Position numbers and translations under genes: made by a program | In this document: one piece after another, positions 1 through 19,778 of the stretch | How positions within the stretch are numbered: the stretch's first letter is position 1 | Layout: the number at the start of each line of letters is the position of its first letter | From: a virus | Taxonomy: Duplodnaviria > Heunggongvirae > Uroviricota > Caudoviricetes | Virus record (IMG/VR): IMGVR_UViG_3300028988_000065 | Span: 1-19,778 of that record | Reading direction: 5' to 3' (one strand) | DNA: 19,778 bases | Notes under the pieces: model-generated | The model's database searches: none | What the model was told of the DNA's origin: nothing | The model's input: the letters and a program-made list of their open reading frames with translations, nothing else

Positions 1-216
1 TTATTCACCTCTCGCAGCCTTGCGCTTATCTTCTTTAATCTTGAAATAAAGGTTTGTCAGGTACGTCAGCAGGCCAAATACCAGACTACCCAGCACACCG
101 ATTGCAGCCCACTGTGACGGAGTTACTCTATCGAGCAACTGTAAAAACCAGTAGCCAGCACTGCCTGCGGAGGTGCCGTAGGCAATGCCTGTTGAAATTT
201 TGTCCATGGATTTCAT
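1..216 (-). CDS. Class II holin (pinholin), phage 21 S21-type, 71 aa with dual start MKSMDK
   Basis: Translation [71 protein letters not shown] is near-identical to S21 as I recall it. Two in-frame ATGs (216 and 207) give the antiholin/holin pair. GGAGGTGA RBS lies at 221-228 (- strand). The track ORF extends to a GTG at 273, but the ATG at 216 with its RBS is preferred. Confidence 0.9.
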
Positions 217-319
217 AGCCTCACCTCCGCACGGAACGGATGGCATAGTTATTATGTGTAGGCTTTCAGACACATCAATCAGAGCCTTAATTGATATATA
301 TGCTGGAGACGATGCAATA

Positions 320-342
320 TAAAAAGCTCGCCGTAGCGAGCT
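320..342 (-). terminator. Rho-independent terminator closing the lipoprotein cassette
   Basis: Stem 325-331/336-342 (AGCTCGC / GCGAGCT) with loop CGTA, followed on the - strand by UUUUAUAUU. It lies about 125 nt downstream of the 468..863 CDS. Confidence 0.5.
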
Positions 343-467
343 AATAAAATGTATTTCTCTGATATTATGTTTATTTGTATTAGCTCAGACTTGACATCAC
401 AGGTTTCGTATATAGAACATCATCAAATCTGTCAGTTTGCTATGAATGAGATATAGTAATTGAAGAG

Positions 468-863
468 CTAACCTCGCATGTCAAAGCCAGATTTCTGAAA
501 ATCTCTGTAGACTTCCGGATTGTTGAAGGCCGGAAATTTGGCTTTATGAGCTGCGGACTTTATCGCTTCGCAATAGGCTTTATCACCGTTACTGGTAGAT
601 ATTTTTAACGCCGTGCCATCCTGAGAGAATTCCATATGCAACCTGCATTTTTTCCCTTTCCAGTTATGCGGCTCATCAAGTTTGGCATTAATTGCAGCTC
701 TGATTCCCCGCGCTTGCGCCCCCCATTCATCCTGATCATCCCAGCGTCCTGAACTGCAACTACCTGTAGCAGTAGTTTTGTGGCAATCTGAAGGGTGTAA
801 AGGTGTGCATCCCGCAACAAAACCGACCCAAAAAGTCAACATAACGATTTTCTTTAATCCCAC
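468..863 (-). CDS. Lipoprotein with TolA C-terminal domain (domain III)-like region, 131 aa; paralog of 1014..1442
   Basis: GTG start preceded by GAGGAG RBS. N-terminus MGLKKIVMLTFWVGFVAGC is a lipoprotein signal peptide with lipobox VAGC. C-terminal part (KKCRLHMEF...DGTALKI...YCEAIKSAAHKAKFPAFNNPEVYRDFQ) parallels TolA domain III (GKTCTLRIKLAPDGMLLDI...LCQAALAAAKLAKIPKPPSQAVYEVFK), recalled from memory. Confidence 0.75.
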   Translation of the reverse strand: MGLKKIVMLTFWVGFVAGCTPLHPSDCHKTTATGSCSSGRWDDQDEWGAQARGIRAAINAKLDEPHNWKGKKCRLHMEFSQDGTALKISTSNGDKAYCEAIKSAAHKAKFPAFNNPEVYRDFQKSGFDMRG

Positions 864-1013
864 TTCTTGCTCCTCAATCCATTAAAATCTCAGCAATAGT
901 AGTTGTTACGTCCGCCACTGGCTCAGAGCTGACTATCCGCTAAATTTAGCTCAGTGCCGTAGCTGTGTCAGAACAAACCTAAGCCGAAACCGTTTATTAC
1001 AAAACAATAAATA

Positions 1014-1442
1014 TCAGGGTTTAAAATCCAGCACCCCATTTTGAAATACTTTATATACTTCCGGCGAAGGGGGGGCAGGTATATCAGCATTCTTTATCGC
1101 ATTCATCGCTTCACGACATAAATCGAGGTCTCCACTTTCTCTTTTAACCTCCAGTAGAAGGCCATTCGGGGCCATATGCATTCTCAGTGTACACTCTTTT
1201 CCTGAATACTTACTCGCATCCCCGAACTGTTTTTCGATGGCGCTCTTGATTTGATGGGCATACAGACGGATATCCTCACTAACATCAGAAGTACGTTCAG
1301 ATGAACTCACATACTGTGTCTCTATTGCTTTATCGGAGTAATATGATGTACGGTCATGATAATTTGTCGATACAGCATCAGTGCACCCGATAATAATCCC
1401 ACTAATAATCAACGTAAGAATTGATGCGCTACGAAAACCCAT
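1014..1442 (-). CDS. Lipoprotein with TolA C-terminal domain (domain III)-like region, 142 aa
   Basis: ATG at 1442 with GAGGA RBS. Signal peptide MGFRSASILTLIISGIIIGC has lipobox IIGC. C-terminal 80 aa (YAHQIKSAIEKQFGDASKYSGKECTLRMHMAPNGLLLEVKRESGDLDLCREAMNAIKNADIPAPPSPEVYKVFQNGVLDFKP) is closely similar to the E. coli TolA C-terminus (YAGQIKSAIESKFYDASSYAGKTCTLRIKLAPDGMLLDIKPEGGDPALCQAALAAAKLAKIPKPPSQAVYEVFKNAPLDFKP), including both Cys. Confidence 0.8.
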   Translation of the reverse strand: MGFRSASILTLIISGIIIGCTDAVSTNYHDRTSYYSDKAIETQYVSSSERTSDVSEDIRLYAHQIKSAIEKQFGDASKYSGKECTLRMHMAPNGLLLEVKRESGDLDLCREAMNAIKNADIPAPPSPEVYKVFQNGVLDFKP

Positions 1443-1471
1443 TTTTCCTCACATATGTCATATAGTAAAGG

Positions 1472-1501
1472 ATTATATATACCGTTGTTTTGGACGCTCA
1501 A
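1472..1501 (-). promoter_or_regulatory. Candidate sigma70 promoter for the TolA-like lipoprotein cassette
   Basis: On the - strand: -35 TTGAGC (plus 1496-1501), 18-bp spacer, -10 TATAAT (plus 1472-1477), about 30 nt upstream of the ATG at 1442. Confidence 0.45.
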
Positions 1502-2379
1502 ACAGCGAATCAGATCAAATAAAACGCACATTTGTTAACATTTACACAAAGTCTGCGTGGGATATTCTGAAAGAATATCCATAATGTGGAGAGAATCTAT
1601 TGAAGTGCATGGTGCCGGGTGCCTCCCGGTGAACAAAATGTTCGTGATACCTGTCGGCGACAGAAAAGGTTAATGGTATCACCCCACCGCACAGGGGGAT
1701 TCACCATGCAGGAGTTTTCTTAGCAAACTCACTGCGCGCCCGGCAACTCCCAACCACATAAAATGCGGAGTTTGTGGCATTTATGCATATAACTCGCAGG
1801 AATTATCTTAAAAAACTGATGTCGATCCGGATTAAAAAGAAGCAGGTCATCATCAGATGACTGGAAAAAAGGAAAACAAAAAATACTCATCATACAGTTT
1901 TGATTGCAGGGATGAGCCTGCTATGCACAATATGCAGAATATAAGCAAGATAAAAATATGCAGGCATATTATTTCGGATTTTGTTATTAACACAACCTTT
2001 TTAATAATCATTTGGCATACAATAAACCAGCCCAGAAAGAACCGCCTAAACAGGCGGTTGGTCAATACAAAGGATGCTTCGTCTTTATTATAGTAATCTG
2101 AGGCGTCGGGTGTCTTGTATCAGACAACATATTGTCCCGCTAAACAGCGAATTACAAACCACCCTGCAATGATCTCTCATCTCATTTTATATGAGTTGAC
2201 GACATCAGGATAACGCATCATCAGCCCCTGCCAAGAAATATCAAAACTCCCGCCAGCAATGTGTTATCACAATATTGTAAAAAAAACACAGCACCGAAAC
2301 TATAACTGGTCTCTGTTATAATTTGGAGCAGAAAGACCAGTTGCCCAACTAGCAGCATTCTCCCCTGCTTTCCTGACGT

Positions 2380-2407
2380 AAAAAAAACCGCATTAAGCGG
2401 TTTTTTT
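2380..2407 (-). terminator. Bidirectional intrinsic terminator; candidate tR' downstream of Q
   Basis: A8-CCGC-ATTAA-GCGG-T7 perfect hairpin with U-tracts on both strands, about 80 nt downstream of the Q stop on the - strand. Confidence 0.6.
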
Positions 2408-2462
2408 ACGATGTCCATGTCTGCAATCCGCCTCGCGATACAGCTTTGCGAAGCATAGCAAA

Positions 2463-2491
2463 ATTGAAGCAGTTTATACGTAAGAAATCAA
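2463..2491 (-). promoter_or_regulatory. Candidate late promoter PR' overlapping the 3' end of Q (weak match)
   Basis: On the - strand: TTGATT (plus 2486-2491), 17 bp, TTCAAT (plus 2463-2468). The position between Q and the hairpin fits the lambdoid PR'-qut-tR' layout, but the hexamers are poor. Confidence 0.25.
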
Positions 2492-3030
2492 GCCATTTTC
2501 TCAGCAAATGATTCACGCATGGGAATATATAGGGCATACTCAGCAACAGCTAACCAATTAGCAATCCGTTTTTCGCATGTGCTAAAACACCACTCTGGGT
2601 GTGCATCATTTAGCAATTCAGCCATTTTGCGCTTAGTCATCCCCCGCCCTTCATAGCGTTGCCGGAGAATGCAAATCAATCCTGGATGCTCTGCCAGCAC
2701 CTCACTTATGACTCGATCAATACATAACGCCTCTGCATCAGTACAATGCGCCAGCCAGCTCTTTTGCTTGCCGTTGATCATCTCTCGCAAAAACGCTTCC
2801 AGCTCAGCTTTCTCTATTCCCGCTTTTTTCATTCTGCGCAGGGCTTCATTAATGGCTGTTTTCGTCAGTTTTTTGGATGCCAACAACTGATTGAACATAT
2901 TCCCTGACCTGCCACCGCCAATATACGACCAGCGCCCCCACATACGTAGTTTTCCCTGAATCCAGACACTTTCCAGCGTGGTGAGGCGAAGGTGTTCTCC
3001 GCTTTTTCCTGTATTCGTTGGGTAAATCAT
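2488..3030 (-). CDS. Putative late-gene antiterminator Q (QuuD/Qin-type family), 180 aa
   Basis: Sits immediately upstream of the terminator/holin region. The W-x-R-W motif region (LRMWGRWSY) resembles LERWGAW of DLP12 QuuD as I recall it. Its ATG overlaps the stop of the upstream gene (ATGA), suggesting translational coupling. Confidence 0.6.
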   Translation of the reverse strand: MIYPTNTGKSGEHLRLTTLESVWIQGKLRMWGRWSYIGGGRSGNMFNQLLASKKLTKTAINEALRRMKKAGIEKAELEAFLREMINGKQKSWLAHCTDAEALCIDRVISEVLAEHPGLICILRQRYEGRGMTKRKMAELLNDAHPEWCFSTCEKRIANWLAVAEYALYIPMRESFAEKMA

Positions 3031-3317
3031 AAATGACCTTTCTTTCTCCAGATTTCTTGTGTGCGAAAAACCCCTTCAGCATGCATCAGGCGCAATTCTT
3101 CTTTGGTGTAATCGCTGGTTTTTACCCGCCCGTCGATTAGATCGTGGCATGAGCTACAGGCTATCGCCGCCTGCATATCGTGTGGTTTTGTCGCTGTTCC
3201 GCACGTCCCCGCCAGCCTGTAATGCGCCAGCACAGAGGTTTCGGGATTGTGATTGCAGTAGCCAGGGATTCTGATCTGGCACATCTGGCCTTTAGCCGCT
3301 TTACGTAAATTCACCAT
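3027..3317 (-). CDS. YbcO-like nin-region protein (DUF1364, putative Zn-binding nuclease), 96 aa
   Basis: MVNLRKAAKGQMCQIRIPGYCNHNPETSVLAHYRLAGTCGTATKPHDMQAAIACSSCHDLIDGR matches the conserved pattern of DLP12 YbcO (LRKAARG..C..RIPG.CN.NPETSVLAH.RL.G.CG..KP.D...IACS.CHD.ID), recalled from memory. Confidence 0.75.
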   Translation of the reverse strand: MVNLRKAAKGQMCQIRIPGYCNHNPETSVLAHYRLAGTCGTATKPHDMQAAIACSSCHDLIDGRVKTSDYTKEELRLMHAEGVFRTQEIWRKKGHL

Positions 3318-3916
3318 TACGCAAACTCCAGTAGTTGTGCGGCCACATTTTCAACTTCCTCCTGAGAGGAGAATTTACGGAACAGAATCCAGTTCCACAG
3401 CACATTCAGTACAGATTTATAAACCTGCTGAAACTCGACTTCGTCCATATTCGCAAAAGCGATGGATTTTGCCCGACGCCCACGGCTACCGTCCGGATAA
3501 ATATGCTCGGTGTAAAATCCGGCCTGAATGGTTACCCACTCGCGGAAAGCCTCAAACGACTTTAGCAACGCCGTATCCCGGGTTCTACGAGTCGCAACGG
3601 TGTTAAGGTATTGCTCTGCGGCATCACTCAGGGCTGGCGTGTGTTCCCGACCAACTGATTCGCACAGGTAATCAACGAAACCAGACAGCAGTTCTCGTTC
3701 GCGAGGCGTGATCGCCCCACCGACCGGAGTCCAGTAATCGAATCCCAGTTGCAGGAGTTTGAAAAAACGCTTGTGGAATGCGTAGTTACGCACACGCTTA
3801 AAGTCTGCGTGTATCCACTCACCTATTTTGATTTGATGCAGAAAATCGCAACTCTCCGGCGTCGCCGGGAGAAGTAAACCAGAAGAAGTTTGTTTGACCA
3901 GTTGTATATGCGCCAT
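3317..3916 (-). CDS. Conserved lambdoid nin-region protein, DUF1367-like (family assignment tentative), 199 aa
   Basis: Long ORF, with its stop overlapping the start of the next gene (TAATG). Size and position match the roughly 200-aa phage DUF1367 family; the assignment is from memory only. Confidence 0.6.
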   Translation of the reverse strand: MAHIQLVKQTSSGLLLPATPESCDFLHQIKIGEWIHADFKRVRNYAFHKRFFKLLQLGFDYWTPVGGAITPRERELLSGFVDYLCESVGREHTPALSDAAEQYLNTVATRRTRDTALLKSFEAFREWVTIQAGFYTEHIYPDGSRGRRAKSIAFANMDEVEFQQVYKSVLNVLWNWILFRKFSSQEEVENVAAQLLEFA

Positions 3917-4189
3917 TTCTCAATCTCTCGATGGCGCAGTGCAGCAGATGCCAGTTGTTCAGGCTGACGTATAAAGTATAAATAAACTGGTTCCAGTGTA
4001 AAGCCCCCACCTTAATGGAATAAAAACCAAACAACAGATTGCTGGGATACAAACAACGCTTATTATTAAAAGCGGTTAAACAAATTAAATTTTAATGTTA
4101 TGCAAATTTGTCAGATCACCATAATATCTCATTTGAAAACCGCTGAAATAACAACCCTATCAGGGTTAATCATATTAAGGTGAGTAAAT

Positions 4190-4276
4190 ATGGAAAACAA
4201 CAAATCTGCACATTACGTTCCTTTTTTATCTGTAATACTTTTTGTTTTATGCTGTGCGTGGGCATTATTTTTATAA
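4190..4276 (+). CDS. Possible 28-aa hydrophobic single-TM peptide (MENNKSAHYVPFLSVILFVLCCAWALFL)
   Basis: ATG preceded by AAGGTGAG RBS at 6-nt spacing. Polar N-terminus followed by a 19-residue hydrophobic stretch. Lies on the opposite strand to its neighbours in AT-rich cargo DNA. It is below the ORF-track size cutoff and I found no recognisable promoter. Confidence 0.3.
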   Translation: MENNKSAHYVPFLSVILFVLCCAWALFL

Positions 4277-4357
4277 AAATATTTACAGATGAAGTAAACC
4301 CGCCAATCAGGTTAACTGTGGCTGCGTTGAGGATGCATAATACATCAGAGGTTGCGG

Positions 4358-4367
4358 GGATTTCTCC
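4358..4367. repeat. Target-site duplication (left copy) of the IS186 insertion, GGATTTCTCC
   Basis: The same 10 bp recurs at 5707-5716, directly abutting the IS terminal inverted repeats. Confidence 0.8.
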
Positions 4368-5706
4368 CATAAGCGCTAACTTAAGGGTTGTGGTATTACG
4401 CCTGATATGATTTAACGTGCCGATGAATTACTCTCACGATAACTGGTCAGCAATTCTGGCCCATATTGGTAAGCCCGAAGAACTGGATACTTCGGCACGT
4501 AATGCCGGGGCTCTAACCCGCCGCCGCGAAATTCGTGATGCTGCAACTCTGCTACGTCTGGGGCTGGCTTACGGCCCCGGGGGGATGTCATTACGTGAAG
4601 TCACTGCATGGGCTCAGCTCCATGACGTTGCAACATTATCTGACGTGGCTCTCCTGAAGCGGCTGCGGAATGCCGCCGACTGGTTTGGCATACTTGCCGC
4701 ACAAACACTTGCTGTACGCGCCGCAGTTACGGGTTGTACAAGCGGAAAGAGATTGCGTCTTGTCGATGGAACAGCAATCAGTGCGCCCGGGGGCGGCAGC
4801 GCTGAATGGCGACTACATATGGGATATGATCCTCATACCTGTCAGTTCACTGATTTTGAGCTAACCGACAGCAGAGACGCTGAACGGCTGGACCGATTTG
4901 CGCAAACGGCAGACGAGATACGCATTGCTGACCGGGGATTCGGTTCGCGTCCCGAATGTATCCGCTCACTTGCTTTTGGAGAAGCTGATTATATCGTCCG
5001 GGTTCACTGGCGAGGATTGCGCTGGTTAACTGCAGAAGGAATGCGCTTTGACATGATGGGTTTTCTGCGCGGGCTGGATTGCGGTAAGAACGGTGAAACC
5101 ACTGTAATGATAGGCAATTCAGGTAATAAAAAAGCCGGAGCTCCCTTTCCGGCACGTCTCATTGCCGTATCACTTCCTCCCGAAAAAGCATTAATCAGTA
5201 AAACCCGACTGCTCAGCGAGAATCGTCGAAAAGGACGAGTAGTTCAGGCGGAAACGCTGGAAGCAGCGGGCCATGTGCTATTGCTAACATCATTACCGGA
5301 AGATGAATATTCAGCAGAGCAAGTGGCTGATTGTTACCGTCTGCGATGGCAAATTGAACTGGCTTTTAAGCGGCTCAAAAGTTTGCTGCACCTGGATGCT
5401 TTGCGTGCAAAGGAACCTGAACTCGCGAAAGCGTGGATATTTGCTAATCTACTCGCCGCATTTTTAATTGACGACATAATCCAGCCATCGCTGGATTTCC
5501 CCCCCAGAAGTGCCGGATCCGAAAAGAAGAACTAACTCGTTGTGGAGAATAACAAAAATGGTCATCTGGAGCTTACAGGTGGCCATTCGTGGGACAGTAT
5601 CCCTGACAGCCTACAAAACGCAATTGAAGAACGCGAGGCATCGTCTTAACGAGGCACCGAGGCGTCGCATTCTTCAGATGGTTCAACCCTTAAGTTAGCG
5701 CTTATG
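4368..5706 (+). mobile_element. IS186 (IS4 family) insertion sequence, about 1.34 kb, apparently intact
   Basis: Terminal inverted repeats CATAAGCGCTAACTTAAGGGTTG (4368-4390) and its reverse complement (5684-5706). Single transposase ORF. Flanked by a 10-bp direct repeat. Confidence 0.9.
4423..5535 (+). CDS. insL: IS186 transposase (DDE, IS4 family), 370 aa
   Basis: Translation MNYSHDNWSAILAHIGKPEELDTSARNAG...YRLRWQIELAFKRLKS matches IS186 InsL as I recall it, including the IS4-family Y-R-E-K signature region. Confidence 0.9.
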   Translation: MNYSHDNWSAILAHIGKPEELDTSARNAGALTRRREIRDAATLLRLGLAYGPGGMSLREVTAWAQLHDVATLSDVALLKRLRNAADWFGILAAQTLAVRAAVTGCTSGKRLRLVDGTAISAPGGGSAEWRLHMGYDPHTCQFTDFELTDSRDAERLDRFAQTADEIRIADRGFGSRPECIRSLAFGEADYIVRVHWRGLRWLTAEGMRFDMMGFLRGLDCGKNGETTVMIGNSGNKKAGAPFPARLIAVSLPPEKALISKTRLLSENRRKGRVVQAETLEAAGHVLLLTSLPEDEYSAEQVADCYRLRWQIELAFKRLKSLLHLDALRAKEPELAKAWIFANLLAAFLIDDIIQPSLDFPPRSAGSEKKN

Positions 5707-5716
5707 GGATTTCTCC
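5707..5716. repeat. Target-site duplication (right copy) of the IS186 insertion
   Basis: GGATTTCTCC, identical to 4358-4367. Confidence 0.8.
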
Positions 5717-5912
5717 CCGCTGGTCCTCTTACTCCCCAAGTTCGTAAGCTGTGAAGACAGCGACCTCCGTCTGGTCGGTTCGGATTCGTACCTCGCAGAG
5801 GTCTTTCCTTGCAACCTGCACCGTCATAATAACGGTAAATGTTGAATCGTTCGTAAATTAATCTATACAGATTATTATATAGCTCTCATTACGATTTTGA
5901 TTACTCTCACTT

Positions 5913-5944
5913 AAAAATACCGAAAGATACATGATCTTTCGGTA
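5913..5944 (-). terminator. Rho-independent terminator of the NTPase-nuclease gene
   Basis: 11-bp perfect stem TACCGAAAGAT / ATCTTTCGGTA (5918-5928 / 5934-5944) with loop ACATG, followed on the - strand by UUUUU. It starts 9 nt after the stop codon at 5954-5956. Confidence 0.7.
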
Positions 5945-5953
5945 AAGATTGAA

Positions 5954-8023
5954 TTACTTACATTTATTATTTAAATAGACCCTTATGTACTGATCGAGCA
6001 GTTTACCTAATTGTTTATTAACTTCGTCATGTTTTTGCGGGCTTCTCATTTTTGACAGATGCCTTTCAAGGAACTTAGAGGGTAACTTCACAACTAATTT
6101 ATTATGATTATCATAAATTTCTTTTACCCACGTAAGCTCTTTATGTTTTTCTAAATTCTCTGTGTGATCTCTATTTATGATAAAAGCTATCCGCCCATAG
6201 TCTTTAAACAAATAGGAATTTACCTGTCTATATTCTGCAGCACCTAATGTTTTATAGTTTTTCACTTCAAAAACAACTTGCCGTGTCTGATAATCTGTCA
6301 GAATTCTCTTCCAAACTGGAGTGTCAGCTATATTTGTCGCTATAATATCTCTTTGCTGCAACCCATTTTTATTGGGATGCAACTCAATGTTCGTTAAATT
6401 CGTAGCAAATAGTAACTTTATAGTTTTGAGCGCCCATGCTTCAAAATCGACAGCACCTTCAGGTCCTTCAGGTATATTATGTAGTTCTTGGAGCAACGAA
6501 CCGATTCGTTGTTTCCTCTGCTCTTCGGAAACAGAGCTGACCTCAATATCATATTCATCATGAATATCATCAGCAGCATCGGGAGTCATCTCTGATTCAT
6601 GAACACTTAATGCTAGCCAGTAGCATGGATGCAATAGCAATTTTGAATCTGGTGTAAATTCTTTTTCAGGTTCCTTACCGTCATGGCAAAATACATATGA
6701 AGATGACTGCTGGTTATACAACCCAATAAATCCAACACTGTAAAGTCGTTGAATCACCTGGATTGGCCCTTCAAAAAGAAGTAAATCCTGCATTTTCATC
6801 TTGTCAATAACGCCATTGAGATCAAGGGCATATTGTATCTTAGATGACGCTTCAGAAACACTGTAGTAAGGTTTGCTATTAGCAAATTGCGATGTAAATA
6901 TATCTAATGCAGGAAATACATTCTCATATTCTTTTAACAAATCATTGAGTCTATTTTGTGAAATAGTATTCGCTGTTGCTTGAATGTCATCAATGACAAT
7001 ACGATTACGATCATGTGTGTTTGCTCGCAAGAATGCATTATTTAACAAAACCAAAATATCTCTTGGCCTATATAGAGTCAGTTTCAATGTTTCTTTAAAA
7101 CCGGTATTAGACTGTAATTCATTTGCGGTGTAAGCATTCCACACCCTCGTGTTGTTCTCAATGGTTGAGTTAAAAGCGACCCTCATTCTATTGCATACAA
7201 GATTAAACAAGTTATATTCATCCCAATGTAATCTCAGTACTTGCCCTTCAATATTTCGAGTAAAATCAGGGTCCATTTTTGATATGGCTCGATGAATATT
7301 ATCTCTAACAAATGCAAAGGCAATAACCTTTTCATTCATATTTTGTTTTATATCAATCACAGCCTGAATGAAACCATCAACTATTGCAACACCAAGATTA
7401 TCCGGTGTATAGCCTTCATCAAGCCTATCAGCAAAAATAACAAATTGATTATTTGACTTCGAAATTGCTTCTTCTATCACCTCTTCCAATAAGTCAAGTT
7501 CAAATTTATCGGATAATTCGGCTATTCTTGTAGCTGGTTTTATATTTTTGTTATCATCGAGAATAGCGTTCAATTTTTTTCTTATTTTGCTACTTATATT
7601 TTGTCTCTTCGGTCCCCAAGATAATAAATGCGACTCTACACTTTTGTAGTCAAGATCGTTTTTCATCTTGTAATGACTTGCGATCTCAGAAAGCAGCTCC
7701 ATATAAATAGCATATCGCCATGCTAACTTGCTACCGGCTTTTATATGTAAGTAATTTTCACCAAATAAAGAAATAACATCCCTTAATCCAATAATTTGTT
7801 CTTCAACCGGACTAATAGTCATCACATAGGTTTTTGGCTTAGCATGCCAATGTTTGGAAAGCATATGCACCAGAGCACTTTTTCCTGTTCCTCTGCGGCC
7901 AACAATGATGCATCGATCGTAGGATTCGAGAAGAGCTTTATAATCAGTTGTTTGCCAAAATGAAGCTTCCAACATCTTTTCGTCATGTTCAGCTCGGATA
8001 TCCCCAAGAATATTACCTTTCAT
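5954..8023 (-). CDS. Uncharacterised 689-aa P-loop NTPase (AAA+/Arch-ATPase-like) fused to a C-terminal PD-(D/E)xK / RecB-like nuclease-type domain; candidate defence protein
   Basis: Walker A IIVGRRGTGKSAL (aa 39-51). Walker B-like QFVIFADRLDE (aa 193-203). C-terminal motifs RD559II ... FE576VK578 ... Q600VNSY604 (D / ExK / QxxxY). AAGGA RBS 6 nt upstream of the ATG. Visibly AT-rich relative to the flanking prophage genes. Own terminator. Confidence 0.85.
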   Translation of the reverse strand: MKGNILGDIRAEHDEKMLEASFWQTTDYKALLESYDRCIIVGRRGTGKSALVHMLSKHWHAKPKTYVMTISPVEEQIIGLRDVISLFGENYLHIKAGSKLAWRYAIYMELLSEIASHYKMKNDLDYKSVESHLLSWGPKRQNISSKIRKKLNAILDDNKNIKPATRIAELSDKFELDLLEEVIEEAISKSNNQFVIFADRLDEGYTPDNLGVAIVDGFIQAVIDIKQNMNEKVIAFAFVRDNIHRAISKMDPDFTRNIEGQVLRLHWDEYNLFNLVCNRMRVAFNSTIENNTRVWNAYTANELQSNTGFKETLKLTLYRPRDILVLLNNAFLRANTHDRNRIVIDDIQATANTISQNRLNDLLKEYENVFPALDIFTSQFANSKPYYSVSEASSKIQYALDLNGVIDKMKMQDLLLFEGPIQVIQRLYSVGFIGLYNQQSSSYVFCHDGKEPEKEFTPDSKLLLHPCYWLALSVHESEMTPDAADDIHDEYDIEVSSVSEEQRKQRIGSLLQELHNIPEGPEGAVDFEAWALKTIKLLFATNLTNIELHPNKNGLQQRDIIATNIADTPVWKRILTDYQTRQVVFEVKNYKTLGAAEYRQVNSYLFKDYGRIAFIINRDHTENLEKHKELTWVKEIYDNHNKLVVKLPSKFLERHLSKMRSPQKHDEVNKQLGKLLDQYIRVYLNNKCK

Positions 8024-8075
8024 CCAGATTCCTTTTTAACCCATTGAGGTGACAGCACAAATAGTATCTTAACAC

Positions 8076-8091
8076 CTGATGATTTCATCAG
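8076..8091. promoter_or_regulatory. Perfect palindrome CTGATGA-TT-TCATCAG upstream of the NTPase-nuclease gene; candidate operator
   Basis: 7-bp inverted repeat with a 2-bp spacer, 53-68 bp upstream of the start codon at 8023, in a 253-bp AT-rich intergenic region. Confidence 0.25.
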
Positions 8092-8276
8092 AACCTGATA
8101 AATAGACGTGATATAAATATGACTAAGATCACATTTCATGAAAAAATTCGACGAGTTTATATTAACTGCAGCGAATACAAATCACCGCAGTTTTCATTAC
8201 CCCTATCTGAAGAACTCTGCACAACCGATCATATTGGTCACAACTGCAGCAGGATGACTCATATAATCAGGAGTAT

Positions 8277-9026
8277 TTATTTCTCCATACCTGCTGCAAT
8301 AACTTTATGGACAATATCCCAGTGCTTGTTCAGCTCCCGCAGCGCGGCGCAGACTCGCTCCCACTTCTGGACATGATTCTTCGCCCTACGCAGTTCGCGG
8401 TTTGCCATATGCAGCGATGGCAAAATCAAATCATCTTCTCGCGTTGCAGTAAACGATGGCAGCGACTGCACAATGTCCGCTACAGTTTCTGTTTTAATAT
8501 CTTCCTGTGTTGCATCTTTCTGTACCGGTAACGCAACACCTGCTGGCTGAGGAAAGGCTTTAAAATCAGTTTCCGTTACCGATGCAGCTTTCGGCTCTGC
8601 TGGTAAATTATCGCCCGGTATGCAGTAACGAAATTTACCGTTCTGGTTTACGCGAATCAGGCGTCCTTTGCTGATTGCCATTGCCAGCGTTGAAGCAACT
8701 TTGCGGGATGTTGTACCGAACAGCGTAGCCAGTTCATCCGCCGTTTGTGGTCCGCGTTGTTCAATCGTCGCGGTTAAATCGCACTCTGAGATTTTCACTA
8801 CAGTTGCCGTGGTGGTTTCTTCCGGCAGTTCTGCCTGCATTGGCTGTTCCTGCTGAACGTTGTTATCAGCCACACGCCAGGTGTACGCGCTTTTATCAAC
8901 GAAACCAGCTTTTTTCAGTTCCCATAGTTCGTTCAGCACTGCTTCACGACTGATATCAAGTCGCGCAGCAAGTTCTATGGATGTGGCTTTTCCCATTGCT
9001 TTCAGTGCGTCAAAAACAGTCTCCAT
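8277..9026 (-). CDS. ydaW: YdaW-like protein (DUF977 family), full length, 249 aa
   Basis: ATG at 9026 with GGGAGA RBS, 22 nt after the ydaV stop. Position matches ydaW of Rac, which in K-12 is a truncated pseudogene; here the frame is open for 249 codons. Confidence 0.7.
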
Positions 9027-9048
9027 TAAATTTTTCTCCCGGTAAAAA

Positions 9049-9795
9049 TTACTTCGCAATTCCTGGCTGGACGACATTCGGACGCCAGCTCTCCCAGTTG
9101 AAATTCACCCATCGCCCGCCGTTCATGGTCATGCGATCCATAATCCGCTCGCCAAGCAATGTTTTCATGGCCTCATAGTTCAGGTTTGTCAGCATCCCCA
9201 CGCTGCGCATCGACGCTGTCCGGCGATCAACAATCTGGTGCAGTACCACCTGCTCGTTTTTCGTCTCGCGCTGAATGCCAATTTCATCAAGAACCAGCAG
9301 ATCCACTTCGCACAGTTCCCGCAAAAATTTTTCGCCTGACTGCCCGTCGTCATAGCTGGCGTGCAGGGCACTCATAACATCAGCCACGGTAACCACAATC
9401 ACTGTCTGACCGTCTTTCAGCAGGCGATTCCCGATAGCTGCCGCTAAGTGGTTCTTCCCGGTACCAGGTTTTCCGCTGAACGCAAAATTTGTACACCCGG
9501 TCATCAGTTCATCAGCGATGGATTTCGCCTGACTCAACGCGTATCGCTGCCCTTCGTTCTGCACCTGGTAATTCGAAAACGAGCATTTGCGGTGCAATGG
9601 CTGGATGCCAGAGCGATTCAGAATTTTTTCCACCCGCAACTGACGATTCTGACGGTTGATCTCCTCACAACGTTTCTGGCCTTCGGAAAGTTGCCACTCG
9701 CGCCACTCCGCTACCGTCTTGAATGGCGCGGTTACATGTGACGGGGCCAGTCTGCGGATACGTTCAAGAACATCGCCTGTCGCAATATTTTTCAT
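9049..9795 (-). CDS. ydaV: Replication protein, DnaC/lambda P-like helicase loader, 248 aa
   Basis: Walker [16 protein letters not shown] and Walker B LLVLDEIG. Matches Rac YdaV in sequence and length, from memory. Confidence 0.9.
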
Positions 9796-9801
9796 GGTCA
9801 G

Positions 9802-10659
9802 TTACCCCCTGAAGCCTGGCGGGATCGCACTATCCGGTAACGAGACGGTGTTAACCTGTCGGAGTAACGTCTCAGGTCGAACACCTTTCGGCGCGAACAA
9901 GCCCTGGTATTCATTGGCGATGCTGTGTCGAATCACCTGCTCAGGTGAAAAACCCTGCTGGCGGAATTTTTCCAGCTCCCGTATCGCCCCGTTAGCGCCC
10001 TGCTCCGTTCGAATCGGTTTTCGCAATGCCTGGCGAAATTCAACCCACTCACGCCAAAGCGAGACAGAAATCCAGTTCGGCAAAGTAATATCCAGAGGGT
10101 CAAACTTTTTGACACCTCGATTCCCCCGGGGGGGATTTAGGGGGGGATCTGTTTTTAGATCTTTATCTGTATCTTTATTAGTTGCCTTTGTGTTGACATC
10201 ATGTTCAAACACCACTTCAACATCTGTTTGAACACCTGTTAAATTTTTCTCTTGTTTTGTTTGAACATCTGCTTCCTTTCTGCTTCTTCTGGCCTGAACA
10301 GATGCTTTTCCTGCGGCTGATTTTTTGGTTAATTTTTCCCTGACTGATGCCAGATCTTCCTCAATCCGAAGATGCACCCATTCCTCGCCGTTATCGCAAA
10401 AAAACTCCTGCAAGGATGGTTCAACATCAGCCCATCGCTCGTTAGTCAGACGGGCAATTTTTGCCAGCCTGTTTTTAGGTATTGGCTTTCCTGTTTGCCA
10501 GTAATTGAACATCAGCAACAAATACGCACCATGCTCCTCTGCTGACAAATGCATGGTGTCAGCCAGGTAATCAGCTATGTACAGTTGCATGTATGGTAAT
10601 GCGGCCATAATTGCCCCGTATGATGCTGCCCGGTGGCTTAGAATAAGCACAAACAGCAT
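9802..10659 (-). CDS. ydaU: Replication initiation protein (lambda O-like, DUF1376), 285 aa
   Basis: Matches Rac YdaU (MLFVLILSHRAASYGAIMAALPYMQLYIADYL...), from memory; lies immediately upstream of ydaV in the same operon. Confidence 0.85.
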   Translation of the reverse strand: MLFVLILSHRAASYGAIMAALPYMQLYIADYLADTMHLSAEEHGAYLLLMFNYWQTGKPIPKNRLAKIARLTNERWADVEPSLQEFFCDNGEEWVHLRIEEDLASVREKLTKKSAAGKASVQARRSRKEADVQTKQEKNLTGVQTDVEVVFEHDVNTKATNKDTDKDLKTDPPLNPPRGNRGVKKFDPLDITLPNWISVSLWREWVEFRQALRKPIRTEQGANGAIRELEKFRQQGFSPEQVIRHSIANEYQGLFAPKGVRPETLLRQVNTVSLPDSAIPPGFRG

Positions 10660-10671
10660 GGAAACTTTTGC

Positions 10672-11094
10672 TTAATGAACAATGACAGAATCGTCGGAAG
10701 AACCGCCGCCGCTGAAATGCGCTTTCCGGTAAACGGCTTGGACTGCATCATCATGCGCATCAATTGCCGTACTTAACGCTTCCTGCGCCGCCAGTAATGC
10801 ACGGCGTTCCAGGGTATCGAAGATGCAGAGTCGGTGACGCAGCTCGCGCGGAAGGATTGCCAGAATTGCTGGGATCAGCTTCTGAATTTTTTCTCTTTGC
10901 GTTTTCGTTTCACCTTTCAACCAACGGTGATAGATATTCTGCTGATTGTTCCAGTCCTTGCCTGGAACCAGGGGCAATTCGCCGCCCCCCTGGCGCAGAT
11001 ATTCTTCAGTAATTGCATTGGCTACCCATGCCTGCCCTTTTTCGGCTGCTAGGGCAAACAACACTGATTCGATGTGCTCATGCTTGATTTTCAT
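10672..11094 (-). CDS. ydaT: YdaT, Rac early protein reported as toxic/cell-division inhibiting (CII position), 140 aa
   Basis: Matches Rac YdaT in sequence and length, from memory; second gene of the rightward early operon. Confidence 0.85.
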   Translation of the reverse strand: MKIKHEHIESVLFALAAEKGQAWVANAITEEYLRQGGGELPLVPGKDWNNQQNIYHRWLKGETKTQREKIQKLIPAILAILPRELRHRLCIFDTLERRALLAAQEALSTAIDAHDDAVQAVYRKAHFSGGGSSDDSVIVH

Positions 11095-11116
11095 GAATCA
11101 TTTGCCTCTTGATGTT

Positions 11117-11413
11117 TCAGGTATGATCAAATGAGGATTTGTTACTGTCATTTAGTTGCTTCACTGACATATTCTGCGAACAACATGCCGAACGTCGTAA
11201 ATATGACCAGTCAATATCAGGACGAAGTTCTTCGCACAGAACCTCACCTCTTGTTGCACGTTCAATTGCTGGACATCTCTCGGCAGGCAATTGACGTACC
11301 CCTTTGATCCATTGATTTACGCTTGGAGGTGATACACCTAAAAGCCTAGCCATTGCTGATTGCCCACCGACAACAGCACAAGCTTGCTTGAATGAATAGT
11401 TCTCTTTTTTCAT
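11117..11413 (-). CDS. ydaS: Cro-like HTH regulator YdaS, 98 aa
   Basis: HTH region QACAVVGGQSAMARLLGVSPPSVNQWIKG. Divergent from racR. Matches Rac YdaS, from memory. Confidence 0.9.
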   Translation of the reverse strand: MKKENYSFKQACAVVGGQSAMARLLGVSPPSVNQWIKGVRQLPAERCPAIERATRGEVLCEELRPDIDWSYLRRSACCSQNMSVKQLNDSNKSSFDHT

Positions 11414-11439
11414 CGAATGAACTCCAAAAACACACAGAA

Positions 11440-11469
11440 ATATTAGGCGACGCCTAACGCAATTGTCAA
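11440..11469 (-). promoter_or_regulatory. PR-like promoter for ydaS with embedded operator palindrome
   Basis: On the - strand: -35 TTGACA (plus 11464-11469), 18-bp spacer, -10 TAATAT (plus 11440-11445). The palindrome TTAGGCGaCGCCTAA (11443-11457) sits in the spacer. Further TTAGGC-type half-sites occur at 11478-11485 and 11503-11510. Confidence 0.55.
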
Positions 11470-11485
11470 TAGGCTGTGCCTAATG
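11462..11485. repeat. 24-bp repeat ATTGTCAATAGGCTGTGCCTAATG, left arm of an inverted repeat flanking racR (OR side)
   Basis: Its reverse complement recurs at 12108-12131 with a single mismatch. Confidence 0.8.
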
Positions 11486-11536
11486 CAGTAAGGGTAGGGA
11501 TTGCCTAATGTAATGCGCATAGGAGAATATTAAGCA

Positions 11537-12013
11537 ATGCTTAGTGGTAAAGACTTAGGCCGAGCGATAGAGCAGGCCATTAACAAAAAAATCGCATCGG
11601 GATCCGTCAAATCAAAGGCGGAGGTCGCACGCCACTTTAAAGTCCAACCACCATCAATTTATGACTGGATTAAGAAAGGCTCTATAAGTAAAGATAAACT
11701 TCCAGAATTATGGCGTTTCTTTTCTGATGTTGTTGGTCCAGAGCATTGGGGGCTTAACGAATACCCCATACCAACCCCCACCAATTCAGATACAAAAAGT
11801 GAACTTTTAGATATAAACAACCTTTATCAAGCAGCCTCTGATGAAATAAGAGCGATTGTAGCTTTCCTGTTATCTGGAAATGCTACAGAACCAGATTGGG
11901 TTGACCACGATGTTCGCGCCTACATAGCAGCGATGGAAATGAAAGTGGGTAAGTATCTGAAAGCTCTTGAATCTGAACGGAAAAGCCAGAACATCACAAA
12001 AACTGGAACTTAA
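11537..12013 (+). CDS. racR: Prophage repressor RacR (CI-like), 158 aa
   Basis: Matches RacR (MLSGKDLGRAIEQAINKKIASGSVKSKAEVARHFKVQPPSIYDWIKKG...), from memory; divergent from ydaS. Confidence 0.9.
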   Translation: MLSGKDLGRAIEQAINKKIASGSVKSKAEVARHFKVQPPSIYDWIKKGSISKDKLPELWRFFSDVVGPEHWGLNEYPIPTPTNSDTKSELLDINNLYQAASDEIRAIVAFLLSGNATEPDWVDHDVRAYIAAMEMKVGKYLKALESERKSQNITKTGT

Positions 12014-12107
12014 ACTTATATGGTCTGACGGAAAACTCCTGGATTCCGTTATTTAACCCCCCCATCACTTTCTGCTGTCGCCATCACCTATTAGGTTACG
12101 CTCAAAA

Positions 12108-12131
12108 CATTAGGCATAGCCTATTGACAAT
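12108..12131. repeat. Right arm of the racR-flanking inverted repeat (OL side)
   Basis: CATTAGGCATAGCCTATTGACAAT is the reverse complement of 11462-11485 with 1 mismatch. Extra TTAGGC half-sites lie at 12087-12095 and 12133-12143. Confidence 0.8.
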
Positions 12132-12152
12132 CAATTAGGCATTACCTATAGT
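12124..12152 (+). promoter_or_regulatory. PL-like promoter for the early-left operon (ydaG through intR)
   Basis: -35 TTGACA (12124-12129), 17-bp spacer, -10 TATAGT (12147-12152). Embedded in the operator repeat and oriented away from racR. Confidence 0.6.
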
Positions 12153-12321
12153 TCCAGCATACCACCCACCCCGCCCCACAGAACGCCGGGCAATACTTCG
12201 AGTTACCAGGCAGTGGTAAGGGGTTAAGTAGCCAGCCCGAGGCGTATGAACATGACGGCGGGATTCAAATTTTGCAGTGCAGCAGTTAGTTCCGCCACCC
12301 GGCGTTAAGGGGAGAGATAAG

Positions 12322-12456
12322 ATGGTGCATTACGAAGTAGTTCAGTATTTGATGGATTGTTGCGGTATCACTTACAACCAGGCTGTGCAGGCTTTACGCA
12401 GCAACGACTGGGATCTCTGGCAGGCAGAAGTCGCTATACGTAGCAACAAGATGTGA
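12322..12456 (+). CDS. ydaG: Small Rac protein YdaG, 44 aa
   Basis: ATG with GGGGAGAG RBS. Translation MVHYEVVQYLMDCCGITYNQAVQALRSNDWDLWQAEVAIRSNKM. Confidence 0.7.
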   Translation: MVHYEVVQYLMDCCGITYNQAVQALRSNDWDLWQAEVAIRSNKM

Positions 12457-12466
12457 GATTCGCAAA

Positions 12467-12622
12467 ATGCAAAAAATCGACCTCGGCAACAACGAATCCC
12501 TGGTGTGCGGCGTGTTCCCCAACCAGGATGGAACGTTCACTGCCATGACGTATACCAAAAGCAAAACATTTAAAACCGAAACTGGTGCGCGCCGATGGTT
12601 GGAGAAGCACACAGTAAGCTAA
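12467..12622 (+). CDS. ydaF: Small Rac protein YdaF, 51 aa
   Basis: Translation MQKIDLGNNESLVCGVFPNQDGTFTAMTYTKSKTFKTETGARRWLEKHTVS. Its stop overlaps the sieB stop on the other strand. Confidence 0.7.
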   Translation: MQKIDLGNNESLVCGVFPNQDGTFTAMTYTKSKTFKTETGARRWLEKHTVS

Positions 12623-13107
12623 CGATTAAAACGTCTACTCCTGCTGTTCCAGAATAACTTCATAAAATGGGAGTATTTTTCGGTGACGAGATAATAAGAA
12701 CAGTTTGCGCTATCACTCTGATGTTGAATGATGCCCTTCCGTTCTAATTTTTTCATAACCGGGTTACGGCAAGGAGAAGTGATAATAAGATTTCCTGTTT
12801 TAAGGAAATCTTTAAATACAGCGATTTCTTTCTCAGATAAACGAAGCAATACTCGTTGCTCTGGTAGTAATGAATAATGCTTTTGAATATGTGCTCGCAA
12901 TCTTGAGAAGGAAATGGCGACCACGAAAGAAAAGGAAAAAACGATAATCTGAAAGAGCCAAGGTATTTCAGTATAAGCATTGAATGCGACAGTAAACTCT
13001 TTCGGTATCAGCCAGAGAGTGAGACCAAAAATGATAATCGTATACATAAGTCTTTCGAGTGGCTCGTTAGCAAAAAGTTTCAACAATGGAGTAAATACAT
13101 CCAACAT
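12619..13107 (-). CDS. sieB: Superinfection exclusion protein SieB, 162 aa (membrane protein)
   Basis: Start taken at the MLDVF ATG (13107), matching the K-12 length as I recall it. Hydrophobic segments present. The track ORF runs further upstream to 13230. Confidence 0.8.
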   Translation of the reverse strand: MLDVFTPLLKLFANEPLERLMYTIIIFGLTLWLIPKEFTVAFNAYTEIPWLFQIIVFSFSFVVAISFSRLRAHIQKHYSLLPEQRVLLRLSEKEIAVFKDFLKTGNLIITSPCRNPVMKKLERKGIIQHQSDSANCSYYLVTEKYSHFMKLFWNSRSRRFNR

Positions 13108-13325
13108 ATCAATAACTCTCAACTGTAAGGGTATTGAAATGTTAACACAAGCTCTCGCTGTAGGGGTATAGCCGAGACCACCGAAGCCCGGAGGTGGTGA
13201 AATAAAACCGGGCACAACACGAAGGCGCATTTCCGATATCCATAAAGAGTCGGTCTTGTCTGTTAAATTTAAATGGTGGGAGTGCGCCTCCGGTTGTAAA
13301 TAACGACATTGCTGTGTGTAGTCCT

Positions 13326-13373
13326 GGCGGCATCAGTTTTTTTCTTGAAGTTCGGCTGATGTCCGCCCTTTTT
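13326..13373 (+). terminator. Candidate tL1-like intrinsic terminator/attenuator upstream of kilR
   Basis: GC-rich stem GGCGGCATCAG / CTGATG(T)CCGCC (11 bp with one bulge) around a 19-nt loop, followed by CTTTTT on the + strand. Confidence 0.35.
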
Positions 13374-13548
13374 AAAGTGAATTTTGTGATGCGGTGAATG
13401 CGGCTAAGCGCACGTGGCACAGTTAAAAGTCATGTTAGTCCTTATTGGTTTGGGTGGGAAAGCCGACTGTAATTGTTAACTGGTTGCAGTCACCTGGAGG
13501 CACCAGACACCGCATCAACAAAGTTCATTTGTAAAAATGGAGATAATT

Positions 13549-13770
13549 ATGATTGCACATCACTTCGGAACTGATGAAATACCACGTCAGTGTGTGACTC
13601 CTGGCGATTATGTTCTTCATGAAGGCCGGACATATATTGCCTCGGCAAACAATATTAAAAAGCGAAAACTATATATTCGTAACCTGACCACAAAAACATT
13701 CATTACTGACCGCATGATTAAAGTCTTCCTCGGTCGTGATGGTTTACCTGTAAAGGCGGAGTCATGGTGA
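13549..13770 (+). CDS. kilR: KilR, FtsZ-ring/cell-division inhibitor, 73 aa
   Basis: Translation [80 protein letters not shown]. Confidence 0.9.
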
Positions 13771-13940
13771 TGACTAAGAAAATAAAATGTGCTTACCACC
13801 TTTGCAAAAAAGACGTTGAAGAAAGCAAAGCTATTGAAAGAATGCTTCACTTCATGCACGGGATTTTATCAAAAGACGAACCGAGAAAATATTGCAGTGA
13901 AGCTTGTGCCGAAAAAGACCAGATGGCACATGAACTTTAA
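13770..13940 (+). CDS. ydaE: YdaE, small Cys-rich (Zn-binding type) protein, 56 aa
   Basis: ATG overlaps the kilR stop (TGATG). Translation [56 protein letters not shown]. Not in the ORF track because it is shorter than 60 aa. Confidence 0.8.
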   Translation: MTKKIKCAYHLCKKDVEESKAIERMLHFMHGILSKDEPRKYCSEACAEKDQMAHEL

Positions 13941-14014
13941 TTAATTGACTATTCGAAACTGAATTTATGCCAGAAATGGCAGGTATTCGCTCAACCTTAA
14001 TTAAGGAGAAAAAC

Positions 14015-14290
14015 ATGATTACCAATTATGAAGCCACTGTTGTAACTACCGATGACATTGTTCACGAGGTGAATCTGGAAGGAAAGCGCATTGGCTACGT
14101 AATTAAAACAGAAAATAAAGAAACCCCATTCACTGTGGTTGATATCGATGGTCCATCAGGCAACGTAAAAACACTTGATGAAGGTGTCAAAAAAATGTGC
14201 CTGGTGCATATCGGAAAGAATCTGCCCGCAGAAAAAAAAGCCGAATTTCTGGCAACTCTAATTGCAATGAAATTAAAAGGTGAAATCTGA
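14015..14290 (+). CDS. racC: RacC, 91 aa
   Basis: AGGAG RBS. Translation MITNYEATVVTTDDIVHEVNLEGKRIGYVIKTENKETPFTVVDIDGPSG... Confidence 0.85.
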   Translation: MITNYEATVVTTDDIVHEVNLEGKRIGYVIKTENKETPFTVVDIDGPSGNVKTLDEGVKKMCLVHIGKNLPAEKKAEFLATLIAMKLKGEI

Positions 14291-14295
14291 AAGAA

Positions 14296-14320
14296 ATAGC
14301 CTGCGTATGGCGCAGGCTAT
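14296..14320 (+). other. Perfect 10-bp stem-loop between racC and recE
   Basis: ATAGCCTGCG-TATGG-CGCAGGCTAT, 6 nt after the racC stop. It has no U-tract on the + strand. Confidence 0.5.
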
Positions 14321-14391
14321 GAACAGTGTGTATCCGGCAAGATCATTCACTGAACAAAACGAATTTTAATCTGAGTTGAGGTTAAAAAACA

Positions 14392-16992
14392 ATGAGCACA
14401 AAACCACTCTTCCTGTTACGGAAAGCGAAAAAATCATCCGGTGAACCTGACGTCGTCCTGTGGGCAAGCAACGATTTTGAATCGACCTGTGCCACTCTGG
14501 ACTACCTGATCGTTAAGTCAGGTAAAAAACTGAGCAGCTATTTTAAAGCTGTTGCCACGAATTTTCCTGTCGTTAATGACCTGCCCGCTGAAGGTGAGAT
14601 CGATTTTACCTGGAGTGAACGCTATCAACTCAGCAAAGACTCCATGACATGGGAACTAAAACCGGGAGCAGCACCAGACAACGCTCACTATCAAGGCAAT
14701 ACCAACGTCAACGGCGAAGACATGACTGAGATTGAGGAGAATATGCTACTCCCAATTTCTGGCCAGGAACTGCCCATTCGTTGGCTTGCTCAACACGGCA
14801 GCGAAAAACCGGTAACGCACGTTTCACGCGACGGACTCCAGGCATTACACATTGCTCGGGCTGAAGAACTACCGGCTGTTACTGCCCTGGCTGTTTCCCA
14901 CAAAACCAGCCTGCTCGACCCGCTGGAAATTCGCGAACTCCACAAACTGGTTCGTGACACTGACAAAGTTTTCCCTAATCCTGGTAATTCAAACCTGGGA
15001 CTGATAACTGCTTTTTTCGAAGCATACCTGAACGCTGACTACACCGATCGAGGACTGCTGACAAAAGAGTGGATGAAGGGTAATCGTGTTTCACACATCA
15101 CTCGCACGGCTTCCGGTGCTAATGCTGGCGGCGGAAACCTCACCGATCGCGGCGAAGGTTTCGTACACGATCTGACGTCACTGGCGCGCGACGTAGCCAC
15201 TGGCGTACTGGCCCGTTCAATGGATCTGGACATCTATAACCTTCATCCGGCACACGCTAAACGCATTGAGGAAATTATCGCTGAAAATAAACCGCCCTTT
15301 TCTGTTTTCCGCGACAAATTCATCACCATGCCTGGCGGGCTGGATTATTCCCGCGCCATCGTGGTTGCGTCCGTAAAAGAAGCACCAATTGGGATCGAGG
15401 TCATCCCCGCGCACGTCACTGAATATCTGAACAAAGTACTGACTGAAACCGATCATGCCAACCCTGATCCGGAAATCGTGGATATTGCCTGCGGTCGCTC
15501 CTCTGCCCCGATGCCGCAGCGAGTAACAGAAGAAGGAAAACAGGATGATGAAGAAAAACCGCAACCATCTGGAACAACGGCAGTTGAACAGGGAGAGGCT
15601 GAAACAATGGAACCGGACGCAACTGAACATCATCAGGACACGCAGCCGCTGGATGCTCAGTCACAGGTAAATTCTGTTGATGCGAAATATCAGGAACTGC
15701 GGGCAGAACTCCATGAAGCCCGGAAAAACATTCCATCAAAAAATCCTGTCGATGACGATAAATTGCTTGCTGCATCACGTGGTGAATTTGTTGACGGAAT
15801 TAGCGACCCGAACGATCCGAAATGGGTAAAGGGGATCCAGACTCGCGATTGTGTGTACCAGAACCAGCCAGAAACGGAAAAAACCAGCCCAGATATGAAT
15901 CAACCTGAGCCAGTAGTGCAACAGGAACCGGAAATAGCCTGCAATGCCTGCGGCCAGACTGGCGGGGATAACTGCCCTGACTGTGGTGCGGTGATGGGCG
16001 ACGCAACATACCAGGAAACATTCGATGAAGAGAGTCAGGTTGAAGCTAAGGAAAATGATCCGGAGGAAATGGAAGGCGCTGAACATCCGCACAATGAGAA
16101 TGCTGGCAGCGATCCGCATCGCGATTGCAGTGATGAAACTGGCGAAGTCGCAGATCCCGTAATCGTAGAAGACATAGAGCCAGGTATTTATTACGGAATT
16201 TCGAATGAGAATTACCACGCGGGTCCCGGTATCAGTAAGTCTCAGCTCGATGACATTGCTGATACTCCGGCACTATATTTGTGGCGTAAAAATGCCCCCG
16301 TGGACACCACAAAGACAAAAACGCTCGATTTAGGAACTGCTTTCCACTGCCGGGTACTTGAACCGGAAGAATTCAGTAACCGCTTTATCGTAGCACCTGA
16401 ATTTAACCGCCGTACAAACGCCGGAAAAGAAGAAGAGAAAGCGTTTCTGATGGAATGCGCAAGCACAGGAAAAACGGTTATCACTGCGGAAGAAGGCCGG
16501 AAAATTGAACTCATGTATCAAAGCGTTATGGCTTTGCCGCTGGGGCAATGGCTTGTTGAAAGCGCCGGACACGCTGAATCATCAATTTACTGGGAAGATC
16601 CTGAAACAGGAATTTTGTGTCGGTGCCGTCCGGACAAAATTATCCCTGAATTTCACTGGATCATGGACGTGAAAACTACGGCGGATATTCAACGATTCAA
16701 AACCGCTTATTACGACTACCGCTATCACGTTCAGGATGCATTCTACAGTGACGGTTATGAAGCACAGTTTGGAGTGCAGCCAACTTTCGTTTTTCTGGTT
16801 GCCAGCACAACTATTGAATGCGGACGTTATCCGGTTGAAATTTTCATGATGGGCGAAGAAGCAAAACTGGCAGGTCAACAGGAATATCACCGCAATCTGC
16901 GAACCCTGTCTGACTGCCTGAATACCGATGAATGGCCAGCTATTAAGACATTATCACTGCCCCGCTGGGCTAAGGAATATGCAAATGACTAA
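14392..16992 (+). CDS. recE: Exodeoxyribonuclease VIII (RecE), 866 aa
   Basis: Full-length match to RecE from memory, including the C-terminal nuclease region with PD-(D/E)xK-type motifs. Overlaps recT by 8 nt. Confidence 0.95.
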
Positions 16993-17794
16993 GCAACCAC
17001 CAATCGCAAAAGCCGATCTGCAAAAAACTCAGGGAAACCGTGCACCAGCAGCAGTTAAAAATAGCGACGTGATTAGTTTTATTAACCAGCCATCAATGAA
17101 AGAGCAACTGGCAGCAGCTCTTCCACGCCATATGACGGCTGAACGTATGATCCGTATCGCCACCACAGAAATTCGTAAAGTTCCGGCGTTAGGAAACTGT
17201 GACACTATGAGTTTTGTCAGTGCGATCGTACAGTGTTCACAGCTCGGACTTGAGCCAGGTAGCGCCCTCGGTCATGCATATTTACTGCCTTTTGGTAATA
17301 AAAACGAAAAGAGCGGTAAAAAGAACGTTCAGCTAATCATTGGCTATCGCGGCATGATTGATCTGGCTCGCCGTTCTGGTCAAATCGCCAGCCTGTCAGC
17401 CCGTGTTGTCCGTGAAGGTGACGAGTTTAGCTTCGAATTTGGCCTTGATGAAAAGTTAATACACCGCCCGGGAGAAAACGAAGATGCCCCGGTTACCCAC
17501 GTCTATGCTGTCGCAAGACTGAAAGACGGAGGTACTCAGTTTGAAGTTATGACGCGCAAACAGATTGAGCTGGTGCGCAGCCTGAGTAAAGCTGGTAATA
17601 ACGGGCCGTGGGTAACTCACTGGGAAGAAATGGCAAAGAAAACGGCTATTCGTCGCCTGTTCAAATATTTGCCCGTATCAATTGAGATCCAGCGTGCAGT
17701 ATCAATGGATGAAAAGGAACCACTGACAATCGATCCTGCAGATTCCTCTGTATTAACCGGGGAATACAGTGTAATCGATAATTCAGAGGAATAA
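16985..17794 (+). CDS. recT: RecT single-strand annealing recombinase, 269 aa
   Basis: Translation [77 protein letters not shown]... Confidence 0.95.
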
Positions 17795-17850
17795 TTCAGC
17801 CTGGCGGTGTAATGCACCGCCAACTTGAAATATTTTTTATGAGAAAAATT

Positions 17851-18045
17851 ATGAGATATGACAATGTTAAACCATGTCCATTTTGTGGTTGTCCATCAGT
17901 AACGGTGAAAGCCATTTCAGGATATTACCGAGCGAAGTGTAACGGATGCGAATCCCGAACCGGTTATGGTGGAAGTGAAAAAGAAGCACTCGAAAGATGG
18001 AATAAACGAACCACTGGAAATAATAATGGAGGTGTTCATGTATAA
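17851..18045 (+). CDS. ralR: RalR (restriction alleviation; reported type I toxin/DNase), 64 aa
   Basis: Translation MRYDNVKPCPFCGCPSVTVKAISGYYRAKCNGCESRTGYGGSEKEALERWNKRTTGNNNGGVHV. Confidence 0.85.
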   Translation: MRYDNVKPCPFCGCPSVTVKAISGYYRAKCNGCESRTGYGGSEKEALERWNKRTTGNNNGGVHV

Positions 18046-18247
18046 AATTACCGCCACTATTGAAAAGGAAGGTGGCACTCCTACTAACTGGACAAGATAT
18101 TCAAAATCTAAACTAACGAAATCAGAATGCGAAAAAATGCTCTCAGGTAAAAAAGAAGCAGGCGTTTCCAGAGAGCAGAAAGTAAAACTGATAAATTTTA
18201 ATTGCGAGAAACTTCAGTCCTCGAGAATTGCATTGTATTCAAATTAA
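18038..18247 (+). CDS. ydaC: YdaC, 69 aa
   Basis: GGAGG RBS. The ATG overlaps the 3' end of ralR. Translation MYKITATIEKEGGTPTNWTRYSKSKLTKSECEKMLSGKKEAG... Confidence 0.75.
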   Translation: MYKITATIEKEGGTPTNWTRYSKSKLTKSECEKMLSGKKEAGVSREQKVKLINFNCEKLQSSRIALYSN

Positions 18248-18325
18248 AACTTCATAGCTGATTATTAATAATCAACATCGGGCGTCAATTTCAGTCTAAC
18301 ATTGGCGCCTGCCAGAGGTGATGCG

Positions 18326-18541
18326 ATGGCACAAGTAATCTTTAATGAAGAGTGGATGGTTGAATACGGCCTGATGCTTCGCACTGGTCTGGGGGCCAGA
18401 CAAATTGAAGCATACCGCCAGAACTGTTGGGTGGAGGGCTTCCACTTCAAACGAGTATCTCCTTTAGGTAAGCCAGACAGCAAACGAGGGATTATCTGGT
18501 ACAACTATCCAAAGATAAATCAGTTTATCAAAGACTCATGA
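18326..18541 (+). CDS. xisR: Excisionase XisR (YdaQ), 71 aa
   Basis: AGAGGTGA RBS. Translation [71 protein letters not shown]. Confidence 0.85.
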
Positions 18542-18542
18542 T

Positions 18543-19778
18543 ATGTCTAAATTACCAACAGGTGTCGAGATTAGAGGTAGATACATTCGCATCTGGTTCA
18601 TGTTTCGAGGAAAACGATGTCGGGAAACATTAAAAGGCTGGGAGATTACAAACAGTAATATTAAAAAGGCCGGAAATTTAAGAGCGCTGATAGTTCATGA
18701 AATAAACTCCGGTGAATTTGAGTATTTAAGACGTTTTCCCCAGTCCAGCACTGGGGCAAAAATGGTGACAACGAGAGTCATAAAAACGTTCGGAGAGCTT
18801 TGTGATATCTGGACAAAAATTAAAGAGACAGAGTTAACAACAAACACAATGAAGAAAACGAAATCACAATTAAAAACACTCAGAATAATAATTTGTGAAA
18901 GTACCCCGATATCACATATTCGTTATAGCGATATCTTAAACTACCGGAATGAACTGCTGCATGGAGAAACGCTTTACCTGGATAATCCAAGATCCAACAA
19001 AAAAGGAAGAACCGTGCGCACAGTTGATAACTATATCGCCCTGCTCTGTTCGCTGTTGCGTTTTGCGTATCAGTCGGGATTTATATCAACCAAACCATTT
19101 GAAGGAGTAAAAAAATTACAGCGAAACAGAATAAAGCCTGATCCGTTATCTAAAACAGAATTCAATGCATTAATGGAAAGTGAAAAAGGACAGAGCCAGA
19201 ACTTGTGGAAATTTGCCGTTTACTCAGGACTTCGTCACGGGGAACTGGCAGCTCTGGCGTGGGAGGATGTGGATCTCGAAAAGGGAATAGTGAATGTCAG
19301 AAGAAACCTGACGATACTTGATATGTTCGGTCCCCCAAAAACAAATGCCGGGATCCGAACAGTAACACTACTGCAGCCTGCTCTTGAAGCACTGAAGGAG
19401 CAATACAAACTGACCGGGCATCATCGCAAAAGCGAAATCACCTTTTATCATCGGGAGTACGGCAGAACCGAAAAGCAAAAACTGCATTTTGTTTTCATGC
19501 CCAGGGTGTGTAACGGAAAACAAAAACCTTATTACTCGGTAAGCAGTTTGGGGGCAAGGTGGAATGCAGCAGTAAAACGTGCTGGTATTCGCCGCCGTAA
19601 TCCGTACCATACGCGGCATACTTTTGCCTGCTGGCTGTTGACGGCAGGAGCGAACCCGGCATTTATAGCCAGCCAAATGGGGCATGAAACTGCGCAGATG
19701 GTGTATGAAATTTACGGTATGTGGATTGATGACATGAACGACGAACAGATAGCCATGTTGAATGCGCGGTTATCGTAG
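18543..19778 (+). CDS. intR: Tyrosine integrase IntR, 411 aa
   Basis: Full ORF ending at the last base of the window. C-terminal catalytic region contains HTRHTF...Y as expected for a tyrosine recombinase. Lies directly downstream of xis. Confidence 0.9.
   Translation: MSKLPTGVEIRGRYIRIWFMFRGKRCRETLKGWEITNSNIKKAGNLRALIVHEINSGEFEYLRRFPQSSTGAKMVTTRVIKTFGELCDIWTKIKETELTTNTMKKTKSQLKTLRIIICESTPISHIRYSDILNYRNELLHGETLYLDNPRSNKKGRTVRTVDNYIALLCSLLRFAYQSGFISTKPFEGVKKLQRNRIKPDPLSKTEFNALMESEKGQSQNLWKFAVYSGLRHGELAALAWEDVDLEKGIVNVRRNLTILDMFGPPKTNAGIRTVTLLQPALEALKEQYKLTGHHRKSEITFYHREYGRTEKQKLHFVFMPRVCNGKQKPYYSVSSLGARWNAAVKRAGIRRRNPYHTRHTFACWLLTAGANPAFIASQMGHETAQMVYEIYGMWIDDMNDEQIAMLNARLS

What the first reader, a model, noticed from the sequence alone, without database searches (positions are those of the whole stretch)
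468..1501. Self-contained two-gene cassette of lipoproteins with TolA domain III-like sequence inserted between Q and the holin
Two paralogous genes encode lipoproteins (lipobox Cys after an N-terminal signal peptide) whose C-terminal 80-90 residues resemble the C-terminal domain of TolA, including both conserved Cys and the terminal PxVYxVFxNxxLDFKP stretch. The cassette has its own candidate sigma70 promoter (TTGAGC-18-TATAAT) and its own terminator (320-342), so it could be expressed in the lysogen independently of Q. TolA domain III is the docking site for group A colicins and the Ff/CTX phage g3p, and it interacts with Pal/TolB. A periplasmic lipid-anchored copy could act as a decoy giving colicin or phage exclusion, or could modulate Tol-Pal and envelope integrity at lysis. 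The Q-S interval is a classic moron site (for example stx).
Basis: partly seen in the sequence, partly recalled or inferred. Interest (0 to 1): 0.75.

Follow-up and report, generated by a model that had tools for sequence, protein, structure and literature searches.

The report
Prophage lipoproteins copying TolA's docking domain
A prophage in E. coli carries two small genes, just before its lysis genes, for membrane-tethered copies of the TolA domain that colicins and filamentous phages grab to enter cells. The copies are real, common and conserved, but no study of what they do was found; the best guess is that they act as decoys.

Summary
On the minus strand, between a Q-like antiterminator (3030..2488) and a P21-type holin (216..1), lie two intact genes, P1 (1442..1014, 142 aa) and P2 (863..468, 131 aa). 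Each has a signal peptide with a lipobox, a tether modelled with low confidence, and a TolA C-terminal domain (Pfam 2.4e-23 and 1.3e-14). The predicted folds superpose on E. coli TolAIII at 0.6 and 1.1 Å.

P1 is 60% identical to E. coli TolA 334-421. It keeps both cysteines and the terminal LDFKP strand that g3p, colicin N and TolB use. P2 is 31-34% identical and diverged at those surfaces. Both genes are under purifying selection.

P1 occurs in 16% of complete E. coli genomes. P2-like genes also sit beside the relaxase of IncI-type plasmids and in chromosomes of many Enterobacteriaceae. A third lineage is on Klebsiella IncF plasmids.

The terminator is real; the promoter is only suggestive.

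No paper on the function of these proteins was found. My best inference (confidence about 0.45) is an outer-membrane-tethered, unenergised TolA decoy that traps Tol-dependent colicins or filamentous-phage g3p. The main rival is modulation of the host Tol-Pal system through TolB. The RefSeq name 'TolA' for P1 is an over-annotation.

The parts
1014..1442 (-). P1: 142-aa lipoprotein. It has a signal peptide with lipobox IIGC (Cys20), a tether of about 30 residues, and a TolAIII domain. RefSeq WP_000506936.1, named 'TolA'.
   Evidence: ORF. Pfam TolA 2.4e-23. PDB phmmer 5e-28 to E. coli TolA 334-421. AF2 model plus Foldseek: 2x9a_B, rmsd 0.6 Å over 88 aa. GAGGA Shine-Dalgarno 5 nt before the ATG.
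1017..1283 (-). P1 TolAIII domain (residues 54-142). Includes Cys84 and Cys109, which correspond to TolA C363 and C388, and the C-terminal beta3 strand VLDFKP.
   Evidence: pLDDT about 90; secondary-structure order H-H-E-E-H-H-E. 60.5% identity to TolA over the 86 aligned residues. Identities by region: alpha2 11 of 16, beta3 7 of 10, colicin A box LLDIKP changed to LLEVKR.
468..863 (-). P2: 131-aa lipoprotein. It has a signal peptide with lipobox VAGC (Cys19), a conserved Cys-containing N-terminal segment, and a TolAIII domain. RefSeq WP_001348108.1 is called from a later ATG (468..842).
   Evidence: ORF. Pfam TolA 1.3e-14. PDB 5e-9. AF2 plus Foldseek: 3qdp, rmsd 1.1 Å, 31% identity. The GTG start is supported by a GAGGAG Shine-Dalgarno 6 nt upstream, and the plasmid orthologue has an ATG at the same position.
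471..734 (-). P2 TolAIII domain (residues 44-131). Includes Cys73 and Cys98; beta3 reads GFDMRG.
   Evidence: pLDDT 90 or more across the domain. 33.8% identity to TolA over the 77 aligned residues. The alpha2, beta2 and beta3 surfaces have diverged.
1472..1501 (-). Candidate sigma-70 promoter TTGAGC-18-TATAAT, upstream of P1.
   Evidence: 10 of 12 match. Chance of such a match in a given 150 nt is about 0.025. Identical in mEp460, but not conserved in loci with the 66%-identical P1 variant. Not verified.
325..342 (-). Intrinsic terminator between P2 and the holin.
   Evidence: AGCTCGC-TACG-GCGAGCT followed by UUUUUAUAUU. -13 kcal/mol, z = -3.8; 0 of 200 shuffles fold as well.
1553..1739 (-). 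STnc100 sRNA element directly upstream of the cassette. The recombination junction with other Q modules lies inside it.
   Evidence: Rfam RF02076, 86.6 bits against a gathering score of 47. Also found upstream of P1 in mEp460 at 114 bits. Homology break between window positions 1550 and 1650.
2488..3030 (-). Q-like late antiterminator (DUF1133).
   Evidence: Pfam DUF1133 2.5e-107 and Phage_antitermQ 8.6e-6; PHROG 753 2e-79.
2375..2405 (-). Hairpin with U-run just downstream of Q. It may be tR', the terminator of the short late-promoter transcript.
   Evidence: -15.9 kcal/mol, z = -4.6. The functional assignment is my inference.
1..216 (-). P21 S-type (class II) holin, the first gene of the lysis cassette. 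The longest ORF extends to position 273.
   Evidence: Pfam Phage_holin_2_1 4.5e-35. The RefSeq CDS in the identical locus maps to window 1..216.

Best explanation
P1 and P2 are stand-alone copies of TolA domain III, exported and lipid-anchored. [quoted passage not shown] There they would hang on a tether of about 25-35 residues.

They lack TolA's transmembrane helix and its long helical domain II, so they cannot be coupled to the TolQR motor.

Proposed mechanism (inferred). Colicin translocation domains and the filamentous-phage g3p N1 domain enter the periplasm just under the outer membrane. A tethered domain sitting there would capture them, or capture the exposed N-terminus of colicin-bound TolB, by the same beta-strand augmentation that real TolA uses. 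No force can be transmitted from the decoy, so import stalls. The lysogen, or the plasmid host, becomes tolerant.

P1 closely resembles E. coli TolA at the g3p/ColN/TolB strand and is the likelier direct decoy. P2 belongs to an older and more widespread lineage with altered surfaces, and probably has a different ligand range.

The genes would be transcribed at high level by Q-modified polymerase late in infection, and possibly from their own promoter in the lysogen.

Shown: homology, fold, lipobox, conservation, distribution. Inferred: localisation, ligand binding, phenotype.
For: 1. Domain identity and fold.
2. P1 keeps the terminal LDFKP strand. D418 and K420 in that strand make the backbone hydrogen bonds to g3p-N1, and proline substitutions there abolish ColN and g3p binding (PMC4339652). 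P1 also keeps 11 of 16 residues of helix alpha2 and a conservative version of the colicin A box.
3. Lipobox with a non-Asp residue at +2 in P1 and P2. Among 77 short (100-165 aa) hits in the top 150 of a search of 1.84 billion representative proteins, 56 have a lipobox, and none of the 56 has Asp at +2.
4. Neither protein contains TolA domains I or II. The NCBIfam full-length TolA models match only at their C-terminal ends.
5. Purifying selection: dN/dS 0.04-0.16 for P2 against its orthologues, and 0.25 for the P1 domain.
6. Repeated recruitment by mobile elements. P1 is in lambdoid prophages of 888 of 5426 complete E. coli genomes. P2-like genes lie next to the nikB-type relaxase on about 600 IncI1/B/O/K/Z plasmids. 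A third lineage is on about 310 plasmids, mostly Klebsiella; the one examined is a conjugative IncFIB/IncFII plasmid. From my own knowledge, I pili and F pili are the receptors of the filamentous phages If1 and Ff. The g3p proteins of both phages dock on TolAIII (PDB 2x9a and 1tol).
7. In the Klebsiella oxytoca complex, a secreted TonB C-terminal mini-protein lies directly upstream of the TolAIII lipoprotein. This looks like a pair of detached energy-transducer heads.
8. The mirror mechanism is established. Periplasmic g3p-N1 sequesters TolA and gives colicin A resistance and a 4-log drop in phage uptake (PMC10424213).
9. ColN binds TolAIII at about 1-3 µM. TolB binds at about 40-200 µM according to the review, though one SPR measurement gives 4.1 µM. 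At moderate dose a decoy could therefore favour invaders over TolB.
Against: - No expression, localisation, binding or phenotype data exist. No paper on these proteins was found.
- The known ligand-contact regions of P1 are not significantly better conserved than the rest of the domain: 21 of 32 against 31 of 56 identical, Fisher p = 0.38. There is no specific mimicry signature.
- P2 has diverged at alpha2, beta2 and beta3, with 8 of 32 contact residues identical.
- P2-type genes in Enterobacter, Leclercia, Klebsiella and other genera sit in ordinary chromosomal neighbourhoods, with synteny conserved within a genus, and are under strong purifying selection. That fits a housekeeping envelope role at least as well as defence.
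- The cassette lies inside the Q-dependent late transcript directly before the lysis genes, which would also suit a role in the lytic cycle.
- The promoter is unverified.
- From my memory of Levengood-Freyermuth et al. 1993 (not retrievable here), overproduced periplasmic TolAIII makes cells leaky as well as colicin-tolerant, so a decoy may carry a cost.
- PADLOC gives no hit to known defence systems.
Confidence: 0.45

Rival explanations
1. Modulators of the host Tol-Pal system. The tethered TolAIII domains bind the N-terminus of TolB in competition with real TolA. This would damp Pal mobilisation and loosen the outer membrane. The phage could use that late in infection to ease lysis and virion release, or to raise vesiculation. 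Chromosomal homologues could use it to tune Tol-Pal.
For: The cassette lies downstream of Q and directly upstream of the holin-endolysin-spanin genes, so late transcription must pass through it. P1 retains the beta3 strand, which is also the TolB site. P2-type genes are conserved chromosomal genes in many genera under strong purifying selection. The review PMC7391070 notes that modulating TolB interactions could regulate vesicle production.
Against: The same proteins occur on plasmids and chromosomes with no lysis genes nearby. A strong terminator separates the cassette from the holin. TolA-TolB affinity is reported as weak, about 40-200 µM. The tyrosine implicated in TolB binding (published as Y352H, position 353 in my alignment) is Gly in P1 and Asp in P2. 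It is Tyr in only 13 of 56 lipoprotein-family members, against 35 of 51 long TolA-like hits (200 aa or more). The prophage already encodes a lysis protein that is probably a spanin.
Confidence: 0.22
2. Binders of a different, unknown partner. The TolA/TonB-type domain accepts an exposed beta-strand. P2 in particular may clamp a strand of an outer-membrane protein or another periplasmic protein, for example a TonB-box-like segment or a conjugation or pilus component. That could block a phage receptor or an entry channel, as the Llp and Cor lipoproteins do.
For: P2 surfaces differ from TolA at all three known ligand sites. P2-type proteins have a highly conserved extra N-terminal segment, CxPLHPSxCHKTTATGSCSSGRWDDQDEWG, with two additional cysteines. 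P1 also gives a weak TonB_2 Pfam hit, and TonB C-terminal structures appear lower in the fold searches. On IncI plasmids the gene lies directly after the relaxase, next to transfer genes.
Against: No partner can be named from the sequence. P1 at least is much closer to TolA (60% identity) than to anything else, and E. coli TolA is its nearest TolA by percent identity among the representatives. There is no similarity to Llp or Cor families in PHROGs or Pfam.
Confidence: 0.15
3. Non-functional debris: fragments of a captured tolA gene with no role, carried passively in the Q-S interval.
For: RefSeq names P1 simply 'TolA', and the match covers only the C-terminal quarter of the full-length TolA models.
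Against: Both ORFs are intact, each with its own Shine-Dalgarno sequence, signal peptide and lipobox. dN/dS is well below 1. The cassette is at least 99% identical in about 780 genomes. The lipoprotein-plus-TolAIII architecture recurs in dozens of clusters at the 50% identity level.
Confidence: 0.03

Closest known systems
TolA domain III of E. coli (residues 334-421 as resolved in PDB 1tol, 2x9a, 3qdp, 3qdr, 1s62)
   Same: Same Pfam family, fold, disulfide pair and C-terminal beta3 motif. P1 is 60% identical and its model superposes at 0.6 Å; P2 is 31-34% identical at 1.1 Å.
   Different: No transmembrane helix (domain I) and no long helical domain II. Anchored by a lipid at the N-terminus, predicted to be in the outer membrane rather than the inner membrane. 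Encoded on a prophage, not in the tolQRAB-pal operon. It therefore cannot be energised by TolQR.
Phage superinfection-exclusion lipoproteins Llp (T5) and Cor (phi80, N15, mEp167)
   Same: Small phage-encoded lipoproteins of the outer-membrane inner leaflet that protect the host from further invaders (own knowledge; the Llp abstract appears).
   Different: No sequence or family relationship. Llp and Cor plug the outer-membrane receptor FhuA. Here the protein copies a periplasmic import hub and would bind the invader rather than the receptor.
g3p/pIII-mediated resistance of filamentous-phage-infected cells
   Same: It acts on the same TolAIII-g3p/colicin interaction. Periplasmic pIII-N1 gives colicin A resistance and a 4-log drop in phage uptake by sequestering TolA (PMC10424213).
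   Different: It is the mirror image. There a ligand mimic blocks the host hub; here a hub mimic would block the ligand and leave host TolA free.
Laboratory overproduction of periplasmic TolAIII or the TonB C-terminal domain (dominant-negative constructs)
   Same: Detached heads of the energy transducers in the periplasm. From my own knowledge of Levengood-Freyermuth 1993 and Howard 2001 (neither paper was held here), they confer colicin or phage tolerance, or inhibit transport.
   Different: Those are artificial soluble constructs. The proteins here are natural, lipid-tethered, conserved genes of mobile elements and chromosomes. One locus type pairs a TolAIII lipoprotein with a TonB_C mini-protein.
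Morons of the lambdoid Q-S interval (stx, nanS-p, and bor/lom elsewhere in lambda)
   Same: Cargo inserted between Q and the holin, followed by its own terminator. The P1 variant sits where Stx phages carry stx, after the tRNAs and next to nanS-p.
   Different: An independent promoter has not been demonstrated. In the 80 contigs examined the cassette is always linked to the same holin.

Membership tests
TolA C-terminal domain family (Pfam PF06519) | Profile match above the curated gathering score | tested here: met
   P1 82.6 bits and P2 54.6 bits, against a cutoff of 25.
TolA C-terminal domain family (Pfam PF06519) | The alpha/beta fold of TolAIII | tested here: met
   AF2 models have pLDDT about 90 across the domain. 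The top Foldseek PDB hits are all E. coli TolAIII: TM-score on the target 0.96 for P1 and 0.92 for P2, rmsd 0.6 and 1.1 Å.
TolA C-terminal domain family (Pfam PF06519) | Conserved disulfide cysteines (C363 and C388 in E. coli) | tested here: met
   Both are present in P1 (C84, C109) and in P2 (C73, C98). They are invariant in the 16-sequence alignment.
Full-length TolA (NCBIfam NF007065 and TIGR02794 equivalogs) | N-terminal transmembrane anchor (domain I) and long helical domain II, with the whole model matched | tested here: not met
   The matches cover only model positions 293-386 of 387 and 265-362 of 362. The NF007065 score is 107.8, below its cutoff of 213. P1 passes the TIGR02794 cutoff (75.6 against 59.45) on the C-terminal part alone, which explains the RefSeq name 'TolA'. 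P2 is below both cutoffs. The proteins are 142 and 131 aa long.
Full-length TolA (NCBIfam NF007065 and TIGR02794 equivalogs) | Encoded in the tolQRA-tolB-pal operon | tested here: not met
   The neighbours are a Q-like antiterminator, STnc100 and a holin, inside a Rac-like prophage.
Bacterial lipoproteins (signal peptidase II substrates) | Positively charged n-region, hydrophobic core, and a lipobox [LVI][ASTVI][GAS]C | tested here: met
   P1: MGFR...IIGC20. P2: MGLKK...VAGC19. Read from the sequence. 56 of 77 short family members also have a lipobox.
Bacterial lipoproteins (signal peptidase II substrates) | Actual lipidation and outer-membrane sorting | not testable with these tools
   Only the +2 rule could be applied. 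The +2 residue is Thr in both proteins, and none of the 56 lipobox-bearing family members has Asp at +2. That predicts outer-membrane sorting.
Moron (autonomous transcription unit in a prophage) | Own terminator downstream | tested here: met
   Hairpin at 342..325, -13 kcal/mol, z = -3.8, followed by a U-run.
Moron (autonomous transcription unit in a prophage) | Own promoter that is active in the lysogen | tested here: inconclusive
   10 of 12 consensus match at 1501..1472, with chance probability about 0.025 per 150 nt. It is not conserved upstream of the divergent P1 variant. No transcript data were available.
Moron (autonomous transcription unit in a prophage) | Present or absent independently of the flanking phage modules | tested here: inconclusive
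   The upstream Q module varies, with the junction inside STnc100. The P1 variant occurs without P2 in other Q-S intervals. But P1, P2 and this holin are always linked in the 80 contigs examined.
Known anti-phage defence or exclusion families (PADLOC; Llp/Cor) | Sequence match to a catalogued defence or exclusion protein | tested here: not met
   No PADLOC hit. The only PHROG assignment above noise is family 5772, 'unknown function'.

The most novel reading that the evidence does not exclude
Outer-membrane-tethered, motor-less copies of the TolA head, and in some loci a secreted TonB head as well, form a widespread and unrecognised class of periplasmic decoy immunity. They would be carried by prophages, by conjugative plasmids whose pili attract TolA-dependent filamentous phages, and by some chromosomes. 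They would intercept Tol-dependent colicins and filamentous-phage g3p before these reach the energised import machinery.
Probability: 0.4. Interest if true: 0.8.

Novelty: new variant of a known kind. Interest (0 to 1): 0.62.

Why it matters
Tol-dependent colicins and filamentous phages are major agents of competition among gut Enterobacteriaceae. Known protection comes from receptor or tol mutations, which are costly, from specific immunity proteins, or from phage g3p.

A transferable decoy of the import hub would be a new and cheap route to broad colicin and phage tolerance. It would be present in roughly one E. coli genome in six and on hundreds of IncI and IncF resistance plasmids. That bears on colicin- and phage-based therapeutics and on why these plasmids persist despite pilus-specific phages.

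If the proteins instead tune Tol-Pal through TolB, they would be the first natural trans-acting regulators of that system, and would be useful probes of it.

The question is directly testable with an existing phage (mEp460) and standard colicin and M13 assays. It also shows that the RefSeq name 'cell envelope integrity protein TolA' for P1 is misleading.

Tried and rejected
- Literature. Nine full-text searches found nothing on the function of these proteins. Terms included TolA with prophage, lipoprotein, decoy, colicin and prophage-encoded; TolA-like; RefSeq accessions and product names; mEp460; STnc100. The 'TolA' mentions in O157 expression papers concern the host gene. The Liberibacter prophage 'TolA domain' is part of a colicin-Ia-like gene. 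The review by Cascales et al. 2007 was not held.\n- PADLOC: no hit.\n- Mimicry signature. I tested whether P1's ligand-contact regions are more conserved than the rest of the domain. They are not (p = 0.38).\n- TolB box. I considered whether P2's conserved SSGRWDDQDEWG segment imitates the colicin TolB box (DGSGW...W). I rejected this because W47 aligns to helix alpha2 position 337 inside the folded domain, and the spacing differs.\n- Plasmid matches. I suspected they came from the non-coding stretch between Q and STnc100. They come from P2.\n- The word-indexed homologue search with P1 returned only close relatives, so it says little about P1's origin.\n- The viral-contig scan returned only identical copies. 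It was useful for module boundaries but not for diversity.\n- No intrinsic terminator was found between P1 and P2: the scan reports none there, and the fold has z = -0.8.
Full report
**1. What is in the sequence**

The window is a Rac-like lambdoid prophage of E. coli. It carries recE/recT, the RalA sRNA, sieB and ydaS/T/U/V-type genes. Its late region reads on the minus strand, in this order:
- a Q-like antiterminator at 3030..2488 (DUF1133; PHROG 'anti-termination protein Q-like', 2e-79);
- a strong hairpin with a U-run at 2405..2375;
- about 640 nt with no convincing ORF or tRNA;
- the sRNA element STnc100 at 1739..1553 (Rfam, 86.6 bits);
- P1 at 1442..1014;
- P2 at 863..468;
- an intrinsic terminator at 342..325;
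- a P21 S-type holin at 216..1.

An identical locus in strain SCU-104 continues with the RrrD lysozyme, a lysis protein, trkG and head genes. The finding's coordinates and gene order are therefore correct.

**2. The two proteins**

P1 (142 aa) and P2 (131 aa) both match Pfam TolA C-terminal far above threshold, at 2.4e-23 and 1.3e-14. Both belong to PHROG 5772, annotated 'unknown function'.

Against PDB sequences, P1 residues 55-142 align without gaps to E. coli TolA 334-421 (E 5e-28). Identity is 60.5% over the 86 residues of the best local alignment. P2 aligns at E 5e-9, with 33.8% identity over 77 residues.

AlphaFold2 models give a confident domain (pLDDT about 90) preceded by a low-confidence N-terminal segment. 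Foldseek places both models on E. coli TolAIII. P1 matches 2x9a_B at rmsd 0.6 Å over 88 residues; P2 matches 3qdp at 1.1 Å. Vibrio and Pseudomonas TolAIII follow, and TonB C-terminal domains come further down the lists.

Both TolA cysteines are kept in both proteins.

Using the residue map of PMC4339652:
- P1 keeps 11 of 16 positions of helix alpha2, which contacts g3p.
- P1 turns the colicin A box LLDIKP into LLEVKR.
- P1 keeps 7 of 10 positions of strand beta3, including the terminal LDFKP. The backbone of D418 and K420 in that strand pairs with g3p-N1, and proline substitutions there abolish ColN and g3p binding.
- P2 has diverged at all three sites.

These contact regions are not significantly better conserved in P1 than the rest of the domain (p = 0.38). 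There is no statistical mimicry signature.

**3. Lipoprotein architecture**

P1 begins MGFRSASILTLIISGIIIGC and P2 begins MGLKKIVMLTFWVGFVAGC. Each has a positive n-region, a hydrophobic core and a canonical lipobox.

For P2 the GTG start is preferable to the later ATG used by RefSeq. A GAGGAG Shine-Dalgarno lies 6 nt upstream of it, and the plasmid orthologue has an ATG at the homologous position behind the same Shine-Dalgarno.

The residue after the lipid-bearing cysteine is Thr in both proteins. By the +2 rule this predicts sorting to the outer membrane.

Neither protein has TolA's transmembrane domain I or helical domain II. The full-length TolA models of NCBIfam match only at their last ~95 positions. 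P1 nevertheless passes the TIGR02794 cutoff, which explains the misleading RefSeq name 'cell envelope integrity protein TolA'.

**4. The genes are functional and common**

dN/dS is 0.04-0.16 between P2 and its orthologues. Between P1 and a 66%-identical variant it is 0.36 overall, 0.25 for the domain and 0.49 for the N-terminal part.

P1 occurs in 888 of 5426 complete E. coli genomes, 782 of them at 99% identity or more. P2 occurs in 1269 genomes, with about 784 chromosomal copies at 99% or more. The whole 2.2-kb stretch including this Q is found in 450 genomes. The sequenced phage mEp460_ev081 carries the cassette at 99.9% identity.

**5. A wider family**

A profile search of 1.84 billion representative proteins gave 570 hits at E ≤ 1e-3. 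Of the best 150, 77 are 100-165 aa long. Of those, 56 have a lipobox, and none of the 56 has Asp at +2. The rest of the top 150 includes long TolA-like proteins.

Stand-alone TolAIII lipoproteins are thus a diverse family. P1-type proteins were found only in E. coli and Shigella prophages. A 66%-identical variant sits alone in Stx-phage-like Q-S intervals, after the tRNAs and beside nanS-p.

P2-type proteins occur in three settings:
- in the chromosomes of Citrobacter, Enterobacter, Klebsiella, Leclercia, Raoultella, Kluyvera, Pantoea, Rouxiella and others. The one neighbourhood I annotated (Enterobacter) is not mobile-element-like, and gene order is conserved within a genus;
- at 88% nucleotide identity on about 600 plasmids. 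In the two examined (IncI1/B/O and IncK2/Z types) the gene lies directly after the nikB-type relaxase;
- in this prophage.

A third lineage is a 144-aa protein with lipobox LITAC that ends ALDFRL. It is on about 310 plasmids, mostly Klebsiella. In the one examined, a conjugative IncFIB/IncFII plasmid, it follows a secreted thioredoxin-fold protein.

In the Klebsiella oxytoca complex, a secreted TonB_C mini-protein (Pfam 1.2e-15) lies directly upstream of the TolAIII lipoprotein, between der and xseA.

**6. Transcription**

The terminator after P2 is solid. No terminator was found between P1 and P2, so the two genes are probably co-transcribed.

The proposed promoter TTGAGC-18-TATAAT matches 10 of 12 positions. 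A match that good has a chance probability of about 0.025 in a given 150 nt. It is identical in mEp460 but absent upstream of the divergent P1 variant. I found no transcript data, so expression in the lysogen remains open.

Q-modified late transcription must cross the cassette to reach the holin.

In 80 viral contigs with identical P1, the P2 gene and the holin always follow. In about half of them, homology upstream of the cassette breaks inside STnc100 (mEp460 behaves the same way). The cassette therefore behaves as part of a cassette-plus-lysis module joined to at least two different Q modules.

**7. Mechanism**

Established background:
- TolAIII is the hub that binds the TolB N-terminus, g3p-N1 and ColN at beta3, and ColA at beta2, in each case by beta-strand augmentation (PMC7391070, PMC4339652).
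- Periplasmic g3p-N1 protects cells by sequestering TolA (PMC10424213).

A TolAIII head tethered under the outer membrane and uncoupled from TolQR is well placed to bind incoming colicin T-domains, g3p-N1, or the exposed N-terminus of colicin-bound TolB, without transmitting force. I rate this decoy model at about 0.45.

Its strongest circumstantial support is repeated recruitment of the architecture by mobile elements. These include conjugative plasmids whose pili (from my own knowledge) are receptors for the TolA-dependent phages If1 and Ff. The pairing with a TonB head in one locus type points the same way.

The main rival (0.22) is modulation of Tol-Pal through TolB. It is favoured by the position before the lysis genes and by the conserved chromosomal homologues. 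It is disfavoured by the plasmid and chromosomal contexts that lack lysis genes, and by loss of the tyrosine implicated in TolB binding. That residue is Gly in P1 and Asp in P2. It is Tyr in 13 of 56 family lipoproteins against 35 of 51 long TolA-like hits.

A different, unknown partner, especially for P2, gets 0.15. Non-functional debris is effectively excluded.

**8. Novelty**

Databases already label these ORFs as TolA C-terminal-domain proteins, so the homology itself is not new. Nine full-text searches found no study of their function. PHROGs lists the family as unknown, and PADLOC has nothing.

I class it as a new variant of a known kind: a cargo lipoprotein of a mobile element, built from a known domain in a new, motor-less architecture. 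Interest is moderate to high because it is common, conserved and directly testable.

Noticed in passing
window 1553-1739 (-): An STnc100 sRNA element (Rfam RF02076, 86.6 bits) lies directly upstream of P1. The same arrangement occurs in phage mEp460. The homology break between alternative Q modules falls inside it, so it may act as a recombination joint in lambdoid late regions.
   Followed up: partly
window 2375-2405 (-) and 1740-2487: A strong hairpin with a U-run (-15.9 kcal/mol, z = -4.6) lies about 85 nt after the Q stop codon and may be tR'. About 640 nt follow with no convincing ORF and no tRNA before STnc100. mEp460 and Stx-like phages carry tRNAs in that position.
   Followed up: partly
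L043 5517-5942 and 6001-6393 (Klebsiella grimontii); also L041, L042, L044: A secreted mini-protein consisting of a TonB C-terminal domain (Pfam TonB_C 1.2e-15) lies immediately upstream of a TolAIII lipoprotein, between der and xseA. This is a pair of detached energy-transducer heads.
   Followed up: partly
L126 5217-6246 (K. pneumoniae IncFIB/IncFII plasmid pMR0617ctx): A third lineage of TolAIII lipoprotein (144 aa, lipobox LITAC). About 310 plasmids, mostly Klebsiella, give this weaker TolA-like match. In the one examined the gene follows a secreted thioredoxin-fold protein and lies near a UvrD-helicase and ATPase pair that resembles a defence system.
   Followed up: partly
L002 8004-8435 and L003 8005-8400 (IncI1/B/O and IncK2/Z plasmids): The P2 orthologue (88% nucleotide identity) lies 70-160 nt downstream of the nikB-type relaxase, in the same orientation. 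About 600 plasmid records match P2 at this identity. The gene may be expressed together with the transfer genes.
   Followed up: partly
window 735-806 (-), P2 residues 20-43: The mature N-terminus of P2-type proteins, CxPLHPSxCHKTTATGSCSSGRWDDQDEWG, is as conserved as the folded domain and has two extra cysteines. In P1 the corresponding tether is variable. Its role is unexplained.
   Followed up: partly
window 4417-5535 (+) and 5954-8023 (-): An IS element (DDE_Tnp_1 transposase) lies next to a 689-aa STAND/ORC-Cdc6-like ATPase that gives weak PADLOC PDC-M36A hits. In strain SCU-104 the equivalent prophage position holds the iteAS anti-phage system, so this is probably a defence hotspot.
   Followed up: partly
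window 1014-1442 (-): RefSeq names P1 'cell envelope integrity protein TolA' (gene tolA) because it passes the TIGR02794 cutoff on the C-terminal domain alone. This is an over-annotation that could mislead automated tolA counts.
   Followed up: yes
window 12619-13230 (-), 18044-18222 (-), 14392-17794 (+): Other Rac-type accessory functions are present: SieB superinfection exclusion protein, the RalA antitoxin sRNA (225 bits), and RecE/RecT.
   Followed up: no
L014, L015: IncI-type mobA-relaxase-tolA-like contigs are binned into Lachnospiraceae and Treponemataceae MAGs in the genome collection. This is probably mis-binning of an enterobacterial plasmid.
   Followed up: no

What the first reader, a model, noticed from the sequence alone, without database searches (positions are those of the whole stretch)
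1502..2379. About 0.9 kb without a convincing ORF between the candidate tR' and the lipoprotein cassette, containing nested perfect hairpins
In lambdoid phages the holin usually follows tR' closely. Here a long AT-rich stretch intervenes, with no credible protein-coding ORF (only short AT-rich ORFs with weak or TTG starts). It contains a nested structure GTGATACC-[CTGTC-GGC-GACAG]-...-GGTATCAC (1646-1681), a CCGGG-TGCCT-CCCGG hairpin (1614-1628) and an AACCGCC-TAAACA-GGCGGTT hairpin (2040-2059). It could hold an sRNA, a put-like antitermination RNA, or decayed moron remnants.
Basis: seen in the sequence. Interest (0 to 1): 0.4.

Follow-up and report, generated by a model that had tools for sequence, protein, structure and literature searches.

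The report
Known prophage small RNA, decayed neighbours
The "empty" 0.9 kb between the late-gene regulator and the lysis genes of this E. coli prophage is non-coding DNA that holds one copy of an already catalogued prophage small RNA (STnc100), the decayed remains of a second copy, and a row of transcription stop signals, so it is ordinary for this kind of phage.

Summary
The three hairpins exist, with coordinates off by 1-2 nt, and no reading frame in 1502-2379 is conserved or matches a protein family. All relevant features lie on the minus strand, the sense strand of the late operon.

Two of the hairpins are helices P3 and P5 of a full-length match to Rfam STnc100 (RF02076; 1739-1553; 86.6 bits, threshold 47). 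STnc100 is the Hfq-bound sRNA family (EcOnc27/sRNA103, PasD) known from the "moron insertion site" between Q and the lysis genes of lambdoid prophages.

The third hairpin (2040-2059) is a conserved intrinsic terminator. It closes a decayed STnc100-like paralogue, which is recognisable only through relatives.

The rest is terminator-like hairpins (T1, T3) and conserved non-coding blocks. In related prophages these blocks follow a tRNA gene array that is missing here.

The window copy is a structural variant. A nested helix replaces the family's pseudoknot, the 3' tail belongs to the downstream TolA-like lipoprotein module, there is no convergent anti-sRNA partner, and there is no strong terminator.

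Expression was not tested. Verdict: already known kind, low interest.

The parts
2463..2491 (-). Tentative PR'-like promoter (context, outside the finding). The -35 TTGATT (2491-2486) overlaps the stop codon of the DUF1133 gene; a 17-nt spacer follows, then the -10 TTCAAT (2468-2463).
   Evidence: Read from the sequence. Both hexamers and the spacing are conserved in strain M19. Only 8 of 12 consensus positions match, so the promoter scan did not list it. This is inference.
2377..2454 (-). Together they would give a short leader transcript of about 75 nt.
   Evidence: Fold of -30 kcal/mol, z = -4.0, 0 of 200 shuffles as good. Inverted repeats I1/I2. Only sub-threshold resemblance to isrK and AgrB.
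2279..2329 (-). T1: an AU-rich hairpin (2329-2291) followed by U8 (2286-2279). It looks like an intrinsic terminator. In relatives it lies just downstream of a tRNA gene array that is absent from the window.
   Evidence: Fold of -13.7 kcal/mol, z = -2.35. The motif GTGCTG..TTTTTTAC is conserved in six prophages. The window has no tRNA.
2199..2278 (-). HP-A: a long imperfect hairpin with a conserved apical block (TTTTGATATTTCTTGGCAGGGGCTGATGATGC). It forms the 5' part of the decayed STnc100-like element.
   Evidence: RNAalifold on 8 variants predicts 30 pairs, 6 of them with compensatory changes. 95% of cells are paired, against 32-63% when the partner is slid, and 0 of 500 shuffles reach the covariation score. 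Many G.U pairs mean it can form only in minus-strand RNA. In the window alone it is weak (z = -0.4).
2060..2198 (-). Decayed core of a second, divergent STnc100-like element. A 17-nt deletion removes the 5' half of the P5 hairpin (CGGGAGGCACCCG in relatives), and P1 and P2 are degraded.
   Evidence: The homologous stretch of strain AH19B041 aligns end to end to the STnc100 model at 29.9 bits, below threshold. The window stretch gives no hit at E <= 10. The deletion is visible in alignment A2, columns 316-332, and is shared with the O170:H18 strain.
2032..2059 (-). It is the intrinsic terminator of the decayed element.
   Evidence: The stem is invariant and the loop variable in six prophages, which carry U7-U9 tails. 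It aligns to the terminator of the STnc100 model in AH19B041. Most copies of the window lineage have TTCTTTTT where the window has TTCTTTCT.
1864..2031 (-). Block C: a conserved non-coding block, including TTAATAACAAAATCCGAAATAATATGCCTGCATATT. Its function is not established.
   Evidence: It is conserved in five prophages. RNAalifold gives no net covariation support, with a covariation term of +1.32. No Rfam match at E <= 5.
1834..1863 (-). T3: a hairpin (1863-1843) with a CUUCUUUUU tail. It looks like an intrinsic terminator.
   Evidence: Listed by the terminator scan. Fold of -7.8 kcal/mol, z = -3.1, 0 of 200 shuffles as good. The stem varies with compensation among relatives: CCAGUCAUC/GAUGACUGG, CCAGCCA/UGGCUGG and GGGCC/GGCCC.
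1718..1746 (-). Promoter-like site of the STnc100 copy: -35 TTGCCG (1746-1741), a 17-nt spacer, then TG-c-TAAGAA / CTAAGA (1723-1718). The predicted 5' end of the RNA is at about 1709.
   Evidence: The same spacing and position are seen across family members: TTGTCT, TTGATT or TTGACT, 17 nt, TTAAAA, then 7-8 nt to GCAUGG. The annotated start of PasD2 (741157, PMC8550237 Table S6) is the G of GCAUGG. The -10 of the window copy is weaker than in those members. This is inference.
1553..1739 (-). STnc100 (Rfam RF02076) family member.

The core is a five-way junction at 1709-1606:
- P1: GCAUGGUG/CACCAUGC.
- P2: CCCC/GGGG.
- P3: GUGAUACC/GGUAUCAC (1682-1644), with the inner CUGUC/GACAG hairpin.
- P4: GAAC/GUUC.
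- P5: CCGGG/CCCGG (1629-1615).

The 3' tail runs from 1605 and carries the hairpin GGAUAUUCU/AGAAUAUCC (1580-1560).
   Evidence: Score of 86.6 bits against a gathering score of 47, E = 1e-17, model positions 1-206 of 206. Fold of -45 kcal/mol with MFE equal to the centroid, z = -3.6. Helices are kept and loops vary in the four nested-type variants.
1514..1558 (-). A weak hairpin (ACGCA..UGCGU) followed by UUUUAUUU. It is the only terminator-like candidate for the window's STnc100 transcript.
   Evidence: Fold of -8.8 kcal/mol, z = -0.9, not better than chance. The canonical terminator GCCCCUCUCCGGAGGGGCUUUU of most family members is absent.
1472..1501 (-). Sigma-70-like promoter of the downstream TolA-C-terminal lipoprotein moron: TTGAGC, 18 nt, TATAAT.
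   Evidence: Promoter scan, 10 of 12 positions. The gene at 1442-1014 matches Pfam TolA at 82.6 bits.

Best explanation
Positions 1502-2379 are the non-coding leader of the late operon of a Rac-like lambdoid prophage of E. coli. The late operon is read on the minus strand. This stretch is the known "moron insertion site" between the Q-type regulator and the lysis genes.

**Shown: contents of the leader**
- One intact member of the STnc100 sRNA family (RF02076; the family of EcOnc27/sRNA103 and PasD).
- Two more terminator-like hairpins (T1, T3) and a conserved block of unknown role (block C).
- No tRNA array, although related prophages carry one between tR' and T1.

**Inferred: mechanism**
- In the lysogen the STnc100 copy is transcribed from its own weak sigma-70 promoter, starting near 1709. 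The RNA is about 200 nt if it stops at the weak hairpin at 1558-1514; otherwise it reads on towards the lipoprotein gene.
- As described for its relatives, it would act in trans as an Hfq-associated base-pairing RNA. The invariant structured core would serve as a scaffold or protein-binding module. The variable 3' tail would carry the target-recognition sequence, as the seed of PasD does.
- The run of terminators on the late strand (tR', T1, T2, T3) keeps the lysis genes silent. On induction, RNA polymerase modified by the Q-like DUF1133 protein reads through them.
- The conserved core also serves as a homology anchor for recombination. From 1633 downstream, the window is identical to a Qin-like prophage that carries a different STnc100 core but the same 3' tail and lipoprotein module.
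For: **Family membership.**
- Rfam hit of 86.6 bits against a threshold of 47, full length, on the minus strand.
- The core fold is well defined: -45 kcal/mol, z = -3.6.
- P1, P2 and P5 sequences are identical to those of about 50 distinct family cores fetched from viral contigs.

**Genomic context.** The order is DUF1367, YbcO, DUF1133/Q-like, the spacer, two TolA-C lipoproteins, then the holin.

**No coding signal.**

**Relatives.**
- Their homologous spacers follow tRNA arrays and are likewise unannotated.
- They contain 1-4 tandem STnc100 copies.
- The AH19B041 homologue of window 2285-2036 aligns to the whole STnc100 model at 29.9 bits, with T2 as its terminator.
- HP-A is supported by covariation.

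**Recombination.** The breakpoint at 1633/1634 inside the core is seen in several hundred E. coli genomes.

**Literature.**
- Hfq-bound sRNA dyads between PR' and the lysis genes in at least eight Sakai prophages (PMC4104026, PMC7873438).
- STnc100 overlaps the Hfq-bound EcOnc27/sRNA103 downstream of stx2B (PMC12711010).
- Eleven STnc100 copies are transcribed in EDL933, one confirmed by Northern blot (PMC5331693).
- PasD1 and PasD2 are Hfq-dependent RNAs of 172-173 nt (PMC8550237). They are structurally homologous to STnc100 (bioRxiv 10.64898/2026.05.13.724894).
- The annotated start of PasD2 coincides with the first base of P1.
Against: - There are no expression data for this copy.
- Its -10 element (CTAAGA/TAAGAA) is weaker than in the other family members examined.
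- It lacks the family's GC-rich terminator. The substitute hairpin at 1558-1514 is no better than chance (z = -0.9).
- It lacks the convergent anti-sRNA partner: no AgvB or AsxR match at E <= 5.
- The surrounding spacer shows deletions, which suggests a decaying region.
- The near-identity of the 446 genomes that hold the whole stretch shows recent common descent, not selection.
- The promoter and terminator assignments are consensus readings only.
- The decayed-paralogue claim rests on homology to a sub-threshold hit in a relative.
Confidence: 0.75

Rival explanations
1. The whole interval, including the STnc100 copy, is inert decaying DNA of a defective prophage. The copy keeps its sequence only because the lineage is young, and it is neither expressed on its own nor functional.
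For: - The -10 element is weak.
- The canonical 3' tail and terminator have been replaced.
- There is no anti-sRNA partner.
- Relative to kin, there are three deletions: the tRNA array, 17 nt in the paralogue's P5, and about 58 nt after T3.
- The window's T2 tail carries a T-to-C change relative to most copies of its own lineage.
- HP-A and the 3' hairpin are thermodynamically unremarkable in the window.
- An IS-type transposase ORF lies nearby at 4417-5535.
Against: - All five helices of the core are perfect, and the fold is sharply defined.
- Among the four diverged nested-type variants (window, M19, O170, DEF2), changes fall in loops or keep the pairing, for example GAAC/GUUC to GGAC/GUUC.
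- The nested-type core is present in 564 of 5426 complete genomes.
- Other family members are expressed and Hfq-bound (PMC5331693, PMC4104026, PMC8550237).
Confidence: 0.17
2. The structured element acts in cis on the transcript that carries it. It would be either a 5' leader controlling the downstream TolA-like lipoprotein genes, or a put-like or processing element of the late transcript, rather than a trans-acting sRNA.
For: - It has the same orientation as the late operon.
- There is no strong terminator between the core and the lipoprotein gene.
- The 3' tail is inherited together with the lipoprotein module in two different prophage backgrounds.
- Loops and junctions of the core are invariant, which suggests recognition by a conserved partner.
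Against: - A good sigma-70-like promoter (10 of 12 positions) lies between the element and the lipoprotein gene.
- The same core precedes quite different genes elsewhere, such as an esterase or a holin.
- In most copies it is followed by a strong terminator.
- PasD2 is a discrete 172-nt RNA.
- The prophage encodes a Q-like protein, so an RNA antiterminator is not needed.
Confidence: 0.06
3. The interval encodes one or more small proteins that automatic annotation has missed.
For: - Open frames of 63-88 codons exist.
- A 14-codon ORF (2222-2178) follows an AGGGG motif, and among relatives it shows changes that resemble third-codon-position variation.
Against: - No Pfam or PHROG match reaches threshold.
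- Homologous stretches switch frame between relatives. Amino-acid identity (67%) is below nucleotide identity (83%) for the one frame that is kept in M19.
- The apparent codon pattern is explained by compensatory changes with the opposite arm of hairpin HP-A, which lies outside the ORF.
- The putative ORF ends at different lengths, 11-33 codons, in relatives.
Confidence: 0.02

Closest known systems
STnc100 (Rfam RF02076), equivalent to EcOnc27 / sRNA103 of E. coli O157:H7
   Same: - Full-length covariance-model match.
- Identical P1, P2 and P5 helices and loops.
- Same place (between the Q-type gene and the lysis genes of a lambdoid prophage) and same orientation as the late operon.
- Promoter-like hexamers at the family's spacing.
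   Different: - The middle of the core differs. Canonical members pair the strand after P2 with the loop of hairpin P4, forming a pseudoknot with at least 7 covarying sequence pairs. The window type instead has a nested 8-bp helix followed by a short P4 hairpin.
- The 3' tail is unrelated and lacks the GC-rich terminator.
- There is no convergent partner sRNA.
PasD1 / PasD2 of enteropathogenic E. coli E2348/69
   Same: - Same family architecture and promoter layout. PasD2 starts at the G of GCAUGG.
- It lies between a DUF3927 gene and the next moron in the late leader.
- A conserved core combined with a lineage-specific 3' tail that carries the proposed seed.
   Different: - The PasD core is more degenerate than the window's: P2 is CCUCC/GGAGG and P5 is GCGGGAGGCGCC.
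- The tail and terminator differ (seed UGUGAG, terminator GGCUGCGCAUUGCGCAGCC).
- PasD expression and Hfq dependence were shown by experiment. The window copy's were not.
Convergent sRNA dyads at the moron insertion site (AgvB/EcOnc06, AsxR/EcOnc27; Tree et al. 2014, PMC4104026)
   Same: Same genomic niche downstream of PR'. A sense-strand STnc100-type RNA is present.
   Different: The antisense 51-60-nt anti-sRNA, with its conserved GCCCGCG..CGCGGGC terminator, is absent. There is no AgvB or AsxR hit at E <= 5, and the sequence after the core is the lipoprotein module instead.
StxS / lambda 6S RNA (short PR'-tR' transcripts)
   Same: Just upstream of the finding lies a promoter-like site, a 5' hairpin and a strong terminator. 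Together they would give a transcript of about 75 nt.
   Different: This lies outside the flagged interval. No sequence similarity was tested, and the promoter matches the consensus at only 8 of 12 positions.
HK022 put antitermination RNAs
   Same: Structured RNA on the sense strand downstream of a phage promoter.
   Different: From general knowledge, put elements are two stem-loops directly downstream of PL/PR in a phage that lacks N-type antitermination. Here a Q-like protein is encoded, the element is a five-way junction belonging to an sRNA family, and it lies about 750 nt from the late promoter.

Membership tests
STnc100 (RF02076) | Covariance-model score at or above the curated gathering score (47 bits) | tested here: met
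   86.6 bits, E = 1e-17, model positions 1-206 of 206, at 1739-1553 on the minus strand.
STnc100 (RF02076) | Closing helix P1 (GCAUGGUG/CACCAUGC), hairpin P2 (CCCC..GGGG) and hairpin P5 (CCGGG-AGGCA-CCCGG) | tested here: met
   All three are present and perfect. They are identical to the roughly 50 distinct cores collected.
STnc100 (RF02076) | Central domain as in canonical members: the P4 hairpin loop pairs with the strand 3' of P2 | tested here: not met
   The window type has nested P3 (GUGAUACC/GGUAUCAC) followed by a short P4. It is a sub-type shared with strains M19, O170:H18 and DEF2.
STnc100 (RF02076) | Rho-independent terminator with a U tail at the 3' end | tested here: inconclusive
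   The model's terminator aligns to GGAUAUUCU/AGAAUAUCC, which has no U tail. The next hairpin has UUUUAUUU but folds no better than chance.
STnc100 (RF02076) | Location in the late leader of a lambdoid prophage, on the sense strand | tested here: met
   It lies between the DUF1133/Q-like gene and the holin, on the minus strand like both of them.
STnc100 (RF02076) | Expressed as a discrete, Hfq-bound RNA | not testable with these tools
   Shown only for relatives (PMC4104026, PMC5331693, PMC8550237).
Anti-sRNA dyad (AgvB RF02702 / AsxR RF02703) | Convergent short sRNA on the opposite strand just beyond the STnc100 terminator | tested here: not met
   No AgvB or AsxR match at E <= 5 in 1350-2550.
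tRNA genes of the late leader (as in Stx phages and relatives) | tRNA genes between tR' and the spacer | tested here: not met
   ARAGORN finds none in the window, and Rfam finds no tRNA. Relatives have 2-4.
Second STnc100-like element (2278-2032) | Covariance-model match to RF02076 | tested here: not met
   No hit at E <= 10 in 1990-2340. The homologue in AH19B041 scores 29.9 bits, below threshold. The window stretch is therefore filed as a decayed relative, not a member.
put-type antitermination RNA | Paired stem-loops immediately downstream of the promoter, acting on RNA polymerase in cis | not tested
   No Rfam family other than STnc100 reached its gathering score in 1350-2550, and no put-specific comparison was made. 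Context argues against it: a Q-like gene is present, and the element lies about 750 nt from the candidate promoter.

The most novel reading that the evidence does not exclude
The late leader of this group of prophages would be a tandem array of modules from one RNA superfamily, in intact, variant and decayed states.

- Each module would have its own terminator.
- Each would be built from an invariant structured scaffold, joined to an exchangeable 3' tail that recombines together with the downstream moron. In most members the scaffold is a pseudoknotted multi-helix junction, possibly a binding platform for Hfq or CsrA.
- On this reading, the HP-A plus divergent-core elements that sit right after the tRNA arrays would be an undescribed subfamily lying below Rfam's threshold.
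- The window's nested-helix core would be a natural re-wiring of the pseudoknot.
Probability: 0.3. Interest if true: 0.45.

Novelty: already known. Interest (0 to 1): 0.2.

Why it matters
Mostly it closes the question. The "missing gene" between Q and the lysis cassette is a catalogued prophage sRNA with decayed relatives around it, in a zone already known to collect such RNAs.

The modest added value is practical:
- NCBI's RefSeq annotation (PGAP) lists nothing here in any of the genomes listed. The nested-type core is nonetheless present in about 10% of complete E. coli genomes (564 of 5426).
- The family's core shows a covarying pseudoknot. I did not see it mentioned in the papers I read.
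- The core's boundary is a recombination joint that swaps 3' tails and downstream morons. This may explain how members of the family acquire different target sets.

Tried and rejected
1. **Protein-coding ORFs.** The eight longest frames were scanned against Pfam and PHROGs, and nothing reached threshold. The best was DUF7170 at 18.5 bits against a cut-off of 27, for a frame with no start codon. Frames are not kept in relatives.

2. **A conserved 14-codon mini-ORF (2222-2178) behind an AGGGG motif.** Rejected. Its apparent third-position variation is compensatory pairing with the 5' arm of hairpin HP-A.

3. **tRNA remnants.** None found.

4. **AgvB, AsxR, Esr41 or any other Rfam family in the spacer.** There were only chance-level hits: isrK and AgrB on the tR' hairpin, and RNAI and sroD on T2.

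5. **Similarity of T1 to the 3' end of PasA.** Rejected. PasA lies on the opposite strand in E2348/69, and the resemblance is a short motif only.

6. **A sigma-54 reading of the conserved TGGCAGGGGC block.** The GG/GC spacing does not fit, by inspection.

7. **A conserved structure for block C.** RNAalifold gives no net covariation support.

8. **A tRNA-like reading of the five-way junction.** The topology looks superficially like a cloverleaf next to tRNA arrays. But there is no tRNA model hit at E <= 5 and no ARAGORN call, and canonical members have a pseudoknot instead.

9. **The phage collection.** Only the core and the PR' segment match, for example downstream of stx1B in H-19B. The spacer itself is absent from deposited phage genomes.
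Full report
**Context.** The genes around the finding all read on the minus strand. In order they are:
- DUF1367 (3916-3317).
- YbcO/DUF1364 (3317-3027).
- A 180-aa DUF1133 protein with a marginal Phage_antitermQ match (3030-2488).
- The flagged interval.
- Two TolA-C-terminal lipoproteins (1442-1014 and 863-468).
- A holin (273-1).

A RalA match at 18044-18222, and trkG next to the lysis genes in an almost identical genome, mark this as a Rac-like lambdoid prophage of E. coli. The whole stretch 1400-2500 occurs at >= 99% identity in 446 of 5426 complete E. coli genomes. The RefSeq annotation lists nothing between the lipoprotein gene and the DUF1133 gene.

**Check of the observation.** The hairpins are real.
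- GTGATACC/GGTATCAC lies at 1644-1651/1675-1682, with CTGTC-GGC-GACAG inside it.
- CCGGG-TGCCT-CCCGG lies at 1615-1629.
- AACCGCC-TAAACA-GGCGGTT lies at 2040-2059.

GC content is 0.41, against 0.45 for the window. No frame is credible as a gene:
- Nothing reaches a Pfam or PHROG cut-off.
- In related prophages the nucleotide similarity passes through all frames and changes frame.
- The one frame kept in strain M19 has lower amino-acid identity (67%) than nucleotide identity (83%).

**What the two left-hand hairpins are.** An Rfam scan gives a full-length match to STnc100 (RF02076) at 1739-1553 on the minus strand, at 86.6 bits against a gathering score of 47. Positions 1709-1598 fold into a sharply defined five-way junction: -45 kcal/mol, MFE equal to the centroid, z = -3.6. 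Its helices are:
- P1: GCAUGGUG/CACCAUGC.
- P2: CCCC/GGGG.
- P4: GAAC/GUUC.

From the papers I read:
- STnc100 has eleven transcribed copies in O157:H7 EDL933, one confirmed by Northern blot (PMC5331693).
- It lies just downstream of stx2B, where it overlaps the Hfq-bound EcOnc27/sRNA103 (PMC12711010, PMC7873438).
- It belongs to the Hfq-binding sRNAs that sit between PR' and the lysis genes of at least eight Sakai prophages, the "moron insertion site" (PMC4104026).
- PasD1 and PasD2 of EPEC are Hfq-dependent RNAs of 172-173 nt (PMC8550237). They are structural homologues of STnc100 (bioRxiv 10.64898/2026.05.13.724894).

I fetched the PasD2 locus. Its annotated start is the G of GCAUGG, preceded by TTGACT, 17 nt, then TTAAAA. 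The window has TTGCCG, 17 nt, then CTAAGA in the same register. This predicts a 5' end near 1709 from a weaker promoter.

**How the window copy differs from the rest of the family.** I collected about 55 distinct cores from viral contigs.
- P1, P2 and P5 are almost invariant, loops included.
- In canonical members the strand after P2 is complementary to the loop of hairpin P4. At least seven different covarying sequence pairs show this, for example AUCAGC:GCUGAU, CUGGUG:CACCGG, AAUGAC:GUCAUU, CUGGCU:AGCCAG, and AAUGAUC:GAUCAUU in PasD2. That makes a pseudoknot.
- The window type is shared with strains M19, O170:H18 and DEF2. There the partner strand sits before a short P4 hairpin, which gives an ordinary nested helix.
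- Among these four variants, changes fall in loops or preserve pairing.
- Downstream of P1 the window has none of the family's usual tail. The GCCCCUCUCCGGAGGGGCUUUU terminator and the convergent anti-sRNA hairpin are both missing, and there is no AgvB or AsxR hit.
- From 1633 leftwards, the sequence is instead identical to that of a Qin-like prophage (strain ECONIH1). That prophage has a canonical core but the same tail and the same lipoprotein genes.
- The core is therefore a recombination joint, and the 3' tail travels with the downstream moron.
- The only terminator-like feature for the window RNA is a weak hairpin plus UUUUAUUU at 1558-1514, which folds no better than chance.
- A 10-of-12 sigma-70-like promoter for the lipoprotein gene follows at 1501-1472.

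**The remaining 640 nt (1740-2379).** This stretch is not in deposited phage genomes. Among E. coli genomes it is limited to the window's own lineage plus a few dozen diverged relatives.

In every relative examined, the homologous sequence starts just after a tRNA gene array in the late leader and is unannotated. The window has no tRNA.

A six-way alignment resolves the spacer into modules on the minus strand:
- **T1:** an AU-rich hairpin plus U8 (2329-2279).
- **HP-A:** a long hairpin (2278-2199). It has 30 predicted pairs, 6 of them with compensatory changes. 95% of cells are paired against 32-63% for slid controls, and 0 of 500 shuffles reach the covariation score. There are caveats: only 8 sequences were used, and the structure was derived from the same alignment. 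Its many G.U pairs mean it can form only in sense-strand RNA.
- **A degraded core:** 2198-2060.
- **T2:** Its stem is invariant and its loop varies, and relatives have U7-U9 tails.
- **Block C:** conserved, with no supported structure.
- **T3:** a terminator-like hairpin whose stem covaries.

**The decayed paralogue.**
- Rfam scans of the relatives show that these "empty" gaps are full of STnc100 copies: four in tandem in DEF2 and three in M19.
- The AH19B041 stretch homologous to window 2285-2036 aligns to the whole STnc100 model at 29.9 bits. Its helices are P1 GAGGUG/CACCUC, P2, P5 CGGGAGGCACCCG, and a terminator that corresponds to T2.
- The window stretch no longer matches. It carries a 17-nt deletion that removes half of P5, shared with the O170:H18 strain.
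- A further deletion of about 58 nt lies after T3.
- I therefore read 2278-2032 as the decayed remains of a divergent STnc100-like element. This is an inference from homology, not a membership claim.

**Mechanism.**
- *Shown:* family membership, structure, genomic niche, the absence of coding signal, the modular homology, and the recombination joint.
- *Inferred from relatives:* transcription from the copy's own promoter in the lysogen; Hfq association (and possibly CsrA association, since PasD2 is the most abundant RNA in CsrA ternary complexes, bioRxiv 10.64898/2026.08.12.744399); and target recognition through the variable 3' tail, by analogy with the PasD seed next to its terminator (PMC8550237 supplement).
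- *Inferred from general lambdoid biology:* the series tR', T1, T2, T3 blocks late transcription until Q-modified polymerase reads through.
- The main rival is that the copy is an inert relic. I cannot exclude this without expression data.
- The put-like and small-protein readings have little or no support.

**Novelty.** The element is a member of a curated Rfam family, in a position already described for that family, so the finding is already known. The variant core, the pseudoknot of canonical members, the sub-threshold paralogues after the tRNA arrays, and the moron-linked tail exchange are details worth a note. None of them is a new kind of system.

Noticed in passing
L006 2810-3925 (E. 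coli DEF2); L003 2976-3438 and 4160-4333 (E. coli M19): These prophages carry tandem arrays of STnc100 in the late leader: four copies in DEF2 and three in M19. The arrays account for unannotated gaps of up to about 2 kb after the phage tRNA genes.
   Followed up: partly
About 50 canonical STnc100 cores from viral contigs (L008-L127) and PasD2 (L128 3158-3329): In canonical family members the strand just 3' of P2 is complementary to the loop of hairpin P4, with at least seven distinct covarying sequence pairs, which implies a pseudoknot. I did not see this mentioned in the papers I read, and Rfam's consensus structure line has no pseudoknot.
   Followed up: partly
window 1633/1634: A mosaic breakpoint lies inside the STnc100 core, at the P4/P5 boundary. 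Several hundred E. coli genomes are identical to the window from 1400 to 1633 and unrelated beyond that point. They carry a Qin-like prophage with a canonical core, tRNA genes and a DUF3927 gene upstream.
   Followed up: yes
window 2199-2278 and homologues in L003-L007, L130, L223: A long sense-strand RNA hairpin (HP-A) is conserved and supported by covariation. It has a nearly invariant apical block, TTTTG.TATTTC.TGGCAGGGGCTGATGATGC, and lies between the post-tRNA terminator and a divergent STnc100-like core. Its role is unknown.
   Followed up: partly
window 2377-2491: Directly after the DUF1133 stop codon there is a promoter-like pair of hexamers, a 7-bp hairpin and a strong bidirectional terminator. 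Together they would give a transcript of about 75 nt, reminiscent of StxS or lambda 6S RNA. The segment 2426-2480 recurs at 92-95% identity in several Escherichia phages.
   Followed up: partly
window 18044-18222 (-): Full-length RalA, the antitoxin sRNA of the RalR/RalA system, at 225 bits. It marks the Rac-type early region.
   Followed up: no
window 4417-5535 (+): A 372-aa ORF whose sequence I recognise from memory as an IS186/IS4-type transposase. It lies just beyond the DUF1367 gene. In the near-identical genome SCU-104 that position holds the iteA/iteS anti-phage genes instead. Not tested.
   Followed up: no
window 468-1442 (-), with promoter-like site at 1472-1501: Two consecutive TolA-C-terminal-domain lipoprotein genes sit between the sRNA and the holin. 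They have their own sigma-70-like promoter, which is the classic layout of a moron. The module occurs in more than 1000 E. coli genomes in at least two prophage backgrounds.
   Followed up: partly
L007 1792-1989: A further sub-threshold STnc100-like match (36 bits) lies upstream of the tRNA genes in strain AH19B041. It suggests that more diverged relatives of the family exist than Rfam's threshold captures.
   Followed up: no

What the first reader, a model, noticed from the sequence alone, without database searches (positions are those of the whole stretch)
4190..4276. Possible 28-aa hydrophobic peptide gene on the opposite strand, next to the IS186 insertion
A short ORF (MENNKSAHYVPFLSVILFVLCCAWALFL) with a good RBS encodes a polar head plus a single predicted TM helix, the architecture of type I toxins and small membrane regulators. 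It is antisense to the surrounding operon direction and sits in AT-rich cargo DNA. The pre-insertion sequence just downstream forms a GC hairpin (GCGGGGA-TTTC-TCCCCGC), which IS186 has split. I found no convincing promoter and cannot match the peptide to a known toxin family from memory, so this is a lead only.
Basis: inference. Interest (0 to 1): 0.45.

Follow-up and report, generated by a model that had tools for sequence, protein, structure and literature searches.

The report
Conserved 28-residue prophage membrane peptide
An unannotated 28-codon gene for a tiny membrane-spanning peptide sits in a small AT-rich cassette of Rac/Qin-type prophages in about one fifth of complete E. coli genomes. 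Its reading frame has been kept intact by selection, but what it does, and whether it is a toxin, is unknown.

Summary
The ORF at 4190-4276 (+) is real, with an AGGTGA Shine-Dalgarno 6 nt upstream. Comparative evidence says it is probably a gene.

- **Frequency:** the SD-to-stop segment occurs in 1176 of 5426 complete E. coli genomes and was unannotated in every record examined.
- **Integrity:** all 188 complete copies in fetched loci keep exactly 28 codons, across 21 nucleotide alleles.
- **Frame:** it is the only one of six frames open in all four main alleles.
- **Selection:** the two deep alleles differ at 18 of 84 nt with no indel. dS is 0.71, dN 0.17, dN/dS 0.24 (Fisher p 0.008), and the replacements keep the segment hydrophobic.
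- **Cassette:** homology between alleles ends at the stop codon. A ~225-bp cassette at 28% GC recurs in at least 4 left and 9 right contexts, as a phage moron would.

No known protein or RNA family matches. No promoter is convincing, and no antisense promoter is conserved. The type I toxin idea is therefore untested and not favoured.

The GC hairpin split by IS186 is not part of this gene. It is the hairpin directly 3' of a truncated hok/gef gene on the minus strand, the position IS186 also occupies downstream of gef/hokC in K-12. This is a solid but ordinary lead.

The parts
4059..4114 (+). Conserved AT-rich block at the left edge of the cassette, a candidate promoter region. It contains TTATTATTAAAA and AAATTAAATTTTAATGTTATGCAA. 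The weak sigma70-like candidates are TTATTA(4063-4068)-17-TAAATT(4086-4091) and, in A-type alleles only, TTGCTG(4039-4044)-16-TATTAT(4061-4066).
   Evidence: The block is 77% identical between alleles A and B with no gaps, while both flanks are about 55%. Its core is invariant in 47 unique upstream sequences. The left homology boundary falls at -131 in L208 and -145 in L049. The PWM scan gives only weak promoters, and the consensus scan finds no plus-strand promoter here.
4115..4176 (+). Variable leader, including the hairpin AACCCT-ATC-AGGGTT at 4153-4167. Read on the minus strand, the same hairpin is a terminator-like site at 4168..4152.
   Evidence: The leader is 55% identical between alleles, with indels. 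The hairpin is kept, with compensatory C-G to T-A changes, in many A-type variants. It is absent from the L100-type and B alleles.
4177..4184 (+). Shine-Dalgarno AAGGTGAG (core AGGTGA, 6 nt from the ATG).
   Evidence: TTAAGGTG is conserved in alleles A and B inside an otherwise diverged leader. It is weakened to AAAGTGAG in the L100-type allele.
4190..4276 (+). 28-codon ORF, MENNKSAHYVPFLSVILFVLCCAWALFL. It has a polar N-terminal 11 residues and a 17-residue hydrophobic segment running to the C-terminus.
   Evidence: It is intact in 188 of 188 complete copies, with 21 nucleotide alleles. dN/dS is 0.21-0.41, and it is the only frame open in all four main alleles.
4266..4281 (.). Perfect 16-nt AT palindrome TATTTTTATAAAAATA. 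It overlaps the stop codon and marks the right homology breakpoint of the cassette.
   Evidence: Read. Homology between alleles ends here.
4297..4313 (-). Degenerate remnant of the hok mRNA intrinsic terminator (AACCCG-CCAAT-CAGGTT), 21 nt after the small ORF stop. In loci with an intact hok it reads AACCCGCCGAAGCGGGTT, with its T-tract on the minus strand.
4354..4367 (-). Left half of the GC hairpin GCGGGGATTTCTCCCCGC. The hairpin is the hok 3' UTR element lying directly after the hok stop codon. The right half is at 5707-5720.
   Evidence: The empty site is in L001. The same hairpin follows intact hok genes and K-12 hokD.
4368..5706 (+). IS186 (IS4 family; PGAP labels it an 'IS4-like element IS421 family transposase'). 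It is 1339 bp with 23-bp terminal inverted repeats, a transposase ORF at 4417-5535, and a target duplication GGATTTCTCC at 4358-4367 and 5707-5716.
   Evidence: The same junction is present in 43 complete genomes.
5729..5836 (-). hok/gef pseudogene that retains only the C-terminal part (…RKDLCEVRIRTDQTEVAVFTAYELGE). The transmembrane N-terminus is deleted.
   Evidence: PGAP annotation in L001. Pfam HOK_GEF, E = 4.2e-14, profile positions 12-42 of 42. Translation.
3975..4002 (-). Conserved sigma70-like promoter TTTACA-16-TATACT, about 60 nt upstream of DUF1367 and divergent from the small-ORF cassette.
   Evidence: It is the top-scoring site in every allele that has DUF1367 as its left neighbour.

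Best explanation
The ORF is a genuine, so far unannotated gene for a 28-residue single-pass inner-membrane peptide. It is carried as a ~225-bp AT-rich accessory cassette (a moron) in Rac- and Qin-type lambdoid prophages of Escherichia.

**Location.** The cassette occupies the variable slot between the replication/cargo region and the nin/Q module. There it is usually convergent with a hok gene, and its stop codon lies 21 nt from the hok terminator hairpin.

**Shown**
- The reading frame, its length, its start and stop codons and the hydrophobic character of residues 12-28 are maintained by purifying selection.
- The cassette moves between genomic contexts as a unit whose right edge is the stop codon.

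**Inferred**
- It is transcribed rightwards from the conserved AT-rich block about 90-130 nt upstream.
- Because it points against the repressed early operon, it is probably made in the lysogen.
- The peptide inserts tail-first, with the N-terminus in the cytoplasm.
- It acts by contact with a membrane protein or with the bilayer itself. That would make it a small membrane modulator or exclusion factor rather than an antisense-controlled toxin.
For: **Spread and integrity**
- The SD-to-stop segment is present in 1176 of 5426 complete E. coli genomes. It is also present in Shigella and E. ruysiae.
- It has exactly 28 codons in 60 of 60 loci fetched through the neighbouring DUF1367 gene.
- All 188 complete blastn-detected copies are intact, across 21 nucleotide alleles.

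**Selection on this frame**
- It is the only frame of six without a stop in any of the four main alleles.
- A versus B: 18 of 84 nt differ with 0 indels; dS 0.71, dN 0.17, dN/dS 0.24; Fisher p = 0.0076.
- Other allele pairs give dN/dS of 0.21-0.41.
- Random placement of 18 substitutions keeps start, stop and frame in 8.7% of trials. It also keeps the hydrophobic segment free of polar residues in 2.4%. It also reaches the observed hydrophobicity in 0.5%.

**Conservation profile**
- Identity between A and B runs in islands. The AT block is 77% and the leader 55% with indels. SD-to-ATG is 79% and the ORF 79% without indels. Identity is 19% after the stop.

**Cassette behaviour**
- At least 4 left and 9 right flanking contexts.
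- Minimal homology runs from -131/-145 to +87/+91.
- GC is 27.9% against 50% for the neighbouring gene.
- Related prophages have other cargo in the same slot: rem in K-12 Qin, or none.
Against: - There is no transcript, ribosome-profiling or proteomic evidence for any strain that carries it. K-12 lacks the region.
- No plus-strand promoter passes the consensus scan, and PWM candidates are weak.
- The Shine-Dalgarno is weakened to AAAGTGAG in the allele that encodes the most frequent peptide variant.
- Effective evolutionary depth is only two or three deep lineages within one genus, so the statistics rest mainly on one deep comparison.
- One antisense register shows a similarly low pN/pS, as expected when wobble positions coincide, although that frame carries stops.
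- No syntenic counterpart exists in Salmonella, Citrobacter, Pantoea, Erwinia or Serratia prophages.
- An IS1 insertion inside the ORF is tolerated in one strain.
Confidence: 0.55

Rival explanations
1. It is the toxin of a new type I toxin-antitoxin pair. On this reading the 28-residue hydrophobic peptide damages the inner membrane when made. A cis-encoded antisense RNA, or read-through of the convergent hok or early-operon transcript, keeps its mRNA silent.
For: - Its size and shape resemble ShoB and Ibs toxins: a polar head and a hydrophobic segment running to the C-terminus (own knowledge of those families; peptide).
- The leader is long, about 90 nt, and predicted to pair with the Shine-Dalgarno and AUG in allele A.
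- In A-type alleles a minus-strand promoter-like site TTTCCA-16-TATGAT (4196..4169) overlaps the start codon, and a minus-strand terminator-like hairpin lies at 4168..4152.
- It lies in a prophage next to another type I toxin gene, hok.
Against: - No match to any toxin model in Pfam, NCBIfam or PADLOC, and no Rfam antitoxin RNA.
- The minus-strand promoter-like sites sit at different positions in alleles A and B.
- The leader hairpin is missing from the L100-type and B alleles.
- Shine-Dalgarno pairing is not significantly stronger than in shuffled leaders (p 0.09 and 0.21).
- One copy per genome at the median, with no tandem copies.
Confidence: 0.15
2. The ORF is not translated. The conservation instead reflects non-coding functions of this intergenic DNA for the minus-strand nin/Q operon, such as tR2-like terminators, a promoter or a protein-binding site. 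The open frame is then a by-product.
For: - Minus-strand terminator-like hairpins lie at 4168..4152 and 4074..4057. A strong minus-strand promoter lies at 4002..3975.
- The minus-strand RNA across the pre-insertion region folds better than all 200 shuffles (z = -3.7).
- No convincing plus-strand promoter was found.
- The most invariant sequence is the AT block, not the ORF.
Against: - All of those hairpins and promoters lie outside the ORF, and the hairpins are not conserved between alleles.
- Non-coding constraint does not explain the excess of synonymous change, or the lack of indels in 84 nt beside an indel-rich leader. Nor does it explain the conservative hydrophobic replacements, or that this is the only frame open in all alleles.
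- The cassette recurs away from DUF1367 (L049, L208), so it is not tied to that operon.
Confidence: 0.2
3. It is the leftover signal peptide of a truncated prophage lipoprotein gene, cut at a recombination junction.
For: - One rare allele reads ...ILFAGC..., which resembles a lipobox.
- The only weak HMM hits are to lipoprotein signal regions: Lp6.6 at E = 0.21 and an Rz-like spanin phrog at E = 0.009.
- Homology ends at the stop codon.
Against: - Most alleles, including the window's (FVLCC), have L, F or C at the -1 position, so they have no lipobox.
- The stop codon and the C-terminal WALFL are shared by both deep alleles, so any truncation would predate their divergence. The frame stayed intact afterwards.
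- No longer relative was found by tblastn in phages or plasmids.
Confidence: 0.03

Closest known systems
Short type I toxins of E. coli (ShoB 26 aa, Ibs 18-19 aa, DinQ 27 aa, TisB 29 aa, ZorO 29 aa)
   Same: The length is similar. The architecture is a polar head plus one hydrophobic helix running to or near the C-terminus. The gene is missed by annotation pipelines and has a long leader.
   Different: There is no sequence or HMM similarity. No conserved antisense RNA gene was found. The gene is not repeated in the genome, and toxicity is untested.
Small inner-membrane modulators (KdpF 29 aa, PmrR 29 aa, MgtS 31 aa, CydH 29 aa, AcrZ 49 aa)
   Same: It is a single-pass peptide of about 30 residues. 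Selection acts mainly on hydrophobicity plus a few fixed residues: H8, P11-F12, S14, C21 and W24.
   Different: Those are core-genome genes, usually next to or co-regulated with their partner. This one is prophage cargo with no fixed neighbour in its own orientation. No partner is known.
Phage morons (lambda bor and lom, HK97 and HK022 accessory genes)
   Same: It is present or absent between otherwise collinear prophages, and its GC content differs sharply from its neighbours. It is oriented against the early operon and sits in a recognised variable slot.
   Different: It is far smaller than the described morons. Its promoter is only a weak prediction. Its terminator is borrowed from the convergent neighbour rather than its own.
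hok/sok loci with a downstream IS186 (gef/hokC in E. coli K-12)
   Same: This comparison concerns the hairpin, not the peptide. IS186 is inserted just 3' of a hok reading frame, cutting it off from its 3' region (PMC3562002).
   Different: Here hok is already a pseudogene lacking its transmembrane half, so the insertion has no further effect on hok. In other strains the same insertion lies next to an intact hok.

Membership tests
Hok/Gef toxin family (Pfam PF01848) | The peptide matches the HOK_GEF profile. | tested here: not met
   The 28-aa peptide gave no Pfam hit at E <= 10 for three alleles. The neighbouring minus-strand remnant does match, at 4.2e-14.
Type I toxin-antitoxin system (generic) | Small hydrophobic membrane peptide of under 60 aa. 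| tested here: met
   28 aa, with residues 12-28 hydrophobic (mean Kyte-Doolittle 2.78) and free of polar residues in all alleles.
Type I toxin-antitoxin system (generic) | A conserved antisense or divergent small RNA gene, with its own promoter and terminator, complementary to the toxin mRNA. | tested here: inconclusive
   A-type alleles have minus-strand promoter-like and terminator-like sites. These are not conserved in position in B-type alleles. Rfam finds nothing, and no transcript data are available.
Type I toxin-antitoxin system (generic) | Growth arrest or killing when the peptide is over-expressed, relieved by the RNA. | not testable with these tools
   This needs an expression experiment.
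Known E. coli type I toxin families (Ldr, TisB, Ibs, ShoB, DinQ, ZorO) as modelled in Pfam and NCBIfam | Profile match to a family model. | tested here: not met
   NCBIfam gave only one chance-level hit, Lp6.6 at E = 0.21. Pfam gave none.
Phage moron | Present in some and absent from other otherwise homologous phage genomes, at a discrete insertion slot. | tested here: met
   About one third of loci with a closely related DUF1367 gene lack it, with homology ending 50-65 nt upstream of that gene. The same slot holds rem-like or other cargo elsewhere. The cassette itself recurs in at least 4 left and 9 right contexts.
Phage moron | Base composition distinct from the neighbouring phage genes. | tested here: met
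   27.9% GC, against 50% for DUF1367 and 44.6% for the window.
Phage moron | Own promoter and factor-independent terminator, allowing expression from the repressed prophage. | tested here: inconclusive
   The conserved AT block carries only weak sigma70-like hexamers. The downstream hairpin is the convergent gene's terminator. It has a plus-strand T-tract only in the L002-type context.
Bacterial lipoprotein signal peptide | Lipobox [LVI][ASTVI][GAS]C conserved across relatives. | tested here: not met
   Only the rare ...LFAGC... allele fits. The window allele is FVLCC, and other alleles have F, C or S at position -1.

The most novel reading that the evidence does not exclude
The cassette founds a new prophage-borne type I-like toxin family that is functionally coupled to hok. 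Its mRNA converges on the hok mRNA and ends at, or reads through, the hok terminator. The two transcripts would then be mutually antisense across the hok 3' fold-back region, and each would modulate activation of the other. On this reading, IS186 insertion into the hairpin between them uncouples the pair.
Probability: 0.1. Interest if true: 0.6.

Novelty: new member of a known kind. Interest (0 to 1): 0.4.

Why it matters
- **A missing family.** If translated, this is a widespread small-protein family, present in about 22% of complete E. coli genomes. It is missing from the ~15-billion-protein collection queried by exact sequence and from the four HMM libraries searched, and no annotation covers it in any genome record examined. 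At 87 nt it probably falls below the size cut-offs that gene callers use (own knowledge). It is also absent from K-12, where most small-protein discovery was done.
- **A test case.** It shows how comparative genomics of prophage cassettes can nominate small genes.
- **Function.** It would add a candidate lysogen-expressed membrane factor to Rac/Qin-type prophages.
- **Limits.** It does not bear on a long-standing open question, and small hydrophobic prophage ORFs are an expected class.

Tried and rejected
- **Family searches.** Pfam, NCBIfam and PHROGs were searched with three alleles, and PADLOC with the window allele. Only chance-level hits to lipoprotein signal regions appeared.
- **Database look-ups.** The search for homologous proteins refuses queries under 40 aa. 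Exact look-up of eight alleles among about 15 billion proteins found none.
- **Literature.** A full-text search for the peptide sequences found 0 papers. The supplements of the EHEC translatome paper and of Pro-SMP finder had no occurrence. The UPEC small-proteome preprint has no supplements held as text.
- **RNA families.** Rfam at gathering threshold on the window, and at E <= 1 on the pre-insertion locus, found nothing at this site.
- **More distant relatives.** tblastn in phages found only four E. coli phages, all with a full-length 28-codon match, plus chance hits. tblastn in the plasmid collection found only two multi-megabase E. coli records that are evidently chromosomes. Two degenerate pattern scans of IMG/VR returned essentially the same E. 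coli prophage loci.
- **Synteny.** The equivalent positions in Salmonella, Citrobacter, Pantoea, Erwinia and Serratia hold no comparable small hydrophobic ORF.
- **Shine-Dalgarno sequestration.** The SD is predicted paired in both alleles, but no more than in shuffled leaders, so I dropped it as evidence for a regulated toxin mRNA.
- **Lipoprotein remnant.** Rejected because the lipobox is not conserved.
- **Minus-strand 66-aa ORF (4170-4370).** Its ATG lies in the IS186 end, and the frame has stops in alleles B, C and D.
- **Plus-strand 76-aa GTG ORF (4180-4410).** It has stops in alleles B and C.
- **Metagenome scan.** Not run, because the viral scans were already saturated with near-identical E. 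coli prophage copies.

Full report
**Setting**

The window is a Rac-type lambdoid prophage of E. coli. The same DNA without IS186 lies next to trkG in strain FDAARGOS_497 (locus L001). There PGAP annotates, all on the minus strand, the following genes. They run from ydaT, ydaU and ydaV through a DUF1627 gene, a P-loop ATPase and a Hok/Gef pseudogene, then a 460-bp gap. Beyond the gap lie DUF1367, DUF1364 (YbcO), DUF1133 (Q-like) and the lysis genes. Pfam confirms these assignments in the window. Rfam finds RalA at 18044-18222. The finding lies in the unannotated gap.

**Observation**

The ORF at 4190-4276 (+) encodes MENNKSAHYVPFLSVILFVLCCAWALFL. AAGGTGAG is at 4177-4184, and an in-frame TGA at 4181-4183 excludes a longer form.

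IS186 occupies 4368-5706 with a 10-bp duplication GGATTTCTCC. The uninterrupted site reads GCGGGGATTTCTCCCCGC. The same junction occurs in 43 complete genomes.

**What the hairpin is**

- The minus-strand sequence at 5729-5836 matches Pfam HOK_GEF (E = 4.2e-14) over profile positions 12-42 of 42. It is therefore a hok gene that has lost its transmembrane half.
- Related prophages carry an intact mok/hok reading frame. In them the same GC hairpin follows the hok stop codon. About 40 nt further on lies a canonical minus-strand terminator, AACCCGCTTCGGCGGGTTTTTG.
- K-12 hokD in Qin has the same 3' region at 85% identity.
- The hairpin is thus a hok 3' UTR element. IS186 also sits downstream of gef/hokC in K-12, where it is thought to disrupt the fold-back element (PMC3562002).
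- In several fetched loci the same IS186 insertion lies beside an intact hok.

**Is the small ORF a gene?**

I collected homologous regions in three ways. The first was through the neighbouring DUF1367 protein in IMG/VR and in GTDB species genomes, which is unbiased with respect to the ORF. The second was degenerate DNA patterns. The third was BLAST in complete E. coli genomes.

- The SD-to-stop segment is present in 1176 of 5426 complete genomes, and 1173 of them carry at least 80% of it. The median is one copy per genome. None of the 40 rows sampled across the ranking has an annotated feature under the match.
- All 60 DUF1367-anchored loci that have it keep exactly 28 codons.
- A blastn sweep of every fetched locus found 188 intact copies, one cut by a contig end, and none disrupted.
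- One genome outside this set has IS1 inside the ORF.
- There are 21 nucleotide alleles. Segregating sites number 7, 9 and 17 at codon positions 1, 2 and 3.
- The two deep alleles are A, as in the window, and B (MENNKFAHLAPFLSVILFACCFIWALFL). They differ at 18 of 84 nt with no indel: dS 0.71, dN 0.17, dN/dS 0.24. Other pairs give 0.21-0.41.
- The synonymous excess is significant (Fisher p = 0.0076). Of the other five frames only the antisense register that shares wobble positions looks similar, and it contains stops.
- Only the proposed frame is open in all four main alleles.
- Replacements in the hydrophobic segment are V/A/T, L/F/C/G/S, C/F, A/V/I and L/V.
- The invariant residues are M1-E2-N3-N4, H8, P11-F12, S14, I16-L17-F18, C21, W24-A25 and F27-L28.
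- I simulated 18 random substitutions placed in allele A. Start, stop and frame survive in 8.7% of trials. The segment also stays free of polar residues in 2.4%. It also reaches the observed hydrophobicity in 0.5%.

**Cassette structure**

Identity between A and B runs in islands:

| Segment (relative to the ATG) | Identity | Gap columns |
|---|---|---|
| -189 to -132 | 54.5% | 9 |
| AT block, -131 to -76 | 77% | 0 |
| Rest of the leader, -75 to -15 | 55% | 2 |
| SD to ATG, -14 to -1 | 79% | 0 |
| ORF | 79% | 0 |
| After the stop, +87 to +150 | 19% | 26 |

- In two unrelated contexts, L208 and L049, homology to the window spans only -131/-145 to +87/+91.
- The unit recurs with at least 4 different left flanks and 9 different right flanks.
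- It is 27.9% GC beside a 50% GC gene.
- About one third of loci with a closely related DUF1367 gene lack it, and there homology stops 50-65 nt upstream of DUF1367.
- The same slot, between the hok terminator and the nin-type genes, holds a rem-like gene in other prophages and rem itself in K-12 Qin.
- K-12 Rac has lost the whole region. This explains why K-12 small-protein surveys never saw the ORF.
- This is the behaviour of a moron.

**Expression signals remain unresolved**

- The consensus scan finds no plus-strand promoter upstream of the ORF.
- A PWM scan gives only weak candidates in the invariant block. These are TTATTA-17-TAAATT (TACATT in allele B), and TTGCTG-16-TATTAT in A-type alleles only.
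- The Shine-Dalgarno is kept in A and B but is AAAGTGAG in the L100-type allele.
- The nearest downstream hairpin is the convergent hok terminator, and in the window it is degenerate. Only the L002-type context offers a symmetric bidirectional terminator.

**Type I toxin reading**

The architecture fits, but nothing else could be confirmed.

- No profile matches and no Rfam hit.
- The minus-strand promoter-like sites overlapping the start codon in A-type alleles are not at the same place in B-type alleles.
- The leader hairpin at 4153-4167 shows some compensatory change, but it is missing from two allele classes.
- Predicted pairing of the Shine-Dalgarno is not unusual against shuffled leaders.

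I therefore rank a plain small membrane protein above a toxin. No experiment has addressed either.

**Verdict**

- The coding interpretation is well supported by comparative evidence, at roughly three chances in four counting the toxin variant.
- The toxin interpretation is open but not favoured.
- The hairpin is reassigned to hok.
- The finding is a new family of a familiar kind, small hydrophobic prophage cargo, and is of moderate interest.

Noticed in passing
window 5729-5836 (-) and 5954-8023 (-): The hok/gef gene is truncated exactly where an AT-rich (35.5% GC) 689-aa P-loop ATPase begins. PGAP calls the ATPase 'Sll1717 family'. It has weak STAND/AAA Pfam hits and weak PADLOC PDC-M36A hits. 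It looks like a candidate defence cargo whose arrival deleted the hok 5' half together with mok and sok.
   Followed up: partly
window 4368-5706, and L009: IS186 occupies the identical site in the hok 3' hairpin in 43 complete genomes. It is also found there next to intact hok genes. This repeats the K-12 gef/hokC arrangement and suggests the GGGG-N-CCCC hairpin of hok 3' UTRs is a recurrent IS186 target.
   Followed up: partly
window 4266-4281: A perfect 16-nt AT palindrome, TATTTTTATAAAAATA, overlaps the small ORF stop codon. It coincides with the point where homology between cassette alleles ends, so it may be a recombination junction.
   Followed up: no
window 3975-4002 (-): A sigma70-like promoter, TTTACA-16-TATACT, lies about 60 nt upstream of DUF1367. 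It is conserved in all alleles that have this neighbour and is divergent from the small-ORF cassette. It would give the nin/Q-type genes a promoter independent of the early operon.
   Followed up: no
window 4059-4114: An invariant AT-rich block (TTATTATTAAAA ... AAATTAAATTTTAATGTTATGCAA) is more conserved than the ORF itself. It has no strong promoter on either strand, and its function is unexplained.
   Followed up: partly
window 18044-18222 (-) and 1553-1739 (-): Rfam gathering-level hits to RalA (the antitoxin RNA of the Rac RalR/RalA type I system) and to the sRNA STnc100.
   Followed up: no
L223 (E. coli PK8566) 700-1510: IS1 is inserted inside the small ORF after codon 8. This is the only disrupted copy examined, and it shows the gene is dispensable in that strain.
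   Followed up: yes
L222 (K-12 Qin) 3152-3775; L070, L077 and L079: In K-12 Qin and related prophages the slot beside the hok terminator holds rem or rem-like genes on the minus strand instead of the small-ORF cassette. This defines a variable cargo slot directly downstream of hok.
   Followed up: partly
B-type loci (e.g. L003, about 75-150 nt after the small ORF stop): A 13-bp inverted repeat, AGGATGCCTTTAC ... GTAAAGGCATCCT, with a loop of about 40 nt follows the B-type cassette. Its function is unknown.
   Followed up: no

What the first reader, a model, noticed from the sequence alone, without database searches (positions are those of the whole stretch)
4358..5716. Intact IS186 with a 10-bp target duplication inserted into a GC-rich hairpin in the cargo region
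The element has perfect terminal inverted repeats, an uninterrupted transposase and a flanking GGATTTCTCC duplication, indicating a recent insertion. It landed in a GC-rich palindrome, consistent with the known IS186 preference for GC-rich targets. It separates the small-peptide locus and nin genes from the NTPase-nuclease gene and may alter transcription into or out of the cargo region.
Basis: partly seen in the sequence, partly recalled or inferred. Interest (0 to 1): 0.4.

Follow-up and report, generated by a model that had tools for sequence, protein, structure and literature searches.

The report
IS186 in a hok-remnant hairpin
This is an ordinary, intact copy of the well-known E. coli insertion sequence IS186, sitting in its textbook kind of target: the GC-rich hairpin just after a (here already dead) hok toxin gene inside a Rac prophage.

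Summary
Window 4368-5706 is a complete IS186. It has 23-bp perfect inverted repeats and a 370-aa DDE transposase. It shows 0 differences in 1345 bp against all three E. coli K-12 copies. It is flanked by GGATTTCTCC; the literal direct repeat is 12 nt.

Removing the IS and one repeat copy restores a sequence found 100% identical in IS-free E. coli genomes.

GCGGGGAGAAATCCCCGC starts 9 nt after the stop codon of a 5'-truncated hokD-like pseudogene (minus strand, 5729-5839). It is the same homologous hairpin, cut in the same register, that IS186A occupies at hokC and IS186B at hokE in K-12.

It is also the only GGGG(N6)CCCC site in the 18.4-kb IS-less window.

The site is a recurrent hot spot. 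193 complete genomes carry IS186 there in this orientation, next to other cargo. 10 carry it in the opposite orientation. Roughly a third of all IS186 copies in 5,426 genomes lie at hok hairpins.

hok was truncated before the insertion, so the insertion reflects target preference, not toxin inactivation.

Whether this copy inserted de novo or was inherited and followed by a cargo swap is unresolved. Effects on transcription are untested.

Already known; low interest.

The parts
4358..4367 (.). Left copy of the target-site duplication, GGATTTCTCC. The literal 12-nt repeat is 4357-4368.
4368..5706 (+). IS186 (also named IS421 or IS186B). It is 1339 bp when delimited by the 23-bp inverted repeats. 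Window 4365-5709 equals the 1345-bp K-12 annotation with 0 differences.
4368..4390 (+). Left terminal inverted repeat (IRL), CATAAGCGCTAACTTAAGGGTTG.
4423..5535 (+). IS4-family DDE transposase, 370 aa plus stop. It is identical to K-12 InsL1/InsL2.
5684..5706 (-). Right terminal inverted repeat (IRR), a perfect reverse complement of IRL.
5707..5716 (.). Right copy of the target-site duplication, GGATTTCTCC. The literal 12-nt repeat is 5706-5717.
4354..4367 (-). Distal half, in hok sense, of the split target hairpin GCGGGGAGAAATCCCCGC. The other half is 5707-5720. It matches GGGG(N6)CCCC.
5707..5720 (-). Proximal half, in hok sense, of the split target hairpin. The hairpin begins 9 nt after the hok stop codon.
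5729..5839 (-). hokD-like pseudogene remnant. It keeps the 36 C-terminal codons plus the stop. It lacks the start codon, the N-terminal membrane segment and the upstream region where hokC/hokE carry mok and sok. It was truncated before the IS arrived.
5918..5944 (-). Terminator-like hairpin (11-bp stem followed by TTTTT) just after the ATPase stop codon. It lies upstream of the hok remnant and the IS in the minus-strand direction of transcription.
   Evidence: (I10)
5954..8023 (-). Cargo gene: Sll1717-family P-loop ATPase, 689 aa. Context only; it is not part of the IS.

Best explanation
Window 4368-5706 is a complete and presumably active copy of IS186, an IS4-family DDE transposase element. 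It is identical to the E. coli K-12 copies.

It transposed into the GGGG(N6)CCCC hairpin that lies directly downstream of a hokD-like gene in a Rac prophage integrated at ttcA. Staggered cleavage of the symmetrical target followed by repair produced the flanking duplication (10 bp as read, 12 nt literally).

The site was chosen because of the transposase's target preference. This hairpin is conserved downstream of hok genes, and IS186 uses it repeatedly: at hokC and hokE in K-12, and at hokD-like loci in many prophages, in both orientations.

In this allele hok had already lost its 5' half when the ATPase cargo cassette replaced the neighbouring genes. The insertion therefore did not inactivate a toxin. 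Any effect is limited to transcription through the delayed-early region toward the nin and Q-like genes.

Shown: the identity of the element, its ends, the duplication, the empty site, the homology of the site to hokC and hokE, and its recurrent use.

Inferred: the cut-and-paste mechanism, present activity, and any transcriptional consequence.
For: Element identity:
- 0 of 1345 differences against IS186A, IS186B and IS186C of MG1655, and an identical 370-aa transposase.
- DDE_Tnp_1 and the IS4-family models pass their cut-offs.
- IS186 is present in 2,221 of 5,426 complete genomes, median 3 copies.

Insertion:
- The reconstructed empty site is 100% identical in FDAARGOS_497 and two other records, and 38 genomes hold it.
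- FDAARGOS_497 is identical to the window over 3624-4367 and 5707-8023.

Target:
- It is the only GGGG(N5-8)CCCC motif in the IS-less window.
- It forms a stable hairpin.

Link to hok:
- RefSeq annotates a 'Hok/Gef family protein, missing N-terminus' at the homologous place.
- The remnant aligns with intact hokD, hokC and hokE and hits the Hok model.

Same site as in K-12:
- The junctions read ...GCGGGGAGAAATCC|IS here, ...GCGGGGAGTGATCC|IS at hokC and ...GCGGGGAGTAATCC|IS at hokE.
- They lie 22, 22 and 21 nt after the stop codon.
- The duplication register is the same in all six occupied hok loci examined, and also at the nupC terminator hairpin.

Recurrence:
- 193 genomes carry the same-orientation junction next to different cargo: relBE, TPR plus DUF262, or two hypothetical genes.
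- 10 genomes carry the opposite orientation. At least PCP06101 does so in the very same ATPase allele.
- The hokC junction is in 819 genomes and the hokE junction in 1,725.

Literature:
- IS186 downstream of gef/hokC is described as disrupting the fold-back (fbi) element (PMC3562002).
- SaiSree et al. 2001 defined a consensus IS186 target. I know this only from the title in reference lists and from my own knowledge. The paper itself is not held.
Against: Nothing contradicts the identification.

Limits:
- The exact boundary between IS and duplication cannot be fixed, because every target examined shares GGGA...TCCC.
- Activity of this particular copy is inferred only from its identity to active K-12 copies.
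- The counts of junction-bearing genomes rest on >=80% coverage of 400-bp chimeric queries. They could include a few cases where the IS lies nearby rather than at the hairpin.
- Whether this copy arose by a fresh insertion is not settled (see the rival explanations).
Confidence: 0.93

Rival explanations
1. The IS was not newly inserted in this prophage. It was inherited from a Rac lineage that already had IS186 at this hairpin in this orientation, such as Z217-2, L73 or EH10-18-47. The cargo to its right was later replaced by the truncated-hok plus ATPase cassette through homologous recombination. One crossover would lie in the 103 bp between the IS end and position 5809.
For: - From about 9400 to 19778 the window differs from Z217-2 (IS-bearing) at about 6 positions. 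It differs from ET565 (IS-free, ATPase allele) at about 60.
- The window and Z217-2 are identical over 5707-5809, and differences start at 5810.
- The prophage family is visibly mosaic. For example, 8646-8941 matches neither relative.
- The prophage encodes RecE and RecT.
Against: - An IS-free allele (FDAARGOS_497) is identical to the window for 744 bp to the left and 2.3 kb to the right of the IS. One insertion event therefore suffices.
- The left arm does not discriminate: 8 mismatches against ET565 and 9 against Z217-2.
- Independent insertion into this same allele is documented in the opposite orientation.
- A crossover confined to about 100 bp is a rarer event than insertion at a hot spot.
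Confidence: 0.3
2. IS186 accumulates at hok hairpins because insertions there are selected. They would uncouple hok from its 3' fold-back element and so inactivate or deregulate the toxin. On this view the cause is selection, not target preference.
For: - IS186 downstream of gef/hokC is thought to disrupt the fbi element (PMC3562002).
- The hokC and hokE junctions are very common: 819 and 1,725 genomes.
Against: - In this allele hok lacks its start codon and N-terminal half, and the truncation is also present in the IS-free alleles. Nothing was left to inactivate.
- Even so, the site was hit in both orientations.
- IS186C sits in an unrelated hairpin of the same GGGGA-N4-TCCCC form, at the nupC terminator.
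- The high counts at hokC and hokE may reflect vertical inheritance of old insertions.
Confidence: 0.05
3. The IS brought in, or mobilised, the neighbouring ATPase cargo gene as part of a composite or one-ended transposition event.
For: The only support is that the IS lies next to a variable cargo region.
Against: - The ATPase cassette exists in 38 genomes without the IS.
- The window contains only one pair of IS186 ends.
- The duplication flanks the IS alone.
Confidence: 0.02
4. Assembly artefact: a repeat copy of IS186 was misplaced into this locus.
For: - IS186 is multicopy in most genomes that have it.
- The exact configuration is absent from 5,426 complete genomes.
Against: - The junctions show a clean duplication in the same register as all verified insertions.
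- The IS sits at the only consensus target in the window.
- A misassembly would not create a target duplication.
Confidence: 0.02

Closest known systems
IS186A downstream of hokC (gef) in E. coli K-12 MG1655 (15387-16731)
   Same: - The element sequence is identical.
- It occupies the homologous post-stop hairpin, GCGGGGAG..ATCCCCGC.
- The IS is the same distance from the hok stop codon, 22 nt.
- The duplication register is the same.
- The orientation is the same, with the transposase convergent with hok.
   Different: - hokC, mokC and sokC are intact in K-12, so that insertion separates a live toxin gene from its 3' region. Here hok is a 5'-truncated remnant.
- The K-12 locus is chromosomal; this one is in a Rac prophage.
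IS186B downstream of hokE in E. coli K-12 MG1655 (608007-609351)
   Same: The element is identical. It occupies the homologous hairpin in the same register, 21 nt after the stop codon.
   Different: The orientation relative to hok is opposite. hokE is intact.
IS186 at hokD-like loci of Rac/Qin-type prophages (for example Z217-2, L73, EH10-18-47; 193 genomes)
   Same: - Same prophage position, between the DUF1367 gene and hok.
- Same orientation.
- Same 12-nt direct repeat, GGGATTTCTCCC.
   Different: Those loci have an intact 51-aa hok and other cargo to its right: relBE, TPR plus DUF262, or two hypothetical genes. The window has truncated hok plus the Sll1717 ATPase. No complete genome combines that allele with IS186 in this orientation.
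IS186 in strain PCP06101 and 9 other genomes (opposite orientation)
   Same: In PCP06101 it is the same truncated-hok plus ATPase allele, the same hairpin and the same duplication. The right flank is 100% identical to the window over 1,884 bp.
   Different: The IS is inverted, which shows an independent insertion event. I inspected the cargo allele only in PCP06101, not in the other 9 genomes.
IS186C in the nupC terminator hairpin (K-12), and the lon-promoter hot spot of E. coli B
   Same: The target has the same form, GGGGA-N4-TCCCC within a hairpin, and the register is the same at nupC. The lon promoter is a documented IS186 hot spot (PMC3861542).
   Different: These sites are unrelated to hok. 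I did not examine the lon site here.

Membership tests
IS186 (IS4 family insertion sequence; PGAP names IS186B / IS421) | Full-length nucleotide identity to the reference IS186 copies | tested here: met
   0 of 1345 differences against IS186A, IS186B and IS186C of MG1655.
IS186 (IS4 family insertion sequence; PGAP names IS186B / IS421) | 23-bp perfect terminal inverted repeats, CATAAGCGCTAACTTAAGGGTTG | tested here: met
   4368-4390 and 5684-5706 are perfect. The same ends occur in the K-12 copies.
IS186 (IS4 family insertion sequence; PGAP names IS186B / IS421) | A single uninterrupted DDE transposase of the IS4 family | tested here: met
   370 aa at 4423-5535. DDE_Tnp_1 scores 93.7 bits against a cut-off of 23. 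NF033592 scores 133.3 bits against a cut-off of 115. The protein is identical to InsL1.
IS186 (IS4 family insertion sequence; PGAP names IS186B / IS421) | A short target-site duplication, of variable length according to Sengstag et al. 1986 | tested here: met
   10 bp as read, 12 nt as the literal repeat. The exact length is ambiguous because the target and the IS ends overlap in sequence.
IS186 (IS4 family insertion sequence; PGAP names IS186B / IS421) | Target matching GGGG(N6/N7)CCCC | tested here: met
   The restored site is GGGGATTTCTCCCC, the only such motif in the IS-less window. The consensus itself is taken from my knowledge of SaiSree et al. 2001. That paper is not held.
IS186 (IS4 family insertion sequence; PGAP names IS186B / IS421) | Transposition activity of this copy | not testable with these tools
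   Inferred only from its identity to K-12 copies, which transpose into the lon promoter in evolution experiments (PMC3861542).
[quoted passage not shown] | Sequence homology to Hok family toxins | tested here: met
   - 86-90% DNA identity to annotated hokD loci.
- Aligns with hokD, hokC and hokE.
- The 36-aa fragment hits NF007279 over profile positions 18-51 (E 9e-6). It scores below the full-length cut-off, as expected for a fragment.
[quoted passage not shown] | An intact ORF of about 50 aa with the N-terminal membrane segment | tested here: not met
   Only a 32-aa ATG ORF, or 36 homologous codons, remains. Homology stops at 5839. RefSeq marks the homologous feature as a pseudogene missing its N-terminus.
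[quoted passage not shown] | The mok reading frame, the Sok antisense RNA and the 5' regulatory elements | tested here: not met
   There is no similarity upstream of 5839 to the mok/sok regions of hokC or hokE. Rfam finds nothing in the IS-free locus.

The most novel reading that the evidence does not exclude
The hairpins that follow hok genes act as a general homing site for IS186, independent of hok function. On my counts, about one third of all IS186 copies in complete E. coli genomes sit at such hairpins. That is 819 hokC, 1,725 hokE and about 203 hokD-like junctions out of 8,691 places. The hokD-like site has been hit independently in both orientations, and it is still hit after hok has decayed to a remnant. 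Because hok loci ride on prophages and plasmids, this preference could be a route by which IS186 spreads horizontally. The copy here could also impose polarity on the Q-like late regulator of Rac.
Probability: 0.35. Interest if true: 0.3.

Novelty: already known. Interest (0 to 1): 0.1.

Why it matters
It matters little beyond correct annotation. The element is a textbook IS, and the association of IS186 with hok loci has been known since the K-12 hok genes were described.

Three modest points are useful.

1. The 'GC-rich hairpin in the cargo region' should be annotated as the 3' hairpin of a hok pseudogene.

2. An insertion at a dead hok argues that target preference, not selection against the toxin, explains the IS186-hok association.

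3. The locus marks a cargo-exchange position in Rac/Qin-type prophages with at least four alternative cassettes. This is of some interest to people mapping prophage defence hot spots.

Tried and rejected
- Rfam: a permissive search of the IS-free locus (L001 8900-9750) gave no match, so it offers no RNA-family support for hok mRNA or Sok elements.
- SaiSree et al. 2001 (PMC95536) could not be read. The target consensus therefore rests on my own knowledge and on the paper's title in reference lists.
- Fixing the exact end of the IS by comparing seven insertions failed. Every target shares GGGA...TCCC, so the boundary stays ambiguous.
- Deciding between de novo insertion and an inherited IS from SNP patterns failed. 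The left arm is equally close to IS-free and IS-bearing relatives, and the right arm is mosaic.
- Outward promoters: the consensus scan found no promoter-like site inside the IS ends. The three sites found in 3900-6100 are no more than shuffles give, 3 against 3.6. I found no support for IS-driven outward transcription.
- A composite-transposon origin of the ATPase gene is rejected, because IS-free ATPase alleles exist.
- The 28-aa small ORF to the left of the IS has no NCBIfam match. The longer ORFs that overlap it (4170-4370 minus, 4180-4410 plus) have no Pfam match.

Full report
**Observation**

- The 23-mer CATAAGCGCTAACTTAAGGGTTG starts at 4368. Its perfect reverse complement ends at 5706.
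- Between them lies one uninterrupted ORF, 4417/4423-5535, on the plus strand. It carries a DDE_Tnp_1 domain at 1.6e-26 and passes the NCBIfam IS4-family model.
- GGATTTCTCC flanks the element at 4358-4367 and 5707-5716.
- The literal direct repeat is 12 nt, GGGATTTCTCCC, at 4357-4368 and 5706-5717. This is because the element ends in C...G and the target is GGGGA...TCCCC.
- The division between IS and duplication is therefore ambiguous: 1337+12, 1339+10, 1341+8 or 1343+6. This is the same ambiguity that makes the K-12 record annotate 1345 bp.

**Identity**

- Window 4365-5709 has 0 differences in 1345 bp from IS186A and IS186B of MG1655, and the transposase is identical to InsL1/InsL2.
- IS186C is identical too.
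- RefSeq names the same protein 'IS186B family' or 'IS421 family' transposase.
- The element occurs in 2,221 of 5,426 complete E. coli genomes, at 8,691 places, with a median of 3 copies per genome.

**Empty site**

- Removing the IS and one copy of the repeat gives an 800-bp sequence. It is found 100% identical in three complete genomes, and 38 genomes hold it at >=80% coverage.
- The restored target is GCGGGGATTTCTCCCCGC, a 7-bp stem and 4-nt loop inside a 5-bp outer stem. Predicted energy is about -21 kcal/mol, with z -2.8 and -3.6.
- It is the only GGGG(N5-8)CCCC motif in the 18,429-bp IS-less window. This fits the published IS186 target consensus of SaiSree et al. 2001, which I cite from reference lists and from my own knowledge, because the paper is not held.

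**What the hairpin is**

- In the IS-free genomes RefSeq annotates a 'Hok/Gef family protein, incomplete, missing N-terminus' right next to the site.
- On the minus strand of the window, 5729-5839 encodes ...ARKDLCEVRIRTDQTEVAVFTAYELGE*. This is the C-terminal 36 codons of a HokD-like toxin.
- DNA similarity to annotated hokD loci (86-90%) stops at 5839.
- An alignment with intact hokD, hokC and hokE shows no similarity in the 5' part, where the start codon and, at hokC/hokE, mok and sok lie.
- The hairpin begins 9 nt after the hok stop codon.

**Comparison with K-12**

Written in hok sense, the junctions are:

- Window: GAGTAA GAGGACCA GCGGGGAGAAATCC|IS
- hokC: GAGTAA GAGCAACG GCGGGGAGTGATCC|IS
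- hokE: AAGTAG CCGTTGT GCGGGGAGTAATCC|IS

The IS is in the homologous hairpin, in the same register, 22, 22 and 21 nt after the stop codon. Its orientation here is that of IS186A at hokC.

IS186C sits in an unrelated hairpin of the same form, the nupC terminator GCCGGGGATAATTCCCCGG, again in the same register.

The literature describes IS186 downstream of gef/hokC as disrupting the fold-back (fbi) element. It reports that the gef mRNA ends inside the IS about 200 nt past the stop codon (PMC3562002).

**Recurrence**

- A query across the right junction shows 193 genomes with the IS186 right end joined to a hokD-like 3' end in this orientation.
- In those genomes hok is intact and the cargo to its right differs: relBE as in Qin, two hypothetical genes, or TPR plus DUF262 genes.
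- No complete genome covers the window's own right junction beyond 5839.
- A chimeric query for the opposite orientation finds 10 genomes. At least PCP06101 has the same truncated-hok plus ATPase allele as the window, which makes it an independent insertion event.
- The hokC junction is in 819 genomes and the hokE junction in 1,725.
- Roughly a third of all IS186 places are therefore at hok hairpins. This is an approximate figure, based on >=80% coverage of 400-bp junction queries. Much of it probably reflects vertical inheritance.

**Context**

- The window is a Rac prophage at ttcA, running from essD to intR.
- The prophage's delayed-early direction is the minus strand: ydaS, ydaT, ydaU, ydaV, DUF1627, the cargo, hok, [IS], DUF1367, DUF1364 and the DUF1133 Q-like gene.
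- The cargo here is a 689-aa Sll1717-family P-loop ATPase (NF047389, 254.7 bits). Its C-terminal part resembles the PADLOC candidate PDC-M36A. No nuclease domain was detected.
- A strong terminator-like hairpin (5944-5918, followed by TTTTT) comes right after its stop codon.
- Another terminator-like hairpin lies inside the IS on the antisense strand, at 5153-5134.
- The promoter scan is at chance level and shows nothing at the IS ends.

**History of this copy**

- The closest whole-window relative, ET565, is IS-free (93% coverage, 99.4% identity).
- FDAARGOS_497 is identical to the window for 744 bp to the left and 2.3 kb to the right of the IS. This favours a fresh insertion at a hot spot.
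- However, the backbone from about 9400 onward is much closer to Z217-2, which already has IS186 here in this orientation: about 6 mismatches against about 60 for ET565.
- The two alleles are identical over 5707-5809. An inherited IS followed by a cargo swap is therefore possible.
- I put de novo insertion at roughly two to one over inheritance. The data do not decide it.

**Consequence**

hok was already truncated in the IS-free alleles, so the insertion did not inactivate a toxin. That in turn argues that target preference, not selection on hok, drives the association.

Any effect on transcription toward the nin and Q-like genes is conjecture. Transcripts that are not antiterminated should already stop at 5944-5918.

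**Verdict**

The feature is an ordinary, already known element at an already known type of site. Interest is low.

Noticed in passing
window 4190-4276 (+): A 28-aa hydrophobic small ORF, MENNKSAHYVPFLSVILFVLCCAWALFL, with a good Shine-Dalgarno (AAGGTGAG), convergent with the hok remnant. The frame is intact in all seven related loci examined, including one only 91% identical (three amino-acid changes). It is unannotated in RefSeq relatives and has no NCBIfam match. It could be a real small membrane peptide or chance.
   Followed up: partly
window 5840-9100; L005, L007, L010: The position between hok and the DUF1627/DUF977 genes is a cargo-exchange spot in Rac/Qin-type prophages. At least four alternative cassettes occur there: relBE-ydfV-flxA, two hypothetical genes, TPR plus DUF262 genes, and the Sll1717 ATPase. 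The ATPase cassette is the one that removed the 5' half of hok.
   Followed up: partly
window 5954-8023 (-): The 689-aa cargo protein is a Sll1717-family P-loop ATPase (254.7 bits). It has a weak N-terminal match to an 'anti-phage protein' model (NF053860, far below cut-off). Its C-terminal region (528-623) resembles the PADLOC candidate PDC-M36A (3e-11).
   Followed up: partly
window 8646-8941: A stretch inside the DUF1627-family gene differs densely from both of the closest relatives, ET565 and Z217-2. This indicates a third parental source and a mosaic prophage.
   Followed up: no
window 4170-4370 (-): A 66-aa ORF starts at an ATG supplied by the IS186 terminal repeat (CAT at 4368-4370) and reads outward across the left flank. 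It has no Pfam match and is probably a mechanical by-product of the insertion.
   Followed up: no
window 5134-5153 (-): A terminator-like hairpin, GCCGGAAAGGGAGCTCCGGC followed by TTTTTTATTA, lies on the antisense strand inside IS186. It could stop transcripts that enter the IS from the hok side. The literature places the end of the gef mRNA inside IS186 about 200 nt past the stop codon, which is a different position.
   Followed up: no
L004 (strain DS26-1) 4180-4560: A related prophage has an intact hokD whose post-stop hairpin reads GGCGAGGGAGAAATCCCTCGCC. It lacks the GGGG/CCCC runs and carries no IS186, while IS1 and IS3 elements have hit the neighbouring DUF1367 gene. This is a single anecdote consistent with the motif requirement.
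   Followed up: no

What the first reader, a model, noticed from the sequence alone, without database searches (positions are those of the whole stretch)
11440..12152. racR is bracketed by a 24-bp inverted repeat that carries divergent -35/-10 elements: OL/OR-like operator-promoter pair
ATTGTCAATAGGCTGTGCCTAATG at 11462-11485 recurs as its reverse complement at 12108-12131 with one mismatch. Each copy contains a TTGACA -35 oriented away from racR, with a TAATAT -10 towards ydaS and a TATAGT -10 towards ydaG/kilR/recET. TTAGGC/GCCTAA half-sites and the palindrome TTAGGCGaCGCCTAA cluster in both intergenic regions. This gives a concrete operator model for RacR repression of both early operons, including the toxic ydaS-ydaT and kilR.
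Basis: seen in the sequence. Interest (0 to 1): 0.5.

Follow-up and report, generated by a model that had tools for sequence, protein, structure and literature searches.

The report
Rac prophage left and right operators
The inverted repeat flanking the Rac prophage repressor gene racR is one promoter-plus-repressor-site unit present twice: the copy facing ydaS is already proven by experiment, and the copy facing ydaG/kilR/recET is a well-supported prediction I did not find in the searchable literature.

Summary
Window 11462-11485 and 12108-12131 are reverse complements with one mismatch, and no shuffle reproduced this. Each arm holds TTGACA pointing away from racR, and each has a good -10.

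The window is E. coli K-12 Rac. The repeat is a promoter-operator cassette: one RacR operator (TTAGGC-N3-GCCTAA) abuts the -35, and a second lies in the spacer and -10.

The ydaS-side copy is already published, with RacR footprints, the ATTAGGC motif, the mapped TTGACA/TAATAT promoter and -10 mutagenesis. I found no description of the ydaG-side copy (OLb 12109-12125, OLa 12134-12150, -35 12124-12129, -10 12147-12152).

Support for the ydaG-side copy is strong but computational:
- The same cassette lies downstream of RacR-family repressor genes in 21 of 59 diverged loci. It occurs in 0 control flanks and 0 shuffles.
- In 82 Rac alleles its half-sites and hexamers are far less variable than the linkers.
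- Four cassettes carrying other repressors diverge from Rac upstream of the predicted +1 (~12159).
- The relative CP-933P has an experimentally shown PL at the same position.
- Published RNA-seq shows ydaG-kilR-recET derepressed when RacR falls.

This is a lambda-type OL/PL-OR/PR arrangement: half known, half a new member of a known kind. Interest is modest.

The parts
11117..11413 (-). ydaS, the Cro-like first gene of the rightward early operon ydaS-ydaT
   Evidence: ORF list. Pfam YdaS_toxin and P22_Cro. RefSeq annotation of the identical K-12 sequence.
11440..11469 (-). PydaS (PR analogue): -35 TTGACA 11469-11464, 18-nt spacer, -10 TAATAT 11445-11440; start expected near 11433
   Evidence: Consensus scan, 10 of 12 positions. 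Published primer extension, and loss of activity when TAATAT is replaced (PMC9638921). The 18-bp spacing is stated in PMC11879457.
11442..11458 (.). ORa: perfect RacR operator ATTAGGCGACGCCTAAC inside the spacer and -10 of PydaS (published O1)
   Evidence: 0 mismatches to TTAGGC-N3-GCCTAA. Protected at the lowest RacR concentration in the published footprint. Half-site diversity 0.000 in 83 alleles.
11462..11485 (.). Left arm of the 24-nt inverted repeat: the PydaS -35 plus operator ORb
11468..11484 (.). ORb: operator AATAGGCTGTGCCTAAT abutting the -35 of PydaS
   Evidence: 1 mismatch. Half-site diversity 0.004. It resembles OLb rather than the family's usual OR site ATAGGAATTGCCTAA.
11493..11509 (.). 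ORc: operator GGTAGGGATTGCCTAAT. It contains TTGCCT, the likely -35 of the leaderless racR promoter PracR3. It corresponds to the family's -35 site.
   Evidence: 2 mismatches. Family alignment. Published PracR3 -10 is GAGAAT at 11523-11528. The -35 assignment is my inference.
11529..11545 (.). ORd: operator ATTAAGCAATGCTTAGT centred on the racR start codon (published O3)
   Evidence: PMC9638921. A site centred on the ATG was counted 45 times in 59 relatives. Half-site diversity 0.000.
11537..12013 (+). racR, repressor gene of 158 aa (stop codon included in the coordinates)
   Evidence: ORF list. 100% identity to K-12 derivatives. The N-terminal domain is nearly invariant across the family.
12026..12054 (+). 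Weak terminator-like hairpin after racR, a possible analogue of the lambda terminator that ends the cI-rexA-rexB transcript (named timm from memory)
   Evidence: Fold -11 kcal/mol, z = -1.75. The relative L001 keeps the stem with an added G and C. Not called by the terminator scan.
12089..12105 (.). OLc: doubtful third left operator ATTAGGTTACGCTCAAA
   Evidence: 3 mismatches. It lies 20 bp from OLb rather than 25. Its half-sites are as variable as linkers (diversity 0.086), so it is probably not functional.
12108..12131 (.). Right arm of the 24-nt inverted repeat: operator OLb plus the PL -35
12109..12125 (.). OLb: operator ATTAGGCATAGCCTATT, whose last T begins the PL -35
   Evidence: 1 mismatch. 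Half-site diversity 0.002. TTAGGC-N3-GCCTATTGACA is conserved in 23 loci.
12124..12152 (+). Predicted PL: -35 TTGACA 12124-12129, 17-nt spacer, -10 TATAGT 12147-12152; start expected near 12159
   Evidence: Scan, 11 of 12 positions. Hexamer diversity 0.008. Sequences with other repressor cassettes diverge from Rac just upstream of 12159. CP-933P has an experimentally active, repressor-controlled PL in the cloned region upstream of the shared leader.
12134..12150 (.). OLa: operator ATTAGGCATTACCTATA inside the PL spacer and -10
   Evidence: 2 mismatches. Half-site diversity 0.025. The equivalent site in relatives is often a perfect TTAGGC-N3-GCCTAA followed by TAT.
12159..12321 (+). Predicted PL leader, highly conserved and shared by prophages that carry different repressor cassettes
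   Evidence: Alignment A2. Thousands of E. coli genomes match only part of the query, at 80-90% identity, and the sampled weak hits cover only this leader. No Rfam match. No covariation.
12322..12622 (+). ydaG (12322-12456) and ydaF (12467-12622), the first genes of the leftward early operon, followed by kilR, ydaE, racC, recE and further genes
   Evidence: ORF list. ydaF matches Pfam DUF1391 and ydaG gives a UBA-like hit. Annotation.

Best explanation
The window is the immunity region of the E. coli K-12 Rac prophage, and it is laid out like that of phage lambda. racR (the cI analogue) sits between two operator clusters, and each cluster overlaps an early promoter that fires away from racR.

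The inverted repeat exists because both promoters are built from one cassette. One RacR operator (TTAGGC-N3-GCCTAA, read as a dimer site) ends in the first T of the -35 TTGACA. A second operator, 25-26 bp away, fills the spacer and runs into the -10. RacR bound to these two sites would block RNA polymerase.

On the ydaS side (ORa, ORb) this shuts off ydaS-ydaT. Two further sites (ORc, ORd) overlie the -35 and the start of the leaderless racR transcript and account for autoregulation. On the other side (OLb, OLa) the same arrangement would shut off a promoter that starts near 12159. That promoter would transcribe a conserved leader, then ydaG, ydaF, kilR, ydaE, racC, recE and recT.

Status of each step:
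- Shown by others: RacR binding and repression at OR, and the ydaS promoter.
- Shown here by computation: the cassette structure, and its conservation and constraint at OL.
- Inferred: RacR binding at OL, PL activity and its start point, and any OL-OR looping by the reported RacR octamer.
For: 1. Anatomy. The two cassettes align in register: TTAGGCATAGCCTAT-TGACAA-TCAA-TTAGGCATTACCTAT-AGT at OL, and TTAGGCACAGCCTAT-TGACAA-TTGCG-TTAGGCGTCGCCTAA-TAT on the reverse strand of OR.
2. OR is experimentally established (PMC5700373, PMC9638921, PMC11879457).
3. Family conservation in 59 loci encoding relatives of the RacR DNA-binding domain, from Enterobacterales, Burkholderiales, Pseudomonas and Lysobacter. 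Operator-like 15-mers occur at 10.2 per kb just upstream of the gene and 36 per kb at the ATG. The rate is 0.03 per kb in gene bodies and far-upstream flanks, and 0.027 per kb in shuffles. Downstream doublets spaced 23-26 bp occur in 21 of 59 loci, in 0 far-upstream flanks and in 0 shuffles. Every listed doublet lies on the repressor's strand. Most carry TTGACA after the first site and TAT after the second.
4. Isolated phages keep the arrangement: Escherichia phage vB_EcoS-683R6 and Klebsiella phage KpF5.
5. Within a locus, the -10-embedded operators of PL and PR match better than between loci: 13.3 versus 11.9 of 15 positions, 0 of 20,000 permutations.
6. Population constraint in 82-83 Rac alleles. 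Diversity is 0.002 in OLb half-sites, 0.025 in OLa half-sites and 0.008 in both hexamers. It is 0.066 in linkers and 0.056 in spacers.
7. Module boundary. Four different repressor cassettes diverge from Rac just upstream of ATACCA(A/C)CCACCCCGCCCC, which begins at window 12159. Each has its own words shared between its two sides. One is the CP-933P type, whose PL933P is repressed about 100-fold by PaaR2.
8. Expression. ydaG, ydaF, kilR, ydaE, racC and recET rise 40-fold or more when RacR is depleted or interfered with (PMC6765115 and bioRxiv 10.64898/2026.09.06.749655). Zygotic induction of the rac recombination genes was reported by Low in 1973, as cited in PMC5917428.
Against: - I found no direct binding, reporter or start-site data for the OL side. 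The published EMSA and footprint fragment spans -186 to +85 from the racR start, which is window 11351-11621, so it excludes OL.
- OLa has a degenerate right half-site (ACCTAT), and OLc shows no constraint. OL occupancy may therefore be weaker than at OR.
- Derepression of the left operon in RNA-seq could be partly indirect, through YdaS, YdaT, excision or read-through from racR.
- The covariation of the 3-nt spacers may partly reflect genome G+C content and shared ancestry, which the permutation test does not control.
- Only 21 of 59 loci show the doublet within the 2.5 kb fetched downstream.
Confidence: 0.82

Rival explanations
1. The OL sites work mainly as auxiliary operators. They would let a RacR octamer loop the roughly 0.65-0.7 kb between OL and OR, tightening repression of PydaS and autoregulation of racR. 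Under this reading the TTGACA/TATAGT pair is not the main promoter of the left operon. This overlaps with the best explanation rather than excluding it.
For: RacR is reported to form octamers (PMC11014345). Lambda CI and PaaR2 also octamerise, and in lambda CI octamerisation on OL and OR forms a DNA loop. In relatives the operator pairs lie 641-2627 bp apart, bracketing lambda's distance of about 2.3 kb, a figure I give from memory.
Against: The -35 and -10 hexamers at OL are as constrained as the operators. They are conserved across the family in fixed register, which a pure looping site would not need. No helical phasing of the OL-OR distance is seen.
Confidence: 0.1
2. The downstream copy is a neutral relic of an old duplication or recombination between the two sides of racR and has no present function.
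For: In Rac, ORb looks like OLb rather than the family's usual OR site. Rac also has one extra operator unit of about 26 bp at OR. Sequence exchange between the two sides has therefore probably happened.
Against: The cassette is retained downstream of repressor genes only 36-60% identical to racR. Its functional positions are selectively conserved among 82 Rac alleles. A near-consensus promoter left unrepressed upstream of kilR would be harmful.
Confidence: 0.05
3. The repeat marks the ends of a mobile or invertible DNA segment that carries racR, as a terminal inverted repeat or a recombinase switch.
For: The geometry fits: a 24-nt inverted repeat encloses a 622-bp segment.
Against: A query built for the inverted junction matched 1086 E. 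coli genomes. None covered the junction, and the best match reached 71%, explained by similarity between OLa and ORa. There is no transposase or invertase between the arms, only racR. The bases immediately outside the arms differ (ACGCA upstream, CAATT downstream), so there are no flanking direct repeats. The arms are fully explained by the -35 plus one operator.
Confidence: 0.01

Closest known systems
Phage lambda immunity region (cI, OR1-3 with PR and PRM, OL1-3 with PL, cro, cII)
   Same: The repressor gene lies between two clusters of tandem palindromic sites about 17 bp long, spaced about 2.4 helical turns apart. The sites overlap divergent early promoters. The repressor gene is on the same strand as the left promoter. 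The repressor transcript is leaderless and its promoter is autoregulated (reported for Rac in PMC9638921). The repressor forms an octamer (PMC11014345). YdaS is the Cro analogue and YdaT the cII analogue (PMC5917428, PMC11879457).
   Different: RacR lacks the S24 self-cleaving domain, so RecA-stimulated self-cleavage of the lambda CI kind is not expected (inference). OR has four sites, and one is centred on the start codon. OL has two constrained sites. The OL-OR distance is about 0.69 kb, against about 2.3 kb in lambda (from memory). YdaS is reported not to repress racR. No N-like antiterminator has been identified downstream of PL.
CP-933P prophage of E. coli O157:H7: PaaR2, YdaS, YdaT with PR933P, PRM933P and PL933P (Jurenas et al. 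2021, PMC8630535)
   Same: It has the same prophage backbone. The PL leader is 85-88% identical and begins at the same position. Its PL has -35 and -10 elements identical to its PR, plus OL1-3. PaaR2 also octamerises. PL933P is experimentally repressed by the repressor and by YdaS.
   Different: The repressor and operator word are different (GTTTAGTAA-type repeats). A toxin-antitoxin pair lies between the repressor gene and OL.
Qin prophage: DicA and DicC with dicCp and dicBp
   Same: A short repressor that is not cleaved during the SOS response. Operators occur both between dicA and dicC and between dicA and dicBp. The left operon begins with a DUF1391 gene (ydfA there, ydaF here) and carries a cell-division inhibitor.
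   Different: DicA belongs to a different repressor family with different operator sequences. Qin has a dedicated antirepressor (Rem), and none is known for RacR.
Published RacR operators O1-O3 in the racR-ydaS intergenic region (Wisniewska et al. 2022, PMC9638921)
   Same: The motif and three of my four OR sites are identical (ORa is O1, ORd is O3). The ydaS promoter is the same.
   Different: That work, and the later papers from the same group that I read, deal only with the racR-ydaS side. The region downstream of racR is absent from their DNA substrates.

Membership tests
Lambda-type immunity region with OL/PL and OR/PR | The repressor gene is flanked on both sides by clusters of its own operator sites | tested here: met
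   All five sites within 2 mismatches of TTAGGC-N3-GCCTAA in 19.8 kb lie at 11443-11508 and 12110-12149. The same holds in relatives.
Lambda-type immunity region with OL/PL and OR/PR | Tandem palindromic sites spaced about 2.3-2.5 helical turns apart | tested here: met
   Centre-to-centre spacing is 26 and 25 bp at OR and 25 bp at OL. It is 24-25 bp in the 23 listed loci.
Lambda-type immunity region with OL/PL and OR/PR | The operators overlap two early promoters that fire outward from the repressor gene | tested here: met
   Consensus scan. PR is confirmed by published primer extension and mutagenesis. PL is supported by sequence, conservation and positional homology only.
Lambda-type immunity region with OL/PL and OR/PR | The repressor physically binds both operator clusters | not testable with these tools
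   OR binding is published, by EMSA, ChIP-qPCR and DNase I footprint. OL was never included in those substrates.
Lambda-type immunity region with OL/PL and OR/PR | The left operon is derepressed when the repressor is removed | tested here: inconclusive
   Published RNA-seq shows 40-fold or greater rises in ydaG, ydaF, kilR, ydaE, racC and recET. Direct and indirect effects were not separated, and no start site has been mapped.
Lambda-type immunity region with OL/PL and OR/PR | Long-range OL-OR cooperativity through a repressor octamer | not testable with these tools
   A RacR octamer is reported. No phasing signal was found. Looping has not been tested.
LexA/CI-type self-cleaving repressor | A C-terminal S24 peptidase domain | tested here: not met
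   RacR has no S24 hit. Relatives with the same N-terminal domain do have one (P0105, L052, L014; alignment).
Mobile element or invertible segment bounded by terminal inverted repeats | A recombinase or transposase is present and alternative orientations occur in populations | tested here: not met
   Only racR lies between the arms. None of 1086 matching genomes has the inverted junction.

The most novel reading that the evidence does not exclude
The promoter-operator cassette, including an operator centred on the repressor's own start codon, is a single immunity specificity shared from Enterobacterales to Burkholderiales and Pseudomonas. It is shared by repressors that keep one DNA-binding domain but carry different C-terminal domains: the self-cleaving S24 type or the RacR type.

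In Rac itself, the reported RacR octamer would bridge OL and OR, about 0.69 kb apart, rather than only filling the four OR sites. OL would then contribute to the tightness and bistability of ydaS-ydaT repression, and so to the lethality of losing RacR. It would also predict cross-immunity or cross-talk between otherwise unrelated prophages.
Probability: 0.35. Interest if true: 0.5.

Novelty: new member of a known kind. Interest (0 to 1): 0.3.

Why it matters
RacR is one of the few essential transcription factors of E. coli K-12, and its regulon is described as not yet characterised in detail (PMC11014345). Published work has treated only the racR-ydaS side. A mapped left promoter with two constrained operators gives a direct, testable reason why kilR, recET and the excision genes rise when RacR falls. 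It also identifies sequence missing from the reporter and footprinting constructs used so far. Finally, it raises the question of whether the reported octamer loops OL to OR. The family-wide conservation provides a ready set of natural variants for studying operator specificity. None of this would surprise a phage biologist, because it is what the lambda model predicts.

Tried and rejected
- Rfam on the whole window found only RalA and STnc100, both far from the feature. A permissive Rfam search of 12000-12700 found nothing.
- The predicted PL leader folds only marginally better than shuffles (z = -1.64). It shows no compensatory changes in five sequences because it is too conserved. Its function remains open.
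- A test for helical phasing of the OL-OR distance across 22 loci gave no pattern.
- A test for inversion of the racR segment was negative.
- A sequence search of solved structures with RacR gave no hit.
- Literature searches for the OL sequence, for RacR with ydaG and promoter, for sbcA with Rac repressor, and for the leader sequence found no description of the Rac left operator. Older papers in subscription journals are not searchable here, so earlier descriptions cannot be excluded.
- OLc (12089-12105) was considered as a third left operator and downgraded, because its half-sites vary as freely as linkers.
- The operator palindromes were flagged as terminator-like hairpins. I dismissed this because the count equals the chance expectation and the stems are 5-7 bp.

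Full report
**Identity of the window**

Bases 11000-12700 are 100% identical to E. coli K-12 derivatives (ER1709, C600). Those records annotate racR, ydaS, ydaT, ydaF and sieB there. In window coordinates:
- racR is 11537-12013 (+).
- ydaS is 11117-11413 (-) and ydaT is 10672-11094 (-).
- ydaG is 12322-12456 (+) and ydaF is 12467-12622 (+).
- kilR, ydaE, racC and recE follow on the + strand.

The order is that of a lambdoid immunity region, with racR in the place of cI, ydaS of cro and ydaT of cII. Others have already noted this (PMC5917428).

**The observation**

The two 24-mers are reverse complements with one mismatch, at 11476. The similarity extends to 35 nt at 83%. No other copy exists in the window, and none appeared in 200 shuffles.

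The promoter scan returned TTGACA-17-TATAGT at 12124-12152 (+), matching 11 of 12 consensus positions. It returned TTGACA-18-TAATAT at 11469-11440 (-), matching 10 of 12. Seven of the eight TTAGGC/GCCTAA hexamers in 19.8 kb lie between 11443 and 12140. All five 15-mers within two mismatches of TTAGGC-N3-GCCTAA lie in the two intergenic regions.

The perfect palindrome is at the ydaS side only. The 24-nt length is particular to this allele: in 82 Rac-type loci the arms differ by 0-4 mismatches at their ends and in the 3-nt spacer. The conserved core is about 21 nt, consisting of the -35 plus one operator.

**What is already known**

The ydaS side has been worked out experimentally.
- Krishnamurthi et al. 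2017 (PMC5700373) described three palindromic repeats in the 123-bp intergenic region. They reported three RacR-DNA complexes by EMSA and ChIP-qPCR enrichment.
- Wisniewska et al. 2022 (PMC9638921) mapped one ydaS start by primer extension, with TTGACA and TAATAT. They abolished the promoter by replacing TAATAT and mapped three racR promoters. The strongest of these, PracR3, gives a leaderless transcript.
- The same paper footprinted RacR, derived the ATTAGGC motif and named operators O1-O3, [T/A]TAGGC-n3-GCCTA[T/A].
- Later papers speak of four operators and report that RacR is an octamer (PMC11014345, PMC11879457).

Their DNA substrate runs from -186 to +85 relative to the racR start, which is window 11351-11621, so it excludes the downstream repeat. 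In the papers I could search, ydaG is mentioned only as a derepressed gene. The 2023 paper states that the RacR regulon is not characterised in detail. Searches for the downstream operator sequence and related terms found nothing.

**Anatomy**

Read in the direction of transcription, the two promoters are built alike.
- Left side (+ strand): TTAGGCATAGCCTAT-TGACAA-TCAA-TTAGGCATTACCTAT-AGT.
- Right side (- strand): TTAGGCACAGCCTAT-TGACAA-TTGCG-TTAGGCGTCGCCTAA-TAT.

In each, one operator ends in the first T of TTGACA. The second operator fills the spacer and supplies the first bases of the -10. A RacR dimer on the second site would lie at roughly -25 to -9 and should exclude RNA polymerase (inference).

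OR has two more sites. ORc (11493-11509) contains TTGCCT at the right distance to be the -35 of PracR3 (my inference). ORd (11529-11545) is centred on the ATG (published as O3).

**Comparative test**

I collected 62 loci encoding relatives of RacR from one genome per species. The first 75 residues of the protein are nearly invariant across these relatives. The C-terminus varies, and many relatives carry an S24 peptidase domain that RacR lacks.

In the 59 loci that are not copies of K-12, operator-like 15-mers are distributed as follows.

| Region | Sites per kb |
|---|---|
| -100 to -10 upstream of the gene | 10.2 |
| At the start codon | 36 |
| Gene bodies | 0.03 |
| Far-upstream flanks | 0.03 |
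| Shuffled sequence | 0.027 |

Downstream of the gene, pairs of sites 23-26 bp apart occur in 21 of 59 loci. They occur in none of the equally large upstream flanks and in no shuffle. Every listed pair lies on the repressor's strand. In most, the first site runs into TTGACA and the second is followed by TAT.

The hosts include Mixta, Morganella, Proteus, Erwinia, Achromobacter, Burkholderia, Bordetella, Comamonas, Lysobacter, Limnohabitans and Pseudomonas. The pair lies 61-1920 bp after the repressor's stop codon, so extra genes can sit in between, as rexAB do in lambda. An isolated Klebsiella phage (KpF5) and an Escherichia phage (vB_EcoS-683R6) show the same arrangement.

Within a locus, the -10-embedded operators of the two promoters resemble each other more than across loci: 13.3 versus 11.9 of 15 positions, with 0 of 20,000 permutations reaching the observed value. 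This includes the 3-nt spacer. Genome composition and shared ancestry may contribute to that signal.

**A Rac-specific feature**

Most relatives have three upstream sites, at -60, -35 and 0. In them the -35 site (ATAGGAATTGCCTAA) serves both promoters. The Rac lineage has four, at -87, -61, -36 and 0.

The family-type site sits at -36 without a TTGACA next to it. The site next to TTGACA (ORb) has the sequence of the left-side operator. An insertion of one unit of about 26 bp, or an exchange between the two sides, would explain why the repeat is so long in Rac. This is inference.

**Population constraint**

I compared 82-83 Rac-type loci: 80 from IMG/VR plus four others. The table gives nucleotide diversity per position class.

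| Position class | OR | OL |
|---|---|---|
| Operator half-sites | 0.000-0.023 | OLb 0.002, OLa 0.025 |
| -35 hexamer | 0.000 | 0.008 |
| -10 hexamer | 0.004 | 0.008 |
| Linkers | 0.150 | 0.066 |
| 3-nt spacers | 0.082 | 0.056 |
| OLc half-sites | not applicable | 0.086 |

The half-sites of the putative third left site, OLc, are as variable as linkers. OLc is probably not an operator.

**Module boundary**

Prophages with the same backbone but other repressors were aligned with Rac. They are L002, the CP-933P type L068, a LexA-family type L069, and L070.

All four diverge from Rac upstream of ATACCA(A/C)CCACCCCGCCCC, which begins at window 12159, six bases after the predicted -10. Each cassette has its own words repeated on both sides of its repressor gene.

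For the CP-933P type, Jurenas et al. 2021 cloned the PL933P region. They showed it to be an active promoter repressed about 100-fold by PaaR2 and by YdaS. The Rac promoter occupies the homologous position.

**Expression data**

ydaC, kilR and ralA rise more than 70-fold, and ydaF, ydaG, ydaE and racC about 40-fold, when a foreign C protein lowers racR expression (PMC6765115). [quoted passage not shown] Zygotic induction of the rac recombination genes has been known since 1973 (cited). These results fit direct repression of a left promoter but do not prove it.

**Rival explanations**

- Invertible or mobile segment: excluded. None of 1086 genomes carries the inverted junction, and only racR lies between the arms.
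- Neutral relic: contradicted by the family-wide and population constraint.
- Looping-only role for the left sites: this does not explain the constrained hexamers, although looping may well occur in addition. No helical phasing was detectable.

**Verdict**

The repeat is real. It marks a lambda-type pair of operator-promoter units. The right unit is already known. The left unit is a well-supported prediction that I could not find described, so it is a new member of a known kind. Interest is modest.

The two points most worth testing are whether the reported RacR octamer bridges the two units, and what it means that a single operator specificity is shared across two classes of Proteobacteria.

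Noticed in passing
window 12159-12321: The roughly 163-nt leader between the predicted PL start and ydaG is very highly conserved. It is shared by prophages with at least five different repressor cassettes. It begins with a C-rich, G-poor run, ACCCACCCCGCCCCACAGAAC. It has no Rfam match, folds only marginally better than shuffles, and shows no covariation. It could be a nut/put-like or Rho-related element, but its function is open.
   Followed up: partly
window 11529-11545; loci L008-L065 at the repressor start codon: An operator centred exactly on the repressor's ATG (ATTAGGCaATGCTTA) was counted 45 times in the 59 relatives. This fixes the first codons (Met-Leu) and implies a leaderless, autoregulated repressor transcript across the family. 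For Rac this is published as O3.
   Followed up: partly
proteins P0103, P0105, P0114; L014:2501-3595; L052:2501-3340: The RacR DNA-binding domain is also found fused to an S24 (LexA/CI-type) self-cleaving domain. RacR itself lacks that domain. The same operator word is therefore used by repressors expected to be SOS-inducible and by others that are not.
   Followed up: partly
window 11442-11545 compared with L008-L013: The Rac lineage has four upstream operators where relatives have three. The extra unit carries a left-side-type operator next to the ydaS -35. This suggests a duplication or an exchange between the two sides of racR.
   Followed up: partly
window 12026-12054: A weak terminator-like hairpin follows racR (-11 kcal/mol, z = -1.75). 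The 87%-identical relative L001 keeps it with a paired G/C insertion.
   Followed up: partly
L002:1847-2470, L068:724-1800, L070:892-1500: Prophages on the same backbone with other repressors each show their own repeated words on both sides of the repressor gene: AGTACATT, GGTTTAGT with TACTTGACT, and AATACCCA. A repressor gene bracketed by matching promoter-operator units is thus general in this group.
   Followed up: partly
window 18044-18222 (-) and 1553-1739 (-): Rfam matches above the gathering score: RalA, the antitoxin sRNA of the RalR/RalA system, and the sRNA family STnc100.
   Followed up: no
L006 (JARKOR010000130.1) and L019 (JAMPER010000001.1): A 5.2-kb contig binned as Candidatus Nanosynbacter encodes a RacR 100% identical to that of E. 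coli Rac and has the same operator sites. A RacR-like locus also sits in a contig binned as Alistipes senegalensis. Both look like mis-binning or contamination in metagenome-assembled genomes.
   Followed up: no
L071:1100-1260 (E. coli FDAARGOS_1287): A natural variant of the predicted PL -10, TATATT instead of TATAGT. It keeps five of six consensus positions.
   Followed up: no
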